From Candidatus Puniceispirillales bacterium (GTDB lineage Bacteria; Pseudomonadota; Alphaproteobacteria; Puniceispirillales; GCA-002684695), in the NCBI GenBank assembly GCA_045565515.1, contig JBJLFF010000019.1, positions 46,960 to 110,959 on the forward strand: 64,000 bases of DNA, read 5' to 3'. How positions within the stretch are numbered: position 1 is the stretch's first letter; the number at the start of each line of letters is the position of its first letter. This document shows positions 1 through 64,000 of this stretch, piece after piece. Below the pieces are notes generated by a model that was not told where the DNA came from, did no database searches, and saw only the letters and a program-made list of their open reading frames with translations. The translations under genes and the position numbers were made by a program.

Positions 1-1389
1 ACCTGTTCCAGCAGCCAGTGCTGCTTCTTTTACAGCTTCATTTAATGTAGGATGACCATGACAAGTTCTGGCAATATCTTCTGCACTACCACCAAATGAC
101 ATAGCAGTAGCAACTTCATGAACTAAATTACCAGCTTCATGACCAATAATATGAACACCTAAAACTTTATCAGTATTTTTGTCAGTAAGCATTTTCACTA
201 GCCCATCAGTATGATTAATTGCTCTTGCTCTACTATTTGCACTAAATGGAAATACGCCTTTATTAAATTGAATATTATTATCTATTAGGTCGTCTTCAGT
301 TTTTCCTAAAGTTGCAACTTCTGGTGATGTATAAACAATTCCAGGAACAAGATTATAATCAACATGACCAGCAACCCCATTCATAATTTCAACAGCTGCA
401 ACTCCATCCTCTTCAGCTTTATGAGCTAACATTGGCCCAGGAATAACGTCTCCAATTGCATAAATGGTAGGTATATTTGTTTGAAATTTATCATTAACTA
501 GCACTTGACCTTTTTGAGATAATTTTACACCTAAATCATCTAATCCAATATTATTTGTATTTGGTATCCTGCCTGTAGCTATAAGGACCACATCAGCTTC
601 AAAAGATAATTTTTCATGTGAAGAATTATTTATAGCAGAGAGTTGAACATGATTATTTATTATCTTTGCATCTTGAATAGCAGTATTTAATTCAAATTTA
701 ATACCTTGTTTTTGGAGTATTAACTTAAATTTTTTAGCAATTTCACTATCCATTCCAGGCAGTATTCGGTCCAAATATTCTATAACAGTGACTTCTGAGC
801 CGAGTCTTCTCCAAACAGTACCCATTTCAAGACCAATATACCCTCCTCCAACAACAATAAACTTTTTTGGAACAGTTGTAAGTTCAAGCGCACCAGTAGA
901 GGAAACAATTTTTTTTTCATCAATACTTATATTATTTAGTGGTGCTGCCTCGCTACCAGTGGCGATTAAGATTTTACCAGTTTTAACTATTGTTGTATCA
1001 TTTTTACTAGATACAGTTACCTCAGTAGGAGACGAGATATAACCATTTCCTATGAAAGATGTAATTTTATTTTTTTTGAATAAAAATTCAATTCCTTTAG
1101 TTAAATCTGTAACTATTCTATTTTTATTATCCATCATTTTTGAAATATTTAGTTTTGGGGCACCTAAATCTATTCCAATATTTTTTAATTCAGAAGAGTT
1201 AATACTCTCAAATTTTTCAGATGAGTTTAATAAGGCTTTAGAGGGAATACATCCAATATTAAGACATGTGCCACCAAGAGTTGCTCTTTTTTCAATTACA
1301 GCAACTTTCATCCCTAACTGTGCAGCTCTGATAGCTGCAACATAGCCACCAGGACCCGCTCCAAGTATTGTTAAATCAAATTCACTCAT
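1..1389 (-). CDS. lpdA: dihydrolipoyl dehydrogenase (E3), C-terminus beyond window edge
   Basis: Open minus-strand frame, absent from the ORF track because no stop lies inside the window. My translation from the ATG at 1389 is MSEFDLTILGAGPGGYVAAIRAAQLGMKVAVIEKRATLGGTCLNIGCIPSKALL. It has the GxGxxG FAD fold and the redox-active CLNxGC disulfide. The gene lies directly downstream of sucB. Confidence 0.9.
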   Translation of the reverse strand, partial: MSEFDLTILGAGPGGYVAAIRAAQLGMKVAVIEKRATLGGTCLNIGCIPSKALLNSSEKFESINSSELKNIGIDLGAPKLNISKMMDNKNRIVTDLTKGIEFLFKKNKITSFIGNGYISSPTEVTVSSKNDTTIVKTGKILIATGSEAAPLNNISIDEKKIVSSTGALELTTVPKKFIVVGGGYIGLEMGTVWRRLGSEVTVIEYLDRILPGMDSEIAKKFKLILQKQGIKFELNTAIQDAKIINNHVQLSAINNSSHEKLSFEADVVLIATGRIPNTNNIGLDDLGVKLSQKGQVLVNDKFQTNIPTIYAIGDVIPGPMLAHKAEEDGVAAVEIMNGVAGHVDYNLVPGIVYTSPEVATLGKTEDDLIDNNIQFNKGVFPFSANSRARAINHTDGLVKMLTDKNTDKVLGVHIIGHEAGNLVHEVATAMSFGGSAEDIARTCHGHPTLNEAVKEAALAAGTG

Positions 1390-1409
1390 GACTTCAAAAC
1401 TTTCATAAA

Positions 1410-2603
1410 TTAAATATCAAGAATTAATCTTCTAGGATCTTCAATTATTTCTTTAATTTTTACCAAGAAGGATACAGCTTCTCTTCCATCAATAATTCGA
1501 TGGTCATAGCTTAAGGCAAGATACATCATTGGTCTTATTTCAATGTTATCTCCAACTGCAATAGGACGTTTTTGAATTTTATGCATTCCAAGGATTCCAG
1601 ATTGAGGAGGATTTAAAATTGGCGTTGACATAAGTGAACCGTAGACCCCTCCATTTGAAATTGTAAAAGTTCCACCACTTAGTTCATCCATTCCAATCTT
1701 TCCATCTTTTGCTCTCGTGCCCATATCATTAATAGTTTTTTCAATTTCTGAGAGACTTAAATTCTGTGCATTTTTAATTACTGGAACAACTAGTCCTTGA
1801 GGTGTTCCAACTGCAACTCCAATATTATTGTATTTTTTATAAATAATATCGTCACCATTTATTTCTGCATTCACTGCAGGAAATGCTTTTAATGCAGCTA
1901 TCGATGCTTTAACAAACATTCCCATAAAACCAAGTCGTATTTTGTGTTCTTTTTCGAAAGTATCTTTATATTCTGATCTTAAAGACATCACTGAAGACAT
2001 ATCAACTTCATTAAATGTAGTTAACATAGCAGCCGTATTTTGAGCCTCTTTAAGTCTTTTAGCTACAACTCTTCTAAGCCTAGACATTGGAACTCGTTCT
2101 TCATCAAAAACAATTTTTTCAGAAGTTTTGATTGTATCAGACTTAACCTGATTTTTTAAACTTTCAAGAACATCACCCTTTGTAATTCTTCCATCTTTAC
2201 CTGTTGATGAAACTTGAGAAGGATCCAAATTTTCTTCTGTTATAATTCTTTTTACAGAAGGTGAAAGATGTTCATTCTTTTTCTCTAATTCACTCTGATT
2301 ATTGGGTTCTTTAGCTAGAGGTTTTTCAAGGGTAGGTTCTGAATTATTTCCAACCTCTTTACTTTTCTCTTCTGATAATATTCCAAGTAAAGCTCCAACT
2401 TCAACATTAGCACCTTCATTTGCAACAATTTCATGTAAAATACCAGATACTGGTGATGGAACCTCTAAAGTAACCTTTTCAGTTTCAAGTTCTACTATAG
2501 GTTCATCAGCATTAACACTATCACCTGATGATTTCATCCACTTGGCAACTGTTGCCTCTACGACAGATTCTCCTAATGCGGGTACTAATAAGTCAATTGT
2601 CAT
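1410..2603 (-). CDS. sucB: 2-oxoglutarate dehydrogenase E2, dihydrolipoyllysine succinyltransferase
   Basis: N-terminal lipoyl domain ([15 protein letters not shown]) and C-terminal acyltransferase motif [11 protein letters not shown]. Lies between sucA and lpdA. The track start at 2609 is TTG. I prefer the ATG at 2603, which has GGAG about 10 nt upstream. Confidence 0.93.
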
Positions 2604-2624
2604 ATTCAAATAGCTCCATTAATT

Positions 2625-5486
2625 TTATTCAGCTGCACTAGCAGCATTGATTTTTTCTAAACCTAAAGCCTGATTAATTAATAATTTTTGTTCTCTTAGA
2701 TGTCGTGACATAGTTCCTGTGGCTGGAGAAGCTGCTTCAGGTCGGCCTGCATAAATAGGTCTAGAATGTTTACATTTACTATTTATTAAAACACTTTCTA
2801 ATCTTCTATCAATAAAACTCCAAGACCCCATATTTTCTGGCTCCTCTTGACACCATACAATCTCAGCTTGGGGAGTTTTAGAAAGATATTCCTTAAGAGA
2901 GCTTTTAGGAAAAGGATAAATTTGTTCAAGCCTTAAAATTCTTATATTATACAGTTTACTTTTTTCTCTAGCTTCAAAAAGATCATAAAAAATCTTTCCT
3001 GAGCAAATTATTACCCTTTTAATATCCTTGTCTTTTACTGATTTATTTTTATCATCTATCACTCTATGAAATGATGTTTTCTCGTTCATATCATCAAGAT
3101 TTGAAACACAAAGTTTGTTTCTTAGAAGAGATTTAGGGGTCATCACTATCAATGGTTTTCTAAAATCTCTACACAATTGACGTCTTAAAACATGAAAATA
3201 ATTTGCCGGAGTTGTGCAATTAACAACTTGAATATTATCTTCAGCACAAAGTCTAAGATATCTCTCCAGTCTTGCTGAAGAGTGTTCTGGTCCTTGTCCC
3301 TCATAGCCATGTGGGAGTAACATTACTAAACCGCTCATTCTGAGCCATTTAGCTTCACCAGATGATATAAATTGATCTACTATAACTTGAGCTCCATTTG
3401 CGAAATCACCAAACTGAGCTTCCCACATAACCAATGCATTAGGTTCTGCTTGACTAAAACCATACTCAAAACCTAAAACACCTGCTTCTGATAATGGAGA
3501 ATCAATAACTTCAAAGCTACCTTGATTTTTAGATATGTTTGCAAGTGGAATATGCCTATGTTCTGAATTTTGATCTATAAATACAGCGTGTCTTTGACTA
3601 AATGTCCCACGGCCACAATCTTGTCCGGACAATCGAACAGGGTTCCCATCCACAAGTAAAGTTCCAAAAGAAAGTTGTTCTGCTGTTGACCAATCAATAT
3701 TAGTACCTTCATCTATAGATTTTCTTCTGTTATCAAGAACTCTTTGAAGTTTTTTATGAATTTCAAAACCTTCTGGTACGGTTGTCATTATTTTCCCAAT
3801 AGACTTAATCTTATCTAATTCAACACCGGTACTCCCTCGTCTTTCTTCAAGCCCTGGTGCTTTCTTTAATCCAGACCACTTTCCTTCAAGCCAATCAGCT
3901 TTATTTGGCAAATAGTTACTTCCAGCTTGAAACTCTTGTTCTAAAAACTTATTTCTTTTATCATAAATATCTTTAGCTTCTTCTTGGGTTAATTTTTTTT
4001 CTTTAATTAACTTATCAGCATAAATTTTTGTTACAAAGGGATGATCCGTAATTTTTCTATACATAATTGGTTGAGTAAATGACGGCTCGTCACCCTCATT
4101 ATGTCCGTATCGTCTATAGCCTATTATATCTAAAACTGCATCTGCAGAAAATTTCTGTCTAAATTCAGTTGCAATTCTAGAAACATGGACTACTGATTCT
4201 GGATCGTCAGCATTGACATGAAAAATTGGAGCCATAACAATTTTTGCAACATCTGTGCAATATGGTGAAGATCTAGAGTAAGCAGGCGAAGTAGTAAAGC
4301 CAATCTGATTATTAATTATTAAATGGAGAGTTCCCCCAGTTTTATAACTTCTTAATTCAGCAAAATCAAAAGTTTCAGCAAGTATGCCTTGTCCTGCAAA
4401 TGCTGCGTCACCATGTATTAGTAATCCTAAAACTTTGTTTCTTTCAGTATCATTTCTTTGGTTTTGTTTTGCTCTAACCCTCCCAATTACAACAGGGTTT
4501 ACAACTTCTAGATGAGATGGGTTTGCATTTAGAGTAAAGTGAACATTAGTTCCATCAAACTCGCGATCTGATGAAGAACCCATATGATATTTGACATCTC
4601 CAGAACCCCCAGTTTCTTCAGGGTTAGATGGATTACCCATAAATTCTGAAATAATAGCTCTAAAGGGTTTTTGTAAAACATTATTTAAAACATTTAAACG
4701 TCCTCTATGAGCCATCCCAATGACTATCTCTTCTAGACCAAGTTGAGATCCGCGTTTAGCTATTTGCTCTAAAGCTGGTATCACTGATTCGCTTCCATCT
4801 AAACCAAATCTTTTTGTACCAGTATATTTTTTGTTTAAGAATCTCTCAAAGCTTTCTGCGTCAACAAGTCTTTCGTATATTGCTTGTTTACCTTTATCGG
4901 TAAATTCAGTTTGATTTCTGATATTTTCAATTCTTTGCTGGATCCAAGATTTTTGCTCAGGATCTTGTATATGAAGGTATTCAACTCCAATAGAACCACA
5001 ATAAGTGTCTTTAAGTGTTGATAAAATTTCTCTTAAAGTTGCAGTCTCAAGACCCAAAACATTATCAATATATATTGGTCTATCGTAATCAGACTCAGTG
5101 AAACCATAAAATTCTGGACTAAGCTCAGGATGCTCAACAGGTTTTGTAAGCTTTAAGGGGTCAGTTTTAGCCTCTAAGTGACCTCTGGCTCTATATGCGC
5201 GGATCATCATAACAGCTCTGAGTGAGTCGATACTGGCTTGTCTTATTTGATCTGAAGATAATGAAGCACTACTTATTTTGGTATCTAATGTTTCAGAAGG
5301 TAATGATTTTCCTCTCGCCCACAATGGAATATCATTAAATGATCCATCTGTTTTTAAATCAGCAAACCAGTTATTCCAGTTTGAGTCTATACTTTTAGGA
5401 TCTTCTAACCACTTTTCATATAAATCTGCGATATATGTAGAGTTTAGACCATTTAATATTGTGGGATCTAAAAATGTCTCATCCAT
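2625..5486 (-). CDS. sucA: 2-oxoglutarate dehydrogenase E1 component
   Basis: 953-aa ORF with ATG start. Conserved E1 blocks LIHGDAAFAGQG and LPHGYEGQGPEHSSARLERYL. Operon context sucCD-sucA-sucB. Confidence 0.95.
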   Translation of the reverse strand: MDETFLDPTILNGLNSTYIADLYEKWLEDPKSIDSNWNNWFADLKTDGSFNDIPLWARGKSLPSETLDTKISSASLSSDQIRQASIDSLRAVMMIRAYRARGHLEAKTDPLKLTKPVEHPELSPEFYGFTESDYDRPIYIDNVLGLETATLREILSTLKDTYCGSIGVEYLHIQDPEQKSWIQQRIENIRNQTEFTDKGKQAIYERLVDAESFERFLNKKYTGTKRFGLDGSESVIPALEQIAKRGSQLGLEEIVIGMAHRGRLNVLNNVLQKPFRAIISEFMGNPSNPEETGGSGDVKYHMGSSSDREFDGTNVHFTLNANPSHLEVVNPVVIGRVRAKQNQRNDTERNKVLGLLIHGDAAFAGQGILAETFDFAELRSYKTGGTLHLIINNQIGFTTSPAYSRSSPYCTDVAKIVMAPIFHVNADDPESVVHVSRIATEFRQKFSADAVLDIIGYRRYGHNEGDEPSFTQPIMYRKITDHPFVTKIYADKLIKEKKLTQEEAKDIYDKRNKFLEQEFQAGSNYLPNKADWLEGKWSGLKKAPGLEERRGSTGVELDKIKSIGKIMTTVPEGFEIHKKLQRVLDNRRKSIDEGTNIDWSTAEQLSFGTLLVDGNPVRLSGQDCGRGTFSQRHAVFIDQNSEHRHIPLANISKNQGSFEVIDSPLSEAGVLGFEYGFSQAEPNALVMWEAQFGDFANGAQVIVDQFISSGEAKWLRMSGLVMLLPHGYEGQGPEHSSARLERYLRLCAEDNIQVVNCTTPANYFHVLRRQLCRDFRKPLIVMTPKSLLRNKLCVSNLDDMNEKTSFHRVIDDKNKSVKDKDIKRVIICSGKIFYDLFEAREKSKLYNIRILRLEQIYPFPKSSLKEYLSKTPQAEIVWCQEEPENMGSWSFIDRRLESVLINSKCKHSRPIYAGRPEAASPATGTMSRHLREQKLLINQALGLEKINAASAAE

Positions 5487-5568
5487 ATATTAAGTAACTC
5501 CGTTAAATTTTTTTAAACTTAAACTATTGTTAGAAATTATAAATTGCATATTTAATTTATCAAACATA

Positions 5569-6444
5569 TCAATTTTTCATAGCCTCTAAAATCGCTTCAC
5601 CCAACATGCCTGGGCTATCAGTTACATTGATACCTGCACTTCTCATGGCATCAATTTTTGCATCAGCGCCACCATTTTTGCCTGAAACTATTGCACCTGC
5701 GTGTCCCATTGTTCTTCCGGTAGGAGCAGTTCGTCCTGCAATAAAGCCAGCTATTGGCTTTTTAATTTTTGATTTTTTTAAGAAAGCAGATGCTTCTTCT
5801 TCTGCTGTTCCGCCTATTTCACCAATCATAATTATTGCATCTGTATCTTCATCTTCCAAAAATAATTCTAAACAATCAATAAAGTTTGTTCCATTCAAAG
5901 GATCACCACCTATTCCTATACAAGTCGATTGTCCTAACCCAGCAGCAGTTGTTTGACCTACTGCTTCATATGTTAAAGTTCCCGATCTAGATACAATTCC
6001 TATTTTACCTGGTTTGTGAATGTGCCCGGGCATAATTCCTATTTTACATTCATTAGGTGTTATGATTCCAGGACAGTTGGGCCCAATAAGTCTAGAGCTT
6101 GAGTTACTAAGAGCATTCTTTACTTTTACCATATCCAGAACAGGAATACCTTCTGTTATACAGACTATTAGATCTAATTTTGAATCTATAGCTTCTAGAA
6201 TAGAATCTGCAGCAAAGGGTGGTGGGACATATATTACAGATACATTTGCATTGGTTTGGAAAACAGCTTCTTGAACAGTGTCAAACACGGGCAATTCTAA
6301 ATGCGACTGCCCACCTTTTCCTGGTGTGACCCCACCAACTATCTTAGTGCCATAATCTATTGCTTGCTGACAATGAAAAGTACCTTGGCTACCTGTAAAG
6401 CCCTGACAAATAATTTTTGTATTTTTATTAATTAAAATTGACAT
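5569..6444 (-). CDS. sucD: succinate--CoA ligase subunit alpha
   Basis: CoA-binding N-terminus [22 protein letters not shown], and phosphohistidine loop [10 protein letters not shown]. The ATG at 6444 overlaps the sucC stop (TGATG). The track start at 6447 is TTG. Confidence 0.95.
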
Positions 6445-7613
6445 CAAAGCTCTTTCATTACAGAAGACACAATTTTTTTTGCAGCGTCAGAAAGATTTTC
6501 GGCAGTAATTATATCAATCCCACTTTCAGACATTAATTTTTTTCCTTCTTCCACTTTTGTTCCTTCTAGTCTGACAACAAGAGGGACTTTTATTTTTAAT
6601 TCTTTGGCAGCAGCAATAACACCTTCAGCAATGACATCACACCTCATAATTCCACCAAATATGTTAACTAAGACCCCTTTAACATTTGGATCAGAAAGAA
6701 TAATTTTGAAAGCCTCAGTAACTTTTTCTTTTGTAGCGCCACCACCAACATCCAAGAAATTTGCTGGAGAGCCTCCTTCAAGCTGAATAATATCCATTGT
6801 TGCCATAGCTAAGCCCGCACCGTTTACCATGCACCCTATATTTCCATCTAATTTTATGTATGAAAGATCAAACTCAGAAGCCTTTAATTCCAGTGGATCT
6901 TCTTCGCTAGGGTCCCTCATATTTATGACTTTAGGATGGCGAAACAAAGCATTATCGTCAAAAGACATTTTTGCATCAAGTGCTATTAGTTCATCTGAGT
7001 TAGTTACTACAAGTGGATTAATTTCTATCAAGGACGCATCATTTGCAATAAAAGTGTTATAAATATTTCTTAAAAATATAGTTGCAGATCTTATAGATTT
7101 ACCCGTAATACCTAATGCTGATGCAAGCCTTCTTGCATGGAAGTCTTGAAATCCAGTTGAAGGACTAACACTTAGTTTCAATATTTTTTCAGGTGTTTCC
7201 TCAGCTACTTTTTCAATATCCATTCCGCCTTCAGTTGATCCAATAAAAGTAATACACCCTAAATTTCTATCAACTAAAACGGAAAGGTATAATTCTCTTT
7301 TAATATCGCAGCCTTCCTCGATATATAATCTCTTAACTACTTTACCTTCAGAACCAGTTTGAGGAGTTACTAAAGTCTTTCCTAGAATTTCTTTTGCAGC
7401 TATTTCAACATTATTTAAAGAATTAACAACTTTGACACCACCAGCTTTACCTCGACCACCAGCATGTATTTGAGCTTTTACAACCCAAATAGGGCCACCA
7501 AGTTTTTTTGCCACTTGAATAGCTTCATCTACAGAAAAAGCTGGGAAGCCTTTAGCGACATTTACATTGTTAGACGCTAGAAGTTCTTTAGCTTGGTGTT
7601 CATGAATATTCAT
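6444..7613 (-). CDS. sucC: succinate--CoA ligase subunit beta
   Basis: 389 aa. Canonical N-terminus [12 protein letters not shown] and ATP-grasp block [12 protein letters not shown]. Coupled to sucD. Confidence 0.95.
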
Positions 7614-7635
7614 TTATCTTCTTTGTAATTATGCT

Positions 7636-8610
<975 letters not shown>

Positions 8611-8680
8611 CTAAGTTTTTATCTTAAAATCATCTTAACTACAACAGTTTGGTAGCCACAAAATTTAATAATTTATAAAT

Positions 8681-9772
8681 CTATCTTGGAGAATTTGTTA
8701 ATTCTAACAATCTAGATCTTGTTCTATCAAATTCAAACTTCCAGTCATTTCCTGTATAAATTTTTTCAATGGGCATTGCAGCATTACAAATTATAAAACA
8801 TTTTGACTCGTACAATGCATCAATTAGCCAAATAAACCTTCTTGATTCATTTCTTTTTTCGTCATTTAAAACTGGGATATTATCGATAACTAATCCTCGG
8901 TACCTTGCTCCAACTTCAATATAATCTCTTGCTGCAAGTTTTTTTTCACATAAATCTTTAAAATCTAAAAGTGCGATTCCAGCTGCCGCACAAGGTATAT
9001 ATATTTGCCTACCAGCACTTGGAATATATTCTGGTTGTGGGAAAATTTCACCAATTAATTTATTAAAATCATCTTTCAAAACTTTGGTATTTTCATCTGA
9101 TAAAGGGCTATACCAACCTTTCATTCCTATTCTTGCAGATTGCCTAAAATCTTCATCTCCTTTTATTTGAATAACTTCACAATTTTTTTCTAAATTTTTA
9201 ATAAATGGAATAACTCGATCTCTATGAAGTCCTTTATCATAAAGCATTTTAGGTGGCCTGTTAGAGGTGGCTACTATAATAACACCTCTGTTCCAAAGCC
9301 CAGTAAATAATCTGTGTAAGACCATTGCATCAGCTATGTCACGTAATTCCATCTCGTCAAAACAAAGAAGTTTAGTTTCTTTTGAAATTATTTCGGCTGC
9401 ATAGTCTGGAATATTCTCAATATTACTATCTTTTCTAAGTTCATGAATTAAATCATGTGCTTCGGACATGAAATTATGAAAGTGAGTTCTTTTTTTATAT
9501 TTGTATTCAACGTTTTGGAAAAATAAATCCATCAACATGGATTTTCCTCTTCCAACTCCCCCCCATATATAAATACCTTTAAACTCTATATTTTTTTTTC
9601 TACCTAATAATTTAGAAAATCTTTCAAAAAAACTTTTACTATCTTTTGAAGAAATATTAGTAGCAAGAACATTTAATTTTTCTAAGGTTTCTTTTTGGAA
9701 TGGATCAAAATTAATTTTTCCTAATTTTACTAGTGAATTATATTCGACTGTTAATGAAAATTTAGAACCCAC
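8681..9772 (-). CDS. zapE: AFG1/ZapE-family ATPase
   Basis: 363 aa. Walker A GGVGRGKS and Walker B-like LLCFDEMELRD. GTG start at 9772, with no in-frame ATG nearby. Sits upstream of mdh. Confidence 0.8.
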   Translation of the reverse strand: MGSKFSLTVEYNSLVKLGKINFDPFQKETLEKLNVLATNISSKDSKSFFERFSKLLGRKKNIEFKGIYIWGGVGRGKSMLMDLFFQNVEYKYKKRTHFHNFMSEAHDLIHELRKDSNIENIPDYAAEIISKETKLLCFDEMELRDIADAMVLHRLFTGLWNRGVIIVATSNRPPKMLYDKGLHRDRVIPFIKNLEKNCEVIQIKGDEDFRQSARIGMKGWYSPLSDENTKVLKDDFNKLIGEIFPQPEYIPSAGRQIYIPCAAAGIALLDFKDLCEKKLAARDYIEVGARYRGLVIDNIPVLNDEKRNESRRFIWLIDALYESKCFIICNAAMPIEKIYTGNDWKFEFDRTRSRLLELTNSPR

Positions 9773-9780
9773 TTTTAAAT

Positions 9781-11343
9781 TTAGGCCAATCTTTTTGGTG
9801 CTGGACTTTTATCAATATTTTCCATCATTTGGTTGATTAGTTTTTTGTACAACTTTGACCTTACTTTTGAAAAGTTTGCGTCGTCATAAAGATTATGTGT
9901 TTCAAAAGGGTCATTTTCTAAATCATACAATTCCCCAAAATTTTGATCCTTATATAAAGTGAACCTAAATTTTCCTGAAATTAGTGATCTAACAAATGCA
10001 GGTTTATCAAAACCAAATCTTACTATATTATCATGAAATTCAATCATTAAGTCTTCTCTTAAAGATTTATTATCTTTGATACTGCTAGAAATATCTTTTC
10101 CTTGAATTCCCCAATAAGGCTTTACTTCTGCTCTATTTAAAATAGTAGGAGCTATATCAATTGTAGATGAAAGTGCATTTGATAATTTTGAAACTCTTCC
10201 ACTTGGATCAGACCAAATAAAAGGTACCTTGGTAATTGACTGAAAGGGTAAAGCTCCTTTTAACATTAAAGAGAAATCTCCCATATAGTCACCATGGTCT
10301 GAAGTAAAAATAATCACTGTATTATCATATAGATTTCTTTCTTTAAGAGTTTTGATTACAGAGCCAACGGCGTCATCTATCATAGTAATCATACCTGCAG
10401 TAAGCGCCATACTTTCTTGAATTTGTCTTTTCTCAGTTAAAAATACAGATGTTTTACTTACAGGGTCTTTACCATCAAGGTAGTCTCTGTAAACTTTTTG
10501 CATGGGAGGTATAGGGTTCTTGTGAGAACTATATTCAAGTTTTACATCAAAATCATCTGGATTGTACATATCCCAGTATTTACCCGGAGGTGTAAATGGG
10601 TGATGAGGATCTGGAAATGATACAAATGATATGAATGGATTTTCATTATCTGATATTTTTTCAAAATATTCTTTAGCTTTTTTTTCTACAAAAGCAGTAG
10701 GATAAAACTCTTCTGGCACAGGTGTCCTGTATCCCTGCCTACAAGAATAATTATGAGGCAGTTCATTCTCAGGCCCAAAAAACTGTTCCCAGTTAGGGAA
10801 GTTTTCTTTTAACCATTGGAAGTAGTGTCCTTTACAATTGTTACCATGAGCTGTTACTAAATCTACATGTTCAAAGCCATAATATGGTTTTGGAATGTCA
10901 AAATAAACTTCTTTTTGGTAGTTTTTAAAGTCCTCAGAAGTGTAACTTCCATTATCTAACCATGCTTCTTTTACGGGCCCTAAATCGTCATCTTTAATCC
11001 AAGGATGTGGTGGTCCTGGGTCAAAACCTTGTAGATGAATTTTACCAAAACTTGAGGTTTGATATCCTGATTTTAACAAAACATCTACAAAAGTTGTAGC
11101 ACTTTTACTCAGATGGTTTCCATTATATCTTAAGCCATGAACAGACGGATACCTTCCAGTCATTAAAGAAGCTCTGTTTGGCATGCAAACTGGACTTGCA
11201 ACATAGAAATCAGAAAAGCTTGTCCCCAATGAAGAAATATTATCTATATTTGGAGTTTTAATAATATTATGGCCATTACAACCAAGATAATCCCATCTTA
11301 ACTGATCTGCCATGAATATTACAAAGTTGGGTTTTTTGCTCAT
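9781..11343 (-). CDS. Cys-type sulfatase, cytoplasmic (choline-sulfatase-like)
   Basis: 520 aa. N-terminus PNFVIFMADQLRWDYLGC, formylglycine signature CMPNRASLMTGR (CxPxR), and FTSDHGDYMGD. No signal peptide is visible. The stop lies only 8 nt before the zapE start. Confidence 0.85.
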   Translation of the reverse strand: MSKKPNFVIFMADQLRWDYLGCNGHNIIKTPNIDNISSLGTSFSDFYVASPVCMPNRASLMTGRYPSVHGLRYNGNHLSKSATTFVDVLLKSGYQTSSFGKIHLQGFDPGPPHPWIKDDDLGPVKEAWLDNGSYTSEDFKNYQKEVYFDIPKPYYGFEHVDLVTAHGNNCKGHYFQWLKENFPNWEQFFGPENELPHNYSCRQGYRTPVPEEFYPTAFVEKKAKEYFEKISDNENPFISFVSFPDPHHPFTPPGKYWDMYNPDDFDVKLEYSSHKNPIPPMQKVYRDYLDGKDPVSKTSVFLTEKRQIQESMALTAGMITMIDDAVGSVIKTLKERNLYDNTVIIFTSDHGDYMGDFSLMLKGALPFQSITKVPFIWSDPSGRVSKLSNALSSTIDIAPTILNRAEVKPYWGIQGKDISSSIKDNKSLREDLMIEFHDNIVRFGFDKPAFVRSLISGKFRFTLYKDQNFGELYDLENDPFETHNLYDDANFSKVRSKLYKKLINQMMENIDKSPAPKRLA

Positions 11344-11448
11344 TTATCTGTCACACCAATTTTTAAAATTTATTTAATTTTATTTTGCAAACTTTATGAT
11401 TACAAGTAATTGTTTATCAATTAAAAATTTTTGTTCAAGGGATTATAA

Positions 11449-12306
11449 ATGTCAAAAAATAAAGTTGTTCTTCTTGGTACTAAAGGTGGCCCAAGAATGG
11501 AAAAAGGTTTGAGTTGGTCAACATGTTCAGTTATTGAAGTTGAAGGGCATCCTTATATTGTTGATTGTGGGCTTGGTGTTACTAGGCAATTTGTCGAAGC
11601 AGGGTACTCTTTAAGTCAAGTTGATAATATATTTATAACGCACCATCATTCAGATCATAATTTAGAATTTGGTCCTTTAGTTCACACTTTATGGACATCT
11701 GGAACATCTGATCACGTTAATGTTTATGGTCCAAAAGGAACTCAAAACTTACTCGATGGTTTCCTAAAGTCTTTAGAAATTGATATTAATGTTAGAATTG
11801 AAGATGAAAAACAAAGAGATTTAGCTTCAATAATTAAAGTTTCAGAAATTTCTGAAGGTTTAGTCATGGAAGATGAAAGAGTAAAAGTCACTGCTCTAAA
11901 AGTTGTTCATGGGCTATTAGAAAATTGCTTTGCATTCAAATTTGAAACAAAAGACAAAAAAGTTGTTTTTTCAGGTGATACAATTTATTTTCCCCCTCTG
12001 ATTGAATTTTCTAAAGATGCTGATCTCCTTGTTCATGAAGTTATGTTAGAAAGAGGAATAAATGTCCTCGCTGAGAGATTAAAAAAAGTTAAACCTAATT
12101 TAATAGACCATTTAATGATAAGCCATACTACAGCTGAGGACGCAGCTAAGCTTGCAAAAGAAGCTAATGTAAAACACATGGTTTTTAATCACTATGTCCC
12201 TCATATTCCAAAGGAATTTCCTAATTCAGAGTTTGTAGATGCAGCTAAAAGAGTTTGGGATGGAAAAATAACTGCAGGCTATGATTTATGTGAGATTGAT
12301 TTTTAA
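11449..12306 (+). CDS. MBL-fold metallo-hydrolase, first cistron of the pca operon
   Basis: 285 aa. HxHxDH metal motif in FITHHHSDHNLEF, with further His/Asp-containing blocks downstream. Ends 11 nt upstream of pcaD. Confidence 0.75.
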   Translation: MSKNKVVLLGTKGGPRMEKGLSWSTCSVIEVEGHPYIVDCGLGVTRQFVEAGYSLSQVDNIFITHHHSDHNLEFGPLVHTLWTSGTSDHVNVYGPKGTQNLLDGFLKSLEIDINVRIEDEKQRDLASIIKVSEISEGLVMEDERVKVTALKVVHGLLENCFAFKFETKDKKVVFSGDTIYFPPLIEFSKDADLLVHEVMLERGINVLAERLKKVKPNLIDHLMISHTTAEDAAKLAKEANVKHMVFNHYVPHIPKEFPNSEFVDAAKRVWDGKITAGYDLCEIDF

Positions 12307-12317
12307 AAGGATAATTT

Positions 12318-13073
12318 ATGGGAATCAAACTTAATTTTAAATCTCAAGGTCAGGCTCACAATGAAACTATTTTATTTATTCATCCATTAGGAGCTGATCA
12401 TTCGGTTTTTGATTCTGTTATAAATGGTGTCAAAAATACTTATCATTGTATTTCTGTTGATATAAGAGGTCATGGAAAGTCTCCAGTTTTGGAGCCTCCT
12501 TATTCTATAGAAGAAATGGCACAAGATATTGCATCAACTTTTAACTTTGAAAGCCCGATTAATATAATGGGTGTTTCAATTGGTGGAATGATTGCAATGA
12601 GTCTAGAAATTAATAAAATGATACCTATCAAAAAATTAATACTATCTGATACTGGGCATAAAATTGGTAATCATGATCTTTGGCAAGAGAGAGTCGACTT
12701 GGTGCAGGCAGGTGGATTAGAGAAGATTGTTGATATGGCGATAGAAAGGTGGTTTCCCAAGGAATTTAGAGATGCTTCACCAAAAATTATGGAAGAGTGT
12801 AAAAGCCTTCAATTGAAAAATACAGTAAAAGGTTATGTGGGAGCTTGCCAGGCAATTCAATCAGAAGACTTAACAAATCACTTATCAAAAATTACATGCA
12901 AAGTTCTGGTTTTAACTGGTACCAAAGATATTTCAACACCACCTGAACTTGGTAAAGAATTAGCTGCTTTACTCCCTTATGGAAATTTTAAGGAATTAAA
13001 TGGTATTGGGCATGTACCACCTTTACAGAGCCCTGATATGATTATAAATATTTTACAAGAATTTCTAAATTAA
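12318..13073 (+). CDS. pcaD: 3-oxoadipate enol-lactonase
   Basis: 251-aa alpha/beta hydrolase. Nucleophile elbow GVSIGG and C-terminal GIGHVPPLQSP. Immediately precedes pcaC and pcaHG. Confidence 0.8.
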   Translation: MGIKLNFKSQGQAHNETILFIHPLGADHSVFDSVINGVKNTYHCISVDIRGHGKSPVLEPPYSIEEMAQDIASTFNFESPINIMGVSIGGMIAMSLEINKMIPIKKLILSDTGHKIGNHDLWQERVDLVQAGGLEKIVDMAIERWFPKEFRDASPKIMEECKSLQLKNTVKGYVGACQAIQSEDLTNHLSKITCKVLVLTGTKDISTPPELGKELAALLPYGNFKELNGIGHVPPLQSPDMIINILQEFLN

Positions 13074-13085
13074 GATGTTAAGAAA

Positions 13086-13472
13086 ATGACACAGAAAAAT
13101 AAAACGAGCACATATACAAAAGGCATGGAAATTAGGAGACAAGTGTTAGGAATTAAGCATGTTGAAAATGCTATAAAAAATACTAACAAAATTGATGAAA
13201 AATTTCAAAAATTTATAACTGAAGGTGCTTGGGGATCAGTCTGGTCAGGTGATCAGCTTACAAAAAGAGATAGAAGTTTAATAACGATTTCATTATTAGC
13301 AGCATTAGGTCATCATGAAGAGTTAGAAATGCATTTTAATGCATCTAAAAATACAGGCGCGACTTATAGTGAAATTGCTGAAACTTTAATGCATGTTGCT
13401 GTTTACGCAGGCGTGCCAGCATCTAACAGTGCATTCAAAATATTAAAAAAGGTTTTTCAAGAAAGTAAATAG
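13086..13472 (+). CDS. pcaC: 4-carboxymuconolactone decarboxylase
   Basis: 128 aa. CMD-family pattern AWGSVWSGDQLTKRDRSLITISLLAALGHHEEL. Lies in the pca gene context. Confidence 0.85.
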   Translation: MTQKNKTSTYTKGMEIRRQVLGIKHVENAIKNTNKIDEKFQKFITEGAWGSVWSGDQLTKRDRSLITISLLAALGHHEELEMHFNASKNTGATYSEIAETLMHVAVYAGVPASNSAFKILKKVFQESK

Positions 13473-13478
13473 ATCAAT

Positions 13479-14183
13479 ATGCAAAATAATCCATGGAACA
13501 AAAGAGATTGGTCAAACCATCCAGATTTGATTTATCCAGATTATAAATCTACAATTTTGAGGAACCCTCAAAACCCTCTCAAAAAACTAAATAATTTTAA
13601 CGAAATTCCTGGACCCAAGTTTGAAAGCTTTTCAATACGAACGATTGATTCTGATTTAACTTTAAATGCTAAAAAAGACCATAACCCTATAGGAGAAAGA
13701 ATTATTGTACTTGGGCAAGTTAAAGATGAATTTGGTAAGCCAGTACCAAATTGCCTAATAGAAATTTGGCAAGCAAATTCTGCAGGAAGATACGTTCACA
13801 GAGAAGAAATACATGATGCTCCTTTAGACCCCAATTTTTTAGGTGCAGGAATGACACTGACTGATGATAATGGAAATTATAAGTTTACTACAATAAAGCC
13901 CGGCTCTTACCCATGGGGTAATCATCATAATGCATGGCGACCAGCACATATTCATTTTTCTATCTTTGGAAGATCTTTTGTAGATAGACTTGTTACACAA
14001 ATGTATTTTGAAGGTGACCCATTATTTAAATACGATCCAATATTTAATTCAATTCCTGATAAAAAAGCTCAAAATAGACTAATTGCTAAATTTTCAATCG
14101 ATAAAACCGTTCCTGAGTTTGCCCATGCATATGTTTTTGATATTGTCCTCAGAGGGCGACAAGCAACGCCAATGGAAGTTTAA
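13479..14183 (+). CDS. pcaH: protocatechuate 3,4-dioxygenase beta subunit
   Basis: 234 aa. Intradiol dioxygenase blocks IEIWQANSAGRYVH and WRPAHIHFSIFG (iron ligands). Confidence 0.92.
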   Translation: MQNNPWNKRDWSNHPDLIYPDYKSTILRNPQNPLKKLNNFNEIPGPKFESFSIRTIDSDLTLNAKKDHNPIGERIIVLGQVKDEFGKPVPNCLIEIWQANSAGRYVHREEIHDAPLDPNFLGAGMTLTDDNGNYKFTTIKPGSYPWGNHHNAWRPAHIHFSIFGRSFVDRLVTQMYFEGDPLFKYDPIFNSIPDKKAQNRLIAKFSIDKTVPEFAHAYVFDIVLRGRQATPMEV

Positions 14184-14186
14184 AAA

Positions 14187-14756
14187 ATGAAAAAAAATAC
14201 TTTTTTACAAACTTCTTCTCAAACTGTAGGGCCTTTTTTTGCTTATGGGTTAACTGCCCAACAATATAGATATGACTTTCCAAGTCTATTTAATGGTAAT
14301 CTCAGAAAAAATGATATTGATGGAAAAGAAATTTCTATTAAAGGTAGGGTTTTAGATGGGAAAGGTAATCCTTTACATGATGCCATGATAGAGATTTGGC
14401 AAGCTGATCCACAAGGTAATTATAATACTGATCAAAATAGTGATTTTTTAGGTTTCGGGAGAATGGGAACGGGTAGTGACAATTTTATTGGGTTTAATTT
14501 TTTGACATATAAACCTGGAAAAATTAATGATAGTTCCGCGCCTCACATAAATTTAACAGTTTTTGCTAGAGGGATGCTTAATCATTTATTTACTAGAATA
14601 TATTTTTCTGATGAGAAAAACGAAATTGATGAAGTATTTAATCAAGTTGATCCATTACTAAGACCAAGATTAATTGCTGAAAAAGTTAATGAAGAAGAAT
14701 ATTATTTTGATATAATTCTTCAGGGTGAAAATGAGACGATATTTTTTGACATATAG
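14187..14756 (+). CDS. pcaG: protocatechuate 3,4-dioxygenase alpha subunit
   Basis: 189 aa. IEIWQADPQGNY and APHINLTVFARG blocks. Starts 3 nt after pcaH. Confidence 0.9.
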   Translation: MKKNTFLQTSSQTVGPFFAYGLTAQQYRYDFPSLFNGNLRKNDIDGKEISIKGRVLDGKGNPLHDAMIEIWQADPQGNYNTDQNSDFLGFGRMGTGSDNFIGFNFLTYKPGKINDSSAPHINLTVFARGMLNHLFTRIYFSDEKNEIDEVFNQVDPLLRPRLIAEKVNEEEYYFDIILQGENETIFFDI

Positions 14757-14776
14757 AATTTAATTAGGATGTTTTA

Positions 14777-15637
14777 ATGACAAAATTTTTATCATTAGAG
14801 GAGGGAGTAAGAGAAAATCTTAAACCTGGCAACCAAGTTTGTTTTGAGGGTTTTACACACCTAATTCCTCATGCTTCTGCTCATGAGGTTATTCGCCAAA
14901 AGATAGGCAGCTTAACTATAGTAAGAATGACACCCGATGTGATTTATGATCAGCTAATCGGAATGGGGTTGGTTAAGAAAATGATTTTTTCATATGCTGG
15001 GAATCCAGGAGTGGGTCTTTTAAGAAGGTTTCGTGACTCAGTTGAAAATGGATGGCCTAATAAAATTGAAATAGAAGAGCATTCTCATTCAGCTATGGCC
15101 CATGCTTATGAAGCGGGTGCTGCTGGTTTGCCATGTGCTATATTTCGGGGTTACATGGGCGCTGAATTAAGGGAGGTTAATTCAAATATAAAAGAAGTAA
15201 CTTGTCCATTTACTGGTGAAGAATTAACTGCAATACCTGCTTTAAATCCTGATGTAGCATTTATTCATGCGCAAAAGGCAGATAAAAAAGGAAATGTTTT
15301 AATTGAGGGAATACTAGGTGTTCAAAAAGAAGCCGTTTTAGCATCAAAAAGATCAATAGTAACTGTAGAGGAAATAGTAGAAAAATTAGATTGTCACCCC
15401 AACACAACAATACTTCCATATTGGACAACATCTGCAATTTGCCATGTTCCTGGAGGCGCTCACCCATCCTATGCTAGAGGTTATTATAAAAGAGATAACG
15501 CAAACTATATTGAGTGGGATAAAATTGCTTCTGACAGAGCAACTTTTTTAAGCTGGATGCAAGAAAATGTTATTAAAGTGTCCCCAAAAATATTTCAAAA
15601 TAGAATAAAAAATTTAAAAGAAGATGAAAATGAATAA
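14777..15637 (+). CDS. pcaI: 3-oxoadipate CoA-transferase subunit A (family I CoA-transferase)
   Basis: 286 aa. Glutaconate/3-oxoacid CoA-transferase A-subunit-like sequence. Overlaps the B subunit by 14 nt and lies between pcaG and pcaF. Confidence 0.8.
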   Translation: MTKFLSLEEGVRENLKPGNQVCFEGFTHLIPHASAHEVIRQKIGSLTIVRMTPDVIYDQLIGMGLVKKMIFSYAGNPGVGLLRRFRDSVENGWPNKIEIEEHSHSAMAHAYEAGAAGLPCAIFRGYMGAELREVNSNIKEVTCPFTGEELTAIPALNPDVAFIHAQKADKKGNVLIEGILGVQKEAVLASKRSIVTVEEIVEKLDCHPNTTILPYWTTSAICHVPGGAHPSYARGYYKRDNANYIEWDKIASDRATFLSWMQENVIKVSPKIFQNRIKNLKEDENE

Positions 15638-16415
15638 TAATTATTCTCCTGATGAAATGATGACTATAGTTGCATCAAGAGCTCTTAAGAATGATGATGT
15701 TTGTTTTGTTGGAATTGGAGCTCCGTCTGCAGCCTGTAATATAGCTAGATTAACTCACGCTCCAGACATAACACTTATCTATGAAAGTGGAACTATAGGT
15801 ACTGCACCAAATATTTTGCCTCTTTCGATTGGTGATGGGGAGCTATGTGAAACTGCTCTCACAACAGTTTCAGTTCCTGAAATGTTTAGGTATTGGCTTC
15901 AGGGTGGTAGGATTACTATTGGGTTTTTGGGTGCTGCTCAATTAGATAAGTTTGGAAATATTAATACAACAGTAATTGGAGATTACAGTGGACCCAAAAC
16001 TCGTTTGCCGGGTGGAGGTGGGGCTCCTGAAATAGCTTCATCTGCAAAACAAGTATATATAACAATGAAGCAATCTCTTAGAGGTATGGTAGAAAAAATA
16101 GATTTTTTCACTAGTTTTGGACATGGATCAGGAGGAAACGAGAGAAAATCAAGAAATATTAATACTGAAGGACCAAGTTTGTTAATAACAGATTTAGCAA
16201 TTTGGAAACCAGATCCGATTTCCAAGGAGTTTACTGTTCATTCACTTCATACTGGCGTTTCTAAAGAAATGGTCCAAGATAGTTGTGGGTGGAAGGTAAA
16301 GTATTCTGACAACATTGAAGTTACTGAACCACCTACAGAATTAGAATTAAAAACTTTAAGGGATTTAAAGGAAAGAACAAAAATAGCAAACTCAAGGAAA
16401 GATACAAACTTATGA
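15624..16415 (+). CDS. pcaJ: 3-oxoadipate CoA-transferase subunit B
   Basis: 263 aa. Catalytic-Glu region LIYESGTIG and glycine-rich loop LPGGGGAPE. ATGA overlap with pcaF. An alternative ATG lies at 15630. Confidence 0.8.
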   Translation: MKMNNNYSPDEMMTIVASRALKNDDVCFVGIGAPSAACNIARLTHAPDITLIYESGTIGTAPNILPLSIGDGELCETALTTVSVPEMFRYWLQGGRITIGFLGAAQLDKFGNINTTVIGDYSGPKTRLPGGGGAPEIASSAKQVYITMKQSLRGMVEKIDFFTSFGHGSGGNERKSRNINTEGPSLLITDLAIWKPDPISKEFTVHSLHTGVSKEMVQDSCGWKVKYSDNIEVTEPPTELELKTLRDLKERTKIANSRKDTNL

Positions 16416-17614
16416 AAGATGCTTTTATATGTGATGCAATTAGATCACCTATTGGAAGATTTGGTGGAAGCCTTGCAACAATTAGAGCTGATGATCTAGC
16501 ATCACTTTCATTAAAAGAATTAATAAAAAGAAATAGCTCAATAAATTGGGAAGACGTGGATGAGGTTGTTTTTGGCTGTGCTAATCAATCTGGTGAAGAT
16601 AATAGGAATGTAGCTAGGATGTCGCTATTACTTGCTGGACTGCCTCAAACAATTCCTGGAATTACAATCAATAGACTATGTGCTTCAGGATTAGAAGCTG
16701 TTACATATGCTGCTAGAATGATTAAATCTAATGAAGCGGATTTAGTCATTGCAGGTGGTGTAGAGAGTATGAGCAGAGCTCCATTTGTTATTCCAAAGTC
16801 ATCATCAGCTTTTTCAAGAAACGCTGAGATTTATGATACGACTATAGGATGGAGATTCATAAATCCAATCATGAAAGAAAAATATGGTGTTGATTCTATG
16901 CCAGAGACAGGAGAAAATGTTGCAGAACAATGGAATATAAGTAGAGAGGATCAGGATAAGTTTGCATTTTGGTCTCAAAAAAAGACTTCCAAAGCAATAT
17001 CATCTGGAAGATTTAAAAACGAGACTTTTAATATAAAAATTAATTTAAAAAAGAATGAAATAATTTTTAGAGGTGATGAACATCCTCGAGAGACTAGCAT
17101 AGAAAAACTAAACTCCTTACCAACTCCATTTAGAAAAAATGGAACTGTAACTGCGGGAAATGCAAGTGGAGTCAATGATGGCTCTGCTGCATTGATAATA
17201 GCATCAGAACAAGCAGTAAAAAAATATAACCTAAATCCAAGAGCAAAAATTATAAATTCTGCGGCGGTTGGTGTTGAACCAAGAATTATGGGAATTGGTC
17301 CTGTTGGAGCCACAAAAAAGGCTCTTTCACTTTCAAACCTAAATTTAGATAATATTCAAGTAATAGAATTAAATGAAGCTTTTGCCTCACAAGCTTTGGC
17401 AACGATTCGAGATTTGGGATTATCTGATGATGATGATCGTGTAAATATTAATGGTGGGGCAATAGCTTTAGGCCATCCATTGGGTATGTCAGGTGCTCGT
17501 TTGGTTCTAACTGCCACTGAAGAGTTACATCAAAATAATAATAATAAGATGGCTCTTTGTTCTATGTGTGTAGGTGTAGGACAAGGAAGTGCGATAATTC
17601 TTGAAAAAACTTAA
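16412..17614 (+). CDS. pcaF: 3-oxoadipyl-CoA thiolase
   Basis: 400 aa. Thiolase motifs [10 protein letters not shown] (active Cys), [24 protein letters not shown] and CVGVGQG. Confidence 0.9.
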
Positions 17615-17649
17615 ACTTCAAATTTTTAGCTAATTTACTTTTGGAACAA

Positions 17650-18240
17650 TTATAAGGCTTTAAGGTTAAGATTTTTTCGGAATCTATTTTTTAACTCTAC
17701 TCCGTCTAATATAGGCAAACTTCTGGGTGGTAGTTGGGGTTCAACTTTTATATTTGCAAAAATGGGACCGTCAATAGGTGGAAGATAATCTATCAAATTA
17801 TTTAAATCATTATCAGATTTTACAGAAAAACTATGTTTAAAATTTGAAGCTTTTGCAATTTTATGTAGATCAACTCCAAATGAAGTATGGCTTTTTTGCA
17901 TTCCAGTTTCTCCATAATAGCCATTATCTAAAACTATAATAGACAAGTTATTTGGTTTTTGAACACCAATTGTTGCGAGTGAACCCACTCCCATTAATTG
18001 TTCGCCATCTCCAGTTATTACTATTACTGGTAAATTTGGATTAGCCATTGCTAGTCCAAGCCCAACCATTGCAGCACCTCCCATGGCACCCCATAAGTAA
18101 AAGTTTGAATCATTATCACCAGCATCAAATACATCATATGTTGGTGACCCTAAACCAGTAATTATCTTAGCTGCTTTTCGATTATCAACTATCTGTTTTA
18201 CAACTGATCTTCTTTTTAAATTAATATCTTTTCCTACCAT
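17650..18240 (-). CDS. comE: TPP-dependent sulfopyruvate/phosphonopyruvate decarboxylase, beta subunit
   Basis: 196 aa. TPP-binding motif ITGDGEQLMG...LDNG. Overlaps the alpha-subunit gene by 7 nt. The split two-subunit layout matches ComDE-type enzymes. Confidence 0.65.
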   Translation of the reverse strand: MVGKDINLKRRSVVKQIVDNRKAAKIITGLGSPTYDVFDAGDNDSNFYLWGAMGGAAMVGLGLAMANPNLPVIVITGDGEQLMGVGSLATIGVQKPNNLSIIVLDNGYYGETGMQKSHTSFGVDLHKIAKASNFKHSFSVKSDNDLNNLIDYLPPIDGPIFANIKVEPQLPPRSLPILDGVELKNRFRKNLNLKAL

Positions 18241-18749
18241 TCTTTTCTTCCAAGTAATCTTTGGGATAATAAAACAGCAATTTGTTGGTCACTTGAAAAG
18301 GCACTGTATAATGCTGCATCAGTAAAAGAGATTACATCTATTGGATTAGTAGCTTTATGAACTACTACACCCATATTTTCTAGGCAACCTTGCGTAGCTT
18401 TACCCATTGGAACTTGCCATGAATTAAATTCTCCAAATTCTCCACGCATAGTAATCAAAGTAACAAAAGGGAAATTACAATTTGACAATAATGAAAGCAT
18501 GTTAATACAGTTTCCAACACCACTGCTTTGCATTAAAAGAACAGATTTTTTGCCACCAAGCCAACAACCACCTGAAAAGGCAACACCCTCTTCTTCAGTA
18601 CTTAAAACTATAGGTTTTATAGATTGATCTTCTTCTGAAAGTGAAATTAATTTGGCATGTCCTGCATCAGGTACATATGGCAAAAAATTAATTTTATGCC
18701 TTTTTATAATGTCAAATAAATTTTTTTCCCAGTTGTTGTCAGTAATCAT
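18234..18749 (-). CDS. comD: TPP-dependent sulfopyruvate/phosphonopyruvate decarboxylase, alpha subunit
   Basis: 171 aa. Pyrimidine-binding half of a TPP enzyme (LSTEEEGVAFSGGCWLGGKKSVLLMQSSGVGN). Coupled to the beta subunit. Confidence 0.65.
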   Translation of the reverse strand: MITDNNWEKNLFDIIKRHKINFLPYVPDAGHAKLISLSEEDQSIKPIVLSTEEEGVAFSGGCWLGGKKSVLLMQSSGVGNCINMLSLLSNCNFPFVTLITMRGEFGEFNSWQVPMGKATQGCLENMGVVVHKATNPIDVISFTDAALYSAFSSDQQIAVLLSQRLLGRKEW

Positions 18750-18924
18750 TTCTTTTGTAAATAATGTTTCTCTTTGAAAATAAAAATATATTTTAACTTA
18801 ATAATTATATTACTGATAAATAGAATCAATAATTAAACTATTTTATTAAATTTAAATTATTTTGATTAACATTAAATATAAAGCTATCTTTAAAATATTA
18901 ATTCTCATTAATTAAAAGTTAGTT

Positions 18925-20478
18925 ATGATTACAGAAGTAAAAAGAAGAAATAAAAGAAAAAATCATCAGGATGATTTCAAGCAAATTGATCCAGTTATCT
19001 CAAAAGGTATGGAAGGTGGTAATTACAAACCATTAAGTGATAACGATATAAAAAAAATATATTCAACTGCATTAGAAGTATTAGAAAACTTAGGCGTTGG
19101 AAACCCATTGCCAGAACTATTAGATGCTGCAATTAATCAAGGTTGTAAAGTTAATGATGAAGGCAGGTTATGTTTTCCAAAGTCATTAGTAGAGGATGTA
19201 ATCAGTAGGGCAGGAAGGAACTTTACTTTATATGGGAGAGATCCAAAATATGACATTGAGCTTTCTGGAAATAAAGTCAATTTATTTGGAGCTGGTGAGG
19301 CAGTTTCAGTATTAGATTTGGGAGCAAATAAGTATCGCCCTTCAACTATCAACGATGTTTATGATATTGCTAGGATGGTCGACTATTTAGATAATATTCA
19401 TAGCTATTCCAGATTTGTGGTTCCAACAGAATTAAGTGAAGATTTATTGGTTGCTGACATTAACACAGCTTATGCAAGTTTAATGGGCACACAAAAGCAT
19501 ACGGCCCTTACATTTTCGGATGGAAAAAATGTTAAACCGACACTTGAAATGCTAGATATAATTGCAGGGGGAGAAGGAGAGTTTATAAAAAGACCATTTT
19601 GTCATGGAGGTGGCTGTACTATCGTTTCACCTTTACAATATGGAACTGATAATTGCGAAGTGGCTCTAGCATCATTACAATTAAATGCTCCAATTTGGGT
19701 TGTAATAGCACCTCAATCTGGAGCCACGGCACCTGCAGCTCTTGCAGGGTGTTTAGTACAGGCTTTAGCAGAGACTTTGGCGAGTCTTTTACTTATAGAT
19801 CTTATTAAACCAGGGCATCCTGTTATTTTTGGCCCTTGGCCTTTTGTTACAGACTTAAGAACAGGTGCTTTTTCTGGTGGTGGAGGTGAAGAAGCAATTA
19901 TGAGTGCAGCTTCAGCACAAATTACTAATTATTGCGGATTAGTTAGTTCAGTAGGTGCTGGTATGACTGATGCTAAAAGTCCTGATGCTCAGGCAGGTTA
20001 CGAAAAAGGTATTTCAATAGTGATGGCAGCATTAGCTGGTTGTAATAATGTCTCTGAATCTTCTGGAATGATGGCAAGTTTAATGGGATGCTCTTATGAG
20101 TCTCTTGTTATTGATAATGAAATGCTAGGTATGGTAATGAGAGTTGTTCGGGGTATTGAAGTCAACGATGATACTTTGTCTTATGACGTTATTAAGAAAA
20201 CTATTAAGGGTGAGGGGCACTTTTTAAGATCATCTCAAACATTGTCTCTCATGAAAACAGAGTATTTATATCCAGAATTAGCAGATAGATCTAGGCAAGA
20301 AGAATGGGAAGTTGAGGGTTCACCAGATATGAGAAAAAGAGCTGAACTTCATGCAAGAAAAATCTTAAACTCACATTATCCAGTTTATATAGATGATGAA
20401 ACTGATAAAAAAATTCGCGATAGATTCCCCATAAAAATAACAAAAAATATCATTAAACCTGATGCTAATAGGTTTTAA
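18925..20478 (+). CDS. MttB-superfamily (trimethylamine methyltransferase-like) protein, non-pyrrolysine type
   Basis: 517 aa. N-terminal pattern PLSDNDIKKIYSTALEVLENLGV is typical of the MttB family. The frame is uninterrupted, with no in-frame TAG. Confidence 0.75.
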   Translation: MITEVKRRNKRKNHQDDFKQIDPVISKGMEGGNYKPLSDNDIKKIYSTALEVLENLGVGNPLPELLDAAINQGCKVNDEGRLCFPKSLVEDVISRAGRNFTLYGRDPKYDIELSGNKVNLFGAGEAVSVLDLGANKYRPSTINDVYDIARMVDYLDNIHSYSRFVVPTELSEDLLVADINTAYASLMGTQKHTALTFSDGKNVKPTLEMLDIIAGGEGEFIKRPFCHGGGCTIVSPLQYGTDNCEVALASLQLNAPIWVVIAPQSGATAPAALAGCLVQALAETLASLLLIDLIKPGHPVIFGPWPFVTDLRTGAFSGGGGEEAIMSAASAQITNYCGLVSSVGAGMTDAKSPDAQAGYEKGISIVMAALAGCNNVSESSGMMASLMGCSYESLVIDNEMLGMVMRVVRGIEVNDDTLSYDVIKKTIKGEGHFLRSSQTLSLMKTEYLYPELADRSRQEEWEVEGSPDMRKRAELHARKILNSHYPVYIDDETDKKIRDRFPIKITKNIIKPDANRF

Positions 20479-20481
20479 AGA

Positions 20482-21258
20482 TTAACGTCTTTCAACCATT
20501 AATTTCTTTATTTCACCAATAGCTTTTGCAGGGTTTAATCCTTTGGGGCAAGTTTTTGAGCAATTCATTATAGTATGACATCTATAAAGTTTAAATGGAT
20601 CTTCTAACGCATCTAAACGTTCTCCAGTACTTTCGTCTCTACTATCTGCTATCCATCTGTAGGCTTGAAGGAGGACCGCTGGTCCAAGATACTGGTCTCC
20701 ATTCCACCAGTAAGAAGGGCAAGAAGTTGAACATGAGAAACATAAAACACACTCCCATGCACCATCTAGGACTGCTCTTTCTTCTTTAGATTGTCTTCTC
20801 TCACCATCTGTAGGGGGGCTGTCTGATTTTAGCCATGGTTCAATAGAACTTAATTGTGCATATGCTTTACTTAAATCTGGAACTAAGTCTTTTACAACGC
20901 TCATATGAGGAAGAGGAAAAATAACAACATCGCCTTTTACATCTTCAATACTTTTTAAACAAGCAAGGGTATTAGTACCATCTATATTCATTGAACAAGA
21001 GCCACAAATACCTTCTCTGCATGATCTTCTAAAAGTTAGGCTCCCATCAACTTCACTTTTAATTTTTATAAGTGCATCCAAAACCATTGGACCACAATCA
21101 TCTTTATCAATCGTAAAGGTATCAACTCTGGGATTACTATCATCATCTGGTGACCATCTGTATATTTTAAAAGTTTTTTGCTCACCGTCAGTTTTGGGCT
21201 TTGGGTGTTCGTGACCTTCAATAATCTCACTATTTTTTGGTAATTTAAACTCTGCCAT
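20482..21258 (-). CDS. sdhB: succinate dehydrogenase iron-sulfur subunit
   Basis: 258 aa. Three Cys clusters: [15 protein letters not shown] (2Fe-2S), [12 protein letters not shown] (4Fe-4S) and [12 protein letters not shown] (3Fe-4S). Confidence 0.95.
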
Positions 21259-21265
21259 AATTTAC

Positions 21266-23056
21266 CTAATAAACTCTTGCTACAGGTGCAATACTTTGCA
21301 CCTCATTGGTTAATGTTGATAATTTTACGTCTCTGTATCCCAGTTTAGACTTATTCTTCTCATCAAGCCACATGACTGTATGCTTCATCCAGTTTTTATC
21401 ATCACGTTCTGGATAATCTTCATGCGCATGTGCGCCTCTCGATTCCTGTCTCTCATTGGCAGAGCGTATTGTCACCAGTGCCTGACCCAACAGATTATCA
21501 AGCTCTAACGTTTCAACCAGATCTGTATTCCAAATCAGCGATGTATCCTGCAGACGAACATTTTGCATATCCATTGCAATATCACCTAACTTCCTCACAC
21601 CTTCATCAAGTACTTCTGTGTTACGGAACACAGCAGCATGTCTTTGCATAGCCTTTTGCATATCCAGTCTTAACTCAGCTGTTGAGACATCACCTTTTGA
21701 ATGACGGATACGATTAAAACGGTCTAATATTTTTTGTGTAGCTGATTCGGCTAGAGGCGGTAGAGACTCACCCGGCTTCATTGTCTCTGAAGCACGCTGT
21801 GCAGCAGCACGTCCAAATACAACAATATCTAATAAAGAGTTTGTTCCCAAACGGTTGGCTCCATGGACAGACACACAAGCAGCTTCTCCAATTGCCATCA
21901 GACCAGGTGCTGTACGGTCAGGATCTTTAGCTGTTGGTGACAGAACCTCACCATGGTAATTGGTTGGAATACCTCCCATGTTATAATGTACTGTTGGAAG
22001 CACTGGAATCGGTGCCCGTGTCACATCCACACCACAGAAGATCTTTGCTGTCTCTGTAATGCCTGGTAATTGCTTATGCAATGTCTCTGGATCGATATGT
22101 TCAAGATGAAGCATGATATGATCATTATCATTACCGACACCACGTCCTTCGTTGATCTCAACTGTCATGGCACGACTGACAACATCTCGGCTTGCAAGGT
22201 CTTTGGCTGTTGGAGCATAACGCTCCATAAAGCGCTCACCTTCTGAGTTGGTTAGATACCCTCCTTCACCTCTGGCACCTTCTGTAATTAGAACACCCGC
22301 ACCATAGACACCTGTTGGATGGAACTGGACAAACTCCATATCCTGAAGAGGCAGACCTGCCCTTAATACCATGGCATTACCATCACCTGTACAGGTATGT
22401 GCTGATGTACATGAGAAGTAAACACGGCCATAACCACCTGTTGCTAAAACAGTCTTCTGGGCACGAAAGCGGTGAAGGGTACCATCTTCCATACATAAAG
22501 CCAGGACACCGCAGCATCTGCCTTCATCATCCATGAGTAGATCAAGGGCAAAATACTCGATAAAAAACTCTGCCTTATACTTCAGGCACTGCTGATACAA
22601 CGTATGAAGGATGGCATGACCTGTCCTGTCTGCCGCAGCGCACCCACGTCGCGCCATAGCCTTGCCCTGTTCGAGGGTATGGCCACCAAATGGTCTTTGA
22701 TAGATCTTGCCTTCTTCTGTCCTTGAGAAAGGCACACCATAATGTTCAAGCTCGATCACTGATGGAATGGCATTCTTGCACATATACTCAATTGCATCCT
22801 GATCACCCAGCCAGTCAGATCCCTTGACCGTATCATACATATGATACTGCCAACTATCATTATCTCCCATATTGCCTAATGCAGCACTAATACCGCCCTG
22901 AGCAGCAACAGTATGTGATCGTGTTGGAAAGACTTTAGTGATGCAGGCTGTCTTAAAGCCTTCTGCTGTCATGCCTAACGTTGCACGAAGACCGGCACCA
23001 CCTGCACCCACAACCAAAACATCATACTCGTGATCTGTTATAGGATAACTCGTCAT
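21266..23056 (-). CDS. sdhA: succinate dehydrogenase flavoprotein subunit
   Basis: 596 aa. [11 protein letters not shown] dinucleotide fold and covalent-FAD histidine block [10 protein letters not shown]. Followed by sdhB. Composition is anomalous (see findings). Confidence 0.95.
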
Positions 23057-23178
23057 AAAGAACTCTAAAATTTGATTTAATTATATATAATATAAATATT
23101 ACAATACAAAATAACAAAAATATGTTTATTTTTTTTATATATGGTTTAATTAAAGTTCATTTGGGTAGGAAAAATTAT

Positions 23179-24219
23179 ATGAAATTTCAGCTAGCGGTAA
23201 ATCTTGAACGACAATCTTCTCACCAAGATATGAAGACTGTCGCAGATCATACTTTAGAAATGGTTAAAAAAGCTGATAAAGGTGGTTTTAATATTGTTTG
23301 GTCTGCAGAACATCATGCATTAGAAATGACCATAGCACCTGACCCATTTCAACTTCTTACATGGTGGGCGACACACACTGAAAAAATTAGATTAGGAACA
23401 GCTGTTGCTGCAGCTCCATATTGGCACCCTATAAAATTAGCTGGTGAAGCTGCTATGACAGATTTAATTTCTAATGGCAGGTTAGAATTTGGAATAGGCT
23501 CTGGGGCATATCAAAGAGAGTTTGATCGTATGTTTCCAGGTTTGAAACAATCAGATGCATGGAAATTCATGCAAGAGTCACTGCCAGCAATTAAAGCATT
23601 GTGGAAAGGCGACTATGAACATAAGGGAGAGTTTTGGTCATTTCCAATGTCAACCTCTGTTCCTAAACCAATTCAAGATCCTCATCCACCAATATGGGTT
23701 GCAGCTAGAGCTCCTATTACATATGATTTTGCTGTTGAACATGAATGTAATATAATGTCTTGGCCTCTTACAAGACCAATGTCTGAAGCAGAGCTATATA
23801 AATCCAGACTAGATGAGGCGATGAAAAAGTTTCCAAATAAACCTAAGCCAATATTTTCTATGATGAGACATACAGCTGTTTATGAAAATAAACAAGATTG
23901 GGAAATTCCTGTAAAGGCCCTAACAAAAGTCCTTGGGCAATTTGAAAATTTATTTAAAAATCTTGGTGATGTAGAAAATGGCTTTACAAAAGTTATACCT
24001 TTAAATGAATTAGAAGATAGAGAACAATACAACCCAAAAATGTTAGATGAAAATTTGATGTTTGGTACCCCAGAAGAAATTATAAAAAAATTAAAGTTAT
24101 ATGAAAAATTGGGTGTTGATGAATTTATATATTATGCAACATTTGGTTTGGGGCATGAAGAACAACAAAAATCGATAGATTTATTTATCTCCGAAGTAAT
24201 GCCAGAGTTTCTGAATTAA
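23179..24219 (+). CDS. luciferase-like (LLM class) flavin-dependent oxidoreductase
   Basis: Starts MKFQLAVNLE. Contains the FNIVWSAEHHALE block typical of LLM enzymes. The track start at 23122 adds a hydrophobic 19-aa extension with no family precedent. I prefer the ATG at 23179, which has an AGGA upstream. Confidence 0.8.
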   Translation: MKFQLAVNLERQSSHQDMKTVADHTLEMVKKADKGGFNIVWSAEHHALEMTIAPDPFQLLTWWATHTEKIRLGTAVAAAPYWHPIKLAGEAAMTDLISNGRLEFGIGSGAYQREFDRMFPGLKQSDAWKFMQESLPAIKALWKGDYEHKGEFWSFPMSTSVPKPIQDPHPPIWVAARAPITYDFAVEHECNIMSWPLTRPMSEAELYKSRLDEAMKKFPNKPKPIFSMMRHTAVYENKQDWEIPVKALTKVLGQFENLFKNLGDVENGFTKVIPLNELEDREQYNPKMLDENLMFGTPEEIIKKLKLYEKLGVDEFIYYATFGLGHEEQQKSIDLFISEVMPEFLN

Positions 24220-24239
24220 ATAATTAGAGTATTAATGAT

Positions 24240-25400
24240 ATGCTGATGACACAAAATCATGAACAAGAATTATTAGAAAAAACAGTAAAAAGATTCGTAG
24301 AGGAAGAATTATACCCACACGAAGAAACTGTTGATACAAATGGCGAAGTCCCTATTGATCTTGGTAGGCAAATAGAAAAAAGATCAAAAGAAGTAGGACT
24401 TTTTGCTGCTAACTTGCCATCTAATGTTGGCGGCGGTGGATTAGATTATGAAAGCATGCATCTAATTGAACGTGAATATGGTAAAACAAGTCATGCCCTC
24501 CATGCATGGGCAGCCAGACCAACCGAAATTCTATTAGCGTGTGAAGATGACCAAATAAAAAACTATTTAGACCCCTGTGTTACTGGTGAGAAAAGAGAGT
24601 TATTTGCTTTAACAGAACCAGAAGCAGGTTCTGACATAATGTCCATGAAAAGTAATGCTAGAAAAGATGGAGACGACTGGATCCTGAATGGGTCAAAGCA
24701 CTTCATATCTGGTCCTGTAATGCCAGATTTTGCAATAGTATTCGCTTCTACTGGAGAAGATGAAACACCTAGAGGTAAAAGGAAAAGAATTACTGCATTT
24801 TTAGTTGATGTTGGTGAAAAAGGATTTGAAATAGGAGTTGGATCAAAGTGTGTTAGTTACAGGGGGCACCATGCATTCAGATTAAATTTTTCAGACGTTC
24901 GTTTAGGTCCTAATCAAATTTTAGGGGAAGAAGGAAAAGGACTAGAGCTATCTGGCAAGTGGCTTGGAATGGGAAGGATTTGGGTTGGAGCTTCATGTTG
25001 TGGCAAAGCAGAAAGATTGTTTGAGTTAGCAAAGGATTGGGCTGCATCAAGAAAGCAATTTGGTCAACCAATTGGTAAGTTCCAAGCAACAGGATTTAAA
25101 TTAGCAGACATCGCTATAGAATTAAGAGCGGCAGATCTTTTAGTGAAAGATGCAGTGAAAAGAGCAAACGAAGGACAAATGTCCGATGCAGATGCCGCTA
25201 TGGTAAAAGTTTTTTGTTCTGAAATGCTTAATAAAGCTGCTGATAGTACTGTTCAGCTTTATGGTGGAATGGGCTTAATGGAAGAATTACCAATTCAAAG
25301 ACTATGGAGAGATTCTCGACTTGAAAGAATATGGGACGGAACCTCTGAAATACAAAGGCATATTATCACACGGTCTATTTTAAGACCCTTAGGTGCATGA
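24240..25400 (+). CDS. acyl-CoA dehydrogenase family protein
   Basis: 386 aa. LTEPEAGSD block and C-terminal IWDGTSEIQRHII (catalytic Glu region). Confidence 0.88.
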   Translation: MLMTQNHEQELLEKTVKRFVEEELYPHEETVDTNGEVPIDLGRQIEKRSKEVGLFAANLPSNVGGGGLDYESMHLIEREYGKTSHALHAWAARPTEILLACEDDQIKNYLDPCVTGEKRELFALTEPEAGSDIMSMKSNARKDGDDWILNGSKHFISGPVMPDFAIVFASTGEDETPRGKRKRITAFLVDVGEKGFEIGVGSKCVSYRGHHAFRLNFSDVRLGPNQILGEEGKGLELSGKWLGMGRIWVGASCCGKAERLFELAKDWAASRKQFGQPIGKFQATGFKLADIAIELRAADLLVKDAVKRANEGQMSDADAAMVKVFCSEMLNKAADSTVQLYGGMGLMEELPIQRLWRDSRLERIWDGTSEIQRHIITRSILRPLGA

Positions 25401-27499
25401 GAACCAATCAACTAAACAACCTTAACAGACTATTTAATCCAAAGAATATAGCAGTTTTTGGCGGTAACGATGCTGAAATAGTTATTTCTCAATGTAAAAA
25501 AATGGGGTTTAAAGGTGAAATTTGGCCTGTAAATCCAAAAAGGGATTTAATTAATGGAATTAAATGTTTCTCTTCTGTAAATGACCTTCCAAAAGGACCC
25601 GATGCTTCATTTATAGCAGTTCCAAGACAACCAGCAATTGAAATAGTTAAACAATTAAATGAAATGAATTCTGGCGGTGGTGTATGCTATACAGCTGGAT
25701 TTAGAGAGGTTGGAGAAGAAGGCTCAAAGCTTGAAAAAGAACTTTTAGACAATGTTGGTGACTTTGCATTAATTGGCCCAAATTGTTATGGAATGATAAA
25801 TTATGTTAATAAAATAGCTCTTTGGCCTTTTGACCACGGAGGTAATTTCCCAGGTTTTGGTGCAGCAGTTATTACTCAAAGTGGAATGCTTTCAAATGAC
25901 CTTTCCACTAGTCGTAGATCAATGCCTTTTGCATATATGGTGTCAGCTGGAAACCAGTCTGTTTTATCAATAGAAGACTATGTAGATTTTTTTTCTCAAA
26001 AAGAAGAAGTTAAAGCCATTGGTCTTCATATAGAAGGCCTCCAAGACATAGAAAAATTTCAAAGAGGCTGCTTAAAGGCATTAGAAAGAAAAGTACCCAT
26101 CGTCGCAATTAAAACTGGTTCATCAACCATAGGTAATAATCTTGTAAGCAGTCATACCGGATCGCTATCAGGGACAGATGAAATATATAACTCATTATTT
26201 GATCATTTAGGTATAATAAGAGTAACAAACCCACATGAATTTTTGGAAACGCTAAAGTTTTTATGTATTTCTGGTCCAGTTTCTGGAAAAAGAGTTGCTG
26301 CATTTACTTGCTCTGGTGGAGGCGCCACAATGCTTGCAGATTATGCTGAAAAAATTAATTTAGAATTTAATCAACCATCAAAAAAAGTAGATTGTGAACT
26401 AAAAAAATTACTTCCTTTAACAGCTACCGTTTCTAATCCTTTAGATTATACTACACCAATATGGGGGCAGCCTGAGAAAACAGGCCCTGTTTTTAACACG
26501 TTTTTTAAAGATAAATATGATTGTGCCATTTTAGTCCAAGATTATTTACCACCAGGAATTAATGAGCTTAATAAGTATTATTTATATGATGCAAAAGCTT
26601 TTTTTGAAGCTTCTCAAAAACTTAAATTACCTTCTATAATTTGTAGTACTGTCCCAGAAAATAATGATCCAGAAATATCTGATTTTTTTGTTAGCAATAA
26701 GGTTACTCCATTACAAGGATTAGAGGAAGCACTGAATGCTGTGAAACGAAGTTACAAATTTAATCAACGATATAAAGATTACCTTGATGGCAAAGTCTTT
26801 GTTAAAAAATCTATCACAAATTCTTTAAAAAATCCTTTGATGCTAAATGAAATTGAGTCGAAATCAATTCTTAAAAAAATTGGTTTGAGAATACCAAGTT
26901 TTTTGAACGGGAAAAATTATTTAAATGCAAATAATTCTAATGATCAAAACTTTAAATTAAATTTTCCAGTTTGCGCAAAAATGGTTAGTAATGATGTTGA
27001 ACATAAAACTGATATAGGTGCAATACAGTTAAATATTAATAGTTTAAATGAACTTAATTTAGCTCTTAAAAAAATAGAAATTAACGTCAAAAATGCTAAA
27101 ATAAGTTTTACAGATGATTTTCTTGTCGAAGAAATGCAGCCTAGTCCACTAGGAGAGCTTTTAGTTGGTATATTTTATGACCAACAATTTGGATATGTAA
27201 TGACGATAGCTTCTGGTGGTATACTAGCTAACCTATTGGAGGATTCGATTTCTATTTTACTTCCAGCATCTTCAGATGAAATAGATAGTTCTTTAAAAAA
27301 ATTAAAAATTAATAAGTTATTTTCTGGTTACCGAGGGAAAAAAGAAATTAATAGGAAATTACTTTTAAAAAACTTAAAAAAACTTTCTGATTTTGTAATT
27401 GACCCAAATAATAAAATTCAACAATTAGAAATAAACCCGTTATTTGTTTTTGAAGAAAACAATGTAGCTGTTGATGCCATTATTTGGAAATCTAAATGA
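25397..27499 (+). CDS. ADP-forming acyl-CoA synthetase (fused alpha/beta, acetate--CoA ligase family)
   Basis: 700 aa. CoA-binding start NPKNIAVFGGND, SucD-like IGPNCYG, phosphohistidine block SSHTGSLSG and a C-terminal ATP-grasp half. ATGA overlaps on both sides. Confidence 0.85.
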   Translation: MRTNQLNNLNRLFNPKNIAVFGGNDAEIVISQCKKMGFKGEIWPVNPKRDLINGIKCFSSVNDLPKGPDASFIAVPRQPAIEIVKQLNEMNSGGGVCYTAGFREVGEEGSKLEKELLDNVGDFALIGPNCYGMINYVNKIALWPFDHGGNFPGFGAAVITQSGMLSNDLSTSRRSMPFAYMVSAGNQSVLSIEDYVDFFSQKEEVKAIGLHIEGLQDIEKFQRGCLKALERKVPIVAIKTGSSTIGNNLVSSHTGSLSGTDEIYNSLFDHLGIIRVTNPHEFLETLKFLCISGPVSGKRVAAFTCSGGGATMLADYAEKINLEFNQPSKKVDCELKKLLPLTATVSNPLDYTTPIWGQPEKTGPVFNTFFKDKYDCAILVQDYLPPGINELNKYYLYDAKAFFEASQKLKLPSIICSTVPENNDPEISDFFVSNKVTPLQGLEEALNAVKRSYKFNQRYKDYLDGKVFVKKSITNSLKNPLMLNEIESKSILKKIGLRIPSFLNGKNYLNANNSNDQNFKLNFPVCAKMVSNDVEHKTDIGAIQLNINSLNELNLALKKIEINVKNAKISFTDDFLVEEMQPSPLGELLVGIFYDQQFGYVMTIASGGILANLLEDSISILLPASSDEIDSSLKKLKINKLFSGYRGKKEINRKLLLKNLKKLSDFVIDPNNKIQQLEINPLFVFEENNVAVDAIIWKSK

Positions 27500-28902
27500 C
27501 CTTAATTCACCGTCTATTTCTATTCATTATTTTTATATTATTTCCGGTCATTTCTTTTGCGCATGTTTCAGAAAGAGCTTTAATTCTTTTACTTCCAACA
27601 GAATTTTATATTCCAGCTGGTATTTCAGTTTTAATACTCACGATTTTAATAGCTTATTTAACTCCAGTCTCATTCATAACATCTCTTTTCAAATCTCATG
27701 AATTGAAAATTAATTTTAATAAATATATTTCTATAAACCAACTTGAAAATTTGAAAATTTTTACGAGCTGTGTAAGTTTTTTATTTTTGATAATTTTAAT
27801 AATTTTTGGGTTTATAGGCTCCAGAGACCCACTAGCAAATCCTTTATCCCTATTTATTTGGTCAGTTTGGTTTATGGTAATGCCTGTAATTCAGATTCTG
27901 TTAGGTAACGCTTGGGCATTTTTAAATCCTTGGTATGGAATAGGAAAATTATTTTTTAAAGATAAGAAAGTCTATAAATTAAATAGTAATTACTCGCTTA
28001 TATTTTCGTCAGCAGGATTTTTACTTTTTTCAATGTTTATGTTAGTGGACATTGCTCCTGATGACCCTGACAGGCTTGCAAATATTGTAACTCTATACTT
28101 TTTAATAAATCTTTTGTTTGTAAAGATTTTTGGTGTCAATTGGCTTGAAAAGGGTGAATGTTTTACCGCATTTTATGGATTACTGTCTAAATTGTCATGG
28201 ATTTGGATAATGGAAGGCAAAATTCATATTGGTTTTTTTGGTTCTCAACTTAAAAAAATTAAAACGTTTCCTTCTTTGTCTGTTTTGTTTTTATCAATAA
28301 TTTTAGCAACATTATCTTTTGATGGATTAAATGAAACATTTCTTTGGTTCAAGGTAATTGATGTAAACCCTTTAGAGTTTCACGGAAGATCATCAGTTAT
28401 TATTGAGAACTCCTTTGGTTTAATTTTTTTTGCGGTAATGTTATTTTTTATATTTTCAATAACTATATTTTTAGGTCATAAATTTATAAATGAAAGAGTA
28501 CCTTTTAAAGAAATCATAGGCATCAACTCCATTGCACTTCTACCGATCGCTCTTGCTTATCATATAGCTCATTATTTGACATCATTTTTGGTAAACATAC
28601 AATATTCATATAAAGTAGCTTCTGACCCTCTAAACAATGGCAAAGACTTTTTTAATATAGGTGATTTTAATGTTACCACTAGTTTTTTTAATACTATTGA
28701 AACAGTTAAACTAATTTGGTTTATTCAAGCATCAGCAATTGTCATAGGGCATGTCATAGCTGTTTTGTTGGCTCATTCAATTTGTGAGGGATATCTAAAA
28801 AAGAAATCGTCTATATTAATCAGTCAATTCCCAATTAGTATATTTATGATTTGTTATACTTTTCTTGGATTATGGATACTATCAACGCCAACAGTCGGAT
28901 AA
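27496..28902 (+). CDS. polytopic membrane protein of unknown function
   Basis: 468 aa with roughly 10-12 hydrophobic segments. N-terminal signal-like segment ends VISFA/HVSE. Paired His residues sit in late helices (AYHIAHYL, IGHVIAVLLAH). Translationally coupled (ATGA) to the synthetase gene. Confidence 0.7.
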   Translation: MTLIHRLFLFIIFILFPVISFAHVSERALILLLPTEFYIPAGISVLILTILIAYLTPVSFITSLFKSHELKINFNKYISINQLENLKIFTSCVSFLFLIILIIFGFIGSRDPLANPLSLFIWSVWFMVMPVIQILLGNAWAFLNPWYGIGKLFFKDKKVYKLNSNYSLIFSSAGFLLFSMFMLVDIAPDDPDRLANIVTLYFLINLLFVKIFGVNWLEKGECFTAFYGLLSKLSWIWIMEGKIHIGFFGSQLKKIKTFPSLSVLFLSIILATLSFDGLNETFLWFKVIDVNPLEFHGRSSVIIENSFGLIFFAVMLFFIFSITIFLGHKFINERVPFKEIIGINSIALLPIALAYHIAHYLTSFLVNIQYSYKVASDPLNNGKDFFNIGDFNVTTSFFNTIETVKLIWFIQASAIVIGHVIAVLLAHSICEGYLKKKSSILISQFPISIFMICYTFLGLWILSTPTVG

Positions 28903-28997
28903 ATTGGAATATCTATTATAACTAGACATTAGAGCAAATTTGAATCTATAGTTATTAATATAACTGATAATCGTAATTTTAATTATGGGGCAGGTAA

Positions 28998-30284
28998 ATG
29001 AAAAAAATAATAAAAAATAATATTTCTAGAAGAAAATTAATGAAAGGTGTAGCAGCTGCAGGAAGTGTAGCAGCAATGCCTGGATTTGTAAGATACAGTC
29101 AAGCGGCAAGTTCAGAGCCGATTAAGATTGGATTTCAAGTTCACAGAACTGGGATTGGAGCTGCCTACGGAAGGTGGTATGATAGAACAACTCAAGCTGC
29201 TGTAAAAGTTATTAATGATGCAGGCGGCATTAATGGCCGACCAGTTGAAGTTGTTGCTGAAGATGATGGAACTGATCCAAAAAGAGGCGCAGAAGCGCTT
29301 GAAAAATTTGCAAACCAGCATAGCTGTGATGTTGCGTTTGGAACTCTTTTTTCTCATGTTGTAATCGGTTCTGCGCCTAGAGCAGGGGAATTAAAGCTTC
29401 CATATTTTGTTGTATCTGAAGGGCACCATGTAGCTTCAGGCATGCTTAATAGATATACATTACAACCTGGCATTACTGATGTTAAAAGCCAAGTTCAAGC
29501 AATGGCTCCTTTTGTAAAAGAAAATTTAGGTAAGAAAGTTACTATGGTATACCCAGACTTTGCTTTTGGTCATGATCATAGAGATTATTTTTCAGCTGCT
29601 TTTGAGGCTCAAGGTGGGCAAATCATTGCCAAAGTTCCAATTCCACCAACAGAATCTAGTTTTTCAAAATATTTCCCTAAAATTCCAAGAGATACAGAAG
29701 TATTATATCACGTGATGGTTGGGCCAGCTGTTTTAACTTTTGTTAAAGAGCTTGGTGAATTCTATGGATCAAAAAGTCCAAAACTATTTGGATTTATTGA
29801 TAGCGTTGAAGCTGTAGATTTAAGCACTCCAGGACTAGAGTTCCTAGATGGCAGTTATTTTTGGGAAGGAAATCCAAGGTACGCTCAGGCAAACCAAAGT
29901 GATCATGATAAATTTTACAGAGCAGCTATTGGCGTAGATGCTAATGGTGCCTCTGCATCTGACCCTAAAGATGTTTCAACGTATGCTCATATGTTTGGAT
30001 GCTGGGAAACACTCCATATTATTAAAAAAGGTATGGAGGAATCAGGTTACTCTGGAGTTGGTGACAGGGCTAAATTAATTGAAGCTGTTGAAAGTATGAG
30101 TGATATGCCATTATCTCAGGCTCACCCTCAGGGAGCTAAAATATTTAATGGTAAAACTCACCAAACATTTGGTCATCAATATATAACTAAAATGACTAAT
30201 GGAAAGTTAGTTCTAGCGCATACGACATCAATTGAGGATACCTTCTATCCTGATGAAGTTGATTACACTAAACAATCATTTTAG
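28998..30284 (+). CDS. ABC transporter substrate-binding protein (Leu/Ile/Val-binding, type-1 PBP family) with Tat-like signal
   Basis: 428 aa. N-terminus NISRRKLMKGVAAAGSVAAMPG matches the twin-arginine pattern. IKIGFQVHRTGIGAAYG is typical of LivK-like SBPs. Followed by livHMGF. Confidence 0.85.
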   Translation: MKKIIKNNISRRKLMKGVAAAGSVAAMPGFVRYSQAASSEPIKIGFQVHRTGIGAAYGRWYDRTTQAAVKVINDAGGINGRPVEVVAEDDGTDPKRGAEALEKFANQHSCDVAFGTLFSHVVIGSAPRAGELKLPYFVVSEGHHVASGMLNRYTLQPGITDVKSQVQAMAPFVKENLGKKVTMVYPDFAFGHDHRDYFSAAFEAQGGQIIAKVPIPPTESSFSKYFPKIPRDTEVLYHVMVGPAVLTFVKELGEFYGSKSPKLFGFIDSVEAVDLSTPGLEFLDGSYFWEGNPRYAQANQSDHDKFYRAAIGVDANGASASDPKDVSTYAHMFGCWETLHIIKKGMEESGYSGVGDRAKLIEAVESMSDMPLSQAHPQGAKIFNGKTHQTFGHQYITKMTNGKLVLAHTTSIEDTFYPDEVDYTKQSF

Positions 30285-30305
30285 TTTAAATTGACTTAAA
30301 ACAAC

Positions 30306-31187
30306 ATGGATTTAGGGCCTTATCTACTTTTTGCTTCATTAGAAGGCCTTGTCCATGCAGCTGTACTATCTCTCATTGCTCTGGGATTAAGTTTAGTATT
30401 TGGAGTAATGAGAATAGTAAATGTTGCACATGGTGAGTTTTTTATGCTTGGCGCTATACTGGCGTGGTGGGTATCAAGCTTTGCTTTAGGAAATCCAGCA
30501 ATAGGTTTTTTATTAGCATTATTAATAGCTCCTTTGATTGCTGGTATTATTGCAATGTTTTCAGACTGGTTGATTTTGAAACGTTTAAAATACGATCCTG
30601 AAGCTACAATTATAGCAACAATTGGAATTTTATATATTATTCAACAAGCTGCTTTAATGACTTTTGGACCTGATGCAAGACCAGTTGAACAACCATTTAA
30701 TATAAGATTAGATCTGTATTGGTTTGGATTTTCGGCATATAAGTTTTTTGTTATTTTTGCTGCCATAGTTCTGTTATTAGGTGTTTGGCTGGTTATGGCT
30801 AAAACTAAGTTTGGTCTTCTTTTAAGAGCTACGCAATTAGACAGTGAAACAGCTCAAGCTTTTGGAATACCTATTTCAACTGTATATAGCCTTGTTTTTG
30901 GTGCTGGTGCGGCTATAGCTGCAGTTGGTGCTGTTCTCATAGTTCCAATTCAGCAAGCGCATTATTTAATGGGAGGAGAACCATTACTTCTAGCCTTTAT
31001 TGTAGTTATTATCGGTGGCTTAGGAAGCCTAAGAGGAACTGTTGCTGCTGCTGTTCTTATAGGTATGAGTGATGGTATAATATCAGTTTTTTTCTCTCCA
31101 AATTTAGCAAAAATATTAGCAACTTTATTAGTTGTATTTGTTTTATTAATAAAGCCTAACGGATTATTTGGAACAGCTAAAGCATGA
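30306..31187 (+). CDS. livH: branched-chain amino acid-type ABC permease
   Basis: 293-aa hydrophobic protein. LSLVFGVMRIVNVAHGEFFMLGA is typical of the LivH family. Confidence 0.88.
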   Translation: MDLGPYLLFASLEGLVHAAVLSLIALGLSLVFGVMRIVNVAHGEFFMLGAILAWWVSSFALGNPAIGFLLALLIAPLIAGIIAMFSDWLILKRLKYDPEATIIATIGILYIIQQAALMTFGPDARPVEQPFNIRLDLYWFGFSAYKFFVIFAAIVLLLGVWLVMAKTKFGLLLRATQLDSETAQAFGIPISTVYSLVFGAGAAIAAVGAVLIVPIQQAHYLMGGEPLLLAFIVVIIGGLGSLRGTVAAAVLIGMSDGIISVFFSPNLAKILATLLVVFVLLIKPNGLFGTAKA

Positions 31188-32125
31188 GAAAAGATATACT
31201 TCTACATTTAGGAGCTTTGGCAATACTTCTATTGCTTGAATTGCTAGGAATTTTTTCAGATTACCATCAAGGTAATTTTGCAAGAATATTAGTATTAGCA
31301 GCTTATGGTATTGGCTATAACGTTTTATTTGGTTACACTGGTCTTTTAAGTTTAGGGCATGCACTTTTTTTCTCAGCAGGACTGTACGCATCTGGCCTAT
31401 CAATTTACCACTTAGATTATAATGTTGGGCAATCATTAATATTAGCAATTTTCATTTCTGCTTTTGTCTCACTGGTGATTGGATATCTTGCTCTTAGAAC
31501 GGTTGGTGTGTCCTTTATGATTGTAACTCTCATGTTCTCACAAGTTGCCTATTTATGTATTTTGTATTTTGGAGGTGTTACGAGAGGTGACGAAGGTATT
31601 GTCATACAACAGTCAAGCAGAGTTTTTCTTTCCTTGGATTTATCTAATCCTACTATACGATACTATTCAGCTTTAATAGTATTTTCTTTATGCTTAATTA
31701 TTAACCTATGGATTGCAAAAAGTTCATTTGGCAGAGTTTTGATTGCGATTAGGGAAAACAGTGATAGAGCTCTAATGCTTGGTTATAACGTACATTTATA
31801 TAAGTTATTTTCTGTTATCATTTCAGGAACTATCTCTGGTTTAGCAGGAGCCTGTTACGGTATTTTATTTGGTTATGTAGGGGCAAGTTTTGCAGCAGTA
31901 CCATACTCAATATTTCCACTTTTATGGGTTTTAATTGGTGGTGCTGGAACTGTTTTGGGACCACTAGTAGGAGCAATTTTTATGTTTTATCTAATTGATT
32001 ATGCAAGCGATATCACGGATGCTTACATGATAATAGTTGGAATTACACTTTTGATGGTAACTTTATTTGCAAGACGTGGTTTACTAGGTGAATTAAGGTA
32101 TAGGTATTTTAAATGGATACCATAG
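31184..32125 (+). CDS. livM: branched-chain amino acid-type ABC permease
   Basis: 313 aa. YNVLFGYTGLLSLGHALFFSAG is typical of the LivM family. ATGA overlap with livH. Confidence 0.88.
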   Translation: MRKDILLHLGALAILLLLELLGIFSDYHQGNFARILVLAAYGIGYNVLFGYTGLLSLGHALFFSAGLYASGLSIYHLDYNVGQSLILAIFISAFVSLVIGYLALRTVGVSFMIVTLMFSQVAYLCILYFGGVTRGDEGIVIQQSSRVFLSLDLSNPTIRYYSALIVFSLCLIINLWIAKSSFGRVLIAIRENSDRALMLGYNVHLYKLFSVIISGTISGLAGACYGILFGYVGASFAAVPYSIFPLLWVLIGGAGTVLGPLVGAIFMFYLIDYASDITDAYMIIVGITLLMVTLFARRGLLGELRYRYFKWIP

Positions 32126-32829
32126 ACAATATTCTCCTTTACACAGAAAACATAAGTAAAAATTTCCAAGGTATTAAAGCTGTAAATAATGTAAACTTCA
32201 AAATAAATAAAAATGAAATAAGAGCTTTAATTGGACCTAATGGAGCAGGCAAAACAACTTTTGTTTCATTACTTTGCGGAAGGATTAAAGCTTCTAAAGG
32301 GAAAGTGGTTTTTGGTGGAAAGGATATTTCTGATTTTCCTGTCTATAAAAGAATTTCAAATGGAATAGGCTATACTTTTCAAATTACATCAATTTTTTTT
32401 AATTTAACTGTTTACGAAAATGTTGCCTTAGCTATTAAAAAAGATAATTCAAATGAGAAAATAAATACAGTCTCTGAAGTTCTAACTAAAGTTGGGCTTT
32501 TGGATAGGATCAATCAAAGAAGTGGAGACTTAAGTTATGGTCACCAAAGACTTCTTGAATTAGCGATGGGGATGGCTCAAAAGCCAAAGTTACTAATTTT
32601 AGACGAGCCAACACAAGGATTATCAGATTCAGAAATTGAAAATTTTAAAAAATTAATAAAAGATATTTCTTCATCGACAACTATACTATTAATCGAACAT
32701 AATATGGATGTTGTGATGTCTATAGCAGATAATATTTCAGTTCTTCATTTTGGTGAAATAATTGCTGAAGGTGATAAAAAGACTATTCAAAATGACCCTA
32801 TTGTTCAAAAAGCTTATCTGGGGGATTGA
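32113..32829 (+). CDS. livG: ABC transporter ATP-binding protein
   Basis: 238 aa. Walker A GPNGAGKTT, signature LSYGHQRLLE and Walker B LLILDEP. Confidence 0.9.
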   Translation: MDTIDNILLYTENISKNFQGIKAVNNVNFKINKNEIRALIGPNGAGKTTFVSLLCGRIKASKGKVVFGGKDISDFPVYKRISNGIGYTFQITSIFFNLTVYENVALAIKKDNSNEKINTVSEVLTKVGLLDRINQRSGDLSYGHQRLLELAMGMAQKPKLLILDEPTQGLSDSEIENFKKLIKDISSSTTILLIEHNMDVVMSIADNISVLHFGEIIAEGDKKTIQNDPIVQKAYLGD

Positions 32830-33524
32830 TGCTAACTGTTCAAAACCTGACATCATATTATTCTAATATAAAAATACTCAAAGATCTCACATTTAGTTTA
32901 CGAAAAGGTAAGGTAACATGTCTTCTTGGGAGGAATGGCGCTGGCAAAACAACAACACTCAAATCAATAATGGGTTTAGTTGATAAAACTGAAGGATTAA
33001 TATCCTTTAATGATGAAACAATATCAAAAATTTCACCCCATCATATACCTAAAAAAGGGATCGGATACGTTCCTCAAGGTAGAAGGCTTTTCTCAGAATT
33101 AACTGTTGAAGAAAATTTGGAAATAGGTCTTTTAACAAGAAGAAAAAGTGAGGTTACAAAAAATAATGTTTTAACTATGTTTCCTAAGTTAAAGGAAAGG
33201 CTAGATCAAATTTCTGGAACATTATCAGGTGGTGAACAGCAAATGTTGGCTTTGGCTAGGGCACTTTGTATTGAGCCTACTTTATTACTACTAGACGAAC
33301 CTACTGAGGGCCTTCAACCCTCTATGATTTCTCTGATTAGAAACAGTATTTTAGAATTAAAAAAACAAGGTGTTTCTATCCTTCTAGTCGAACAAAGAGT
33401 TGACGCTATTTTATCTATTGCTGATGAAATTTTGGTTATTGAAAATGGGTCTATAATTTTTTCAGCTGATGCAAAAGAAGTACAAAATGACAATAAAAAA
33501 TTATATAGTTTAATAGGTATTTAA
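32829..33524 (+). CDS. livF: ABC transporter ATP-binding protein
   Basis: Walker A GRNGAGKTT, signature LSGGEQQMLA and Walker B LLLLDEP. The ATG at 32829 overlaps the livG TGA. The track start at 32826 is TTG. Confidence 0.9.
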   Translation: MLTVQNLTSYYSNIKILKDLTFSLRKGKVTCLLGRNGAGKTTTLKSIMGLVDKTEGLISFNDETISKISPHHIPKKGIGYVPQGRRLFSELTVEENLEIGLLTRRKSEVTKNNVLTMFPKLKERLDQISGTLSGGEQQMLALARALCIEPTLLLLDEPTEGLQPSMISLIRNSILELKKQGVSILLVEQRVDAILSIADEILVIENGSIIFSADAKEVQNDNKKLYSLIGI

Positions 33525-33526
33525 AA

Positions 33527-34198
33527 TTATAATTCAGAAGTAGATAATAATTTAACCCCTTTACCTTTCATATCGTTTAAAGAATTTTCAAGTGAATTGT
33601 TTAAATCAATTGCTCTACATGCGTTCTTTATTACAGTAACATCGTAACCTAGCTTTGCTCCATCAATAGCAGAAAAATAAACACAGAAATCCAACGCCAA
33701 GCCACAAAGGTAAATTTTATTAATTCCCCTTGATTTTAAGTACCCATCTAAGCCAGTTGGTGTTTTTTGGTCGTTTTCAAAGAATGCTGAATAACTATCA
33801 ATTTCAGGCCTAAAACCTTTTCTGATTATAAGGTCTGCATTATCAGTAATTAATTTTGTATGAAATTTAGAACCTTCAGTCCCTTGTATACAATGATCTG
33901 GCCATAGAACTTGCTTGCCGTAGAACATTTCAACCATTGAAAGTGGGTCTTTACCATCGTGATTAGATGCAAATGATTTATGTGTATTAGGATGCCAGTC
34001 CTGAGTTATAATTTTTATTTTGAACTGCTCTTGAATTTTATTTGCAATTTCAACTACCTCGTCACCTTGATTTACTGCTAAGGCCCCACCAGGACAAAAA
34101 TCATTTTGAATGTCAATTAATACTAATGCTGTATCTTCACCAAAATTACTCATCATTAATTTACCTAAAGAATTTATATTTAATTTATAATTCAACAT
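33527..34198 (-). CDS. pncA: nicotinamidase/pyrazinamidase (isochorismatase family)
   Basis: ALVLIDIQNDF start block, DWHPNTHKSF metal site and catalytic Cys block LCGLALDFCV. The start may instead be the ATG at 34156 (MMSNFGED), which has AGGT upstream. Confidence 0.85.
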   Translation of the reverse strand: MLNYKLNINSLGKLMMSNFGEDTALVLIDIQNDFCPGGALAVNQGDEVVEIANKIQEQFKIKIITQDWHPNTHKSFASNHDGKDPLSMVEMFYGKQVLWPDHCIQGTEGSKFHTKLITDNADLIIRKGFRPEIDSYSAFFENDQKTPTGLDGYLKSRGINKIYLCGLALDFCVYFSAIDGAKLGYDVTVIKNACRAIDLNNSLENSLNDMKGKGVKLLSTSEL

Positions 34199-34282
34199 AT
34201 TTTTTTTAAAATATAGTTTTAATTTTATTTTAGTATTAAAATTATCTTGAAAGATTGGATTTAATATTTAACAGGCATACTT

Positions 34283-35108
34283 ATGGTTGAAGAAAAAATT
34301 AAATCAATGAAGTTATATAACTTTATTGACCGTGTATATAATGAGCTTAAAGAATTAGGTAAAGAAATTGAAGGAGATTTATCAATTGATGAATTGTCTT
34401 CATTTGATCAATTACATTACCATGGCACCGAATCTATTGATTTTACTATAGAAAAGCTAGGTATAAATAGTAACTCAAGAGTTTTAGAAATTGGCTCTGG
34501 TATTGGTGGGCCCTCAAGATATTTAGCCCAAGCAACTGGTGCAAAAGTAACAGCTCTAGAACTTCAAGAAGATCATCATCTAGTTGGAATAGATTTAACT
34601 AAAAGATGTGGGTTGGAAAATAATGTTGAGCATTTATGTGGTGATTTTTTAGACATGTCTTTGCCAGCTGAAAATTATGATGCAATTGTGAGTTGGCTCG
34701 CTCTATATCATATACCTGATAGAGATAAATTATTAGAATCATGTTTAAAAATTCTTAAGCCTAATGGTTATTTTTTTTGCTGAAGATTTTGCTTGTCATC
34801 AACCTTTTAGTGATGGCGAAAAGTCTGAGCTTTCAAAAGATTTTTTTGCTAATTATATTGTTAGTTACTCTGATTATAATTCTGATCTTATCAAAGCAGG
34901 ATTTTCAGAAATTGTTTCAGATGATATGACAATAAGCTGGAGTGATTTTACTAAATCAAGGCATAAAGCCTATAAAGATAATATTGCTAGGCACACAAGA
35001 GTTCATAATGAAACTGTAGTTGAAAATATGCTATATTTTTACAACTTTGCCATGAGGTATTTAGATGGTGGTAAACTTGGTGGAATTAGAATATATGCTA
35101 AAAAATAG
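34283..35108 (+). pseudogene. class I SAM-dependent methyltransferase interrupted by a 1-nt frameshift in a T8 tract
   Basis: The two track ORFs 34283-34783 and 34764-35108 are consecutive parts of one protein. Motif I is VLEIGSGIGGPSRYLA. Removing one T from 34771-34778 joins ...LKILKPNGYFF to AEDFACHQPF... Confidence 0.8.
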
Positions 35109-35129
35109 GTTATTTATCAGAAAATTTAT

Positions 35130-36614
35130 TTAGCGCATCTGAAATGGGTTTGACATAGGCTCATCAGATGTATTAATCCAAACTGTTTTGATGCGTGTAT
35201 AATCATGAATTGCCTGCATTCCGCTTTCTCTACCATAACCAGAGTCCTTATAACCCCCAAAAGGTGCAATTGGAGAGACAACTCTGTATGTATTAACCCA
35301 AACAATTCCAGCTCTAAGCGCTTTAGTGACCCTTAATGAACGAGCACCATTTTTTGTAAAAACTCCTGCAGCTAAACCATATTTTGTATCATTAGCTAGT
35401 TTAATAACTTCTTCTTCACTCTTAAATCTTATTACACTCAGGACTGGACCAAATAGTTCCGTATCTACTATTTTTAATTTTTGATCGTGGCAATCAACAA
35501 TAGTTGGTTCATAAAACCAGCCTCCATTCGGATTTGAAGGTCTTTTTCCTCCATGTAAAATTTTAGCACCCTGAGCCTTAGCATTAGAAATTTCATTTTC
35601 AATCAAATTCATTTGACCTAAAGTAGCTAATGGGCCCATTTGCGTTTCTTCTTGAAGAGGGTCACCTAATTTGATTTTTGAAGCCAAATTGAGCATTTTA
35701 TCTAGAAATTCATCAGCAATACTCTCATGTAAGTATAGCCTAGAACCTGCTACACAGCTTTGTCCACTTGCTCCAAATATTCCAGCAATGGATCCATTCA
35801 CAGCACTTTCAATGTCGGCATCATCAAAGACAATAAAAGGTGACTTTCCTCCAAGTTCTAGAGAAACTTCTGCAAAATTTTCAGCTGAGTTTCTTATTAC
35901 ATGTCTTGCTGTAGATGGTCCCCCCGTAAAACTAATCCTGTGTACTAATGGATGAGTTGTAAGAGTTTTTCCACATGGATCTCCATGACCAGAGATAATG
36001 TTTACAACTCCCGGAGGGAAACCTGCTTCCTCTATAACTTTCCCAAATTCCAGCATTGCTGCTGATGCATGTTCTGATGCTTTTAAAACAACAGTATTCC
36101 CAGCAGCTAGTGCAGGACCTATTTTCACAGCAACTAAAAATAATTGTGAATTCCACGGTACAATTGCAGCAATCACCCCTAAAGGTTCTCTTACATTGAA
36201 TGCGTACATGTCTGGTTTGTCTATTGGAAGTGTGGCTCCTTCTATCTTATCAGCTAAACCTGCATAATAATGAAAGTATTCTGCAATATATTTTGCCTGC
36301 CATCTTGTTTCTTTTAATAACTTTCCGGTATCAATAGATTCTATTTTACCTAATTCTTCAGATTTATTAGCTAGAAGGTCACCTAATTTTCTTAAATATT
36401 TACCTCTTTGGGTTGGAGTAATTTTAGACCACTCACCTTCACTGAATGCATTATACGCAGATTCTACAGCTTTGTTTACATCTGAAGCTGATGCTTCTGG
36501 TATAAGCGCCCATGGTTTTCCTATGCTTGGATTTATACTTTCAAAAGTTTCACTTTTTTCACTTCCAATCCATTCACCATTTACAAACATTTTGTAAGTT
36601 TCAAGATTACCCAT
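35130..36614 (-). CDS. NAD(P)-dependent aldehyde dehydrogenase
   Basis: 494 aa. ELGGKSP block and catalytic Cys block GQSCVAGSRLY. Confidence 0.92.
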   Translation of the reverse strand: MGNLETYKMFVNGEWIGSEKSETFESINPSIGKPWALIPEASASDVNKAVESAYNAFSEGEWSKITPTQRGKYLRKLGDLLANKSEELGKIESIDTGKLLKETRWQAKYIAEYFHYYAGLADKIEGATLPIDKPDMYAFNVREPLGVIAAIVPWNSQLFLVAVKIGPALAAGNTVVLKASEHASAAMLEFGKVIEEAGFPPGVVNIISGHGDPCGKTLTTHPLVHRISFTGGPSTARHVIRNSAENFAEVSLELGGKSPFIVFDDADIESAVNGSIAGIFGASGQSCVAGSRLYLHESIADEFLDKMLNLASKIKLGDPLQEETQMGPLATLGQMNLIENEISNAKAQGAKILHGGKRPSNPNGGWFYEPTIVDCHDQKLKIVDTELFGPVLSVIRFKSEEEVIKLANDTKYGLAAGVFTKNGARSLRVTKALRAGIVWVNTYRVVSPIAPFGGYKDSGYGRESGMQAIHDYTRIKTVWINTSDEPMSNPFQMR

Positions 36615-36726
36615 TATAAATCACCTATACTTTAAATTTTTATTCTTACATATTCAGCATGATTTTTATTCCACGTCAAATAACTTAAGTATATAAATGA
36701 AAGAAGTATTTTGGAGAAAATGTTTA

Positions 36727-37113
36727 ATGAGCAAAAAAAAAGTTATAGGAGATCCTGTTGTGATCGGAGGACGAACTTTATCTTTATCACGAGCTATTAG
36801 AGCAGGTGATTTTGTTTTTCTTACAGGGCAGGTTCCATTCAAGAATGGTGAAGTTATGACACAAGGCACTATTGAGGAACAAACAATTGCAGTTTTAGAG
36901 GATATTAAAAAAACTCTTGGATTAGCTAATTGTAATTTTAAAGATGTTGTAAAAGCAATGGTATGGTTATCCAAAAAGGACTACTTCCCAGGTTTTAATA
37001 AAATCTTTAGTACATATTTTCCTAAAGACCCTCCAGCTAGATCAGCAGTTGTTAACGAATTACTAGTTGATGTAAAAGTTGAAATCGAAGTAATTGCATA
37101 TAAGCCAGAATAG
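36727..37113 (+). CDS. RidA/YjgF-family enamine/imine deaminase-like protein
   Basis: GDFVFLTGQVPF and ARSAVVNELLVDVKVEIEVIAY blocks. The ATG at 36727 gives a family-typical 128 aa. The track start at 36697 would add 10 aa. Confidence 0.85.
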   Translation: MSKKKVIGDPVVIGGRTLSLSRAIRAGDFVFLTGQVPFKNGEVMTQGTIEEQTIAVLEDIKKTLGLANCNFKDVVKAMVWLSKKDYFPGFNKIFSTYFPKDPPARSAVVNELLVDVKVEIEVIAYKPE

Positions 37114-37118
37114 AATTT

Positions 37119-37913
37119 ATGAAAACTTTTTATAATAGTGGTTCGTCTATTAATTTAGTCTCTTCAAACGGTCCTTATGTTATTATGGTTCATGGTTTAG
37201 GCCTTAATAAAAAAATGTGGGGATGGCAAACTAATGAACTATCAAAAAACTTTAGCGTTGTAACATATGATTTGATTGGTCATGGGGAGAGTAAAGATCC
37301 TGAGGGAAAATTAAATTTAGAGAAGTTTTCTAAGCAAATTTATGAAATAATGAATTTCTTATCTATCAAAAAAACTGCCTTAATAGGATTTTCTCTGGGT
37401 GGAATGATTGCTAGAAAATTTGCTATTAAATATAGTGAAAAATTGTGGGCTTTGGCAGTTTTAAACTCTGCTCATAAGAGAGATCAAAAAGCCAAAGATG
37501 CCGTTCAATTAAGGGTAAACAAAGTTAAAATAGATGGCCCTCAAGCTACAACAGAGGATGCACTTAATAGATGGTTTACAGAAGAATATAGAAAAAATAA
37601 TCCTGATGTAATGAATAAAATTAGGAATTGGGTAATGGAAAATAAAAAAGATGTTTACCCAAAGGCTTACCAAGTTCTTGTTGACGGTGTTGATGAGCTA
37701 TTAGATCCATCTTTACCAATAAATTGCCCAACACTTATTTTAACTGGTGATGAAGATTTTGGAAACTCCCCTCAAATGTCTTCAGAAATATCAAAACAAA
37801 TCAAAGGATCAGAATTAAAGATCTTGCCAGGTTTAAGACATATGGCATTAATAGAGGATGCTAGTACTGTTAACAACTTACTATTAGAATTCTTACTTAG
37901 AAACGTTAATTAA
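37119..37913 (+). CDS. alpha/beta-fold hydrolase
   Basis: 264 aa. HGLGLN oxyanion region, nucleophile elbow GFSLGG and C-terminal GLRHMALIED. Confidence 0.85.
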   Translation: MKTFYNSGSSINLVSSNGPYVIMVHGLGLNKKMWGWQTNELSKNFSVVTYDLIGHGESKDPEGKLNLEKFSKQIYEIMNFLSIKKTALIGFSLGGMIARKFAIKYSEKLWALAVLNSAHKRDQKAKDAVQLRVNKVKIDGPQATTEDALNRWFTEEYRKNNPDVMNKIRNWVMENKKDVYPKAYQVLVDGVDELLDPSLPINCPTLILTGDEDFGNSPQMSSEISKQIKGSELKILPGLRHMALIEDASTVNNLLLEFLLRNVN

Positions 37914-37940
37914 ATATTTAAATTAGAGTTTAATTATAAA

Positions 37941-38870
37941 ATGCAATTTGATAAATTAGAATATAGGAAAACATTAGGACAGTTTGTAACAGGTGTTACT
38001 ATTGTTACTACTACGTCTGAGGATGGCACTCCAAGAGGATTTACAGCTAATTCCTTTACATCAGTATCATTAGATCCTCCTTTAGTCTCAATATGTATTG
38101 GGGATTTCAATGAAGGAATTGATATATTTAAAAATTCTAAATATTTTGCCATTAATATTTTAAATGAAAATCAAATGGAAATCTCAAATATATTTGCAAC
38201 ACCATCTCAAAATAAATTTGATAATACAAAATGGTTTAAAGGTGATTTAGGGGCGCCAATTATAGAAAATTCTCTCGCATGGTTTGAGTGTTGTAATTTT
38301 GAACAAATTAGATCTGGAGACCACATAATTTTAATCGGAAACGTAAAGTCTTTTAAAAAAGATAGTGGTTATCCATTAGGTTATTATAATGGAAGTTATA
38401 TAAAATTTAATAACGAAACTTCCTTGGTCAGTGCAATTGAGAAAAACACAAAAACAATCGTCGGTATGATTGTTGAAAACGAAACATCTATTTTATTTTT
38501 TGAGGATAAGGAAAATAATGTTTTGTCTTTACCCAAGGTTGGTGGCAATGGTGGACCTTCAAATACTACAACTCTAATCGATAAATATTCTAGTGTTGGA
38601 TTAAATGTAAAACTTGATTTTGTCTACTCTGTTTATGAGGATAATAAACAGGATGCTGTATGTATATATTATAGATGTAAAGCTAATGGAAAACCTCCAG
38701 ATAAACATAAATATATAAAATTTAATGAAATCAGTTGGGATAAAATTAAAGATGAAGCATTAGTTATAATGCTCAAAAGATATATAGAAGAGTCTAACCA
38801 TGGTAATTTTGCAATTTATATGGGTGATGAAACTAAAGGACAAACTCAAATTCTTAACAAAGGAGACTAA
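37941..38870 (+). CDS. flavin reductase domain protein with an uncharacterised ~150-aa C-terminal domain
   Basis: 309 aa. The N-terminal ~160 aa match the HpaC/flavin reductase-like pattern (FVTGVTIVTTTSEDGTPRGFTANSFTSVSLDPPLVSICI). I could not recognise a family for residues ~160-309. Confidence 0.8.
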   Translation: MQFDKLEYRKTLGQFVTGVTIVTTTSEDGTPRGFTANSFTSVSLDPPLVSICIGDFNEGIDIFKNSKYFAINILNENQMEISNIFATPSQNKFDNTKWFKGDLGAPIIENSLAWFECCNFEQIRSGDHIILIGNVKSFKKDSGYPLGYYNGSYIKFNNETSLVSAIEKNTKTIVGMIVENETSILFFEDKENNVLSLPKVGGNGGPSNTTTLIDKYSSVGLNVKLDFVYSVYEDNKQDAVCIYYRCKANGKPPDKHKYIKFNEISWDKIKDEALVIMLKRYIEESNHGNFAIYMGDETKGQTQILNKGD

Positions 38871-38872
38871 TC

Positions 38873-39475
38873 ATGAAACTTCAAATTAGAAAAATAGTTA
38901 CTTTTGAAGAAGAAATATTTATTGAAGGAGAAAAGGAAGCTACTCAACCGCTTAAATTATTTGGAGTTGCAGCTGTCGTAAAAAATCCTTGGTCTGGAAG
39001 GGGATTTGTTGATGACTTAAAACCAGAAATAAAGTCTTTTGGACCAATTTTAGGTAAAGAATTAACTAATCGTATTATTGATTTAGCTGGTGGGGGTGAT
39101 AAGATCGAAGCTTATGGTAAGGCATGTATGTCCGGACTTAACTGTGAGATTGAACTATCTTCAGCTTTAATCCATACTCTTCATTTTGGAAATTTTTATA
39201 GGGATGCAGTTAAAGCAAAGAGCTATCTTGGTTTCACAAATACAAGAGGACCTGCAAATACACAAATTCAGGTGCCACTTATGGATAAAAATGACTCAGG
39301 TCGAAGGTCACATTATTTAACTGTTCAATTTTCTATATCTGATGCACCAGCAAGTGATGAGTTAATAGCAGTTTTTGGTGGCGCAAATGGTGGCCGCCCT
39401 CATCATAGGATAGGAGATCGATACTCTGATTTGTCAGAATTAGGTCATGATGTTGATAATCCTGCAGGAGTATAA
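38873..39475 (+). CDS. AA_synth/DUF1185-like ('amino acid synthesis' family) protein
   Basis: 200 aa. Pattern IRKIVTFEEE...AAVVKNPWSGRG...YGKACMSG...DAPASDELIAVFGGANGGRPHHRIG matches my memory of this family. An HMM search is needed to confirm. Confidence 0.7.
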   Translation: MKLQIRKIVTFEEEIFIEGEKEATQPLKLFGVAAVVKNPWSGRGFVDDLKPEIKSFGPILGKELTNRIIDLAGGGDKIEAYGKACMSGLNCEIELSSALIHTLHFGNFYRDAVKAKSYLGFTNTRGPANTQIQVPLMDKNDSGRRSHYLTVQFSISDAPASDELIAVFGGANGGRPHHRIGDRYSDLSELGHDVDNPAGV

Positions 39476-39500
39476 ATATTAACTGTTAGAAGTTTTTAGG

Positions 39501-40637
39501 ATGAATAAAGATTTAGAAGGAATACAAGTAATTACTCTAGAACAAGCGGTAGCTGCTCCTTACGCTTCAGGTAAATTAGCACAGGCTGGTGCAAGAGTTA
39601 TCAAGATTGAAAGAGCGGAAGGTGACTTTGCACGAAGATATGACTCTGATGTTAATGGTTTAAGTGCATATTTTGTATGGTTAAACCATGGTAAAGAGTC
39701 TGTTTGCTTAAATATTAAAGATGCTGAAGATCTTTTAATTCTTAAAAATATTATCTCTAAATCAGATATCTTTATTCAAAATCTAATGCCTGGAGCAACT
39801 AATAGAATAGGTATAAGCAGTAAAAGTTTAAGAGAGAAATACCCTTCATTAATTACATGCGATATAAGTGGCTATGGACAAAGTGGTCCATATAGTAAAA
39901 TGAAAGCTTATGATCTTTTAATACAAGCTGAAAGTGGTTTAGCTAATATAAATGGTTCTTCTCAAGAACCAGGGCGTGTAGGAGTTTCTGTATGTGATAT
40001 AGCCGCAGGAATGACTTCTTTTCAAGCTATCTTGCAAGCCTTAATTGGAAGAAATAAAACTGGGTTAGGAAGGGGAATAGAAGTTTCCTTATTCCATTCA
40101 CTTTCTGATTGGATGAATGTCCCTTACTTGCAAACTGTTTATGGGAAACGGAAAGTCAAGAGAGCGGGATTGCATCACGCTACAATTGCACCATATGGAG
40201 TTTATAAATGTAGGCAAGATGAACTAATTCTAATTTCAATTCAAAATGAGCGTGAGTGGTCAAGTCTTTGCAGTTTAGTACTTAAAAAAACTGATTTGAT
40301 TGAAAAAGATAATTTTTCAAATAATAGTAATAGAGTTATTAATAGAAATAGGCTTGATCAAATTATTAATGACGTATTTGGAAGTATGTCGAGAAAGGAT
40401 ATAATAAAAAGACTTCAGGATGCTGATATAGCTTATGGTCAATTAAGCACCGTTGAAGATCTTGCTGACCATCCCCAAAGCAATTTTATTAGTGTTCAAA
40501 CTTCAGAGGGGGAAATTAGTCTCTTGTCACCAGGAGCAGTAATAAATGGTGAAGAAGTTACTTTTGGAAAAGTGCCTTTTTTAGGAGAGCATACTAATAA
40601 AATAAAAAATGAATATAAAAACTTAAAGAATGATTAA
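39501..40637 (+). CDS. family III (CaiB/BaiF) CoA-transferase
   Basis: 378 aa. N-terminal signature LEGIQVITLEQAVAAPYASGKLAQAGARVIKIERAEGDFARRY. Confidence 0.88.
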   Translation: MNKDLEGIQVITLEQAVAAPYASGKLAQAGARVIKIERAEGDFARRYDSDVNGLSAYFVWLNHGKESVCLNIKDAEDLLILKNIISKSDIFIQNLMPGATNRIGISSKSLREKYPSLITCDISGYGQSGPYSKMKAYDLLIQAESGLANINGSSQEPGRVGVSVCDIAAGMTSFQAILQALIGRNKTGLGRGIEVSLFHSLSDWMNVPYLQTVYGKRKVKRAGLHHATIAPYGVYKCRQDELILISIQNEREWSSLCSLVLKKTDLIEKDNFSNNSNRVINRNRLDQIINDVFGSMSRKDIIKRLQDADIAYGQLSTVEDLADHPQSNFISVQTSEGEISLLSPGAVINGEEVTFGKVPFLGEHTNKIKNEYKNLKND

Positions 40638-41802
40638 CCCTAATATCAAAAATATTTCTGAACCACCAATACCTTTAGCAATTTCATGGTCAAGTGAATA
40701 TGACGGTGAACATGGTGAATTGATAGATATGTCTCAAGCAGTTCCTTCATACCCACCTCACCAAACACTTATAGAAAGTTTTATGCACTATAGTGCTGAT
40801 AAAAAGCTTATGTCATATGGCGAAATAGAAGGAGAAGAAATACTAAGGCAAAATTACTCAAATCATATTAATAAACGGTATCAGACAAATACATCCTACA
40901 ATCAAATTTTGATTACTTCAGGATGTAATCAAGCCTTTATAGCATCAATAATATGTTTAGCTGAAGCCGGAGATGAAATTATGATTTCTAATCCAGGCTA
41001 CTTTAGCCACGAACTTTCCTTAAAAATGCTAAATATTAAACCTAAATTCTTTGAGCTTAATAAAAATAACAATTTTGAGATAGACTTAAATGAAATTGAA
41101 AAGAAAATAACTCCAAGAGTTAAGGCTTTAGTTATAGTAAGTCCTGGAAATCCAACCGGATCTCCTCAAAGTAAAGAAAATTTAAATAAACTATTAAACC
41201 TGTGCACTGAAAAAAATATATTTTTAATCATTGATGAAACGTATAGAGATTTTATTTACCCAAATAATGGAAAGCCACATAACTTATTTGATAATGAACA
41301 GTGGAGTTCAAATTTAATTCAACTTTATAGTTTTTCAAAATCATTTTGTATACCTGGACATCGACTTGGTGCAATAACGGCCGATATCAAAATGATCAGT
41401 GAAATATCAAAAATTATGGATAACATTCAAATTTGCGCACCAAGACCTGCTCAACAATCAGTAGCAGATTTTTTGCCTAATTTAGAAAACTTTATAGATA
41501 ATAAGTGTAATAAGATTGGAGAGAAAGCAAATTTATTTTCTAACTCTCTTCCAAAGTCTACTGGTTGGGAAATATCTTCAATCGGTACTTTCTTTGCATA
41601 TGTAAGGCATCCTTTTAAAGATATAAAGTGTGATAAATTATCAAAAATATTAGCATCTAAATGTGGTTTAATTACTATACCTGGAATATATTTTGGCAAG
41701 AAACAAGAAAGATACCTAAGATTATCAATTGCTGGTCTTTCAAATGAAGAAATTATTGAGGTTAAAAATAGGTTAGATTTACTGAATGAGCATCTAAAAT
41801 AA
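40630..41802 (+). CDS. class I/II PLP-dependent aminotransferase
   Basis: 390 aa. PLP-lysine block YSFSKSFCIPGHRLG and SPGNPTG block. Overlaps the CoA-transferase gene by 8 nt. Confidence 0.88.
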   Translation: MINPNIKNISEPPIPLAISWSSEYDGEHGELIDMSQAVPSYPPHQTLIESFMHYSADKKLMSYGEIEGEEILRQNYSNHINKRYQTNTSYNQILITSGCNQAFIASIICLAEAGDEIMISNPGYFSHELSLKMLNIKPKFFELNKNNNFEIDLNEIEKKITPRVKALVIVSPGNPTGSPQSKENLNKLLNLCTEKNIFLIIDETYRDFIYPNNGKPHNLFDNEQWSSNLIQLYSFSKSFCIPGHRLGAITADIKMISEISKIMDNIQICAPRPAQQSVADFLPNLENFIDNKCNKIGEKANLFSNSLPKSTGWEISSIGTFFAYVRHPFKDIKCDKLSKILASKCGLITIPGIYFGKKQERYLRLSIAGLSNEEIIEVKNRLDLLNEHLK

Positions 41803-41980
41803 TATTTACCATAAAAATAAAACAATGGATGCTAACTAAATCTAAAAGAAACAAAATTAAGAATAATAATAAAAATAAATATTTTTTATTTAAAAAAGAT
41901 TGCTTTATAATATATTGCATTATTGACTTTAATTTATTTGACTGACCAATTTTCTCGAATAGAACTAGAGAGGTTCAATT

Positions 41981-42769
41981 ATGGAAGTAAAATTTTTAGG
42001 AGTAAGAGGTTCTACGGCTACCCCAGGAAATGGATTTTCTGAATTTGGAGGTAACACATCATGTACAGAAGTACTTCATAATAATTTTCAAGTAATTCTT
42101 GACGCTGGTACTGGATTTAAAGATGTTAAGATAAGGAAAGATGTTCCGGTTTTAATATTATTTAGTCATTTTCATTTTGATCATATACAAGGACTTCCTT
42201 TCTGTAGAGATCTTCTATCACCAGATACTCCAATATATTTTTCCAGTGCCTTAGTTTCTAAGGATGAATTAAAAGGCATTTTAGGCGGTTGCTTTAGTCC
42301 ACACTACTTTCCTATAGAACTTGTAGAAAACCTTACTCATATTCAGTATTTAGAATTTGAAGAGGCTGCTAAAATTATTAAATCTAATTGTGAAATTACA
42401 AGTATAAACTTAAGACACCCAGGCGGAGCTACGGGTTATAAATTTGAATCAAACCAAGGTAAGTTTTGTTATTTACTCGATCACGAATATGATGATGACA
42501 GTGCCCCAGATATTATTGAAGCATCTAATAATAGTGATTTTGTTATGTGGGATGGAATGTTTACTTCTGAAGAGTTATCAATGAGGAAAGGATGGGGACA
42601 TTCTTCAATAACGCAAGGGAATGAATTTTTGGATATAACAAATTCTAAAAAAATGGCTATATCTCACCACAGTCCTTACAGGGATGATAAAGATATGATG
42701 AGTTTAGAAAGTGAAATTAAAAATAAAAATCTTTTCTTTGCTAAAGAAGGTCAAATTATAAAAATTTAG
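41981..42769 (+). CDS. MBL-fold metallo-hydrolase, candidate cyclic-nucleotide phosphodiesterase
   Basis: 262 aa. N-terminus KFLGVRGSTATPG...FGGNTSCTEV and metal motif SHFHFDHIQG. The function is inferred only from the fold class and the adjacent cNMP-binding gene. Confidence 0.6.
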   Translation: MEVKFLGVRGSTATPGNGFSEFGGNTSCTEVLHNNFQVILDAGTGFKDVKIRKDVPVLILFSHFHFDHIQGLPFCRDLLSPDTPIYFSSALVSKDELKGILGGCFSPHYFPIELVENLTHIQYLEFEEAAKIIKSNCEITSINLRHPGGATGYKFESNQGKFCYLLDHEYDDDSAPDIIEASNNSDFVMWDGMFTSEELSMRKGWGHSSITQGNEFLDITNSKKMAISHHSPYRDDKDMMSLESEIKNKNLFFAKEGQIIKI

Positions 42770-42783
42770 AAAATAAAATATAT

Positions 42784-43137
42784 ATGGAAAAATTAGAATT
42801 TAATAAAGGTCAGTTTGTTTTCAAAGCAGGCGATAGCGCGGGATATTTATTTTTATTAATTAAAGGGGAAGTTGGCATTTTTTTACCCACTAATGAAACA
42901 AATAACCCAAATTTCCCTGTTGGTGAAAACGAAATTTTTGGAGAAATGGGTGTTATTGAAGATACTTTACGAAGTGCAGGCGCAAGATGTATGACTGATT
43001 GTGTTGTTATATCATTATCGAAACAAGAATATGAAAAAAAACTCAATGAATCAGATCCCTTCATTAAAGGTTTACTAAGATTATTATCGATTAGATTGAG
43101 AGAAATGACAAAACCAAAAACTTTAGGTTCAAAGTAA
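42784..43137 (+). CDS. stand-alone cyclic nucleotide-binding domain protein
   Basis: 117 aa. CAP/cNMP-domain pattern FVFKAGDSAGYLFLLIKGEV with phosphate-binding cassette FGEMGVIEDTLRSAGARC. No output domain is present. Confidence 0.8.
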   Translation: MEKLEFNKGQFVFKAGDSAGYLFLLIKGEVGIFLPTNETNNPNFPVGENEIFGEMGVIEDTLRSAGARCMTDCVVISLSKQEYEKKLNESDPFIKGLLRLLSIRLREMTKPKTLGSK

Positions 43138-43163
43138 AAGGGTGATAATTAATATCACCCTTT
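43137..43163. terminator. perfect 11-bp stem / 5-nt loop hairpin between convergent genes (bidirectional terminator candidate)
   Basis: AAAGGGTGATA-attaa-TATCACCCTTT. It starts at the last base of the TAA of the cNMP-binding gene and lies 39 nt from the stop of the convergent small ORF. Confidence 0.7.
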
Positions 43164-43201
43164 AAATATTAGTTAATTACTTAGTTCTAACAAAATACAA
43201 T

Positions 43202-43450
43202 TTATTTATTCATTTTGGAAATCATAAACCAAGCAAGTAATACTATTGAAATTCCAATAATTGCCTCACTTGTAATTATGGATATTAATTCTCCAATGTT
43301 CAGAATAACTGATCTTACGTAAGGCCCTGACCCATCTCCTAAGAGGATAAAAACCAAAACAATAATCAACACTATTAACGTACCGGCTTTACTTAGCTCC
43401 CAAACAAAGGAGCTGAAGCTTCGCAAATTACTAATAATTTTATTATCCAT
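43202..43450 (-). CDS. small two-TM membrane protein (paralog of 43493-43711)
   Basis: 82 aa with two hydrophobic helices. Its C-terminal half aligns with the neighbouring 72-aa protein. Confidence 0.55.
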   Translation of the reverse strand: MDNKIISNLRSFSSFVWELSKAGTLIVLIIVLVFILLGDGSGPYVRSVILNIGELISIITSEAIIGISIVLLAWFMISKMNK

Positions 43451-43492
43451 ATGTTAAATTCATATACTAAATTGTATCAGAACTAAAAGTAT

Positions 43493-43711
43493 TTATCTTT
43501 GGAACAACCAAAGAATAATACCCACAGCAACTAAGCCTGGTAGACCTGAACTTCCTAGTTCAGCAACCAATGCTGTGATGTTACCTACAACACCACCAAA
43601 GAATGCCATGTTTCCAGCTCCAACAAGTAATGTTAGAACAATTGCTAAGGCTAATAACGCCAGACCTAAGTCTGTTAAGCCACCTATAGTGCCTTTTGCC
43701 TTGTCAATCAT
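43493..43711 (-). CDS. small two-TM membrane protein with strong Shine-Dalgarno
   Basis: 72 aa, Gly/Ala/Leu-rich, with two helices. GGAGG lies 6 nt upstream of the ATG, which is unusual in this SD-poor window. Confidence 0.6.
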   Translation of the reverse strand: MIDKAKGTIGGLTDLGLALLALAIVLTLLVGAGNMAFFGGVVGNITALVAELGSSGLPGLVAVGIILWLFQR

Positions 43712-43989
43712 GAGTAACCTCCAATTATCGTTATAATAAAAAGACCAAAATTAGTCTCACGTTATGCAAATAACAAATATCTGGTATGTACACCTAGTAT
43801 AAAAATTGTATTTACCCACTATATATAGTATTAATGTTGTATTTTTGCAACACTTTGATATGTTCAAATGCTCTCAATGTATTTATTGATCAATAGTTCA
43901 AGAATAGTAGAAAAATTATCAAAATTAAAAAAAAACAATTTTTTTTTAACATTTAAGATAAATTAAAGGTTCTTTAATAACGCTTATTT

Positions 43990-44016
43990 AAAAAAAAAAC
44001 CCCAAATTAATGGGGT
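43990..44016 (-). terminator. orphan intrinsic terminator on the minus strand
   Basis: The minus strand reads ACCCCA-ttaatt-TGGGGT followed by T9-10 (plus strand A-run 43990-43998). No annotated minus-strand gene lies upstream of it. Confidence 0.5.
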
Positions 44017-44064
44017 CAGTTTAAAGGAGAAAATAAAATATTGCGTAAAATAAGAGTTAAAACA

Positions 44065-44086
44065 GTCAAAAAACTGTCAAAAAACT
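44065..44086. repeat. perfect tandem duplication of an 11-bp A-tract unit
   Basis: GTCAAAAAACT x2, at 44065-44075 and 44076-44086. Lies about 80-100 bp upstream of the alaX ATG. Confidence 0.8.
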
Positions 44087-44165
44087 TAGTTAAATATTAC
44101 AATGTATGAAAAAAGCAAAATTGATGCCAAACTATTTAGGTCTTTGCAATTTAGGTAAGTAAAAA

Positions 44166-44873
44166 ATGAAACAGATATCGACTATTGAATTATTCAAGGA
44201 TAATCCATACCAAAAAAATTGTCCTTCAAAAATTATTGATGCTACAGACAATTGGATCCAACTAGATCAAACAATTTTTTATGCACAAGGTGGAGGACAG
44301 CTTGGTGATACCGGCATATTAAAAGCTGAAAATGGTACTATTAAGATTGAAAATACGATAAGAGAAAATAATTCTATAAAACATCTAATAAATAATGATT
44401 TAAAATTCAAAATTGGGGATAGTGTTGAGTGTTTTATAGATTGGGAGAGAAGATACAAGCTAATGAAAATTCACACTTGCCTTCACCTGCTATGCTCAAT
44501 AATTGATGGTAAAGTAACGGGTGGCTCTGTGAATGATGGGAAAGGTAGATTGGATTTTAATTTAGACCATAAACCTAACAAAGAAGAGGTTAACATTAAA
44601 CTTAATAAGTTAATTCAAGGCAATTATAACATTAATTATTCATGGATAAGTCAAAAAGAATTAGATGAAAACCCTAATTTAATAAAGACAATGTCAGTTC
44701 TTCCACCAAGAACAAATGGTAAAATAAGAATGGTTAGAATAGGTGAAAACATTGATTATCAGCCATGTGGAGGAACACATGTTAAAAATACCTCTGAAAT
44801 TGGAAATATTGAAATTTATAAAATTGAAAATAAAGGTAAGTTAAATAAAAGAATTGCTTTATCTCTTATATAA
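44166..44873 (+). CDS. alaX: AlaX-type alanyl-tRNA editing protein (free-standing AlaRS editing domain)
   Basis: 235 aa. Zinc motifs HTCLHLL (HxxxH) and CGGTHV (CxxxH). Confidence 0.85.
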   Translation: MKQISTIELFKDNPYQKNCPSKIIDATDNWIQLDQTIFYAQGGGQLGDTGILKAENGTIKIENTIRENNSIKHLINNDLKFKIGDSVECFIDWERRYKLMKIHTCLHLLCSIIDGKVTGGSVNDGKGRLDFNLDHKPNKEEVNIKLNKLIQGNYNINYSWISQKELDENPNLIKTMSVLPPRTNGKIRMVRIGENIDYQPCGGTHVKNTSEIGNIEIYKIENKGKLNKRIALSLI

Positions 44874-44895
44874 CTAAAATCAAAAACTAGCTAAA

Positions 44896-45642
44896 ATGAG
44901 TCAATTCTCACTTGAGATTTATTTACTTTTATCTTTACCAGCATTTTTTGTTGGCCTTTCCAGAGGAGGTCTTGGAGGAGGTTTTGCTTTGGCCGCAGCT
45001 ATTTTTTCTGCACAAATATTTGAACCTATAAAAGCAGCAGCATTTTTACTACCTTTGCTTATAATTTCAGATCCATTATCAGTATGGATCTATAGAAAAA
45101 ATATTTACTGGAATAGTATTAAAATTCTTTTACCCGGTGTTATTTTAGGTGTTGTATTAACTTTTTTTTTAATAAATAAAATCTCAAGTTCTATGATAAG
45201 TATAATAGTTGGTTTTTTAGGTATTTTTTTAGCTATTGATGGGTTAGCAAGAAAATTTGTTGAAACTCCAAAAAAAATACTTCACCCTACAGTTGGTATT
45301 TTCTTAGGTGCTATGGGAGGGTTTTCAAGCTTTGTAATTCACTCAGGCTTGCCCCCAATTGCTGCTTACCTATTACCGTTAAAATTAACAAGACAAAAAT
45401 TTATGGGAACTGTTGCGCTTATTTTTGCTATAACAAATATTGTAAAACTCTTCCCATATTTTTTATTAGGGCTCTTTGATAAAGAATTAATTAAACTAAC
45501 TTTAACATTTATTCCAATTACATTTTTGGGTATTTTTGTAGGGAAATTTATAAATAATAAAATTTCTGACCAAGTTTTTTTCTTTATAATTTATACTAGT
45601 GTTTTCTTTCTAGGGTTAAGATTAATTTGGTTTTCAATTTGA
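44896..45642 (+). CDS. TauE/SafE (DUF81) family anion exporter
   Basis: 248 aa with about 7-8 TM helices. FFVGLSRGGLGGGFALAAA is typical of the family. Confidence 0.8.
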   Translation: MSQFSLEIYLLLSLPAFFVGLSRGGLGGGFALAAAIFSAQIFEPIKAAAFLLPLLIISDPLSVWIYRKNIYWNSIKILLPGVILGVVLTFFLINKISSSMISIIVGFLGIFLAIDGLARKFVETPKKILHPTVGIFLGAMGGFSSFVIHSGLPPIAAYLLPLKLTRQKFMGTVALIFAITNIVKLFPYFLLGLFDKELIKLTLTFIPITFLGIFVGKFINNKISDQVFFFIIYTSVFFLGLRLIWFSI

Positions 45643-45645
45643 AAA

Positions 45646-46437
45646 TTGAATAGTTATATTAATATTATTATGCCTTCTGAAATAGTTATAAATTTCTTAT
45701 ATTTTCCTGATAATATTTCAATACTTGCAATAGTATCTATTATTTTAACAAGTTTTGTTTCCTCTTTAATTTCATCAATAATTGGATTTGGTGGAGGAAT
45801 GCTTTTATTAGGAATTCTTGCACTAAATTTTTCCGGGAGTGTAATAATACCTCTTCACGCTGTCATACAACTAGGTTCAAATTTCAATAGATTAATATTT
45901 TTTAAATTTAGAATAAAATGGAGTGTTGTTATTCCTTTTTCATTAGGCTGTCTGATTGGAGTACCATTAGGTGGAATTTTTTCATTATCTATTGATGAGA
46001 ATTTAATAAAGGTTTTAATAGCTTTATTTATATTACTTAATACATTCAGTAAAATTCCTATTCTAAATCAAAATAGACTTTTTTTAACAGGTTCTATTTC
46101 TAGTTTTTTATCTACAATAATAGGTGTTACTGGTTCTTTGATTTCTAGTGTCATTCAGTCGTACAAGCTTGAAAAATCTGAGTATATTTCAAGTTGTGCC
46201 TTTCTGCTTCTAACACAGCATTTTCTTAAATGCATATTATTTGGTTTGATGGGCTTTGCGTTTAAAGACTATTTTTTGCTCGTTGCATTAGTAATAATAA
46301 GCGGTATTTTTGGTACATTCATAGGAAAATTTTTAATTTTTAGAATTCCAGATTCTTACCTTTTACTTGTAATAAAGGTAATCTTAATTGTGATATCTTT
46401 GAATTTACTCATAAATGGTATAAGTAATATTATATAA
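45646..46437 (+). CDS. TauE/SafE (DUF81) family anion exporter, second tandem copy
   Basis: 263 aa. SSIIGFGGGMLLLGILA is typical of the family. The track start is TTG, and an alternative in-frame ATG lies at 45670. Confidence 0.75.
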   Translation: MNSYINIIMPSEIVINFLYFPDNISILAIVSIILTSFVSSLISSIIGFGGGMLLLGILALNFSGSVIIPLHAVIQLGSNFNRLIFFKFRIKWSVVIPFSLGCLIGVPLGGIFSLSIDENLIKVLIALFILLNTFSKIPILNQNRLFLTGSISSFLSTIIGVTGSLISSVIQSYKLEKSEYISSCAFLLLTQHFLKCILFGLMGFAFKDYFLLVALVIISGIFGTFIGKFLIFRIPDSYLLLVIKVILIVISLNLLINGISNII

Positions 46438-46473
46438 TAATACTCTTCAAAACATTCATTTTAGGAGAAATGC

Positions 46474-48351
46474 ATGCTAGGCTTTTTAGAATTACCTAAT
46501 TTAAAATTTAGAGTTTTAATAAACTTTAAGACTCTAATCATATCAATTTTTTTGAGTAACATTGCATATAGTGGTGACAATATAATAAAATCTCATGGAA
46601 TATCAACTTTTGGCGAATTAAAATATGAGAAAAACTTTAAACACTTAGATTATGTGAACCCAAATGCTCCTAAAGGCGGCGAAGTGTCTATATGGGCTTT
46701 TGGCTCTTTTGACTCTATGCATCCATACACTCCTAAGGGAAGGTCAGGTAGTCTTTCTTCAATTTTTTTTGAAAGTCTTCTGACTGGAACTTCTGATGAA
46801 ATAGACTCCTCATATGGTTTAGTTGCAGAAAGTATAGAATATCCCGAAGATCGTTCTTGGGTTATATTTAACATGCGACCAGAAGCCAGGTTTTCTGATG
46901 GATCAAAATTAACTTCTGAAGATGTACTATTTTCTTATGAATTATTAAAGGAAAAGGGTCTACCTTCATTTAGAGCAGTAATTGAAAAAGAAATCGAAAC
47001 GGTTACAATTTTAAATGATCATAAAATTAAATTTGAATTCAAAAAAGGTGTGCCAACTAGAGACCTTCCAGCCTCTGCTGGATCATTACCAATATTTTCA
47101 AAATCATATTATGAAACTAATGATATTGATTTTGAAGCATCAACTCTTGAACCTGCATTAGGTTCTGGACCTTATGTTTTAGATAAAATAGATGTTGGCC
47201 AAACAATAGTTTATAAGAAAAATCCTAATTACTGGGGTTCTAATTTATCTATTAATAAGGGAAGGAATAATTTTGATAAAATAAGAATTGAATATTTTGC
47301 AGATTATAATTCTGCGTTTGAAGGTTTTAAAGGTGGGAGTTACACTTTTAGAACTGAATATATGTCAAAATTATGGGCAACAGGATATGATTTTCCAGCC
47401 ATTGAAAAGAAATGGGTTACAAAAAAATTATTACCAAACGGCGATATGGCTCCTGGTCAATCATTTATAATCAATCTTAGGAGAGATAAATTTAAAGATA
47501 TAAGAGTTAGAAAGGCTATCGGTTTAATGTTTAATTTTGAATGGTCTAACAAAACTCTATTCTATGACCTATACGCAAGAATAAATTCTTTTTGGGAAAA
47601 CAGCGACATGTCAGCTGAAGGCAAACCGTCAAAAGCTGAAATGAACATATTACAATCAGTAGAGAGTATTTTACCAGACAACGTTATTGATTCAGAAGTT
47701 GCACAAGTATCATTATCTTCAATAAAGCAATTAGACAGAAAAAATCTTCGGAAGGCTTCAAAACTACTAGATGAAGCTGGTTGGGAAGTATCAAGTGATG
47801 GATTAAGAAAAAATTCAAATGGCGAAACTTTAGATGTTGAGATTTTAAATGACTCTCAAGCATTCACAAGAATTATAGAACCATTTATTCAAAATTTAAT
47901 ATCTTTAGGTGTAAACGCGAAACATACTAAAATTGATAATGCTCAAATGACTGAAAGAGAAAGATCTTTTGATTTTGATATTGTAACTGGAAATTTTCCA
48001 ATGTCTTTTACTCCAGGAAGTGGTCTAAAACAGTATTTTGGCTCTGAAACGGCAGACGTTTCTATTTTTAATAAATCAGGTATTAAAAGTGATGCAATTG
48101 ATAAACTGATTGAAGTTGTGATGTCGGCAAAAACTAGACAAGAACTAAAAATTTCTGTTCGAGCTTTAGATCGAGTTTTAAGATCATATTATTTTTGGAT
48201 ACCTCAGTGGTATAAAAATGTTCATACAGTTGCTTATTATGATTTTTATGAGCACCCTGAAAATCTTCCTCCTTATGACATGGGTCTTTTAGACTTTTGG
48301 TGGATGAATGAGAAAAAATTTTCTGATTTAAAAGAAAAGGGTGCGTTTTAA
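46474..48351 (+). CDS. yejA: family-5 periplasmic peptide-binding protein, YejA-like
   Basis: 625 aa with a hydrophobic N-terminal signal region. The extended size and the yejBEF gene order downstream support the call. Confidence 0.75.
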   Translation: MLGFLELPNLKFRVLINFKTLIISIFLSNIAYSGDNIIKSHGISTFGELKYEKNFKHLDYVNPNAPKGGEVSIWAFGSFDSMHPYTPKGRSGSLSSIFFESLLTGTSDEIDSSYGLVAESIEYPEDRSWVIFNMRPEARFSDGSKLTSEDVLFSYELLKEKGLPSFRAVIEKEIETVTILNDHKIKFEFKKGVPTRDLPASAGSLPIFSKSYYETNDIDFEASTLEPALGSGPYVLDKIDVGQTIVYKKNPNYWGSNLSINKGRNNFDKIRIEYFADYNSAFEGFKGGSYTFRTEYMSKLWATGYDFPAIEKKWVTKKLLPNGDMAPGQSFIINLRRDKFKDIRVRKAIGLMFNFEWSNKTLFYDLYARINSFWENSDMSAEGKPSKAEMNILQSVESILPDNVIDSEVAQVSLSSIKQLDRKNLRKASKLLDEAGWEVSSDGLRKNSNGETLDVEILNDSQAFTRIIEPFIQNLISLGVNAKHTKIDNAQMTERERSFDFDIVTGNFPMSFTPGSGLKQYFGSETADVSIFNKSGIKSDAIDKLIEVVMSAKTRQELKISVRALDRVLRSYYFWIPQWYKNVHTVAYYDFYEHPENLPPYDMGLLDFWWMNEKKFSDLKEKGAF

Positions 48352-48369
48352 AATATTTAAAGTTTTATT

Positions 48370-49476
48370 ATGATACCTTATATTTTAAGAAGATTATTGC
48401 TTATTATCCCAACTTTACTTGGAATAATTCTTATTAATTTCTTTCTTATTCAATTTGTACCGGGTGGACCTGTAGAACAAATTTTATCTGAAATGCAGGG
48501 TAATAATAATATTTTTGAAAATATTGCTGGCGGTACTGAGAATAAAAATCTTCAGGGTACTATGCAAAATGATGTGGGTGGATCATTTTCAGAAAAATAT
48601 ATTGGAGCAAGAGGTCTTCCAGATGATTTCATATTAGAACTAGAAAAACAGTTTGGCTTTGATAAACCTCCTATAGAAAGATTCTTTAATATGATTTGGA
48701 GTTATATTTTTTTTGATTTTGGAGAAAGTTATTTTAGGTCAATAAGTGTAATAGACTTGGTTATTGAAAAGCTTCCAGTATCAATAAGTTTAGGCCTTTG
48801 GACTACGCTGCTAGCATATTTTATTTCTATACCTCTTGGGATCCGAAAAGCGGTAAGCGATGGAAGTAAATTCGATACTTGGACTTCTGGTGCTATTATA
48901 GTGGGTTATGCAATCCCTGGTTTTCTATTTGCAATAATTTTATTAGTACTATTTTCTGGAGGCTCGTTCTTAAAGATTTTTCCTATCAGAGGTCTAACCT
49001 CTGAAAATTGGGAAAGTCTATCCATTTTTGGGAAAATATTAGACTACTTTTGGCATATATCTCTGCCAGTGATAGCTTCCTCAATTGCAGGTTTTGCGAC
49101 ATTAACACTTCTAACTAAGAATTCTTTTCTTGATGAAATAAATAAACAATATGTATTAACTGCAAAAGCTAAAGGCTTATCTGAAAAAAAAGTACTCTAC
49201 AATCATATTTTTCGAAACGCTATGTTAATTGTAATTGCTGGCTTTCCTGGTGCCTTTTTGAGTGTTTTTTTTGGTGCATCCCTTATAATCGAAACTATTT
49301 TCTCTCTAGATGGTCTGGGCAGGATGGGTTTTGAAGCAACTGTTGCAAGAGATTACCCAGTAATATTTGCGACATTATATGTTTTTGGGCTAATAGGTTT
49401 GCTTATAGGAATTTTATCAGATTTAATGTATATGTGGATAGATCCAAGAATTGATTTTGAATCTAGAGAAAACTGA
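48370..49476 (+). CDS. yejB: peptide ABC permease, YejB-like
   Basis: 368 aa. N-terminus MIPYILRRLLLIIPTLLGIILINFFLIQFVPGGP, then a long periplasmic insert before the permease core. Confidence 0.8.
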   Translation: MIPYILRRLLLIIPTLLGIILINFFLIQFVPGGPVEQILSEMQGNNNIFENIAGGTENKNLQGTMQNDVGGSFSEKYIGARGLPDDFILELEKQFGFDKPPIERFFNMIWSYIFFDFGESYFRSISVIDLVIEKLPVSISLGLWTTLLAYFISIPLGIRKAVSDGSKFDTWTSGAIIVGYAIPGFLFAIILLVLFSGGSFLKIFPIRGLTSENWESLSIFGKILDYFWHISLPVIASSIAGFATLTLLTKNSFLDEINKQYVLTAKAKGLSEKKVLYNHIFRNAMLIVIAGFPGAFLSVFFGASLIIETIFSLDGLGRMGFEATVARDYPVIFATLYVFGLIGLLIGILSDLMYMWIDPRIDFESREN

Positions 49477-50573
49477 TGCTCAATTCAAATCTTATAATTC
49501 GAAGAATTAATAATTTTAAATCTAATAAGAGGGCATTCTGGTCCCTAATCATTTTCTGCTTGCTATTTTTTATTTCACTTTTTTCTGAAATTATTGCCAA
49601 TGAACGTCCCCTACTAGCCAAATATAAAGATAACTATTATTTTCCTATCTTTAATTTTTATTCAGAAACTACATTTGGTGGAGATTTTAAAACTGAAGCC
49701 ATTTACAAAGATCTTGAGGTTCAATGTTTAATTATTTCTGGAGGCAAGGTTGATTGCTGGGATTTTCCAAAACTTATAATAGAAGAAGTTAACAATACAA
49801 AAAATTATCCAGAAAAAGGTCTTATTATTTGGGCACCAATTCCATATTCATATAATAGTATTAATGATTTAGATGGACCAGCACCATCACCACCGGACAA
49901 AAACCATTGGCTTGGAACAGATGACACATCTAGAGATGTACTTTCAAGAATAATTTATGGATTCCGACTTTCTGTTTTTTTTGCAATTGTTGTTACATTT
50001 ATATCTTCAGTAATAGGTATAATGGCTGGTGCAGTACAAGGTTACTTTGGTGGGTGGATTGATTTAATATTTCAAAGAATAATAGAAGTTTGGGGCGCCA
50101 CTCCATCTCTATATATCATAATAATTGTAGCAGCTATTTTACAAATGAATTTCTGGCTATTAGTAGTTTTGATGTCTTTGTTTTCTTGGACTGCACTAGT
50201 GGGTGTTGTAAGAGCTGAATTTTTGCGCGCAAGAAATTTTGAGTATGTAAGAGCAGCTAAAGCACTTGGTGTTTCAAACTTCAAAATTATGTATAGGCAT
50301 ATTTTACCTAATGCAATGGTTGCAACATTAACAATGCTTCCATTCATTGTAACAGGAGCAATTGGTTCCCTTGCAGCATTAGATTTTATAGGCTACGGAC
50401 TACCTTCATCGTATCCTTCATTGGGTGAATTAACACTCCAGGCTAAAAATAATTTACAGGCTCCATGGCTAGGGTTTTCTGCATTTTTTACTTTTGCTTT
50501 GATGCTTTCTTTATTAGTTTTTATTTTTGAAGGTATAAGGGACGCATTTGACCCTAGAAAGATTTTTAAATGA
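49476..50573 (+). CDS. yejE: peptide ABC permease, YejE-like
   Basis: 365 aa. WLGTDDTSRDVLSRIIYG block typical of DppC/YejE permeases. TGATG overlap with yejB. Confidence 0.8.
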   Translation: MLNSNLIIRRINNFKSNKRAFWSLIIFCLLFFISLFSEIIANERPLLAKYKDNYYFPIFNFYSETTFGGDFKTEAIYKDLEVQCLIISGGKVDCWDFPKLIIEEVNNTKNYPEKGLIIWAPIPYSYNSINDLDGPAPSPPDKNHWLGTDDTSRDVLSRIIYGFRLSVFFAIVVTFISSVIGIMAGAVQGYFGGWIDLIFQRIIEVWGATPSLYIIIIVAAILQMNFWLLVVLMSLFSWTALVGVVRAEFLRARNFEYVRAAKALGVSNFKIMYRHILPNAMVATLTMLPFIVTGAIGSLAALDFIGYGLPSSYPSLGELTLQAKNNLQAPWLGFSAFFTFALMLSLLVFIFEGIRDAFDPRKIFK

Positions 50574-52159
50574 TTGATAATGTTTTATCAATAAAGAACT
50601 TATCAATAAGTTTTAGAGAGCAAACAAAAAATAAAAAAGTTTTACATAACTCAAGTTTCAATCTTAAAAGGGGAAAAACATTATCCCTTGTTGGGGAAAG
50701 TGGATCTGGAAAATCCATAACATCTTTAGCTGTAGTATCTTTACTACCTAAGAATGCAATTATCAAAGGATCAATAACATATAATCAAAGGGAATTGATT
50801 GGTTTAGATGAAAATGAGTTGCAAACATTACGTGGCAACAAAATAAGTTTTATATTTCAAGAGCCTATGACATCTTTGAATCCCTTGCATACAATTGAAA
50901 AACAAATAGGAGAAAGTTTAGGATTTCATCAAAAGTTGTTTGGGGATGAAAGAAAGATTAAAATTATAGAGCTTTTAAAAAAAGTTAAAATCCCAAATCC
51001 AGAAACAAGGCTTCTTGACTACCCTCACCAATTATCTGGAGGTCAGAAACAACGCGTTATGATTGCAATGGCTCTAGCTAATAAACCTGATTTACTCATT
51101 GCAGATGAACCTACCACATCACTAGATGTGACTATTGAAAAAGAAATAATTTCATTGCTGATGGAACTCAAAGCATCAGAAAATATGTCTATGATATTTA
51201 TTACACATAATCTAAGGGTTGTAAAAGAGATCTCTGATGAAGTTTGTGTTATGCAAAATGGGGAAATTGTTGAGAAGGGATCAACAAAAAAAATTTTTAG
51301 TAATCCCGAGTCTGATTATACTAAAAAGCTCCTAAATTCATTACCTAAAGGGTTTAAAAAAATATCAAAAAAAGCAGTTAGTAATATATTAAAAATAAAA
51401 AATTTAAAAGTTTGGTTTCCGATAAAAAGAGGTCTTTTTAGAAGAACTGAAGGATTCATTAAAGCTGTTGATCAAATTTCATTTGATGTTAATGAAAATG
51501 AGACATTGGGCATAGTTGGAGAAAGTGGTTCAGGCAAAACTTCAGTAGCCCTAGCCATTTTGAAATTAATTAAGTCAGAGGGGTCGTTAGTTTTTAAAAA
51601 TCGTGATTTGAGAAAATTAAATAAAACAGAAAATTTACAATTCAGAAAGCATGCTCAAATAATTTTTCAAGACCCATATGGTTCTCTCTCTCCAAAAATG
51701 ACTATAGAGGAAATCATAGGAGAAGGCCTAGATATTCATGAAAAGCACAGTAAAAAATTAAGATATGAGATGATCTGCGGCATTCTGAATGAAGTGGGCT
51801 TAGAAAAAAGTATGTCATCCAGATTTCCGCATGAGTTTTCAGGTGGACAAAGACAAAGGATAGCAATAGCAAGAGCTTTGATACTTAAACCAAGTCTTTT
51901 AATCTTGGATGAGCCAACTTCAGCTCTTGACGTATCGGTTCAGTTACAAGTTATTCAGTTATTGCAATCTCTCCAAAAAAAATATGCTTTATCTTATATT
52001 TTTATAAGTCATGACATAGCTTTAATTCGTTCAGTAAGTGATAAAATTATTATTATGAATAATGGAGCAATTGTTGATGAAGGCGATACAAAATCTTTGT
52101 TTTCTAAACCTAAGTCTTTATATACAAAAAAACTTATCCGTGCCTCTAATATAGCCTAG
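50570..52159 (+). CDS. yejF: fused double ATP-binding-cassette protein, YejF-like
   Basis: 529 aa with two cassettes. Walker A GESGSGKS occurs twice, and the signatures are LSGGQKQRV and FSGGQRQRI. Confidence 0.85.
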   Translation: MIDNVLSIKNLSISFREQTKNKKVLHNSSFNLKRGKTLSLVGESGSGKSITSLAVVSLLPKNAIIKGSITYNQRELIGLDENELQTLRGNKISFIFQEPMTSLNPLHTIEKQIGESLGFHQKLFGDERKIKIIELLKKVKIPNPETRLLDYPHQLSGGQKQRVMIAMALANKPDLLIADEPTTSLDVTIEKEIISLLMELKASENMSMIFITHNLRVVKEISDEVCVMQNGEIVEKGSTKKIFSNPESDYTKKLLNSLPKGFKKISKKAVSNILKIKNLKVWFPIKRGLFRRTEGFIKAVDQISFDVNENETLGIVGESGSGKTSVALAILKLIKSEGSLVFKNRDLRKLNKTENLQFRKHAQIIFQDPYGSLSPKMTIEEIIGEGLDIHEKHSKKLRYEMICGILNEVGLEKSMSSRFPHEFSGGQRQRIAIARALILKPSLLILDEPTSALDVSVQLQVIQLLQSLQKKYALSYIFISHDIALIRSVSDKIIIMNNGAIVDEGDTKSLFSKPKSLYTKKLIRASNIA

Positions 52160-52201
52160 CTAAGTAAATACTAATTAATTATTACAAATAGATTGCTTGG
52201 T

Positions 52202-52216
52202 ATGCATATTTTGCAT
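52202..52216. promoter_or_regulatory. LysR-type T-N11-A dyad upstream of the LysR gene
   Basis: ATGCA-tattt-TGCAT is a perfect 5-bp inverted repeat fitting T-N11-A. A third TGCATATT copy lies at 52247-52254. The site is 57-71 nt upstream of the ATG at 52273. Confidence 0.5.
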
Positions 52217-52272
52217 ATTAAGTATTTATAATTGATATTTATTTTTTGCATATTAATGAATTAAGTATAATT

Positions 52273-53184
52273 ATGAAATGGGATAGATTAAGATTATTTA
52301 ACGTAGTTGCACAAGCGAAAAGCTTAACTGATTCTGCAGCTCTTTTAAATATTAGTCAATCAGCTTTAAGTAGACAAATGCAATCACTTGAGCATGAAGT
52401 TGGCAATAGACTATTCGTAAGAAGATCACGTGGAATTGAACTTACTCCTGCTGGAATTCAAGTAGCTGAAGCTGCTAAAAAACTTTCTCAAAGCATCGAA
52501 GATGTAAACCAAAAATTAATATCTGATCAAACGGTACCAAACGGTAAATTAAGAGTTTATGCTACAAATGCTTTTGGATCTCTATGGTTGGCGCCACGCA
52601 TGGGTGCTTTTTTAGATAAGTATCCAGAAATTTCTCTTGCACTTAGCTTGAGAGATGCAGAGCCTAAGGTTTCACCCTCTCAACCACATGCCGAAATCCG
52701 GATGACACCAATAAAAACACAAGATTACATTCAAATCAAATTAGCAACATTTCAATATAAAATTTTTGCTTCTACATCATACTTAAAAGAAAAAGGTGTT
52801 CCTTCAACTGAAAGGGAATTGGATAATCATAAAATCATTTCATATGGTGAGGATGCTCAACCACCTTTAGATAAGAAAAGGCTAAATTGGTTATTGTGGC
52901 AAGGCAAAGAGAATGTTTCAAGAGTTCCATGTCTTGAAATAAGTAGTATATATGGATTGGCAAAATGCGTTGAAGCTGGTTTAGGAATAGCAAGCTTACC
53001 TGGATGGATGAATGATGAAACTAATAACTTATTTGAAGTTTTAAAAGATTTAAATGGCCCAACTTTAGACATTACTTTTTGTTATCACGAACAAATGAGA
53101 GATGACCCTAGGATTATTGCTTTGAAAGATTACTTACAAAGTTTAATAAGGGACGACCTGAGTAAATTCTCAAATACTTTATGA
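52273..53184 (+). CDS. LysR-family transcriptional regulator
   Basis: Starts MKWDRLRLFNVVAQAKSLTDSAALLNISQSALSRQMQSLE (winged HTH). The track start at 52246 is TTG inside the putative operator, so I prefer the ATG at 52273. Confidence 0.9.
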   Translation: MKWDRLRLFNVVAQAKSLTDSAALLNISQSALSRQMQSLEHEVGNRLFVRRSRGIELTPAGIQVAEAAKKLSQSIEDVNQKLISDQTVPNGKLRVYATNAFGSLWLAPRMGAFLDKYPEISLALSLRDAEPKVSPSQPHAEIRMTPIKTQDYIQIKLATFQYKIFASTSYLKEKGVPSTERELDNHKIISYGEDAQPPLDKKRLNWLLWQGKENVSRVPCLEISSIYGLAKCVEAGLGIASLPGWMNDETNNLFEVLKDLNGPTLDITFCYHEQMRDDPRIIALKDYLQSLIRDDLSKFSNTL

Positions 53185-54195
53185 TTATAACTTTTCAATA
53201 TCTTGCCAAGTTGGAAGTAAATCATTTTTTTCAGACTTTGCTTCGTAAACCCCTCTTGCAATTGCTCTTGATAAGCAAATAGCAGCAGCATTTCCAATGT
53301 TATAAATATCACTAGGCTCTATCTTAATTTTTTTTCTACCAGTTGAAGCGGCAAAAATTAAATCACCGTCATAAGGTGTATGTGAAGGTAAAATTGCTCT
53401 GGACATTCCATCATGAGCAGCAACAGAAACTCTTTTTAGTTCTACTTTCGATAAATCTAGATCTGTAGCCACTATGGCTATTGTAGTATTATCAATTGAA
53501 AAAGTATCCTTTCTAGCATCATCACCCCGACGATATTCAGTAAAAATATTTTTTGGTAAAATAAATTCCTTTCCTCCAAATTCATCTCCAATTTCAAATG
53601 GTGAGGCCCAAAATGAATTACTACCATCTGTGACAACTGAACCACTTGGGTTAACTGCAACTAATGCTCCAACTGTTGCACCATTACCAAGAACAATTGA
53701 TGCAGAACCTAATCCGCCTTTAAGATTACTTGTTGTGGCTCCATAACCAGCTCCTACAGTCCCTATTTTAAAAGAATCACTAATTGATTTAAATGCAAGT
53801 TTACCTAAATTTCTATATGGATTTTCTTTCCATTGATCATCACCACCATTAAATAAATCAGCGAGTATTGCACTTGGAACTATTGGAATATTGATATCTT
53901 TTAGAGGATAACCCCTATTTTCTTTTCTTAAACAATCTACAACTCCTGTAGCAGCATCAAGACCAAATGCAGAACCACCAGAAAGAACAATAGCATCTAT
54001 TTTTTCAACTAGTTTATCACTTTCCAAAAGATCTGTTTCTCTTGTTCCTGGAGCACCCCCAAGAACTGTAACAGCAGCTGCAAATCTTTTATCAGAAGTA
54101 AAAACAGTCACACCACTTTTCATGATTTCATCATGCGAATTACCAATCAATACCCCAGTTACATCAGTTATGAGATTTTTTTTTCCTACTTTCAT
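53185..54195 (-). CDS. DmpA/peptidase S58 family aminopeptidase
   Basis: NLITDVTGVLIGNSHD and LSGGSAFGLDAATGV blocks. The ATG at 54195 forms an ATGA overlap with the SDR stop. The track start at 54201 is GTG. Confidence 0.85.
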   Translation of the reverse strand: MKVGKKNLITDVTGVLIGNSHDEIMKSGVTVFTSDKRFAAAVTVLGGAPGTRETDLLESDKLVEKIDAIVLSGGSAFGLDAATGVVDCLRKENRGYPLKDINIPIVPSAILADLFNGGDDQWKENPYRNLGKLAFKSISDSFKIGTVGAGYGATTSNLKGGLGSASIVLGNGATVGALVAVNPSGSVVTDGSNSFWASPFEIGDEFGGKEFILPKNIFTEYRRGDDARKDTFSIDNTTIAIVATDLDLSKVELKRVSVAAHDGMSRAILPSHTPYDGDLIFAASTGRKKIKIEPSDIYNIGNAAAICLSRAIARGVYEAKSEKNDLLPTWQDIEKL

Positions 54196-54938
54196 ATACA
54201 CCTTCCTCCATCAACTTCTAGTGCAACACCTGTAATCATACTTGCTTTTTCAGAACATAGAAAAACAGCTGCATTGCCCATATCTTCTGGAGTTGAGAAT
54301 CTCCCCAACGGAATTGTTGATAAAAATTTTTGTCTGATTTCAGGCGTATCTTCACCCATAAACGTTTTTAATAAAGGCGTCTCACCTGCTACTGGATTAA
54401 TTGCATTTACTCTAATTTTAAATGGTGCGAGCTCTATTGCTAGAGATTTAGTAGCAGTAATCATCCATCCTTTAGTAGCATTATACCATGTTAATCTTGG
54501 TCTGGGGCTAATACCTGCAGTTGAAGCTATGTTCAATATAACTCCTGATTTTCTTTTTTTCATTTCAGGAACAAAAGCTTTTGACATCAGAAAAACTGAT
54601 TTTACATTAACATTGAGAACCTTTTCAAACTCCTCATAAGAGATATTTTCAATAAAATCTGGCATATGAGTTATACCTGCATTATTCACAATAATATCAG
54701 GATGACCAAATATCTTTTTTGCTTCATTTTTCAAATTTTCAATACTTTTTAAATTAGAAACATCGGTATTTATTGAGTATGCACTTTGACCAAGTTTATC
54801 TGCCTCCTGTTCAGCTAAATCAGCATTTCTATCAGCAATTATTACTTTAGCACCATTATTAATAAATTTCTGCACAATGCCTAAACCAAATCCAGATGCT
54901 CCACCTGTTACAATAATATTTTTTTTATTTAGTTCCAT
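54192..54938 (-). CDS. short-chain dehydrogenase/reductase
   Basis: 248 aa. TGGASGFGLG cofactor motif, NNAG block and catalytic YNATK (YxxxK). Confidence 0.92.
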   Translation of the reverse strand: MELNKKNIIVTGGASGFGLGIVQKFINNGAKVIIADRNADLAEQEADKLGQSAYSINTDVSNLKSIENLKNEAKKIFGHPDIIVNNAGITHMPDFIENISYEEFEKVLNVNVKSVFLMSKAFVPEMKKRKSGVILNIASTAGISPRPRLTWYNATKGWMITATKSLAIELAPFKIRVNAINPVAGETPLLKTFMGEDTPEIRQKFLSTIPLGRFSTPEDMGNAAVFLCSEKASMITGVALEVDGGRCI

Positions 54939-54940
54939 TT

Positions 54941-56407
54941 TTACCCATGATTGATTGCTATTGTTTTAATCGTTGAAAAACTATTCAGTGCTTCAAATCC
55001 CTTTTCTCTTCCATAACCTGAGTGACCTGTTCCCCCAAAAGGTAGTTCTACTCCTCCACCAGCTCCATAGTTATTAATAAAAACTTGACCTGCTTTTATT
55101 TTTTTTGCCATTCTCAATTGACGTGAACCATCATTTGTCCAAATACCCGCAACTAAACCAAATTTGGTTCCGTTTGCAATTTTAATGGCCTCCTCCTCGT
55201 CATCAAAAGGTATTAAAACTTGAACTGGACCAAATATTTCTTCTTGAGCAAGTGCATGACTGGGGTCAACCATTCCAAATAAAGTAGGAGAAATAAAAGA
55301 CCCATTTTCTAATTTGTCATTTATTTTTAATTCAGCTATTTTTTTCAAATCTAAACCTAAATTCAAATATTTTTGAACCATATTTACTTGTTTTTTAGAA
55401 ATCAAAGGACCTAAATCAAAGTCTTGAATAGCAGGGCCTACAGTCAAATTTTTATATTCATCAGCTAAGGCCTTTTCAACTTTAGTATAAATTGATCTTT
55501 GAATTAATATTCGCGATGAAGCAGAACAGGTTTGCCCTGCATTTTGAAGCCCAGCTTTTATAAGAAAAGGTATGGCTTGACTAATATTTGCATCTGAAAA
55601 GACTATCTGTGGAGATTTTCCACCCAATTCTAATGTAACTGGTACAATATTTTCAGCGGCGTTTTTCTGAATTTTTGTACCAACTGGAACTGAGCCTGTA
55701 AAAGATATATGATTTATTCCAGAATGTTTACTTAATATTTCTCCTGTTTCACTTCCATACCCAGTAACAACATTTAATGCACCTTTTGGAAGGTTAGCCT
55801 CTCTACATATATCTGCAAATGCAAGCGCTGTTAAGCAAGCATCTTCAGATGGTTTTAAAACTACAGCATTCCCCATTGTCAAAGCACCTATTACTGAACG
55901 ACCAATAATTTGCATTGGATAATTCCATGGAATTATATGAGCAGTTACACCATGAGGTTCTCTAAGAGTATATACCGTATAACCATTCTGATACGGAATA
56001 GTCTCACCATGTATTTTATCAGCAGCTCCTGAATAAAACTCTAAATACCTTGCTAAAGCTATTGCATCAGCTTTGGATTGTGATAATGGCTTGCCAACAT
56101 CAATTGACTCAATTCTTGAAAGGAGATCAATTTTATCCTTAACAAGGAAACCAATTTTTTGAAGAATCCTTCCCCTTTCAAGTGCAGTAAATTGCCCCCA
56201 CTCACCATCAAGCGAATGCCTCGCTGCTGAAACAGCTAAATTGACATCCTGATCAGAGCATCTTGCTATTCTACATATTTCTTTACCACTTGAGGGATTT
56301 AATAAAGGTAAGTAATTATTTGAATTGGGATCCTGCCAGACACCGTTAATAAAACATTTTTGAGGATCGAACCATATTAATTTTTTTAAATTATCTAAAT
56401 TGTCCAT
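54941..56407 (-). CDS. NAD(P)-dependent aldehyde dehydrogenase
   Basis: 488 aa. ELGGKSP block and catalytic Cys block GQTCSASSRIL. Confidence 0.92.
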   Translation of the reverse strand: MDNLDNLKKLIWFDPQKCFINGVWQDPNSNNYLPLLNPSSGKEICRIARCSDQDVNLAVSAARHSLDGEWGQFTALERGRILQKIGFLVKDKIDLLSRIESIDVGKPLSQSKADAIALARYLEFYSGAADKIHGETIPYQNGYTVYTLREPHGVTAHIIPWNYPMQIIGRSVIGALTMGNAVVLKPSEDACLTALAFADICREANLPKGALNVVTGYGSETGEILSKHSGINHISFTGSVPVGTKIQKNAAENIVPVTLELGGKSPQIVFSDANISQAIPFLIKAGLQNAGQTCSASSRILIQRSIYTKVEKALADEYKNLTVGPAIQDFDLGPLISKKQVNMVQKYLNLGLDLKKIAELKINDKLENGSFISPTLFGMVDPSHALAQEEIFGPVQVLIPFDDEEEAIKIANGTKFGLVAGIWTNDGSRQLRMAKKIKAGQVFINNYGAGGGVELPFGGTGHSGYGREKGFEALNSFSTIKTIAINHG

Positions 56408-56413
56408 TTTCTG

Positions 56414-58009
56414 TCACAAGTTCCTAATAGCATTCTCTAAGTTTGGTGATGATTCAAGAAGATTTTTAGTATATTGATGGGATGGTGAGTTAAATATTTC
56501 TTTTGTATTTCCAGCCTCTACTATTTCTCCTGATCTCATTACTAACACTCTGGATGTTATAGATTTCACTAAAGATAAATCATGACTAATAAAAAGATAA
56601 GATAGGCCAAAACTTTCTGATAATTCAACTAGTAAATCTAAAATTTGAGCTCTTATTGAAACATCTAAAGCTGAGACTGCCTCATCAAGTATTATTAATT
56701 TTGGTTTCAAAATTAAAGATCTTGCAATTGCAATTCTTTGTCTCTGCCCTCCCGAAAACTCATGTATGAACTTTTTATAATCACTAGGTTTTAATCCTAC
56801 ACGTTGAAGCAATTCTTTGACCATATCTAATTTTTGAGTATCACTTGTTTTTCGGTTCTCTAGATATAAAGGCTCAGAAACAAGTTTAAGTACATTATGT
56901 CTTGGATTAAATGAGCCAAATGGATCCTGAAAAACAACTTGAACTTTCTTACGTATTTTATTATCAACTTTTTCTGATCTAATCTCATCATTTTCTAAAA
57001 ATATTTTTCCATTAGAAATAGGATCCAGACCTAATATAGCTCTCGTAATCGTTGATTTCCCACACCCACTTTCACCAACTAAACCAACATTTTCATTGTA
57101 TTTAATAGAAAAAGATACATTTCTCACCGCATTAAAAGAGCTTCTTTTACCAAAAAATTTGAATGAATTATCCTGATAATCTCTACTGATATTATCAACT
57201 TTTAACAGTAATTTACCTGTAGCCACTTTTTTTAATTTTTTTGACTTATAGTTGCTAGCTATTAGTAAATTCTTACTATATTTATTTTTTAACCCATTGT
57301 TTAATATATTTATTTTACCTTTTTCTACAATTTCTCCGTCTTTCATTATAATTATGTTGTTTGCCATTTCAGCAATTACAGATAGATCATGAGTAATCAT
57401 TAACAAACATAGATTATCTTCAATAACCAAATCTTTTAGTAATTTAATTAATTTTGCTTGTGTTGTAACATCTAATGCAGTTGAAGGTTCGTCAGCTATT
57501 AGTAATTTTGGCTTTATTGCAATTGCCATAGCAATAACAACTCTCTGCCTCTGGCCACCGGAAAGTTCATAAGGAAACCTAGTTAAAGGAAAATCTTTTT
57601 GGGGCAAACCTACCCTTTCTAAAATTTTTGCTGCCTTTTCTATTGCATCTTTAGAACTCATATTTAAATGTATCCTGATAACTTCTGCGACCTGATCTCC
57701 AATATTCTTTAAAGGATTTAAAGCTGTCATCGGCTCCTGAAAAATAAAACCTATATCTTTTCCTCTTATTTGACACATTTCCATTTCAGAAGTTTCTAAT
57801 AAATTTTTTTGATTAAATATTATTTCGCCACTTAATTGTGATCCATTAGGTAATAGTTTAATAATTGAGTTTGCTGTCATGGATTTACCAGAACCACTTT
57901 CTCCAATTATTCCTAAAATTTCTCCGGAAGCAGCTTCAAAATTTAAACTTTTCAAAATAATGTTATTATTAATGTTTAAATTAAGATTTTTTATTTTAAT
58001 AAGTGTCAT
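56414..58009 (-). CDS. fused double ABC ATPase of a peptide/opine-type importer (DppD/DppF-like)
   Basis: 531 aa. Walker A motifs GESGSGKS and GESGCGKS. The signature LSGGQRQR/FSGGQRQR occurs twice. Confidence 0.9.
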   Translation of the reverse strand: MTLIKIKNLNLNINNNIILKSLNFEAASGEILGIIGESGSGKSMTANSIIKLLPNGSQLSGEIIFNQKNLLETSEMEMCQIRGKDIGFIFQEPMTALNPLKNIGDQVAEVIRIHLNMSSKDAIEKAAKILERVGLPQKDFPLTRFPYELSGGQRQRVVIAMAIAIKPKLLIADEPSTALDVTTQAKLIKLLKDLVIEDNLCLLMITHDLSVIAEMANNIIIMKDGEIVEKGKINILNNGLKNKYSKNLLIASNYKSKKLKKVATGKLLLKVDNISRDYQDNSFKFFGKRSSFNAVRNVSFSIKYNENVGLVGESGCGKSTITRAILGLDPISNGKIFLENDEIRSEKVDNKIRKKVQVVFQDPFGSFNPRHNVLKLVSEPLYLENRKTSDTQKLDMVKELLQRVGLKPSDYKKFIHEFSGGQRQRIAIARSLILKPKLIILDEAVSALDVSIRAQILDLLVELSESFGLSYLFISHDLSLVKSITSRVLVMRSGEIVEAGNTKEIFNSPSHQYTKNLLESSPNLENAIRNL

Positions 58010-58864
58010 TTACTTTAAGCCTATCAATTTTGGATCAAAGTAATCTCTCAATCCATCACCCATTAAGTTTAAACCTAAAACTGTAATCACAATAACCATG
58101 CCAGGGAAAATAGCCATATGAGGTGCAATAGAAATCATAGTTTGGCTGTCAGCTAACATTCGTCCTAAACTTGGTATAGGTGGTTGGGCTCCTAATCCTA
58201 CATAAGATAATGCAGCTTCTGCCAGTATTCCCAAAGAAAATTGAATTGTAGCTTGGACTATGAGTAAATTTAATATGTTGGGAATTATGTGTTCAATCGA
58301 AATTAATAAAGACCCTTTCCCTGCAACTTTTGCCGCCAAAATATATTCTTTTGACCATTGAGTAAGAGCTGCTCCTCTAGCAACTCTTGCAAAAACTGGT
58401 ATGTTAAAAATTCCAATTGCAATAATTGCATTAAATGCACCTGGGCCCAATACAGCTGTTATTAAAATTGCGATAATTAGTGCTGGAAAAGCAAATATCA
58501 GATCATTAAACCTCATAACTAAATCGTCAAAAAAGGTGCCTCTTTTTGCTGCAGCAATCATTCCTAAAGGCAAACCAAATATGATTCCGATGCTAACAGC
58601 AACCAACGCAACAGCAATCGAAGTCTGAGCACCAACCATTATCATGGACAGAATATCTCTACCAAAATGATCAGTACCTAAAATATTTTCTAAGGAAGGG
58701 GTTTTAAATCTATTGCTTATTTCAAGAATAGTAACATCATAAGGTGTCCAAAAAAAAGAGAGTATCGCCAAAGAAAAAATACTAAGTACACATAATGATC
58801 CAATCCAGAAACTAAATGAAAAATCTGATTTAAATATTTTTCTATTTTTAAGGGTTGGAATCAT
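58010..58864 (-). CDS. peptide-type ABC permease (DppC-like)
   Basis: 284 aa. LGTDHFGRDILSMIMVG block. The ATPase gene follows with no intervening bases (permease stop at 58010, ATPase start at 58009). Confidence 0.88.
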   Translation of the reverse strand: MIPTLKNRKIFKSDFSFSFWIGSLCVLSIFSLAILSFFWTPYDVTILEISNRFKTPSLENILGTDHFGRDILSMIMVGAQTSIAVALVAVSIGIIFGLPLGMIAAAKRGTFFDDLVMRFNDLIFAFPALIIAILITAVLGPGAFNAIIAIGIFNIPVFARVARGAALTQWSKEYILAAKVAGKGSLLISIEHIIPNILNLLIVQATIQFSLGILAEAALSYVGLGAQPPIPSLGRMLADSQTMISIAPHMAIFPGMVIVITVLGLNLMGDGLRDYFDPKLIGLK

Positions 58865-59811
58865 AAAACCGATGATCTTAATCTAGGGTCAACAATTACA
58901 TAAGCTATATCAACAATAAATGTTACGACGACAACTGAAAATACAAGTAACATAATAACGGATTCAACCACAATTATATCTCTTTGTGCTATACTTTGAA
59001 AAATTAATCTCCCAAGCCCAGGTAAGAAAAAAACATTTTCAATAATAATAGCACCTGCCATTAAAAAGGAAAATTGAAGTCCAATGATAGTCAATACTGG
59101 AATTAATGCATTTCTTATTCCATGGTGTACCAAAGCCTGATTGTAGGACAAGCCTTTTGCTCTTGCAGTTTTGATGAAATCTTCATTAAGTGTGTCTATT
59201 AAAGCAGACCGCATTACTCGGGCTAAGATTGATGCTTGTGGCAATGCTAAAGCTATAGCAGGTAGCGTTAAAGATTTTAAACCAAATAATATTCCAGCTT
59301 CCCAGCCTGGGAAACCGCCCGCAGAAAACCATCTTAAGATAATTGCAAATAAATAAACAAGTAACATTGCAAACCAGAAATTTGGGATTGCAATTCCTAT
59401 TTGAGTAATTCCCATTACTGATAAATCAGAGACTTTTCCTCTATTTGCAGCTGCATAAATTCCAACTGGAAGAGCAATAACCGTTGATAGTATGAGTGCA
59501 TATATTGCTAAAGGTAATGATACCCACAATCGTTCAGAGACCATTTCTATAACAGGTGATCTATATGTATATGAAATACCAAAATCACCTATAAGCATAC
59601 CTTTTACCCAAACAAGATATCTTTCAAGTTTAGGTTTATCTAAACCTAATTCTTTTTTAAGGGCAAGTAATGTATCTTCCTGAGCATTTATACCAAGCAT
59701 ATATGATGCAGGATCTCCAGGTATTATCTCTAAAGAAATAAAAATAACTATTGAGGCAATAACTAATGTGACAAAAAGGGTTATTACCCTTCTAACAAAA
59801 TATTCAAACAT
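58861..59811 (-). CDS. peptide-type ABC permease (DppB-like)
   Basis: 316 aa. N-terminus FEYFVRRVITLFVTLVIASIVIFISLEIIPGDPA and TARAKGLS block. ATGA overlap with the next permease gene. Confidence 0.88.
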   Translation of the reverse strand: MFEYFVRRVITLFVTLVIASIVIFISLEIIPGDPASYMLGINAQEDTLLALKKELGLDKPKLERYLVWVKGMLIGDFGISYTYRSPVIEMVSERLWVSLPLAIYALILSTVIALPVGIYAAANRGKVSDLSVMGITQIGIAIPNFWFAMLLVYLFAIILRWFSAGGFPGWEAGILFGLKSLTLPAIALALPQASILARVMRSALIDTLNEDFIKTARAKGLSYNQALVHHGIRNALIPVLTIIGLQFSFLMAGAIIIENVFFLPGLGRLIFQSIAQRDIIVVESVIMLLVFSVVVVTFIVDIAYVIVDPRLRSSVL

Positions 59812-59830
59812 TTATAAAGTCTTGAAAAAT

Positions 59831-59855
59831 ATCGGGATGCATTACGCATCCCGAT
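59831..59855 (-). terminator. intercistronic hairpin (attenuator/terminator) after the SBP gene
   Basis: ATCGGGATGC-attac-GCATCCCGAT is a perfect 10-bp stem. On the minus strand it is followed by ATTTTTC. It lies between the SBP stop (59864) and the permease start (59811). Confidence 0.65.
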
Positions 59856-59863
59856 ATTAAAAG

Positions 59864-61348
59864 TTAGTTTTGCCAATATACTGCTGTTAAATCAGTAGCT
59901 TGTGTAGGAGAATTTTCCCACATTCCAACTACACCTGAATTAACAACACTAAGCTGAGCTCTTTGAAAGAGATAACCATTGACGTAATCATCAGCTATTA
60001 TTTGTTGAGCATCTTTCATAAGGCTTGTTCTTTGTACAGGATTTGTTTCAGCCGTTAGATCATCCATGACCTCCTGAAATTTTTTGCTATCATATTGAAA
60101 GTAATAGTCAGGTCTAGCATAAATTCCAATGTCAAATGGTTCTGTATGAGAAACAATTGTGAGGCCATAATCTTTACCCCTAAATACTTGTTCAAGCCAT
60201 TGAGCCCACTCAAGATTTGAAATTTCAACATTAATTCCAACCTCTCTTAATTGTGAAGCAATTATTTCACCACCTTTTCTAGCGTAAGCTGGTGGCGGTA
60301 ATTTAAGAGTTGTAGTAAAGCCATCAGGAAAACCAGCCTCTGCTAATAACTTTTTTGATAGCTCTGGGTCGTAGTTTGATTGTCCAGTTAAATCAACATA
60401 AGCAGGATGATGTGGAGCAAAGTGTGTTCCTATAGGCGTTCCATATCCAAACATTGCTCCATCAATAATAGCCTGCCTATTAATAGCATGTGCCAAAGCC
60501 TTCCTTACTTTTAAATTATCAAAAGGTTCCATTTTATTGTTTGTTGAAAGGATAGTCTCACCTTCATTTGAACCAATTAAGACGTTAAAGCGAGGGTCCG
60601 CATCAAATTGGACAAGATTTTCTGGAGCAGGAAAGCTTTTAAATACATCTACATCTTCGGCCATCATAGCTGCAAATGCAGCTGATGGGTCTGAAATAAA
60701 TTTAAAAGTTGCACTTTCAAGTTTAGACGGCGTTCCCCAGTAAGAATTATTTTTCTTTAGTTCAATTCTATCTCCTTGAACCCATTTATCAAAAACAAAC
60801 GCACCTGTACCTATTGGATTTTGTTTAATGTTTTCTATACTTTCTTCTGCAACGATTACAGCATCACCCCATGCAAGATTAAAAAGAAAATTACCATTTG
60901 GCTTATCCAGAGTAACCTTGACTTTATGGTGATCAAGTATTTCAACACTAGTTATACCCGCAAACAATGCTTTTTGTGCATTAGTAGTATCTTCAGCTCT
61001 TGCTCTATCTAAAGAAAATTTAACATCATTTGCATCCATATCACTACCATCATGGTATTTGACACCTTTATTCAAATGAAATGTATAAGTTTTTCCATCA
61101 GAAGAAACATCCCATGATTTTGCTAATCCAGCCACAATTGATCCATCTGAAGCAAACCTTGTTAAACCCTCAAATACATTAGAGTATAAAACTTGATCAA
61201 TAGCACCAGCTGCAGCACCTGTAGGGTCCAAATGTGGTGGCTCTAACTGTAAACCAACTGTCAAATCAGTTTTAGCCGCAAAAGCATTTACTGAAAAAAC
61301 AAAAGGTAAAACAAATATAATTGAAAACAATTTCTTAAAGAATTTCAT
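59864..61348 (-). CDS. family-5 periplasmic substrate-binding protein (DppA/OppA-like)
   Basis: 494 aa. Signal peptide MKFFKKLFSIIFVLPFVFSVNAFA. Family-5 style blocks GLTRFASDGSIVAGLAKSW and YHDGS. Confidence 0.88.
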   Translation of the reverse strand: MKFFKKLFSIIFVLPFVFSVNAFAAKTDLTVGLQLEPPHLDPTGAAAGAIDQVLYSNVFEGLTRFASDGSIVAGLAKSWDVSSDGKTYTFHLNKGVKYHDGSDMDANDVKFSLDRARAEDTTNAQKALFAGITSVEILDHHKVKVTLDKPNGNFLFNLAWGDAVIVAEESIENIKQNPIGTGAFVFDKWVQGDRIELKKNNSYWGTPSKLESATFKFISDPSAAFAAMMAEDVDVFKSFPAPENLVQFDADPRFNVLIGSNEGETILSTNNKMEPFDNLKVRKALAHAINRQAIIDGAMFGYGTPIGTHFAPHHPAYVDLTGQSNYDPELSKKLLAEAGFPDGFTTTLKLPPPAYARKGGEIIASQLREVGINVEISNLEWAQWLEQVFRGKDYGLTIVSHTEPFDIGIYARPDYYFQYDSKKFQEVMDDLTAETNPVQRTSLMKDAQQIIADDYVNGYLFQRAQLSVVNSGVVGMWENSPTQATDLTAVYWQN

Positions 61349-61401
61349 TTTTTAATCTCCCTTTTTTATAATCATGCGCTTAAAATTATTTAAAATTCAA
61401 G

Positions 61402-62682
61402 TTATTTAAGCAATCCTTGTAAAGAAATTGCCATAACTTTAGCACTGTCAAGCATATCATCAACAGAGATGTATTCATCAGGTTGATGCGCCAAATCAAG
61501 AATACCTGGACCATACGCAACACAATTTTTTAACTTCCCTATTCGTTCAATATGCTTTTGGTCATAAGTTCCAGGAGAAATAACATAATCAGGTTGAACA
61601 CCTATTATTTCTTTAATTGAATTACTCAGCTCACTAACCAAATGAGAATTTTTATCAGCCATAGTTGGTATCACTTCATGTAAATCACTAATCTTATATT
61701 TGAAGCCTTCTCTTGAAGTTTCTAAATTATCCAACAAACCTTTAATATCTTTCTTAACATTATTGATACTTTCCTCTATTAAAAATCTTCTATCAATTAT
61801 GATTTTGCAACTGTCGGCTACAACTGCAGCTGGATAACCACTAAAGTCTTCCTCTTGTTCAACTTCACCGCCATGAATAGAATTAATATTCATTGTCGAA
61901 GTTTTAGCTCCGTCAGGTACGACTGGCATCTTAGTTTTTATAGTTTGTAATTTTGGGTAAAGTTTTTCTTCAAATTCTTTCAAAACAGCTCCCATATGAC
62001 GTATGGCACTATCGCCTAAAAATGGCATAGACCCATGAGCGATTCTACCAAATGTTTCTATTTCTGCCCACCAAACGCCTCTGTGACCAAGACATATTCT
62101 ATCCTTATTTAAAGGTTCAGGAATAATTACACTATTAACCTTACTAGGTGAGAAGTAACCTTTACTTGCTAAATAAGCTACTCCTCCATAACCACCCGTT
62201 TCCTCATCAGCTGTAAAAGAGAATTCTATTTTTCCAGGATAGTTTGGAAATAATGATATAAAGCTTTCAACAGCTATAATAGATGACGCTATACCTCCTT
62301 TCATATCACATGCACCACGACCGTATACTAAACCGTCAATGCACCTTCCTTCAAAAGGATCAACTGTCCAACCTTTTCCAGTTTCAACTACATCCGTATG
62401 CCCATTAAAATGAACTGTTTTACCTTGTAAACCGCCTTCCCTAGAACATACTAAATTCCATCTTGGGAATTTGTCACTATCCCCCGGTGTATCGTAAGCC
62501 CTTATGAGCTTAGCTGTAAAACCGCTCTTTTCCATTCTTATTTTTAGATATTCACAGATTTCGAGGTAGTTGTTTCCTGGAGGATTTAATGTTGGAATTT
62601 TGATTAGTTTTTGAGTCAAATCTATTAAATCATCTCTGCGACTTAAAATATCATTTAGAAGATTTTCTGATTTGAAATCCAT
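61402..62682 (-). CDS. M20-family metallopeptidase/deacylase (ArgE/DapE/ACY1-like)
   Basis: 426 aa. Metal-ligand blocks HFNGHTDVV, GRGACDMKGG and TADEETGG. Confidence 0.88.
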   Translation of the reverse strand: MDFKSENLLNDILSRRDDLIDLTQKLIKIPTLNPPGNNYLEICEYLKIRMEKSGFTAKLIRAYDTPGDSDKFPRWNLVCSREGGLQGKTVHFNGHTDVVETGKGWTVDPFEGRCIDGLVYGRGACDMKGGIASSIIAVESFISLFPNYPGKIEFSFTADEETGGYGGVAYLASKGYFSPSKVNSVIIPEPLNKDRICLGHRGVWWAEIETFGRIAHGSMPFLGDSAIRHMGAVLKEFEEKLYPKLQTIKTKMPVVPDGAKTSTMNINSIHGGEVEQEEDFSGYPAAVVADSCKIIIDRRFLIEESINNVKKDIKGLLDNLETSREGFKYKISDLHEVIPTMADKNSHLVSELSNSIKEIIGVQPDYVISPGTYDQKHIERIGKLKNCVAYGPGILDLAHQPDEYISVDDMLDSAKVMAISLQGLLK

Positions 62683-62784
62683 AAGAAATCCTAAAAGCTA
62701 ATATCTAATAACTTACAAATGATTATAGTTTAAGTTAAGAAATTATTTAATAAATATTAAATTTAATAAAATAATGATATCAAA

Positions 62785-63609
62785 CTAGGATAAAATTATA
62801 TTTTTATCATGTGTTAAACTAGGGATTTTATTTCGAACTAATTGGACTTCTTCTAAATCAATATTAGCAAATGAAACCCCTCGTTTGCCTCCAGCATCAG
62901 ATATTATTTCTCCCCATGGGTTGACAACTAAAGAATGACCATATCCACCTCCTCCACCTTGAATACTTCCAATGGCTCCAGGGGATATAATAAAAACTCC
63001 ATTTTCAATCGCTCTAGCTCTATTTAAAACATGCCAATGCGCTTCGCCTGTCTTTTGAGTAAATACGGCAGGAATAAATATTATTTCTGCACCTGCATGA
63101 GATAACTCTCTATACAAATATGGAAATCTTATATCATAACATACTGTTTGTCCGAGAATTCCAAATTTAGTTTTAGTAATAGATACATTTTGGCCACCAG
63201 AAACCGCATTGCTTTCTCGGTACTTTTCAGTTTCAGATAAATCTACATCAAATAAATGCACCTTATCATACCTGCTTATAATATTCCCATCATCATCAAT
63301 AATAAAACTTCTATTGAATATTTTCCCTTCTGAGTTAAGGATTGCTATTGATCCAATTAAAATGAAGACTTTATTTTTTTTAGAATATTTTTTTAATTCA
63401 TTTAAGACTATATGATCTTCTTCTATTGAAGAAGGTGGTCTTAACATTCCATTTTCAGTTTTAAGGCCACCACAATATTCTGGTAGAGCTATAAATTTAG
63501 CACCTTCATTTATAGCTTGATTAGATAGACTAAAAATTTCTGTCAGAGCTGATTCAAAGTCTGGTTTTGGTTCTGTCTGCACACAGGCAATTTTAAAAAT
63601 ATTTTCCAT
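62785..63609 (-). CDS. nitrilase-superfamily carbon-nitrogen hydrolase (Nit/omega-amidase-like)
   Basis: IACVQ start block, Glu in ALPEYCGG and catalytic Cys block QTVCYDIRFP. I prefer the ATG at 63609. The track start at 63618 is GTG. Confidence 0.85.
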   Translation of the reverse strand: MENIFKIACVQTEPKPDFESALTEIFSLSNQAINEGAKFIALPEYCGGLKTENGMLRPPSSIEEDHIVLNELKKYSKKNKVFILIGSIAILNSEGKIFNRSFIIDDDGNIISRYDKVHLFDVDLSETEKYRESNAVSGGQNVSITKTKFGILGQTVCYDIRFPYLYRELSHAGAEIIFIPAVFTQKTGEAHWHVLNRARAIENGVFIISPGAIGSIQGGGGGYGHSLVVNPWGEIISDAGGKRGVSFANIDLEEVQLVRNKIPSLTHDKNIILS

Positions 63610-63652
63610 AGTATTCACTATAAAATAATCTGCTTAATCTTAAACAAAAATT

Positions 63653-64000
63653 TTATAAATTTTTATATTGAGACGGCATTACTCCAAATTTCTCTTTAAA
63701 ACTTTGCGAAAATTGTGAGGAACTTGAAAAACCACATGAAAAAGCAATTTCTGTAATTGAAAACTGTGATTGTTTAAGTAATTTTTGTGCAAGTTCCAAT
63801 CTTAATTTTCTATAAACATCCATCGTTGTTTTATTTAAATTTTTTTTGAAAAGCCTATTTAGTTGACGTGGACTTATATCTACAATTTCAGATATTTCTT
63901 TAAGAGACAATGTATTAGAAAGATTATTTTCCATAATTTCTATTGCTGATACTATTTTTGAGTTATTTACATTGTACCTTTCAACAATACCAGATCTTTG
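63653..64000 (-). CDS. AraC-family transcriptional regulator, N-terminal part beyond window edge
   Basis: C-terminal double HTH (LSLKEISEIVDISPRQLNRLFKK ... ITEIAFSCGFSSSSQFSQSFKEKFGVMPSQY). The frame stays open upstream of the track Met (…QRSGIVERYNVNNSKIVSAIEIMENN) to position 64000, so the gene is truncated by the window. Confidence 0.85.
   Translation of the reverse strand, partial: QRSGIVERYNVNNSKIVSAIEIMENNLSNTLSLKEISEIVDISPRQLNRLFKKNLNKTTMDVYRKLRLELAQKLLKQSQFSITEIAFSCGFSSSSQFSQSFKEKFGVMPSQYKNL

What the first reader, a model, noticed from the sequence alone, without database searches (positions are those of the whole stretch)
35130..41802. Uncharacterised catabolic cluster: ALDH divergent from RidA / hydrolase / flavin-reductase fusion / AA_synth / CaiB / aminotransferase
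Six plus-strand genes (36727-41802) are packed with gaps of -8 to +27 nt. They diverge from an aldehyde dehydrogenase across a ~110-bp control region (36615-36726). The set combines an imine/enamine deaminase, a serine hydrolase, a flavin reductase with an extra domain, a member of the functionally undefined 'amino acid synthesis' (DUF1185-like) family, a family III CoA-transferase and a PLP aminotransferase. I know of no described pathway with this composition. The chemistry implied is transamination with RidA clean-up of a reactive enamine, CoA transfer to a carboxylate, ester or lactone hydrolysis, and aldehyde oxidation. That suggests degradation of an unusual amino or dicarboxylic metabolite. 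No transporter or regulator is encoded in the cluster.
Basis: partly seen in the sequence, partly recalled or inferred. Interest (0 to 1): 0.6.

Follow-up and report, generated by a model that had tools for sequence, protein, structure and literature searches.

The report
Relative of the trigonelline breakdown pathway
These seven genes are half of a larger, widely conserved gene set in marine and freshwater Alphaproteobacteria; it is an uncharacterised sister of the known pathway that breaks open the ring of the plant and algal osmolyte trigonelline, with extra CoA-dependent steps and an unknown substrate.

Summary
The genes are real, tightly packed and annotated correctly at family level.

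- **Homology to Tgn.** ALDH, the α/β-hydrolase, the two-domain flavin reductase and AA_synth are homologues of TgnC, TgnD, TgnA and TgnF of the Acinetobacter trigonelline pathway.
- **Missing oxygenase found.** The luciferase-like (LLM) partner lies 11 kb upstream at 23179-24219, followed by an acyl-CoA dehydrogenase and an ADP-forming acyl-CoA synthetase.
- **Synteny.** In 50 related loci, ALDH/RidA/hydrolase/AA_synth recur (49/39/47/50), usually with LLM and reductase (35 each) and CoA genes.
- **Distinct lineage.** This "type A" forms clades separate from true Tgn ("type B": LLM 38%, ALDH 53%, hydrolase 26% identity) and from a third type on Agrobacterium and Rhizobium plasmids.
- **Type A extras.** RidA, CoA transferases (often fused to the reductase), and carnitine-like hydratase, dehydrogenase and β-keto-acid cleavage genes.
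- **Not conserved.** The aminotransferase occurs only in the SAR116-like lineage, so the proposed AA_synth–CaiB–aminotransferase triad does not recur.

Most likely this is flavin-dependent opening of an N-methylated heterocycle, with CoA-dependent processing of the product. The substrate is unknown.

The parts
23179..24219 (+). Luciferase-like (LLM) flavin-dependent monooxygenase: the type A paralogue of the trigonelline oxygenase TgnB and the presumed partner of the flavin reductase at 37941
   Evidence: Pfam Bac_luciferase 178 bits. 66-69% identical to the LLM that sits beside ALDH in type A loci L037, L048, L089 and L091, and 40% to type B (Tgn) LLMs. Type A LLMs form a monophyletic group, 39/39. 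JGI names 75%-identical orthologues 'flavin-dependent trigonelline monooxygenase, oxygenase component'.
24240..25400 (+). Acyl-CoA dehydrogenase
   Evidence: NCBIfam matches only below cut-offs (acryloyl-CoA reductase 234 bits, glutaryl-CoA DH 173, crotonobetainyl-CoA DH 159). 76% identical to the ACAD next to ALDH in SAR116 MAG L017 and 71% to the Aminobacter pSR3 ACAD paired with the synthetase.
25397..27499 (+). ADP-forming acyl-CoA synthetase (fused alpha/beta type)
   Evidence: NCBIfam acetate/3-hydroxypropionate-CoA ligase models at about 260 bits, below cut-offs. 55% identical to the L017 synthetase adjacent to ALDH. Overlaps the ACAD stop by 4 nt.
27496..28902 (+). Polytopic membrane protein of unknown family. 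Membership uncertain.
   Evidence: No Pfam or NCBIfam match. Always precedes the ABC transporter, including in lineages where no Tgn-like genes are nearby (L102-L104). Overlaps the synthetase stop by 4 nt in the window.
28998..33524 (+). Five-gene Urt/Fmd-like ABC transporter (binding protein, two permeases, two ATPases). Membership uncertain.
   Evidence: NCBIfam UrtB 180, UrtC 119, UrtD 231 and UrtE 253 bits, all below cut-offs. The binding protein is divergent (66 bits to the urea SBP model). Contiguous with LLM-ACAD-ACS in L094-L100 but also found as an independent block in L102-L104.
33527..34198 (-). Nicotinamidase/pyrazinamidase PncA. Membership uncertain.
   Evidence: NCBIfam NF008623 at 222 bits, above its cut-off of 174. 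Travels with the ABC block and the methyltransferase in L102-L104 without Tgn-like genes.
34283..35108 (+). SAM-dependent small-molecule methyltransferase, split by a frameshift in a T8 run. Membership uncertain.
   Evidence: Two ORFs, 34283-34783 and 34764-35108. Intact at 275 aa in L004 and L008. tblastn changes frame at the run GGTTATTTTTTTTGC. The best NCBIfam match is weak: sarcosine/dimethylglycine N-methyltransferase at 57-59 bits.
35130..36614 (-). NAD(P)-dependent aldehyde dehydrogenase, homologue of the in-cluster Tgn ALDH (TgnC-like)
   Evidence: Pfam Aldedh 561 bits. No NCBIfam equivalog cut-off is reached. 69-92% identical within type A and 53-55% to the type B in-operon ALDH. Type A is monophyletic, 58/58. 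Present in 49 of 50 loci.
36615..36726 (.). Divergent intergenic region between ALDH and the RidA operon
   Evidence: Read from the sequence. Promoter-like hits are no more frequent than in shuffled sequence, so no site can be assigned.
36727..37113 (+). RidA-family enamine/imine deaminase. Found in the operon only in type A clusters.
   Evidence: Pfam 89 bits. TIGR00004 at 87 bits, below its cut-off of 106. The PARSAV motif is present and places the conserved Arg at 105 (the assignment is mine). 62-87% identical in 39 of 50 type A loci and absent from all 16 type B operons.
37119..37913 (+). α/β-fold serine hydrolase, distant homologue of the Tgn hydrolase (TgnD-like)
   Evidence: Pfam Abhydrolase_1 84 bits. 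Best NCBIfam match is 3-oxoadipate enol-lactonase at 157 bits, below its cut-off of 256. GFSLGG nucleophile motif. 42-70% identical within type A and 25-31% to type B. Separate clades.
37941..38870 (+). NAD(P)H:flavin reductase with a C-terminal degenerate Nudix-fold domain (TgnA-like architecture)
   Evidence: Flavin_Reduct on residues 13-153. A profile of the C-terminal domain matches PDB 3rh7, a two-domain 'hypothetical oxidoreductase' (E=7e-31), and the Nudix hydrolase 3cng (E=1e-9). No Nudix box is present. The same roughly 305-aa architecture occurs in type A and type B loci. In 21 of 50 type A loci it is fused to a CoA-transferase domain, and RefSeq annotates this as a single 707-aa 'CoA transferase' CDS on pW43B.
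38873..39475 (+). AA_synth (PF06684, former DUF1185) protein of the highly conserved TgnF-like subfamily
   Evidence: Pfam 215 bits. Orthologues are 66-93% identical across Alpha- and Gammaproteobacteria. About 67% identical to type B copies. Only distantly related to the solved paralogues 2qtp and 3byq.
39501..40637 (+). Family III CoA-transferase of the dicarboxylate type
   Evidence: Pfam 310 bits. NCBIfam succinate-glutarate CoA-transferase 197 bits and oxalate CoA-transferase 196 bits, both below cut-offs. Closest solved chains are a formyl-CoA transferase and succinate-hydroxymethylglutarate CoA-transferase. 43% identical to transferases placed with ACAD and PrpD in L027 and with ACAD, PrpD, MaoC and a CitE-like lyase in Aminobacter pSR3.
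40630..41802 (+). Class I/II PLP aminotransferase (PRK07550 family). A lineage-specific addition.
   Evidence: NCBIfam NF005732 at 449 bits, above its cut-off of 366. SFSKSF motif. Overlaps the CoA-transferase by 8 nt. Found only in L004-L008 among the 86 loci.

Best explanation
The seven genes are the core of a 'type A' paralogue of the trigonelline (Tgn) catabolic system, and they work together with genes 11 kb upstream.

Proposed mechanism, inferred step by step by analogy with Tgn:
1. The two-domain flavin reductase (37941) supplies reduced flavin to the LLM monooxygenase (23179). The monooxygenase oxidatively opens an N-substituted, probably N-methylated, heterocyclic ring of a pyridinium-betaine-like osmolyte.
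2. The resulting aldehyde or lactol is oxidised by the ALDH (35130).
3. The α/β-hydrolase (37119) removes the N-formyl or N-acyl group, leaving an enamine.
4. RidA (36727) converts the enamine/imine into a carbonyl compound and a free amine.
5. The TgnF-like AA_synth protein (38873) assists the semialdehyde/ALDH step.
6. Unlike in Tgn, the carbon skeleton is then handled as CoA thioesters. These steps use the family III CoA-transferase (39501), the ADP-forming synthetase (25397) and the acyl-CoA dehydrogenase (24240). In most other genomes they also use a CaiD-like hydratase, a carnitine-dehydrogenase-like enzyme and a β-keto-acid cleavage enzyme.
7. The aminotransferase (40630) is a SAR116-lineage add-on that probably handles an oxo or amino acid end product.

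Shown: homology, synteny, separate clades and domain architecture. Inferred: the reaction order and every substrate. The substrate is unknown. Trigonelline itself is possible (about 0.3), but a different related compound is more likely.
For: - **Homology to Tgn components.** Type B loci have the order AA_synth, hydrolase, two-domain reductase, LLM, ALDH. They occur in Psychrobacter, in Acinetobacter venetianus, on R. etli p42c and on S. meliloti pSymA. Their protein inventory matches the six proteins described for Acinetobacter Tgn, as I recall that paper. PMC7913881 confirms that TgnF is a homologue of BCM-like proteins of the former DUF1185 family.
- **Identities to type B.** Window proteins are 40% (LLM), 53-55% (ALDH), 27-28% (hydrolase), 35-37% (reductase) and 66-69% (AA_synth) identical to type B.
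- **The oxygenase partner exists.** It lies at 23179-24219 and is 66-69% identical to the LLMs adjacent to ALDH in other type A loci.
- **Synteny.** Of 50 type A loci, 49 have ALDH, 47 the hydrolase, 39 RidA, 35 LLM, 35 the reductase and 40 a CoA-activating enzyme.
- **A distinct orthologous group.** Types A and B are each monophyletic for LLM, the hydrolase and ALDH.
- **Link between the flavin system and CoA chemistry.** The reductase is fused to a CoA-transferase domain in 21 of 50 loci.
- **Betaine and N-methyl context.** The following recur in type A loci, each in only part of them: GbdR-like regulators (28 of 50), OpuAC- or PotD-type binding proteins and N-methylglutamate synthase genes (4-7 loci each), and, in three loci, an apparent homarine operon directly downstream.
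- **A contiguous locus in close relatives.** LLM-ACAD-ACS-membrane protein-ABC is contiguous in L094-L100.
Against: - No biochemical or genetic datum exists for any type A member in the literature I could search.
- At 38% mean identity, the LLM could catalyse a different kind of oxygenation, such as C-N cleavage of a betaine, rather than ring opening.
- Six of 50 loci have neither LLM nor reductase within 10 kb. The ALDH/RidA/hydrolase/AA_synth core may therefore also work without the oxygenase, or the oxygenase may lie elsewhere, as it does here.
- This genome lacks the hydratase, dehydrogenase and β-keto-acid cleavage genes that an 89%-identical relative carries between LLM and ACAD. The adjacent methyltransferase is also frameshifted, so the pathway here may be reduced or decaying.
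- I did not have the Acinetobacter baylyi Tgn sequences. The assignment 'type B = Tgn' rests on an Acinetobacter venetianus plasmid, on composition and on a JGI name that is also applied to type A.
Confidence: 0.7

Rival explanations
1. It simply is the trigonelline pathway. On this view type A is the marine alphaproteobacterial version of Tgn. It acts on trigonelline and yields methylamine, formate and a C4/C5 acid. The extra genes only change the downstream route, for example by processing the 2-substituted succinate skeleton through CoA esters instead of decarboxylating it to succinate semialdehyde.
For: JGI annotates 75%-identical LLM orthologues as 'flavin-dependent trigonelline monooxygenase, oxygenase component'. 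ALDH and AA_synth are about as similar between types A and B (49-58% and about 67%) as the most distant type B members are to each other (53% and 66%), which suggests similar intermediates. In L064, L068 and L057 type A lies directly beside a putative homarine operon and N-methylglutamate genes, much as type B lies about 2.5 kb from one in L065. Aminobacter pSR3 adds a CoA-transferase, a MaoC hydratase and a CitE-like lyase, which would suit a substituted succinate.
Against: The LLM and the hydrolase, the two enzymes that see the ring and its N-formyl product, are the most diverged (38% and 26% mean identity) and form separate clades. The JGI name is given to both types, so it does not discriminate. 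Rhizobia carry two Tgn-like types (B and C) in one genome, which shows that these paralogues diversify. Type A needs about six extra enzymes that trigonelline degradation does not require.
Confidence: 0.3
2. It is a carnitine/γ-butyrobetaine-type betaine pathway. A quaternary or secondary amino acid would be activated with CoA, desaturated, hydrated, oxidised and cleaved by the β-keto-acid cleavage enzyme. The LLM/reductase pair would perform an oxidative C-N cleavage or a hydroxylation, and the ALDH would oxidise the released semialdehyde.
For: Type A loci commonly carry a crotonobetainyl-CoA-hydratase-like gene (296 bits), an L-carnitine-dehydrogenase-like gene (303 bits), a BKACE and a GbdR-like regulator (238 bits), in 26-30 of 50 loci. 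In L037, L048 and L094 these are co-operonic with LLM and ALDH. RefSeq calls the hydratase 'carnitinyl-CoA dehydratase'. OpuAC-type binding proteins lie directly downstream in four loci. Aminobacter pSR3 ends with an acetoacetate-CoA ligase, which fits a BKACE product.
Against: All these matches fall below the curated equivalog cut-offs. Known carnitine and γ-butyrobetaine routes, as I recall them, need none of LLM, RidA, the hydrolase or AA_synth. The window and its closest relatives (L097-L100) lack the hydratase, dehydrogenase and BKACE altogether yet keep the Tgn-like genes. The clearest homology of the conserved core is to Tgn.
Confidence: 0.15
3. A self-contained pathway for an unusual amino or dicarboxylic acid is built around the aminotransferase. 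RidA removes the reactive enamine made by the PLP enzyme, and the AA_synth-CaiB-aminotransferase triad is the functional core.
For: The gene packing, including the 8-nt overlap between the CoA-transferase and the aminotransferase. The CoA-transferase resembles dicarboxylate transferases.
Against: The aminotransferase is present in only one narrow lineage, 5 of 86 loci. RidA, the hydrolase, ALDH and AA_synth are conserved without it. The reductase requires an oxygenase, and that oxygenase lies outside the proposed cluster.
Confidence: 0.05
4. A Rut-like pyrimidine or amide pathway. RidA, the hydrolase, the reductase and the LLM would act as RutC, RutD, RutF and RutA. The isochorismatase-family protein upstream would act as RutB, and the Urt-like transporter would import the substrate.
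For: The same protein families occur in the Rut operon, and the window proteins give weak matches to the RutC, RutD and RutF models. An isochorismatase-family gene and a Urt-like amide/urea-type ABC transporter are adjacent.
Against: The scores are far below cut-offs: RutC 46 versus 169, RutD 79 versus 239, RutF 77 versus 255, RutB 28 versus 378. No RutA model appears among the 25 best NCBIfam matches shown for the LLM. The isochorismatase protein passes the PncA nicotinamidase cut-off instead. The ABC/PncA/methyltransferase block occurs on its own in other genomes.
Confidence: 0.03

Closest known systems
Trigonelline catabolic cluster TgnABCDEF of Acinetobacter baylyi ADP1 (Perchat et al. 2018, PNAS; not readable here, cited through PMC7913881, PMC8269262 and PMC13236597), represented in my data by the 'type B' loci
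   Same: A two-component flavin system made of a two-domain reductase and a roughly 345-aa LLM oxygenase, plus an ALDH, an α/β-hydrolase and an AA_synth/DUF1185 helper protein. All five have homologues in the window (AA_synth 66-69%, ALDH 53-55%, LLM 40%, reductase 35-37%, hydrolase 27-28%).
   Different: Separate clades for LLM, ALDH and the hydrolase. Divergent gene order instead of the co-linear order AA_synth-hydrolase-reductase-LLM-ALDH. RidA is present. CoA-transferase, synthetase and acyl-CoA dehydrogenase genes are present, as are carnitine-like hydratase, dehydrogenase and BKACE genes in most relatives. There is no GabD-type succinate-semialdehyde dehydrogenase in the locus. The regulator is GbdR/GlxA-type rather than GntR or LysR. 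The substrate is untested.
'Type C' Tgn-like cluster on Agrobacterium fabrum C58 pAt, R. etli p42f and Mesorhizobium and Shinella plasmids. I saw only generic product names for it in the plasmid records.
   Same: The same five protein families and a betaine-type (ProXWV) transporter. Its LLM is the closest paralogue outside type A, at 47-49% identity.
   Different: Gene order reductase-ALDH-LLM-hydrolase-CMD-NIPSNAP-AA_synth. No CoA genes and no RidA in the operon. AA_synth is only 48-53% identical.
Homarine operon homABCDER (PMC13236597)
   Same: It degrades a trigonelline isomer by ring opening with the N-methyl group retained. It includes an ALDH and a hydrolase/peptidase. It is reported from SAR116, SAR11 and Rhodobacterales. 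The intermediates reported (C7H9NO5, C6H9NO4) have the formulas I would expect for Tgn-like chemistry (the formula comparison is mine).
   Different: homA is about 700 nt and homB about 1,700 nt, against 930 and 1,041 nt here. No homologue of the putative HomA, HomB or HomC proteins is found in the window. It is therefore a different enzyme system.
Rut pyrimidine pathway (RutA-G) of E. coli
   Same: The same logic of LLM oxygenase plus flavin reductase plus RidA plus α/β-hydrolase acting on an N-heterocycle.
   Different: All Rut models score far below their cut-offs. There is no RutB, RutE or RutG.
PDB 3rh7, 'hypothetical oxidoreductase', whose sequence is encoded on S. meliloti pSymA
   Same: The same flavin-reductase plus Nudix-like two-domain architecture as the window protein. 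Its gene sits in a type B cluster.
   Different: It is a type B member, and no function is given in the PDB entry.

Membership tests
Tgn trigonelline pathway (Acinetobacter type, 'type B') | Two-component oxygenase: a flavin reductase (TgnA) and an LLM oxygenase (TgnB) orthologous to the Acinetobacter pair | tested here: not met
   Homologues are present at 37941-38870 and 23179-24219. However, the LLM is only 40-43% identical to type B LLMs, against 55-100% within type B, and it falls in a separate monophyletic clade. It is a paralogue, not an orthologue.
Tgn trigonelline pathway (Acinetobacter type, 'type B') | In-cluster ALDH (TgnC), α/β-hydrolase (TgnD) and AA_synth helper (TgnF) | tested here: met
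   All three are present. Identities to type B are 53-55%, 27-28% and 66-69%. ALDH and the hydrolase nevertheless form separate clades.
Tgn trigonelline pathway (Acinetobacter type, 'type B') | Dedicated succinate-semialdehyde dehydrogenase (TgnE, GabD-like) in or next to the cluster | tested here: not met
   A GabD-like ALDH occurs in L084 and L087. The window has only 32-33% matches to it, at its two generic ALDH genes.
Tgn trigonelline pathway (Acinetobacter type, 'type B') | Co-linear operon AA_synth-hydrolase-reductase-LLM-ALDH | tested here: not met
   The window has ALDH divergent from RidA-hydrolase-reductase-AA_synth, with the LLM 11 kb away. Type B order was seen in L084, L047, L067, L087 and L096.
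Tgn trigonelline pathway (Acinetobacter type, 'type B') | Trigonelline as growth substrate and inducer | not testable with these tools
   Needs culture or enzyme work.
Type A Tgn-like cluster (defined here) | ALDH divergent from RidA-hydrolase-(CoA-transferase)-reductase-AA_synth, with type A clade LLM, ALDH and hydrolase | tested here: met
   The window proteins are 69-72% (ALDH), 68-69% (LLM), 45-46% (hydrolase) and 65-68% (RidA) identical to Parasedimentitalea pW43B and Aminobacter pSR3. Layout and clade membership agree.
Type A Tgn-like cluster (defined here) | Carnitine-like module: CaiD-like hydratase, carnitine-dehydrogenase-like enzyme and BKACE | tested here: not met
   Present in 26-30 of 50 loci and in the 89%-identical relative L094. 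Absent from the window and from L097-L100.
Homarine operon (homABCD) | HomA of about 233 aa and HomB of about 566 aa, adjacent, plus a peptidase and an ALDH | tested here: not met
   Gene lengths from PMC13236597. No match in the window to the putative hom-like proteins of L064 apart from generic ALDH similarity.
Rut pyrimidine utilisation pathway | RutA-RutG equivalogs | tested here: not met
   RutC 46/169, RutD 79/239, RutF 77/255 and RutB 28/378 bits (score/cut-off). No RutA model appears among the LLM's 25 best matches shown.
Cai/carnitine CoA pathway | CaiB L-carnitine CoA-transferase equivalog | tested here: not met
   NF002914 scores 100 bits against a cut-off of 413. The best matches are dicarboxylate CoA-transferases.
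RidA (archetypal Rid subfamily) | Score above the TIGR00004 cut-off and the conserved active-site arginine | tested here: inconclusive
   87 bits against a cut-off of 106. The PARSAV motif is present, which places the conserved Arg at residue 105 (the assignment is mine).

The most novel reading that the evidence does not exclude
Type A is a third, uncharacterised route for an abundant N-methylated heterocyclic or betaine metabolite of plankton. It would not be the Acinetobacter-type trigonelline route and not the hom route for homarine. The ring, or its acid, would be handled as a CoA thioester, a 'hybrid' aerobic pathway that would explain the reductase-CoA-transferase fusion. A more speculative form applies to this lineage only. 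The flanked block of amide-type ABC transporter, nicotinamidase PncA and N-methyltransferase would convert imported nicotinamide through nicotinate into an N-methylpyridinium compound, which the Tgn-like enzymes would then open. That would be a catabolic route for vitamin B3 compounds in SAR116.
Probability: 0.35. Interest if true: 0.75.

Novelty: new variant of a known kind. Interest (0 to 1): 0.58.

Why it matters
Trigonelline and homarine are major nitrogen-containing osmolytes released by phytoplankton, and their degradation genes are used as markers of carbon and nitrogen flux in the ocean. This analysis shows that the Tgn-like enzyme set exists in at least three deep paralogous forms. 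The form carried by SAR116, by many Rhodobacteraceae and by freshwater Aestuariivirga is not the characterised one. Automated annotation already labels its oxygenase 'trigonelline monooxygenase', so environmental surveys may be assigning trigonelline use to a pathway with a different or broader substrate. The cluster offers cultured, testable hosts (Parasedimentitalea, Ruegeria denitrificans, HTCC2083, Aminobacter). It also shows two unusual features: RidA recruited to a ring-opening pathway, and a CoA-transferase fused to a flavin reductase.

Tried and rejected
- **Rieske oxygenase as the partner.** I first took the recurrent roughly 345-aa neighbour of ALDH to be the Rieske oxygenase seen in L001. 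Reading the sequences showed it is an LLM monooxygenase. A Rieske GbcA-like gene occurs in only 8 of 50 loci.
- **Homarine hom operon.** Considered because the paper reports hom in SAR116 and likens HomAB to TgnAB. Rejected on gene lengths and the lack of homologues. The paper's supplementary tables are not held.
- **Rut pathway.** Rejected on scores.
- **Solved AA_synth structures 2qtp (SPO0826) and 3byq as orthologues.** They are only distant paralogues.
- **The JGI name 'trigonelline monooxygenase' as a discriminator.** It is applied to both type A and type B.
- **The Perchat 2018 paper.** It could not be read. Tgn composition is therefore taken from my memory of it, from PMC7913881 and from the type B loci.
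- **Promoter and terminator scans of 33.4-42.1 kb.** Counts equal those in shuffled sequence, so they are uninformative in this AT-rich DNA.
- **Literature searches for the type A gene combination.** They found nothing. A search on the bare Tgn gene names returned almost only unrelated papers.
- **The ABC/PncA/methyltransferase block as a firm part of the pathway.** Downgraded after finding it alone among housekeeping genes in L102-L104.

Full report
**1. Observation**

The ALDH runs 35130-36614 on the minus strand. Six plus-strand genes run from 36727 to 41802, separated by 5, 27, 2, 25 and -8 nt. Pfam confirms every family call with high scores. The flavin-reductase domain covers only residues 13-153 of a 309-aa protein, so an extra C-terminal domain is real. 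NCBIfam places none of the proteins in a named equivalog except the aminotransferase, which falls in NF005732/PRK07550, a family with no assigned function. Expected catalytic motifs are intact. The DNA has about 32% G+C. The nearest genomes are a SAR116 single-cell genome and a marine MAG, at 91-93% AA_synth identity.

**2. The cluster is half of a larger locus**

I fetched 86 loci encoding close relatives (66-93% identity) of the AA_synth protein and clustered their ORFs. Beside ALDH they carry a recurrent roughly 345-aa protein. I first mistook it for a Rieske oxygenase, but it is a luciferase-like (LLM) flavin monooxygenase.

The window has its orthologue at 23179-24219, 66-67% identical to those of L037 and L048 (Pfam Bac_luciferase). 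It is followed by an acyl-CoA dehydrogenase (24240-25400) and an ADP-forming acyl-CoA synthetase (25397-27499). In the SAR116 MAG L017 and in Hypericibacter L002 these two genes lie directly next to the ALDH.

Between the two halves lie four further elements:
- a membrane protein of unknown family;
- a five-gene Urt-like ABC transporter;
- a PncA nicotinamidase, which scores above its NCBIfam cut-off;
- a methyltransferase broken by a frameshift in a T8 run.

Independent metagenome contigs 90-100% identical to the window show the same order LLM, ACAD, synthetase, membrane protein, ABC transporter (L097-L100).

**3. What it resembles**

The loci fall into two architectures.

- **Type B (16 loci).** These have the co-linear order AA_synth, α/β-hydrolase, two-domain flavin reductase, LLM, ALDH. 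They often carry a GntR or LysR regulator, a betaine-type or other permease, and a GabD-like succinate-semialdehyde dehydrogenase.
  - Type B occurs in Psychrobacter (L084), on an Acinetobacter venetianus plasmid, on R. etli p42c and on S. meliloti pSymA.
  - This inventory matches the six proteins (TgnA-F) of the trigonelline pathway of Acinetobacter baylyi, as I recall that paper. PMC7913881 confirms that TgnF is homologous to BCM-like proteins of the former DUF1185 family and stimulates TgnE. PMC8269262 and PMC13236597 describe TgnA/TgnB as the ring-opening flavin system.
- **Type A (the window and about 58 other loci).** ALDH, usually with the LLM behind it, is divergent from RidA, hydrolase, (CoA-transferase), reductase and AA_synth.

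A third form, type C, appears on Agrobacterium fabrum pAt and on other rhizobial plasmids.

**4. Type A is a distinct orthologous group**

Mean identities between types A and B are 38% for the LLM, 53% for ALDH, 26% for the hydrolase and 67% for AA_synth. Within type A they are 69%, 76%, 53% and 76%. In neighbour-joining trees, types A and B are each monophyletic for LLM (39/39 and 18/18), the hydrolase (59/59 and 18/18) and ALDH (58/58 and 17/17). The AA_synth protein is nearly as conserved between types as within them, which suggests the same helper role in both.

JGI's name 'flavin-dependent trigonelline monooxygenase, oxygenase component' is attached to members of both types, so it does not discriminate. 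R. etli carries types B and C on different plasmids, and Shinella carries them 11 kb apart. The paralogues therefore coexist and presumably differ in substrate.

**5. What type A adds**

Counts among the 50 type A loci with at least 8 kb of upstream sequence:

| Gene | Loci (of 50) |
|---|---|
| ALDH | 49 |
| α/β-hydrolase | 47 |
| RidA | 39 |
| LLM monooxygenase | 35 |
| Flavin reductase | 35 |
| Family III CoA-transferase | 34 |
| Carnitine-dehydrogenase-like enzyme | 30 |
| CaiD-like hydratase | 29 |
| GbdR/GlxA-like regulator | 28 |
| β-keto-acid cleavage enzyme (BKACE) | 26 |
| Acyl-CoA dehydrogenase | 21 |
| ADP-forming acyl-CoA synthetase | 13 |

RidA is absent from all 16 type B operons. 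In 21 loci the reductase is fused to a CoA-transferase domain. RefSeq annotates this as one 707-aa CDS on Parasedimentitalea marina pW43B.

The fullest example is Aminobacter sp. SR38 pSR3. It also carries a second CoA-transferase (43% identical to the window's), an ACAD, a PrpD-like gene, a MaoC hydratase, a CitE-like lyase, ETF and an acetoacetate-CoA ligase.

The family matches of the hydratase, dehydrogenase and regulator are to carnitine and betaine enzymes, but all fall below the curated cut-offs. Transport genes near type A vary: PotD-like, OpuAC, peptide-type or Urt-like. In L064, L068 and L057 a putative homarine operon and N-methylglutamate synthase genes follow AA_synth directly. 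That operon consists of an ALDH, an M19 peptidase, a 565-aa protein with no Pfam match and a 214-aa protein; the last two fit the published homB and homA lengths. This context points to N-methylated substrates that release methylamine.

**6. The extra domain of the reductase**

A profile of the C-terminal domain matches PDB 3rh7 (E=7e-31) and the Nudix hydrolase 3cng (E=1e-9). 3rh7 is a two-domain 'hypothetical oxidoreductase' whose sequence is encoded in the type B cluster on S. meliloti pSymA. No Nudix box is present. The domain is therefore a degenerate Nudix fold. By inference, it is more likely a ligand-binding or regulatory module than a catalyst. The same architecture occurs in types A and B.

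**7. Peculiarities of this genome**

- **Missing genes.** A relative with an 89%-identical LLM (L094/L095) carries hydratase, dehydrogenase and BKACE genes between the LLM and the ACAD. The window and L097-L100 lack this 2.7-kb stretch.
- **Aminotransferase.** Together with the window-type CoA-transferase directly after AA_synth, it occurs only in the SAR116-like loci L004-L008. A window-type transferase without the aminotransferase follows AA_synth in L027.
- **Transporter block.** The block of membrane protein, ABC transporter, PncA and methyltransferase also exists alone, among cytochrome-c maturation, glnE and tRNA-modification genes, in L102-L104. It is a separable module whose role in this pathway is unproven.

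**8. Mechanism proposed**

The model is built by analogy with Tgn. The reductase feeds reduced flavin to the LLM, which opens an N-substituted heterocycle. ALDH oxidises the aldehyde or lactol. The hydrolase removes the N-formyl or N-acyl group. RidA speeds conversion of the resulting enamine/imine to a carbonyl compound and a free amine. AA_synth assists the semialdehyde/ALDH step. The acid is then activated and degraded as CoA esters, and in this lineage the aminotransferase handles an end product.

Homology, synteny, architecture and clade structure are shown. The order of reactions and all substrates are inferred. My confidence that this is a Tgn-like ring- or C-N-opening pathway is 0.7. 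That the substrate is trigonelline itself I put at about 0.3.

**9. Rivals**

- **Plain trigonelline pathway.** Discussed above and in the rival list.
- **Carnitine/γ-butyrobetaine-type pathway.** Supported by the accessory genes. It does not explain the Tgn-like core and is not encoded in this window.
Contradicted by the synteny data.
- **Rut-like pathway.** The scores are far too low.
- **Homarine hom operon.** Excluded by gene sizes and the absence of homologues.

**10. Verdict**

The cluster is a new variant of a known kind: a widespread, uncharacterised paralogue of the trigonelline pathway with an added RidA and CoA-dependent steps. It is of moderate interest. It is directly testable in cultured hosts, and it matters for how trigonelline and homarine marker genes are read in ocean data.

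Noticed in passing
window 34283-35108: The SAM-dependent methyltransferase is split into two ORFs by a frameshift inside a T8 homopolymer (GGTTATTTTTTTTGC, about 34771-34778). Relatives L004 and L008 have an intact 275-aa gene. It could be a sequencing or assembly error, or a real pseudogene.
   Followed up: partly
window 27496-35108; L102, L103, L104: The block of unknown membrane protein, Urt-like ABC transporter, PncA nicotinamidase and N-methyltransferase-like gene is conserved as a unit. In other marine lineages it sits among housekeeping genes (ccm, glnE, mnmA). It may be an uptake and processing module for nicotinamide or another small amide. Its function is unknown.
   Followed up: partly
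L064 10621-15377, L068, L057; L065 15638-20583: An ALDH, an M19 dipeptidase, a 565-aa protein with no Pfam match and a roughly 214-aa DUF3726-like protein form an operon directly after the type A cluster, and about 2.5 kb from a type B cluster in a Woeseiaceae MAG. The gene sizes fit the published homarine operon (homD, homC, homB, homA). N-methylglutamate synthase genes (GATase, GXGXG, Glu_synthase) lie a few kb further on in the type A loci. Together these would form a catabolic island for pyridinium betaines.
   Followed up: partly
L037 7892-9988, L048 7879-9987, L089 9862-11985 and 18 other loci: A family III CoA-transferase domain is fused in frame to the two-domain flavin reductase, giving a protein of about 700 aa. 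By eye, the L037 fusion keeps the Asp motif (GVGDIFAG) that aligns with the window transferase's VCDIAAG. I know of no described CoA-transferase-flavin-reductase fusion.
   Followed up: partly
L090 (Agrobacterium fabrum C58 plasmid At, record 211499-232530): A third Tgn-like cluster type has the order reductase, ALDH, LLM, hydrolase, CMD-family protein, NIPSNAP, AA_synth and glyoxylate/hydroxypyruvate reductase, next to ProXWV and a LysR regulator. It coexists with type B in R. etli and Shinella. Its substrate is unknown.
   Followed up: no
window 23179-25400 versus L094 256-5160: Relative to an 89%-identical relative, the window lacks a 2.7-kb segment encoding an enoyl-CoA hydratase, a 3-hydroxyacyl-CoA/carnitine-type dehydrogenase and a β-keto-acid cleavage enzyme between the LLM and the ACAD. 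Both variants occur in marine metagenomes.
   Followed up: yes
window 11449-17614: A run of plus-strand genes resembles the protocatechuate/β-ketoadipate branch: an MBL-fold protein, a pcaD-like α/β-hydrolase, a pcaC-like CMD protein, pcaH/pcaG-like dioxygenase subunits, two CoA-transferase subunits and a thiolase.
   Followed up: no
window 18925-20478: An MttB-superfamily methyltransferase (Pfam MTTB, 354 bits) lies next to sdhBA. Its family includes trimethylamine methyltransferases, but I did not examine its substrate.
   Followed up: no
window 53185-63618 (- strand): A second catabolic-looking cluster comprises a carbon-nitrogen hydrolase, an M20 peptidase, a peptide-type ABC transporter, an ALDH, an SDR and an S58 (DmpA-like) peptidase, with a LysR regulator at 52246-53184.
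   Followed up: no

What the first reader, a model, noticed from the sequence alone, without database searches (positions are those of the whole stretch)
41981..43163. Minimal cyclic-nucleotide module: MBL-fold hydrolase plus an output-less cNMP-binding protein
A 262-aa MBL-fold enzyme (KFLGVRGS...GGNTSC...HFHFDH) is followed after 14 nt by a 117-aa protein. This second protein is nothing but a CAP-type cNMP-binding domain with an intact phosphate-binding cassette (FGEMGVIEDTLRSAGARC). The pair is preceded by a 178-bp non-coding region and closed by a perfect 11-bp hairpin, so it looks like a self-contained transcription unit. MBL-fold enzymes include known cyclic-nucleotide phosphodiesterases (class II cAMP PDEs and phage anti-Pycsar nucleases), so the pairing suggests a degrade-and-sense unit. 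No cyclase and no effector domain is visible. The convergent pair of tiny membrane proteins next door (43202-43711) could be targets, but that is speculation. Second-messenger signalling is very sparse in streamlined marine bacteria, so this is worth a look.
Basis: partly seen in the sequence, partly recalled or inferred. Interest (0 to 1): 0.55.

Follow-up and report, generated by a model that had tools for sequence, protein, structure and literature searches.

The report
Conserved cAMP-degrading enzyme plus tiny sensor
Two adjacent genes in a marine SAR116 bacterium, a metal-dependent hydrolase and a 117-residue cyclic-nucleotide-binding protein, form a pair conserved across marine Alphaproteobacteria and often sit beside adenylate-cyclase genes, so they are most likely a breakdown enzyme and its small sensor for the signal molecule cAMP; no experiment has tested this.

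Summary
A 262-aa MBL-fold ORF (41981-42769) is followed after 14 nt by a 117-aa single-domain cNMP-binding (CNB) ORF (42784-43137), which ends in an 11-bp hairpin.

The pairing is not chance. Of 78 related loci that could be assessed, 65 have the CNB gene directly downstream on the same strand, and 3 more have it convergent. The pair spans SAR116/Puniceispirillales and Rhodobacteraceae. In 40 of 80 loci a class III nucleotidyl cyclase lies within 6 kb, in at least four different architectures. Some loci form cyclase-MBL-CNB operons. The MBL copies that lack a CNB all sit next to cyclases.

All MBL metal ligands are invariant, including the SHxHxDH motif of 'atypical class II' phosphodiesterases. 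The closest solved sequences are YhfI and BA1088. The protein fails the curated cut-offs of Apyc1, RNase Z and PhnP.

The CNB phosphate-binding cassette is invariant. Its nearest characterised relative is the cAMP sensor domain of the Bd1971 phosphodiesterase.

Best reading: a split cAMP phosphodiesterase with a small cNMP-binding partner, analogous to Dictyostelium GbpA/GbpB. That the two proteins touch is inferred, not shown. The window contains no cyclase. The neighbouring small membrane proteins are not part of the module. This is a new variant of a known kind and of moderate interest.

The parts
41803..41980 (+). Upstream non-coding leader (178 nt). It holds a TATAAT-like block at 41906-41915 and a GAGG ribosome-binding site at 41970-41973, 7 nt before the ATG.
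   Evidence: The sequence is. TATAATATAT and GGxGTTCAAT are the only blocks conserved with L001-L003 upstream regions. The promoter-like match TTTAAA-16-TATATT at 41889-41916 is no better than chance for this AT-rich region. No Rfam family matches here.
41981..42769 (+). MBL-fold metallo-hydrolase, 262 aa: putative 3',5'-cyclic-nucleotide (probably cAMP) phosphodiesterase of the PF12706 'atypical class II' kind.
   Evidence: Searches give the ORF and domain. H63, H65, D67, H68, H146, D167, H207, H229 and H230 are invariant in 30 homologs. The AF2 model has pLDDT 93.4. The best solved sequence matches are BA1088 (9e-9) and YhfI (1e-7).
42770..42783 (+). 14-nt intergenic spacer; the two genes are co-transcribed.
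   Evidence: In related loci the approximate spacer has a median of 21 nt and ranges from -4 to 69 nt.
42784..43137 (+). Stand-alone 117-aa cNMP-binding protein: a beta-barrel plus a C-terminal helix, with no output domain.
   Evidence: PF00027, 59 bits. The cassette residues G53, E54, R63 and A65 are at least 95% conserved in 57 unique orthologs. The best solved match is the cAMP sensor domain of Bd1971, E 1.4e-14.
43137..43163 (.). Perfect 11-bp hairpin with a 5-nt loop between convergent genes: a plausible bidirectional terminator.
   Evidence: -14.9 kcal/mol, z -3.3. It is not a canonical intrinsic terminator.

Best explanation
The two genes form a small operon in a Candidatus Puniceispirillales (SAR116) genome and encode a cAMP turnover module.

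The MBL-fold protein is a binuclear-metal phosphodiesterase that hydrolyses 3',5'-cyclic nucleotides, most likely cAMP. The 117-aa protein is a minimal cyclic-nucleotide receptor made at matched levels from the same transcript.

The most likely mechanism is that the nucleotide-bound receptor docks on the phosphodiesterase and switches or tunes its activity. Rising cAMP would then accelerate its own removal, giving pulse shaping or adaptation. This would be a two-polypeptide version of enzymes that carry the same two functions in one chain: Dictyostelium GbpA/GbpB (MBL catalytic domain followed by CNB domains) and Bdellovibrio Bd1971 (CNB sensor plus EAL phosphodiesterase).

The messenger is made by class III cyclases. 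These are encoded next to the pair in many relatives but lie outside this window here.

Shown: the gene pair, intact catalytic and ligand-binding residues, conserved adjacency, and linkage to cyclases. Inferred: the substrate, the ligand, and physical contact between the two proteins.
For: 1. Pairing. The CNB gene is directly downstream on the same strand in 65 of 78 assessable loci, convergent in 3 and 2 kb away in 1. After dereplication at 70% MBL identity, at least 19 of 25 clusters keep it. The spacer median is 21 nt, with 4-nt overlaps in some loci, which suggests translational coupling.

2. Link to synthesis.
- 40 of 80 loci hold at least one class III cyclase ORF within 6 kb, about 52 genes in 888 kb.
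- At least four architectures are confirmed by Pfam PF00211: a 430-aa form, 7TM-cyclase, GAF-GAF-PAS-cyclase and a 294-aa form. A Fer2-cyclase also occurs.
- Same-strand cyclase-MBL-CNB or MBL-CNB-cyclase arrangements occur in L086, L034, L044 and L082.
- Eight of the nine CNB-less loci carry cyclases, one of them beginning 8-562 nt downstream of the MBL gene. The ninth, L024, keeps a CNB remnant.
- Only L024 (CNB remnant) and L038 (contig end) show neither partner.

3. Enzyme. All MBL metal ligands and the S-H-x-H-x-D-H motif are invariant. This matches the [T/S]HxHxDH signature defined for atypical class II cAMP phosphodiesterases Rv1339/YhfI/CpdA (PMC9293780). A profile of the family hits BA1088 and YhfI ahead of RNase Z. 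There is a weak full-length match to NCBIfam NF041851, 'cyclic nucleotide-degrading phosphodiesterase'. Some family members have weak PF23023 (Anti-Pycsar_Apyc1) hits. Bacterial Apyc1-like enzymes cleave cAMP/cGMP/cCMP/cUMP and are sometimes next to a cyclase (PMC11724313).

4. Receptor. The cassette residues G-E...R-x-A are invariant. The closest non-orthologous single-domain relatives are N-terminal sensors of CNB-EAL phosphodiesterases. In Bd1971, cAMP binding holds the enzyme active (PMC6717892).

5. Messenger. Most linked cyclases have Lys at the base-specifying position (K-T, K-D or K-S) and none has the Glu of guanylate cyclases. Reading this as adenylate cyclase rests on my knowledge of class III cyclases.

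6. Precedent. GbpA/GbpB have an MBL catalytic domain followed by CNB domains that activate it (PMC11988041).
Against: - No biochemical data exist for any member of this family.
- Structure comparison cannot separate cNMP phosphodiesterases from RNase Z or PhnP-type enzymes. The strongest NCBIfam scores are partial RNase Z matches, 50 bits over residues 171-261.
- No genuine MBL-CNB fusion was found. A search with a fused query returned only P0080 in the top 120. P0080 lies on an error-prone long-read contig whose sister contig has two genes 1 nt apart.
- An AF2 model of the artificial fusion gave pTM 0.70. That is about what two independently folded domains would give, so it is no evidence for an interface.
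- The window and the closest relatives (L001-L026) have no cyclase within reach. The source of the ligand in this genome is therefore unverified.
- The CNB is more conserved than the MBL (54% vs 43% mean identity). It may have partners other than the enzyme.
Confidence: 0.5

Rival explanations
1. The pathway is the same but there is no complex. The MBL protein is a cAMP phosphodiesterase. The CNB protein is an independent small receptor that signals to other, unidentified partners, or it acts as a cAMP buffer. It is co-transcribed with the enzyme only so that sensor and sink are expressed together.
For: The CNB is more conserved than the MBL (54% vs 43%). No natural fusion exists. The AF2 fused model does not indicate a fixed interface. 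In L067 the two genes are separated by a cyclase gene, and in L027, L028 and L037 they are convergent, so strict translational coupling is not universal.
Against: Adjacency persists in 65 of 78 loci across orders while every other neighbour changes. That pattern is typical of interacting products. The C-terminal helix (L101, R106), which in Bd1971-type sensors transmits the signal, is invariant. No conserved third gene that could be a target was found.
Confidence: 0.25
2. The MBL protein is the output, not the sink. It would be an RNase Z-like nuclease or other hydrolase that the cNMP-bound CNB protein switches on. cAMP made by the neighbouring cyclases would then control RNA or metabolite cleavage.
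For: The best NCBIfam scores are to the C-terminal half of RNase Z. The top Foldseek hits include ELAC1 and RNase Z. The C-terminal motif ISHHSPYR resembles the RNase Z THxSxRY motif (sequence; the motif is from my own knowledge). The CNB has no output domain of its own.
Against: All RNase Z hits are far below the curated cut-off (50 vs 293 bits) and cover only residues 171-261. Whole-length profile matches favour YhfI and BA1088. CNB-less paralogs of the MBL still sit next to cyclases. That fits a degrading enzyme paired with a synthase better than an effector that has lost its sensor.
Confidence: 0.12
3. The genes are a Pycsar-like anti-phage system or a counter-defence gene. A cyclase would make a cyclic nucleotide on infection, with the CNB and MBL proteins acting as a split effector or as an Apyc1-type signal eraser.
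For: PADLOC models of PycTIR effectors match the CNB (E 3e-9). PycC models match the linked 430-aa cyclase (E 1.8e-28). Weak Apyc1 family hits occur in some homologs.
Against: These are generic domain-level matches. The MBL protein has no PADLOC hit. No TIR or membrane effector domain is present. The linked cyclases carry GAF, PAS, 7TM and ferredoxin sensor domains typical of housekeeping signalling. The locus is syntenic among relatives at 70-88% identity, sits between metabolic genes and shows no compositional anomaly. Viral structure matches are weaker than cellular ones.
Confidence: 0.04
4. The two genes are unrelated neighbours. The MBL protein would be a PhnP- or RNase Z-type housekeeping enzyme, as JGI's automatic name 'phosphoribosyl 1,2-cyclic phosphodiesterase' implies, and the CNB gene happens to lie next to it.
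For: JGI annotation of homologs. Weak PhnP hit, 34 bits.
Against: PhnP's cut-off is 272 bits. No phn genes lie nearby. The adjacency to CNB and to cyclases across 25 dereplicated lineages cannot be chance.
Confidence: 0.03

Closest known systems
Atypical class II cyclic-nucleotide phosphodiesterases (PF12706): M. tuberculosis Rv1339, B. subtilis YhfI, C. glutamicum CpdA. Includes bacterial and phage Apyc1.
   Same: MBL fold. [T/S]HxHxDH metal motif (SHFHFDH here). About 250-270 aa, single domain, cytoplasmic. YhfI and BA1088 are the best solved sequence matches. Some are chromosomal and adjacent to cyclases (PMC11724313).
   Different: Only 13-17% identity to solved members. Fails the curated Apyc1/YhfI model, 34 vs 400 bits. 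Has its own invariant motifs: GxRGS, GGxT, WDGM and GWGHSS. None of the characterised members is described with a dedicated CNB partner gene.
Dictyostelium GbpA/GbpB (PdeD/PdeE), class IIb phosphodiesterases
   Same: An MBL-type catalytic module followed by cyclic-nucleotide-binding module(s). In GbpA/B the bound nucleotide activates hydrolysis (PMC11988041). The order, catalytic part then CNB, matches the gene order here.
   Different: GbpA/B are single large eukaryotic polypeptides with two CNB domains. Here there are two separate small proteins with one CNB domain. Sequence relatedness of the catalytic domains could not be tested with the tools at hand.
Bdellovibrio Bd1971 and similar CNB-EAL enzymes
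   Same: The CNB protein aligns over 105 residues with the Bd1971 cAMP sensor (E 1.4e-14). CNB-EAL proteins are its nearest non-orthologous single-domain relatives. In both cases a minimal CNB that starts at the N-terminus is coupled to a nucleotide phosphodiesterase.
   Different: In Bd1971 the sensor is fused to an EAL domain that degrades c-di-GMP, which gives cross-talk between messengers. Here the partner is a separate MBL enzyme that presumably degrades the same messenger the sensor binds.
CRP/FNR transcription factors and PKA regulatory subunits
   Same: The CNB fold and phosphate-binding cassette.
   Different: No helix-turn-helix, no dimerisation/docking or inhibitor segment, and only 117 aa.

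Membership tests
Atypical class II PDE (PF12706 group of Rv1339/YhfI/CpdA) | MBL alpha-beta/beta-alpha fold with a PF12706 match | tested here: met
   PF12706 scores 53.4 bits against a cut-off of 27. The AF2 model has pLDDT 93 and matches MBL phosphodiesterases.
Atypical class II PDE (PF12706 group of Rv1339/YhfI/CpdA) | Signature metal motif [T/S]HxHxDH (PMC9293780) | tested here: met
   S62-H63-F-H65-F-D67-H68. H63, H65, D67 and H68 are invariant and S62 is at least 90% conserved in 30 homologs.
Atypical class II PDE (PF12706 group of Rv1339/YhfI/CpdA) | Hydrolysis of 3',5'-cAMP/cGMP | not testable with these tools
   Needs an enzyme assay.
Apyc1 / YhfI equivalog (NCBIfam NF041851; Pfam PF23023) | Score above the curated cut-off | tested here: not met
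   NF041851 scores 33.7 bits against a cut-off of 400, although the match is full-length. The window protein shows no PF23023 hit. Some homologs have only weak hits.
Typical class II PDE (PF02112; CpdP, yeast Pde1, PdsA) | PF02112 match and HxHLDH motif | tested here: not met
   No PF02112 hit at E up to 10. The motif here is HFHFDH.
RNase Z (TIGR02651) | Full-length match above the cut-off | tested here: not met
   50.3 bits against 292.95. Only residues 171-261 align.
PhnP (TIGR03307) | Match above the cut-off and a phn operon context | tested here: not met
   33.9 bits against 272.25. No phn genes lie near the pair in any locus.
cNMP-binding domain (PF00027) | Domain match and an intact phosphate-binding cassette (G-E ... 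R-x-A) | tested here: met
   59 bits against 27.5. G53, E54, R63 and A65 are at least 95% conserved in 57 unique orthologs.
CRP/FNR transcription factor | C-terminal helix-turn-helix DNA-binding domain | tested here: not met
   The protein ends after the C-helix at residue 117. PRK11753 scores 32.6 bits against 266.
GbpA/GbpB-type (class IIb) cNMP-activated PDE | MBL catalytic domain and CNB domain(s) in one polypeptide | tested here: not met
   The genes are always separate. The only 'fusion' (P0080) is a probable indel artefact.
GbpA/GbpB-type (class IIb) cNMP-activated PDE | Activation of hydrolysis by nucleotide binding to the CNB | not testable with these tools
   Needs kinetics with and without the CNB protein. 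The AF2 fused model is inconclusive (pTM 0.70).
Pycsar defence system | PycC cyclase plus an effector with CNB fused to a TIR or membrane domain | tested here: not met
   PADLOC gives only domain-level hits. There is no effector domain and no MBL hit. No cyclase lies in the window.

The most novel reading that the evidence does not exclude
The MBL protein is not the sink but the output. A 13-kDa cAMP receptor would switch on an RNase Z-derived hydrolase, giving abundant marine Alphaproteobacteria a housekeeping pathway in which cAMP directly controls cleavage of RNA or another phosphodiester. That pairing of receptor and effector has not been described for cAMP in bacteria.
Probability: 0.1. 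Interest if true: 0.75.

Novelty: new variant of a known kind. Interest (0 to 1): 0.5.

Why it matters
SAR116 and Roseobacter-group bacteria are among the most abundant heterotrophs in the surface ocean, and their second-messenger signalling is essentially unstudied.

This work defines a compact, recurring gene set: a class III cyclase, an MBL phosphodiesterase and a minimal CNB protein. That set gives a concrete handle on cAMP signalling in these lineages.

If the CNB protein is a detachable regulatory subunit of the phosphodiesterase, it would be the first bacterial two-subunit counterpart of the cNMP-activated MBL phosphodiesterases known from Dictyostelium. It would also be a very small, easily purified system for studying how a CNB domain controls an enzyme in trans.

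The result also corrects automatic annotations. JGI calls the enzyme 'phosphoribosyl 1,2-cyclic phosphodiesterase', and the NCBI record for this exact sequence calls it generically 'MBL fold metallo-hydrolase' and its partner 'cyclic nucleotide-binding domain-containing protein'.

Tried and rejected
1. Natural fusions as evidence for interaction. P0080 (375 aa, MBL+CNB) looked like a Rosetta-stone fusion. Its contig is a pilon-polished long-read assembly with many split genes. The sister contig has separate genes 1 nt apart. A search with an artificial fused query found no other fusion in the top 120. Rejected as a probable indel artefact.

2. AF2 docking.
- Mixed alignments of MBL-only and CNB-only rows were misaligned by MAFFT.
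- A usable alignment (A5: 2 fused, 4 MBL and 20 CNB rows) gave pLDDT 84.5 and pTM 0.70 with no PAE output. This is inconclusive.

4. Foldseek against PDB does not separate RNase Z, PhnP, YhfI and Apyc1. The viral library gave only weaker generic MBL hits.

5. The small membrane proteins as targets. They are present next to the pair only in L001-L003 and L012. They have no Pfam, NCBIfam or PADLOC hits. Rejected as module members.

6. Riboswitch or RNA element in the 178-nt leader. No Rfam match at gathering threshold.

7. Cyclase or a second CNB in the window. None found.

8. Literature searches for this operon, for stand-alone CNB plus MBL, and for SAR116 cAMP found nothing specific.

9. Horizontal-transfer or defence-island signature. 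There is no compositional anomaly and synteny is conserved.
Full report
**Observation.** The window carries a 262-aa ORF at 41981-42769 and a 117-aa ORF at 42784-43137, both on the + strand and separated by 14 nt. A 178-nt non-coding stretch precedes them and a perfect 11-bp hairpin at 43137-43163 follows.
- Pfam assigns the first protein to PF12706 (Lactamase_B_2, E 3e-14).
- Pfam assigns the second to PF00027 (cNMP_binding, E 5e-16), which covers nearly its whole length. No other domain is found.
- The exact proteins exist in NCBI as MFL2814621.1 ('MBL fold metallo-hydrolase') and MFL2814622.1 ('cyclic nucleotide-binding domain-containing protein'). They come from a Candidatus Puniceispirillales (SAR116) MAG.
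- The window has 33% GC and shows no compositional anomaly at the locus.
- The only blocks in the leader conserved with close relatives are a TATAAT-like element and the ribosome-binding site. No Rfam element is present.

**Is the pairing real?** An alignment of MBL homologs retrieved 397 relatives from the GTDB species genomes. The best 80 loci were fetched with 6-kb flanks. They come from SAR116/Puniceispirillales, Rhodobacteraceae (including HIMB11 and a complete genome, CP179201.1) and unclassified marine Alphaproteobacteria.

tblastn with the window's proteins gave these counts:

| CNB position relative to the MBL gene | Loci |
|---|---|
| Immediately downstream, same strand | 65 of 78 assessable |
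| Convergent | 3 |
| 2 kb away | 1 |
| Absent | 9 |

- The approximate spacer has a median of 21 nt, and some loci have start/stop overlaps.
- In loci where the MBL is below 60% identical, the CNB is more conserved than the enzyme (54% vs 43%).
- After clustering all ORFs in the loci, the CNB is the only neighbour kept across lineages. Every other flanking gene changes.
- After dereplication at 70% MBL identity, at least 19 of 25 clusters keep the adjacency.
- The two small membrane proteins next door accompany the pair only in the four closest loci. They are not part of the module.

**Link to cyclases.** The ORF clustering showed class III nucleotidyl cyclases recurring beside the MBL gene.
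- Pfam confirmed PF00211 in four unrelated architectures: a 430-aa protein, a 7TM-cyclase, a GAF-GAF-PAS-cyclase and a 294-aa protein. A ferredoxin-cyclase was seen in a metagenomic contig.
- An HMM built from these domains finds at least one cyclase ORF within 6 kb in 40 of 80 loci. That is about 52 genes in 888 kb, or one per 17 kb, and 17 of 25 dereplicated clusters.
- I could not compute a genomic background. For scale, even cyclase-rich Sinorhizobium meliloti has about 26 in 6.7 Mb (my own knowledge).
- Several loci are same-strand three-gene arrays: cyclase-MBL-CNB in L086 and L034, MBL-CNB-cyclase in L044 and L082.
- Eight of the nine loci without a full-length CNB form a partly separate paralogous group. 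Identity is 59% within the nine and 43% to the CNB-linked copies.
- Each of those eight carries cyclases, one of them beginning 8-562 nt downstream of the MBL gene: a convergent 294-aa cyclase in six loci and the GAF-GAF-PAS cyclase in L033/L036. The ninth, L024, keeps only a CNB remnant.
- Only two of 80 loci show neither partner: L024 and L038, where the contig ends.
- Most linked cyclases have Lys at the base-specifying position and none has Glu. By established knowledge of class III cyclases this points to cAMP rather than cGMP.
- In the window itself, and in its closest relatives (L001-L026), no cyclase is within reach.

**The enzyme.** H63, H65, D67, H68, H146, D167, H207 and H229/H230 are invariant among 30 homologs. 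The family also has its own motifs: GxRGS, GGxT, WDGM and GWGHSS.
- The motif S-H-F-H-F-D-H fits the [T/S]HxHxDH signature that Thomson et al. used to define 'atypical class II' cAMP phosphodiesterases (Rv1339, YhfI, CpdA; PF12706). They consider these enzymes derived from RNase Z (PMC9293780).
- The AF2 model is confident (pLDDT 93.4). Foldseek matches ELAC1/RNase Z, a PhnP-family diphosphatase, BA1088, YhfI and Apyc1 with similar scores at 13-17% identity. Fold alone does not decide the function.
- A profile of the family ranks BA1088 (9e-9) and YhfI (1e-7) ahead of RNase Z (5e-6) among solved sequences.
- PF02112, the typical class II family, is not hit. Some homologs have weak PF23023 (Anti-Pycsar_Apyc1) hits.

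The protein is therefore a separate family inside the RNase Z-derived MBL phosphodiesterase group, nearest to the cNMP-degrading branch. Tesson et al. showed that chromosomal Apyc1-like enzymes cleave all four cNMPs, proposed a housekeeping role, and noted occasional adjacency to cyclases (PMC11724313).

**The receptor.** The 117-aa protein is a beta-barrel plus a C-terminal helix, with no N-terminal helical bundle and no output domain.
- The phosphate-binding cassette residues G53, E54, R63 and A65 are at least 95% conserved in 57 unique orthologs. So are L101 and R106 in the C-helix.
- Its best solved match is the cAMP-sensing N-terminal domain of the Bdellovibrio EAL phosphodiesterase Bd1971 (E 1.4e-14 over 105 residues).
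- A search of 1.8 billion representatives shows that stand-alone 110-150-aa proteins are its orthologs. The nearest other single-domain relatives are CNB-EAL enzymes.
- In Bd1971, cAMP binding holds the phosphodiesterase in its active conformation (PMC6717892).

**Mechanism.** The best-supported reading is a cAMP turnover module made of a phosphodiesterase and a co-expressed minimal receptor.
- I favour the receptor acting on the enzyme, either as substrate-dependent activation or as gating. Three facts point that way: the persistent tight adjacency, the invariant C-helix, and precedents in which a CNB is coupled to a phosphodiesterase (GbpA/GbpB, MBL then CNB domains, PMC11988041; Bd1971).
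- This step is inferred. No genuine fusion exists and an AF2 model of an artificial fusion is uninformative (pTM 0.70).
- Rivals: an independent receptor or buffer; the MBL as a cAMP-switched nuclease output; a Pycsar-like defence or counter-defence role; mere neighbours.
- The defence reading rests only on generic domain hits in PADLOC. Sensor-domain cyclases, conserved synteny among metabolic genes and normal composition argue against it.
- Mere neighbourhood is excluded by the co-occurrence data.

**Novelty and verdict.** MBL-fold cNMP phosphodiesterases and CNB domains are both well known, and adjacency of Apyc1-like genes to cyclases has been noted before. What is new is a distinct MBL family that is almost always paired with a dedicated, output-less CNB protein. 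The pair is widespread in abundant marine Alphaproteobacteria and frequently forms a three-gene set with a cyclase.

I found no paper that describes it. I rate it a new variant of a known kind with moderate interest (0.5). The hypothesis is readily tested with two small soluble proteins.

Noticed in passing
window 43493-43711 (- strand): A 72-aa protein with two hydrophobic helices and no family hit. It is 100% identical in protein and 95-98% identical in DNA in four SAR116 relatives, while flanking genes are only 68-85% identical in DNA. Synonymous sites are conserved too. That suggests an RNA-level or codon constraint, or recent spread.
   Followed up: partly
window 19963-20062 (+), inside ORF 18925-20478: An Rfam PYLIS_3 match (pyrrolysine insertion sequence of mttB, 55 bits) lies inside an uninterrupted 517-aa ORF. 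If the ORF is an MttB-family gene it would be a non-pyrrolysine member, matched through coding-sequence homology. An MTTB-family gene also lies just downstream of the MBL-CNB-cyclase trio in L081/L082.
   Followed up: no
L033, L036, L045, L047, L068, L073, L075, L079, L083: A CNB-less paralogous MBL subfamily. The MBL gene is followed by a convergent 294-aa cyclase-domain protein (absent in L033/L036), then (except in L079) by a coiled-coil protein built of 'DAAVQKAVQKSADEIQQLK' repeats and a GAF-GAF-PAS-cyclase. One MAG (CAJWEI01) carries both a CNB-linked and a CNB-less copy (L039, L047).
   Followed up: partly
L081 10001-11128 vs L082 10001-11129: The only MBL-CNB 'fusion' protein (P0080) is on a long-read contig with many fragmented genes. 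The near-identical sister contig has two genes 1 nt apart. It is probably an indel artefact.
   Followed up: yes
L029 7181-8344 (-), L056 7197-8390 (-): In one SAR116 group a second, unrelated 387-aa MBL-fold protein (PF12706, E 3e-45, with an N-terminal hydrophobic segment) sits between the CNB gene and a 7TM-cyclase.
   Followed up: no
L030 3017-3499 (-): A second, 160-aa single-domain CNB protein lies 2.5 kb upstream of the MBL-CNB pair in a Rhodobacteraceae-type locus that also has a cyclase downstream.
   Followed up: no
L045 (PBTA01000079.1) and L061 (PBHH01000021.1): These contigs are labelled 'Methanobacteriota archaeon' and 'Gammaproteobacteria' MAGs. Their gene orders match the alphaproteobacterial loci (L045 is like L047; L061 is like L058/L062), so they are probably mis-binned.
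   Followed up: no
L024 6816-6887: In one Candidatus Puniceispirillum MAG only residues 49-73 of the CNB are detectable downstream of the MBL gene. This may be a decaying CNB gene.
   Followed up: no
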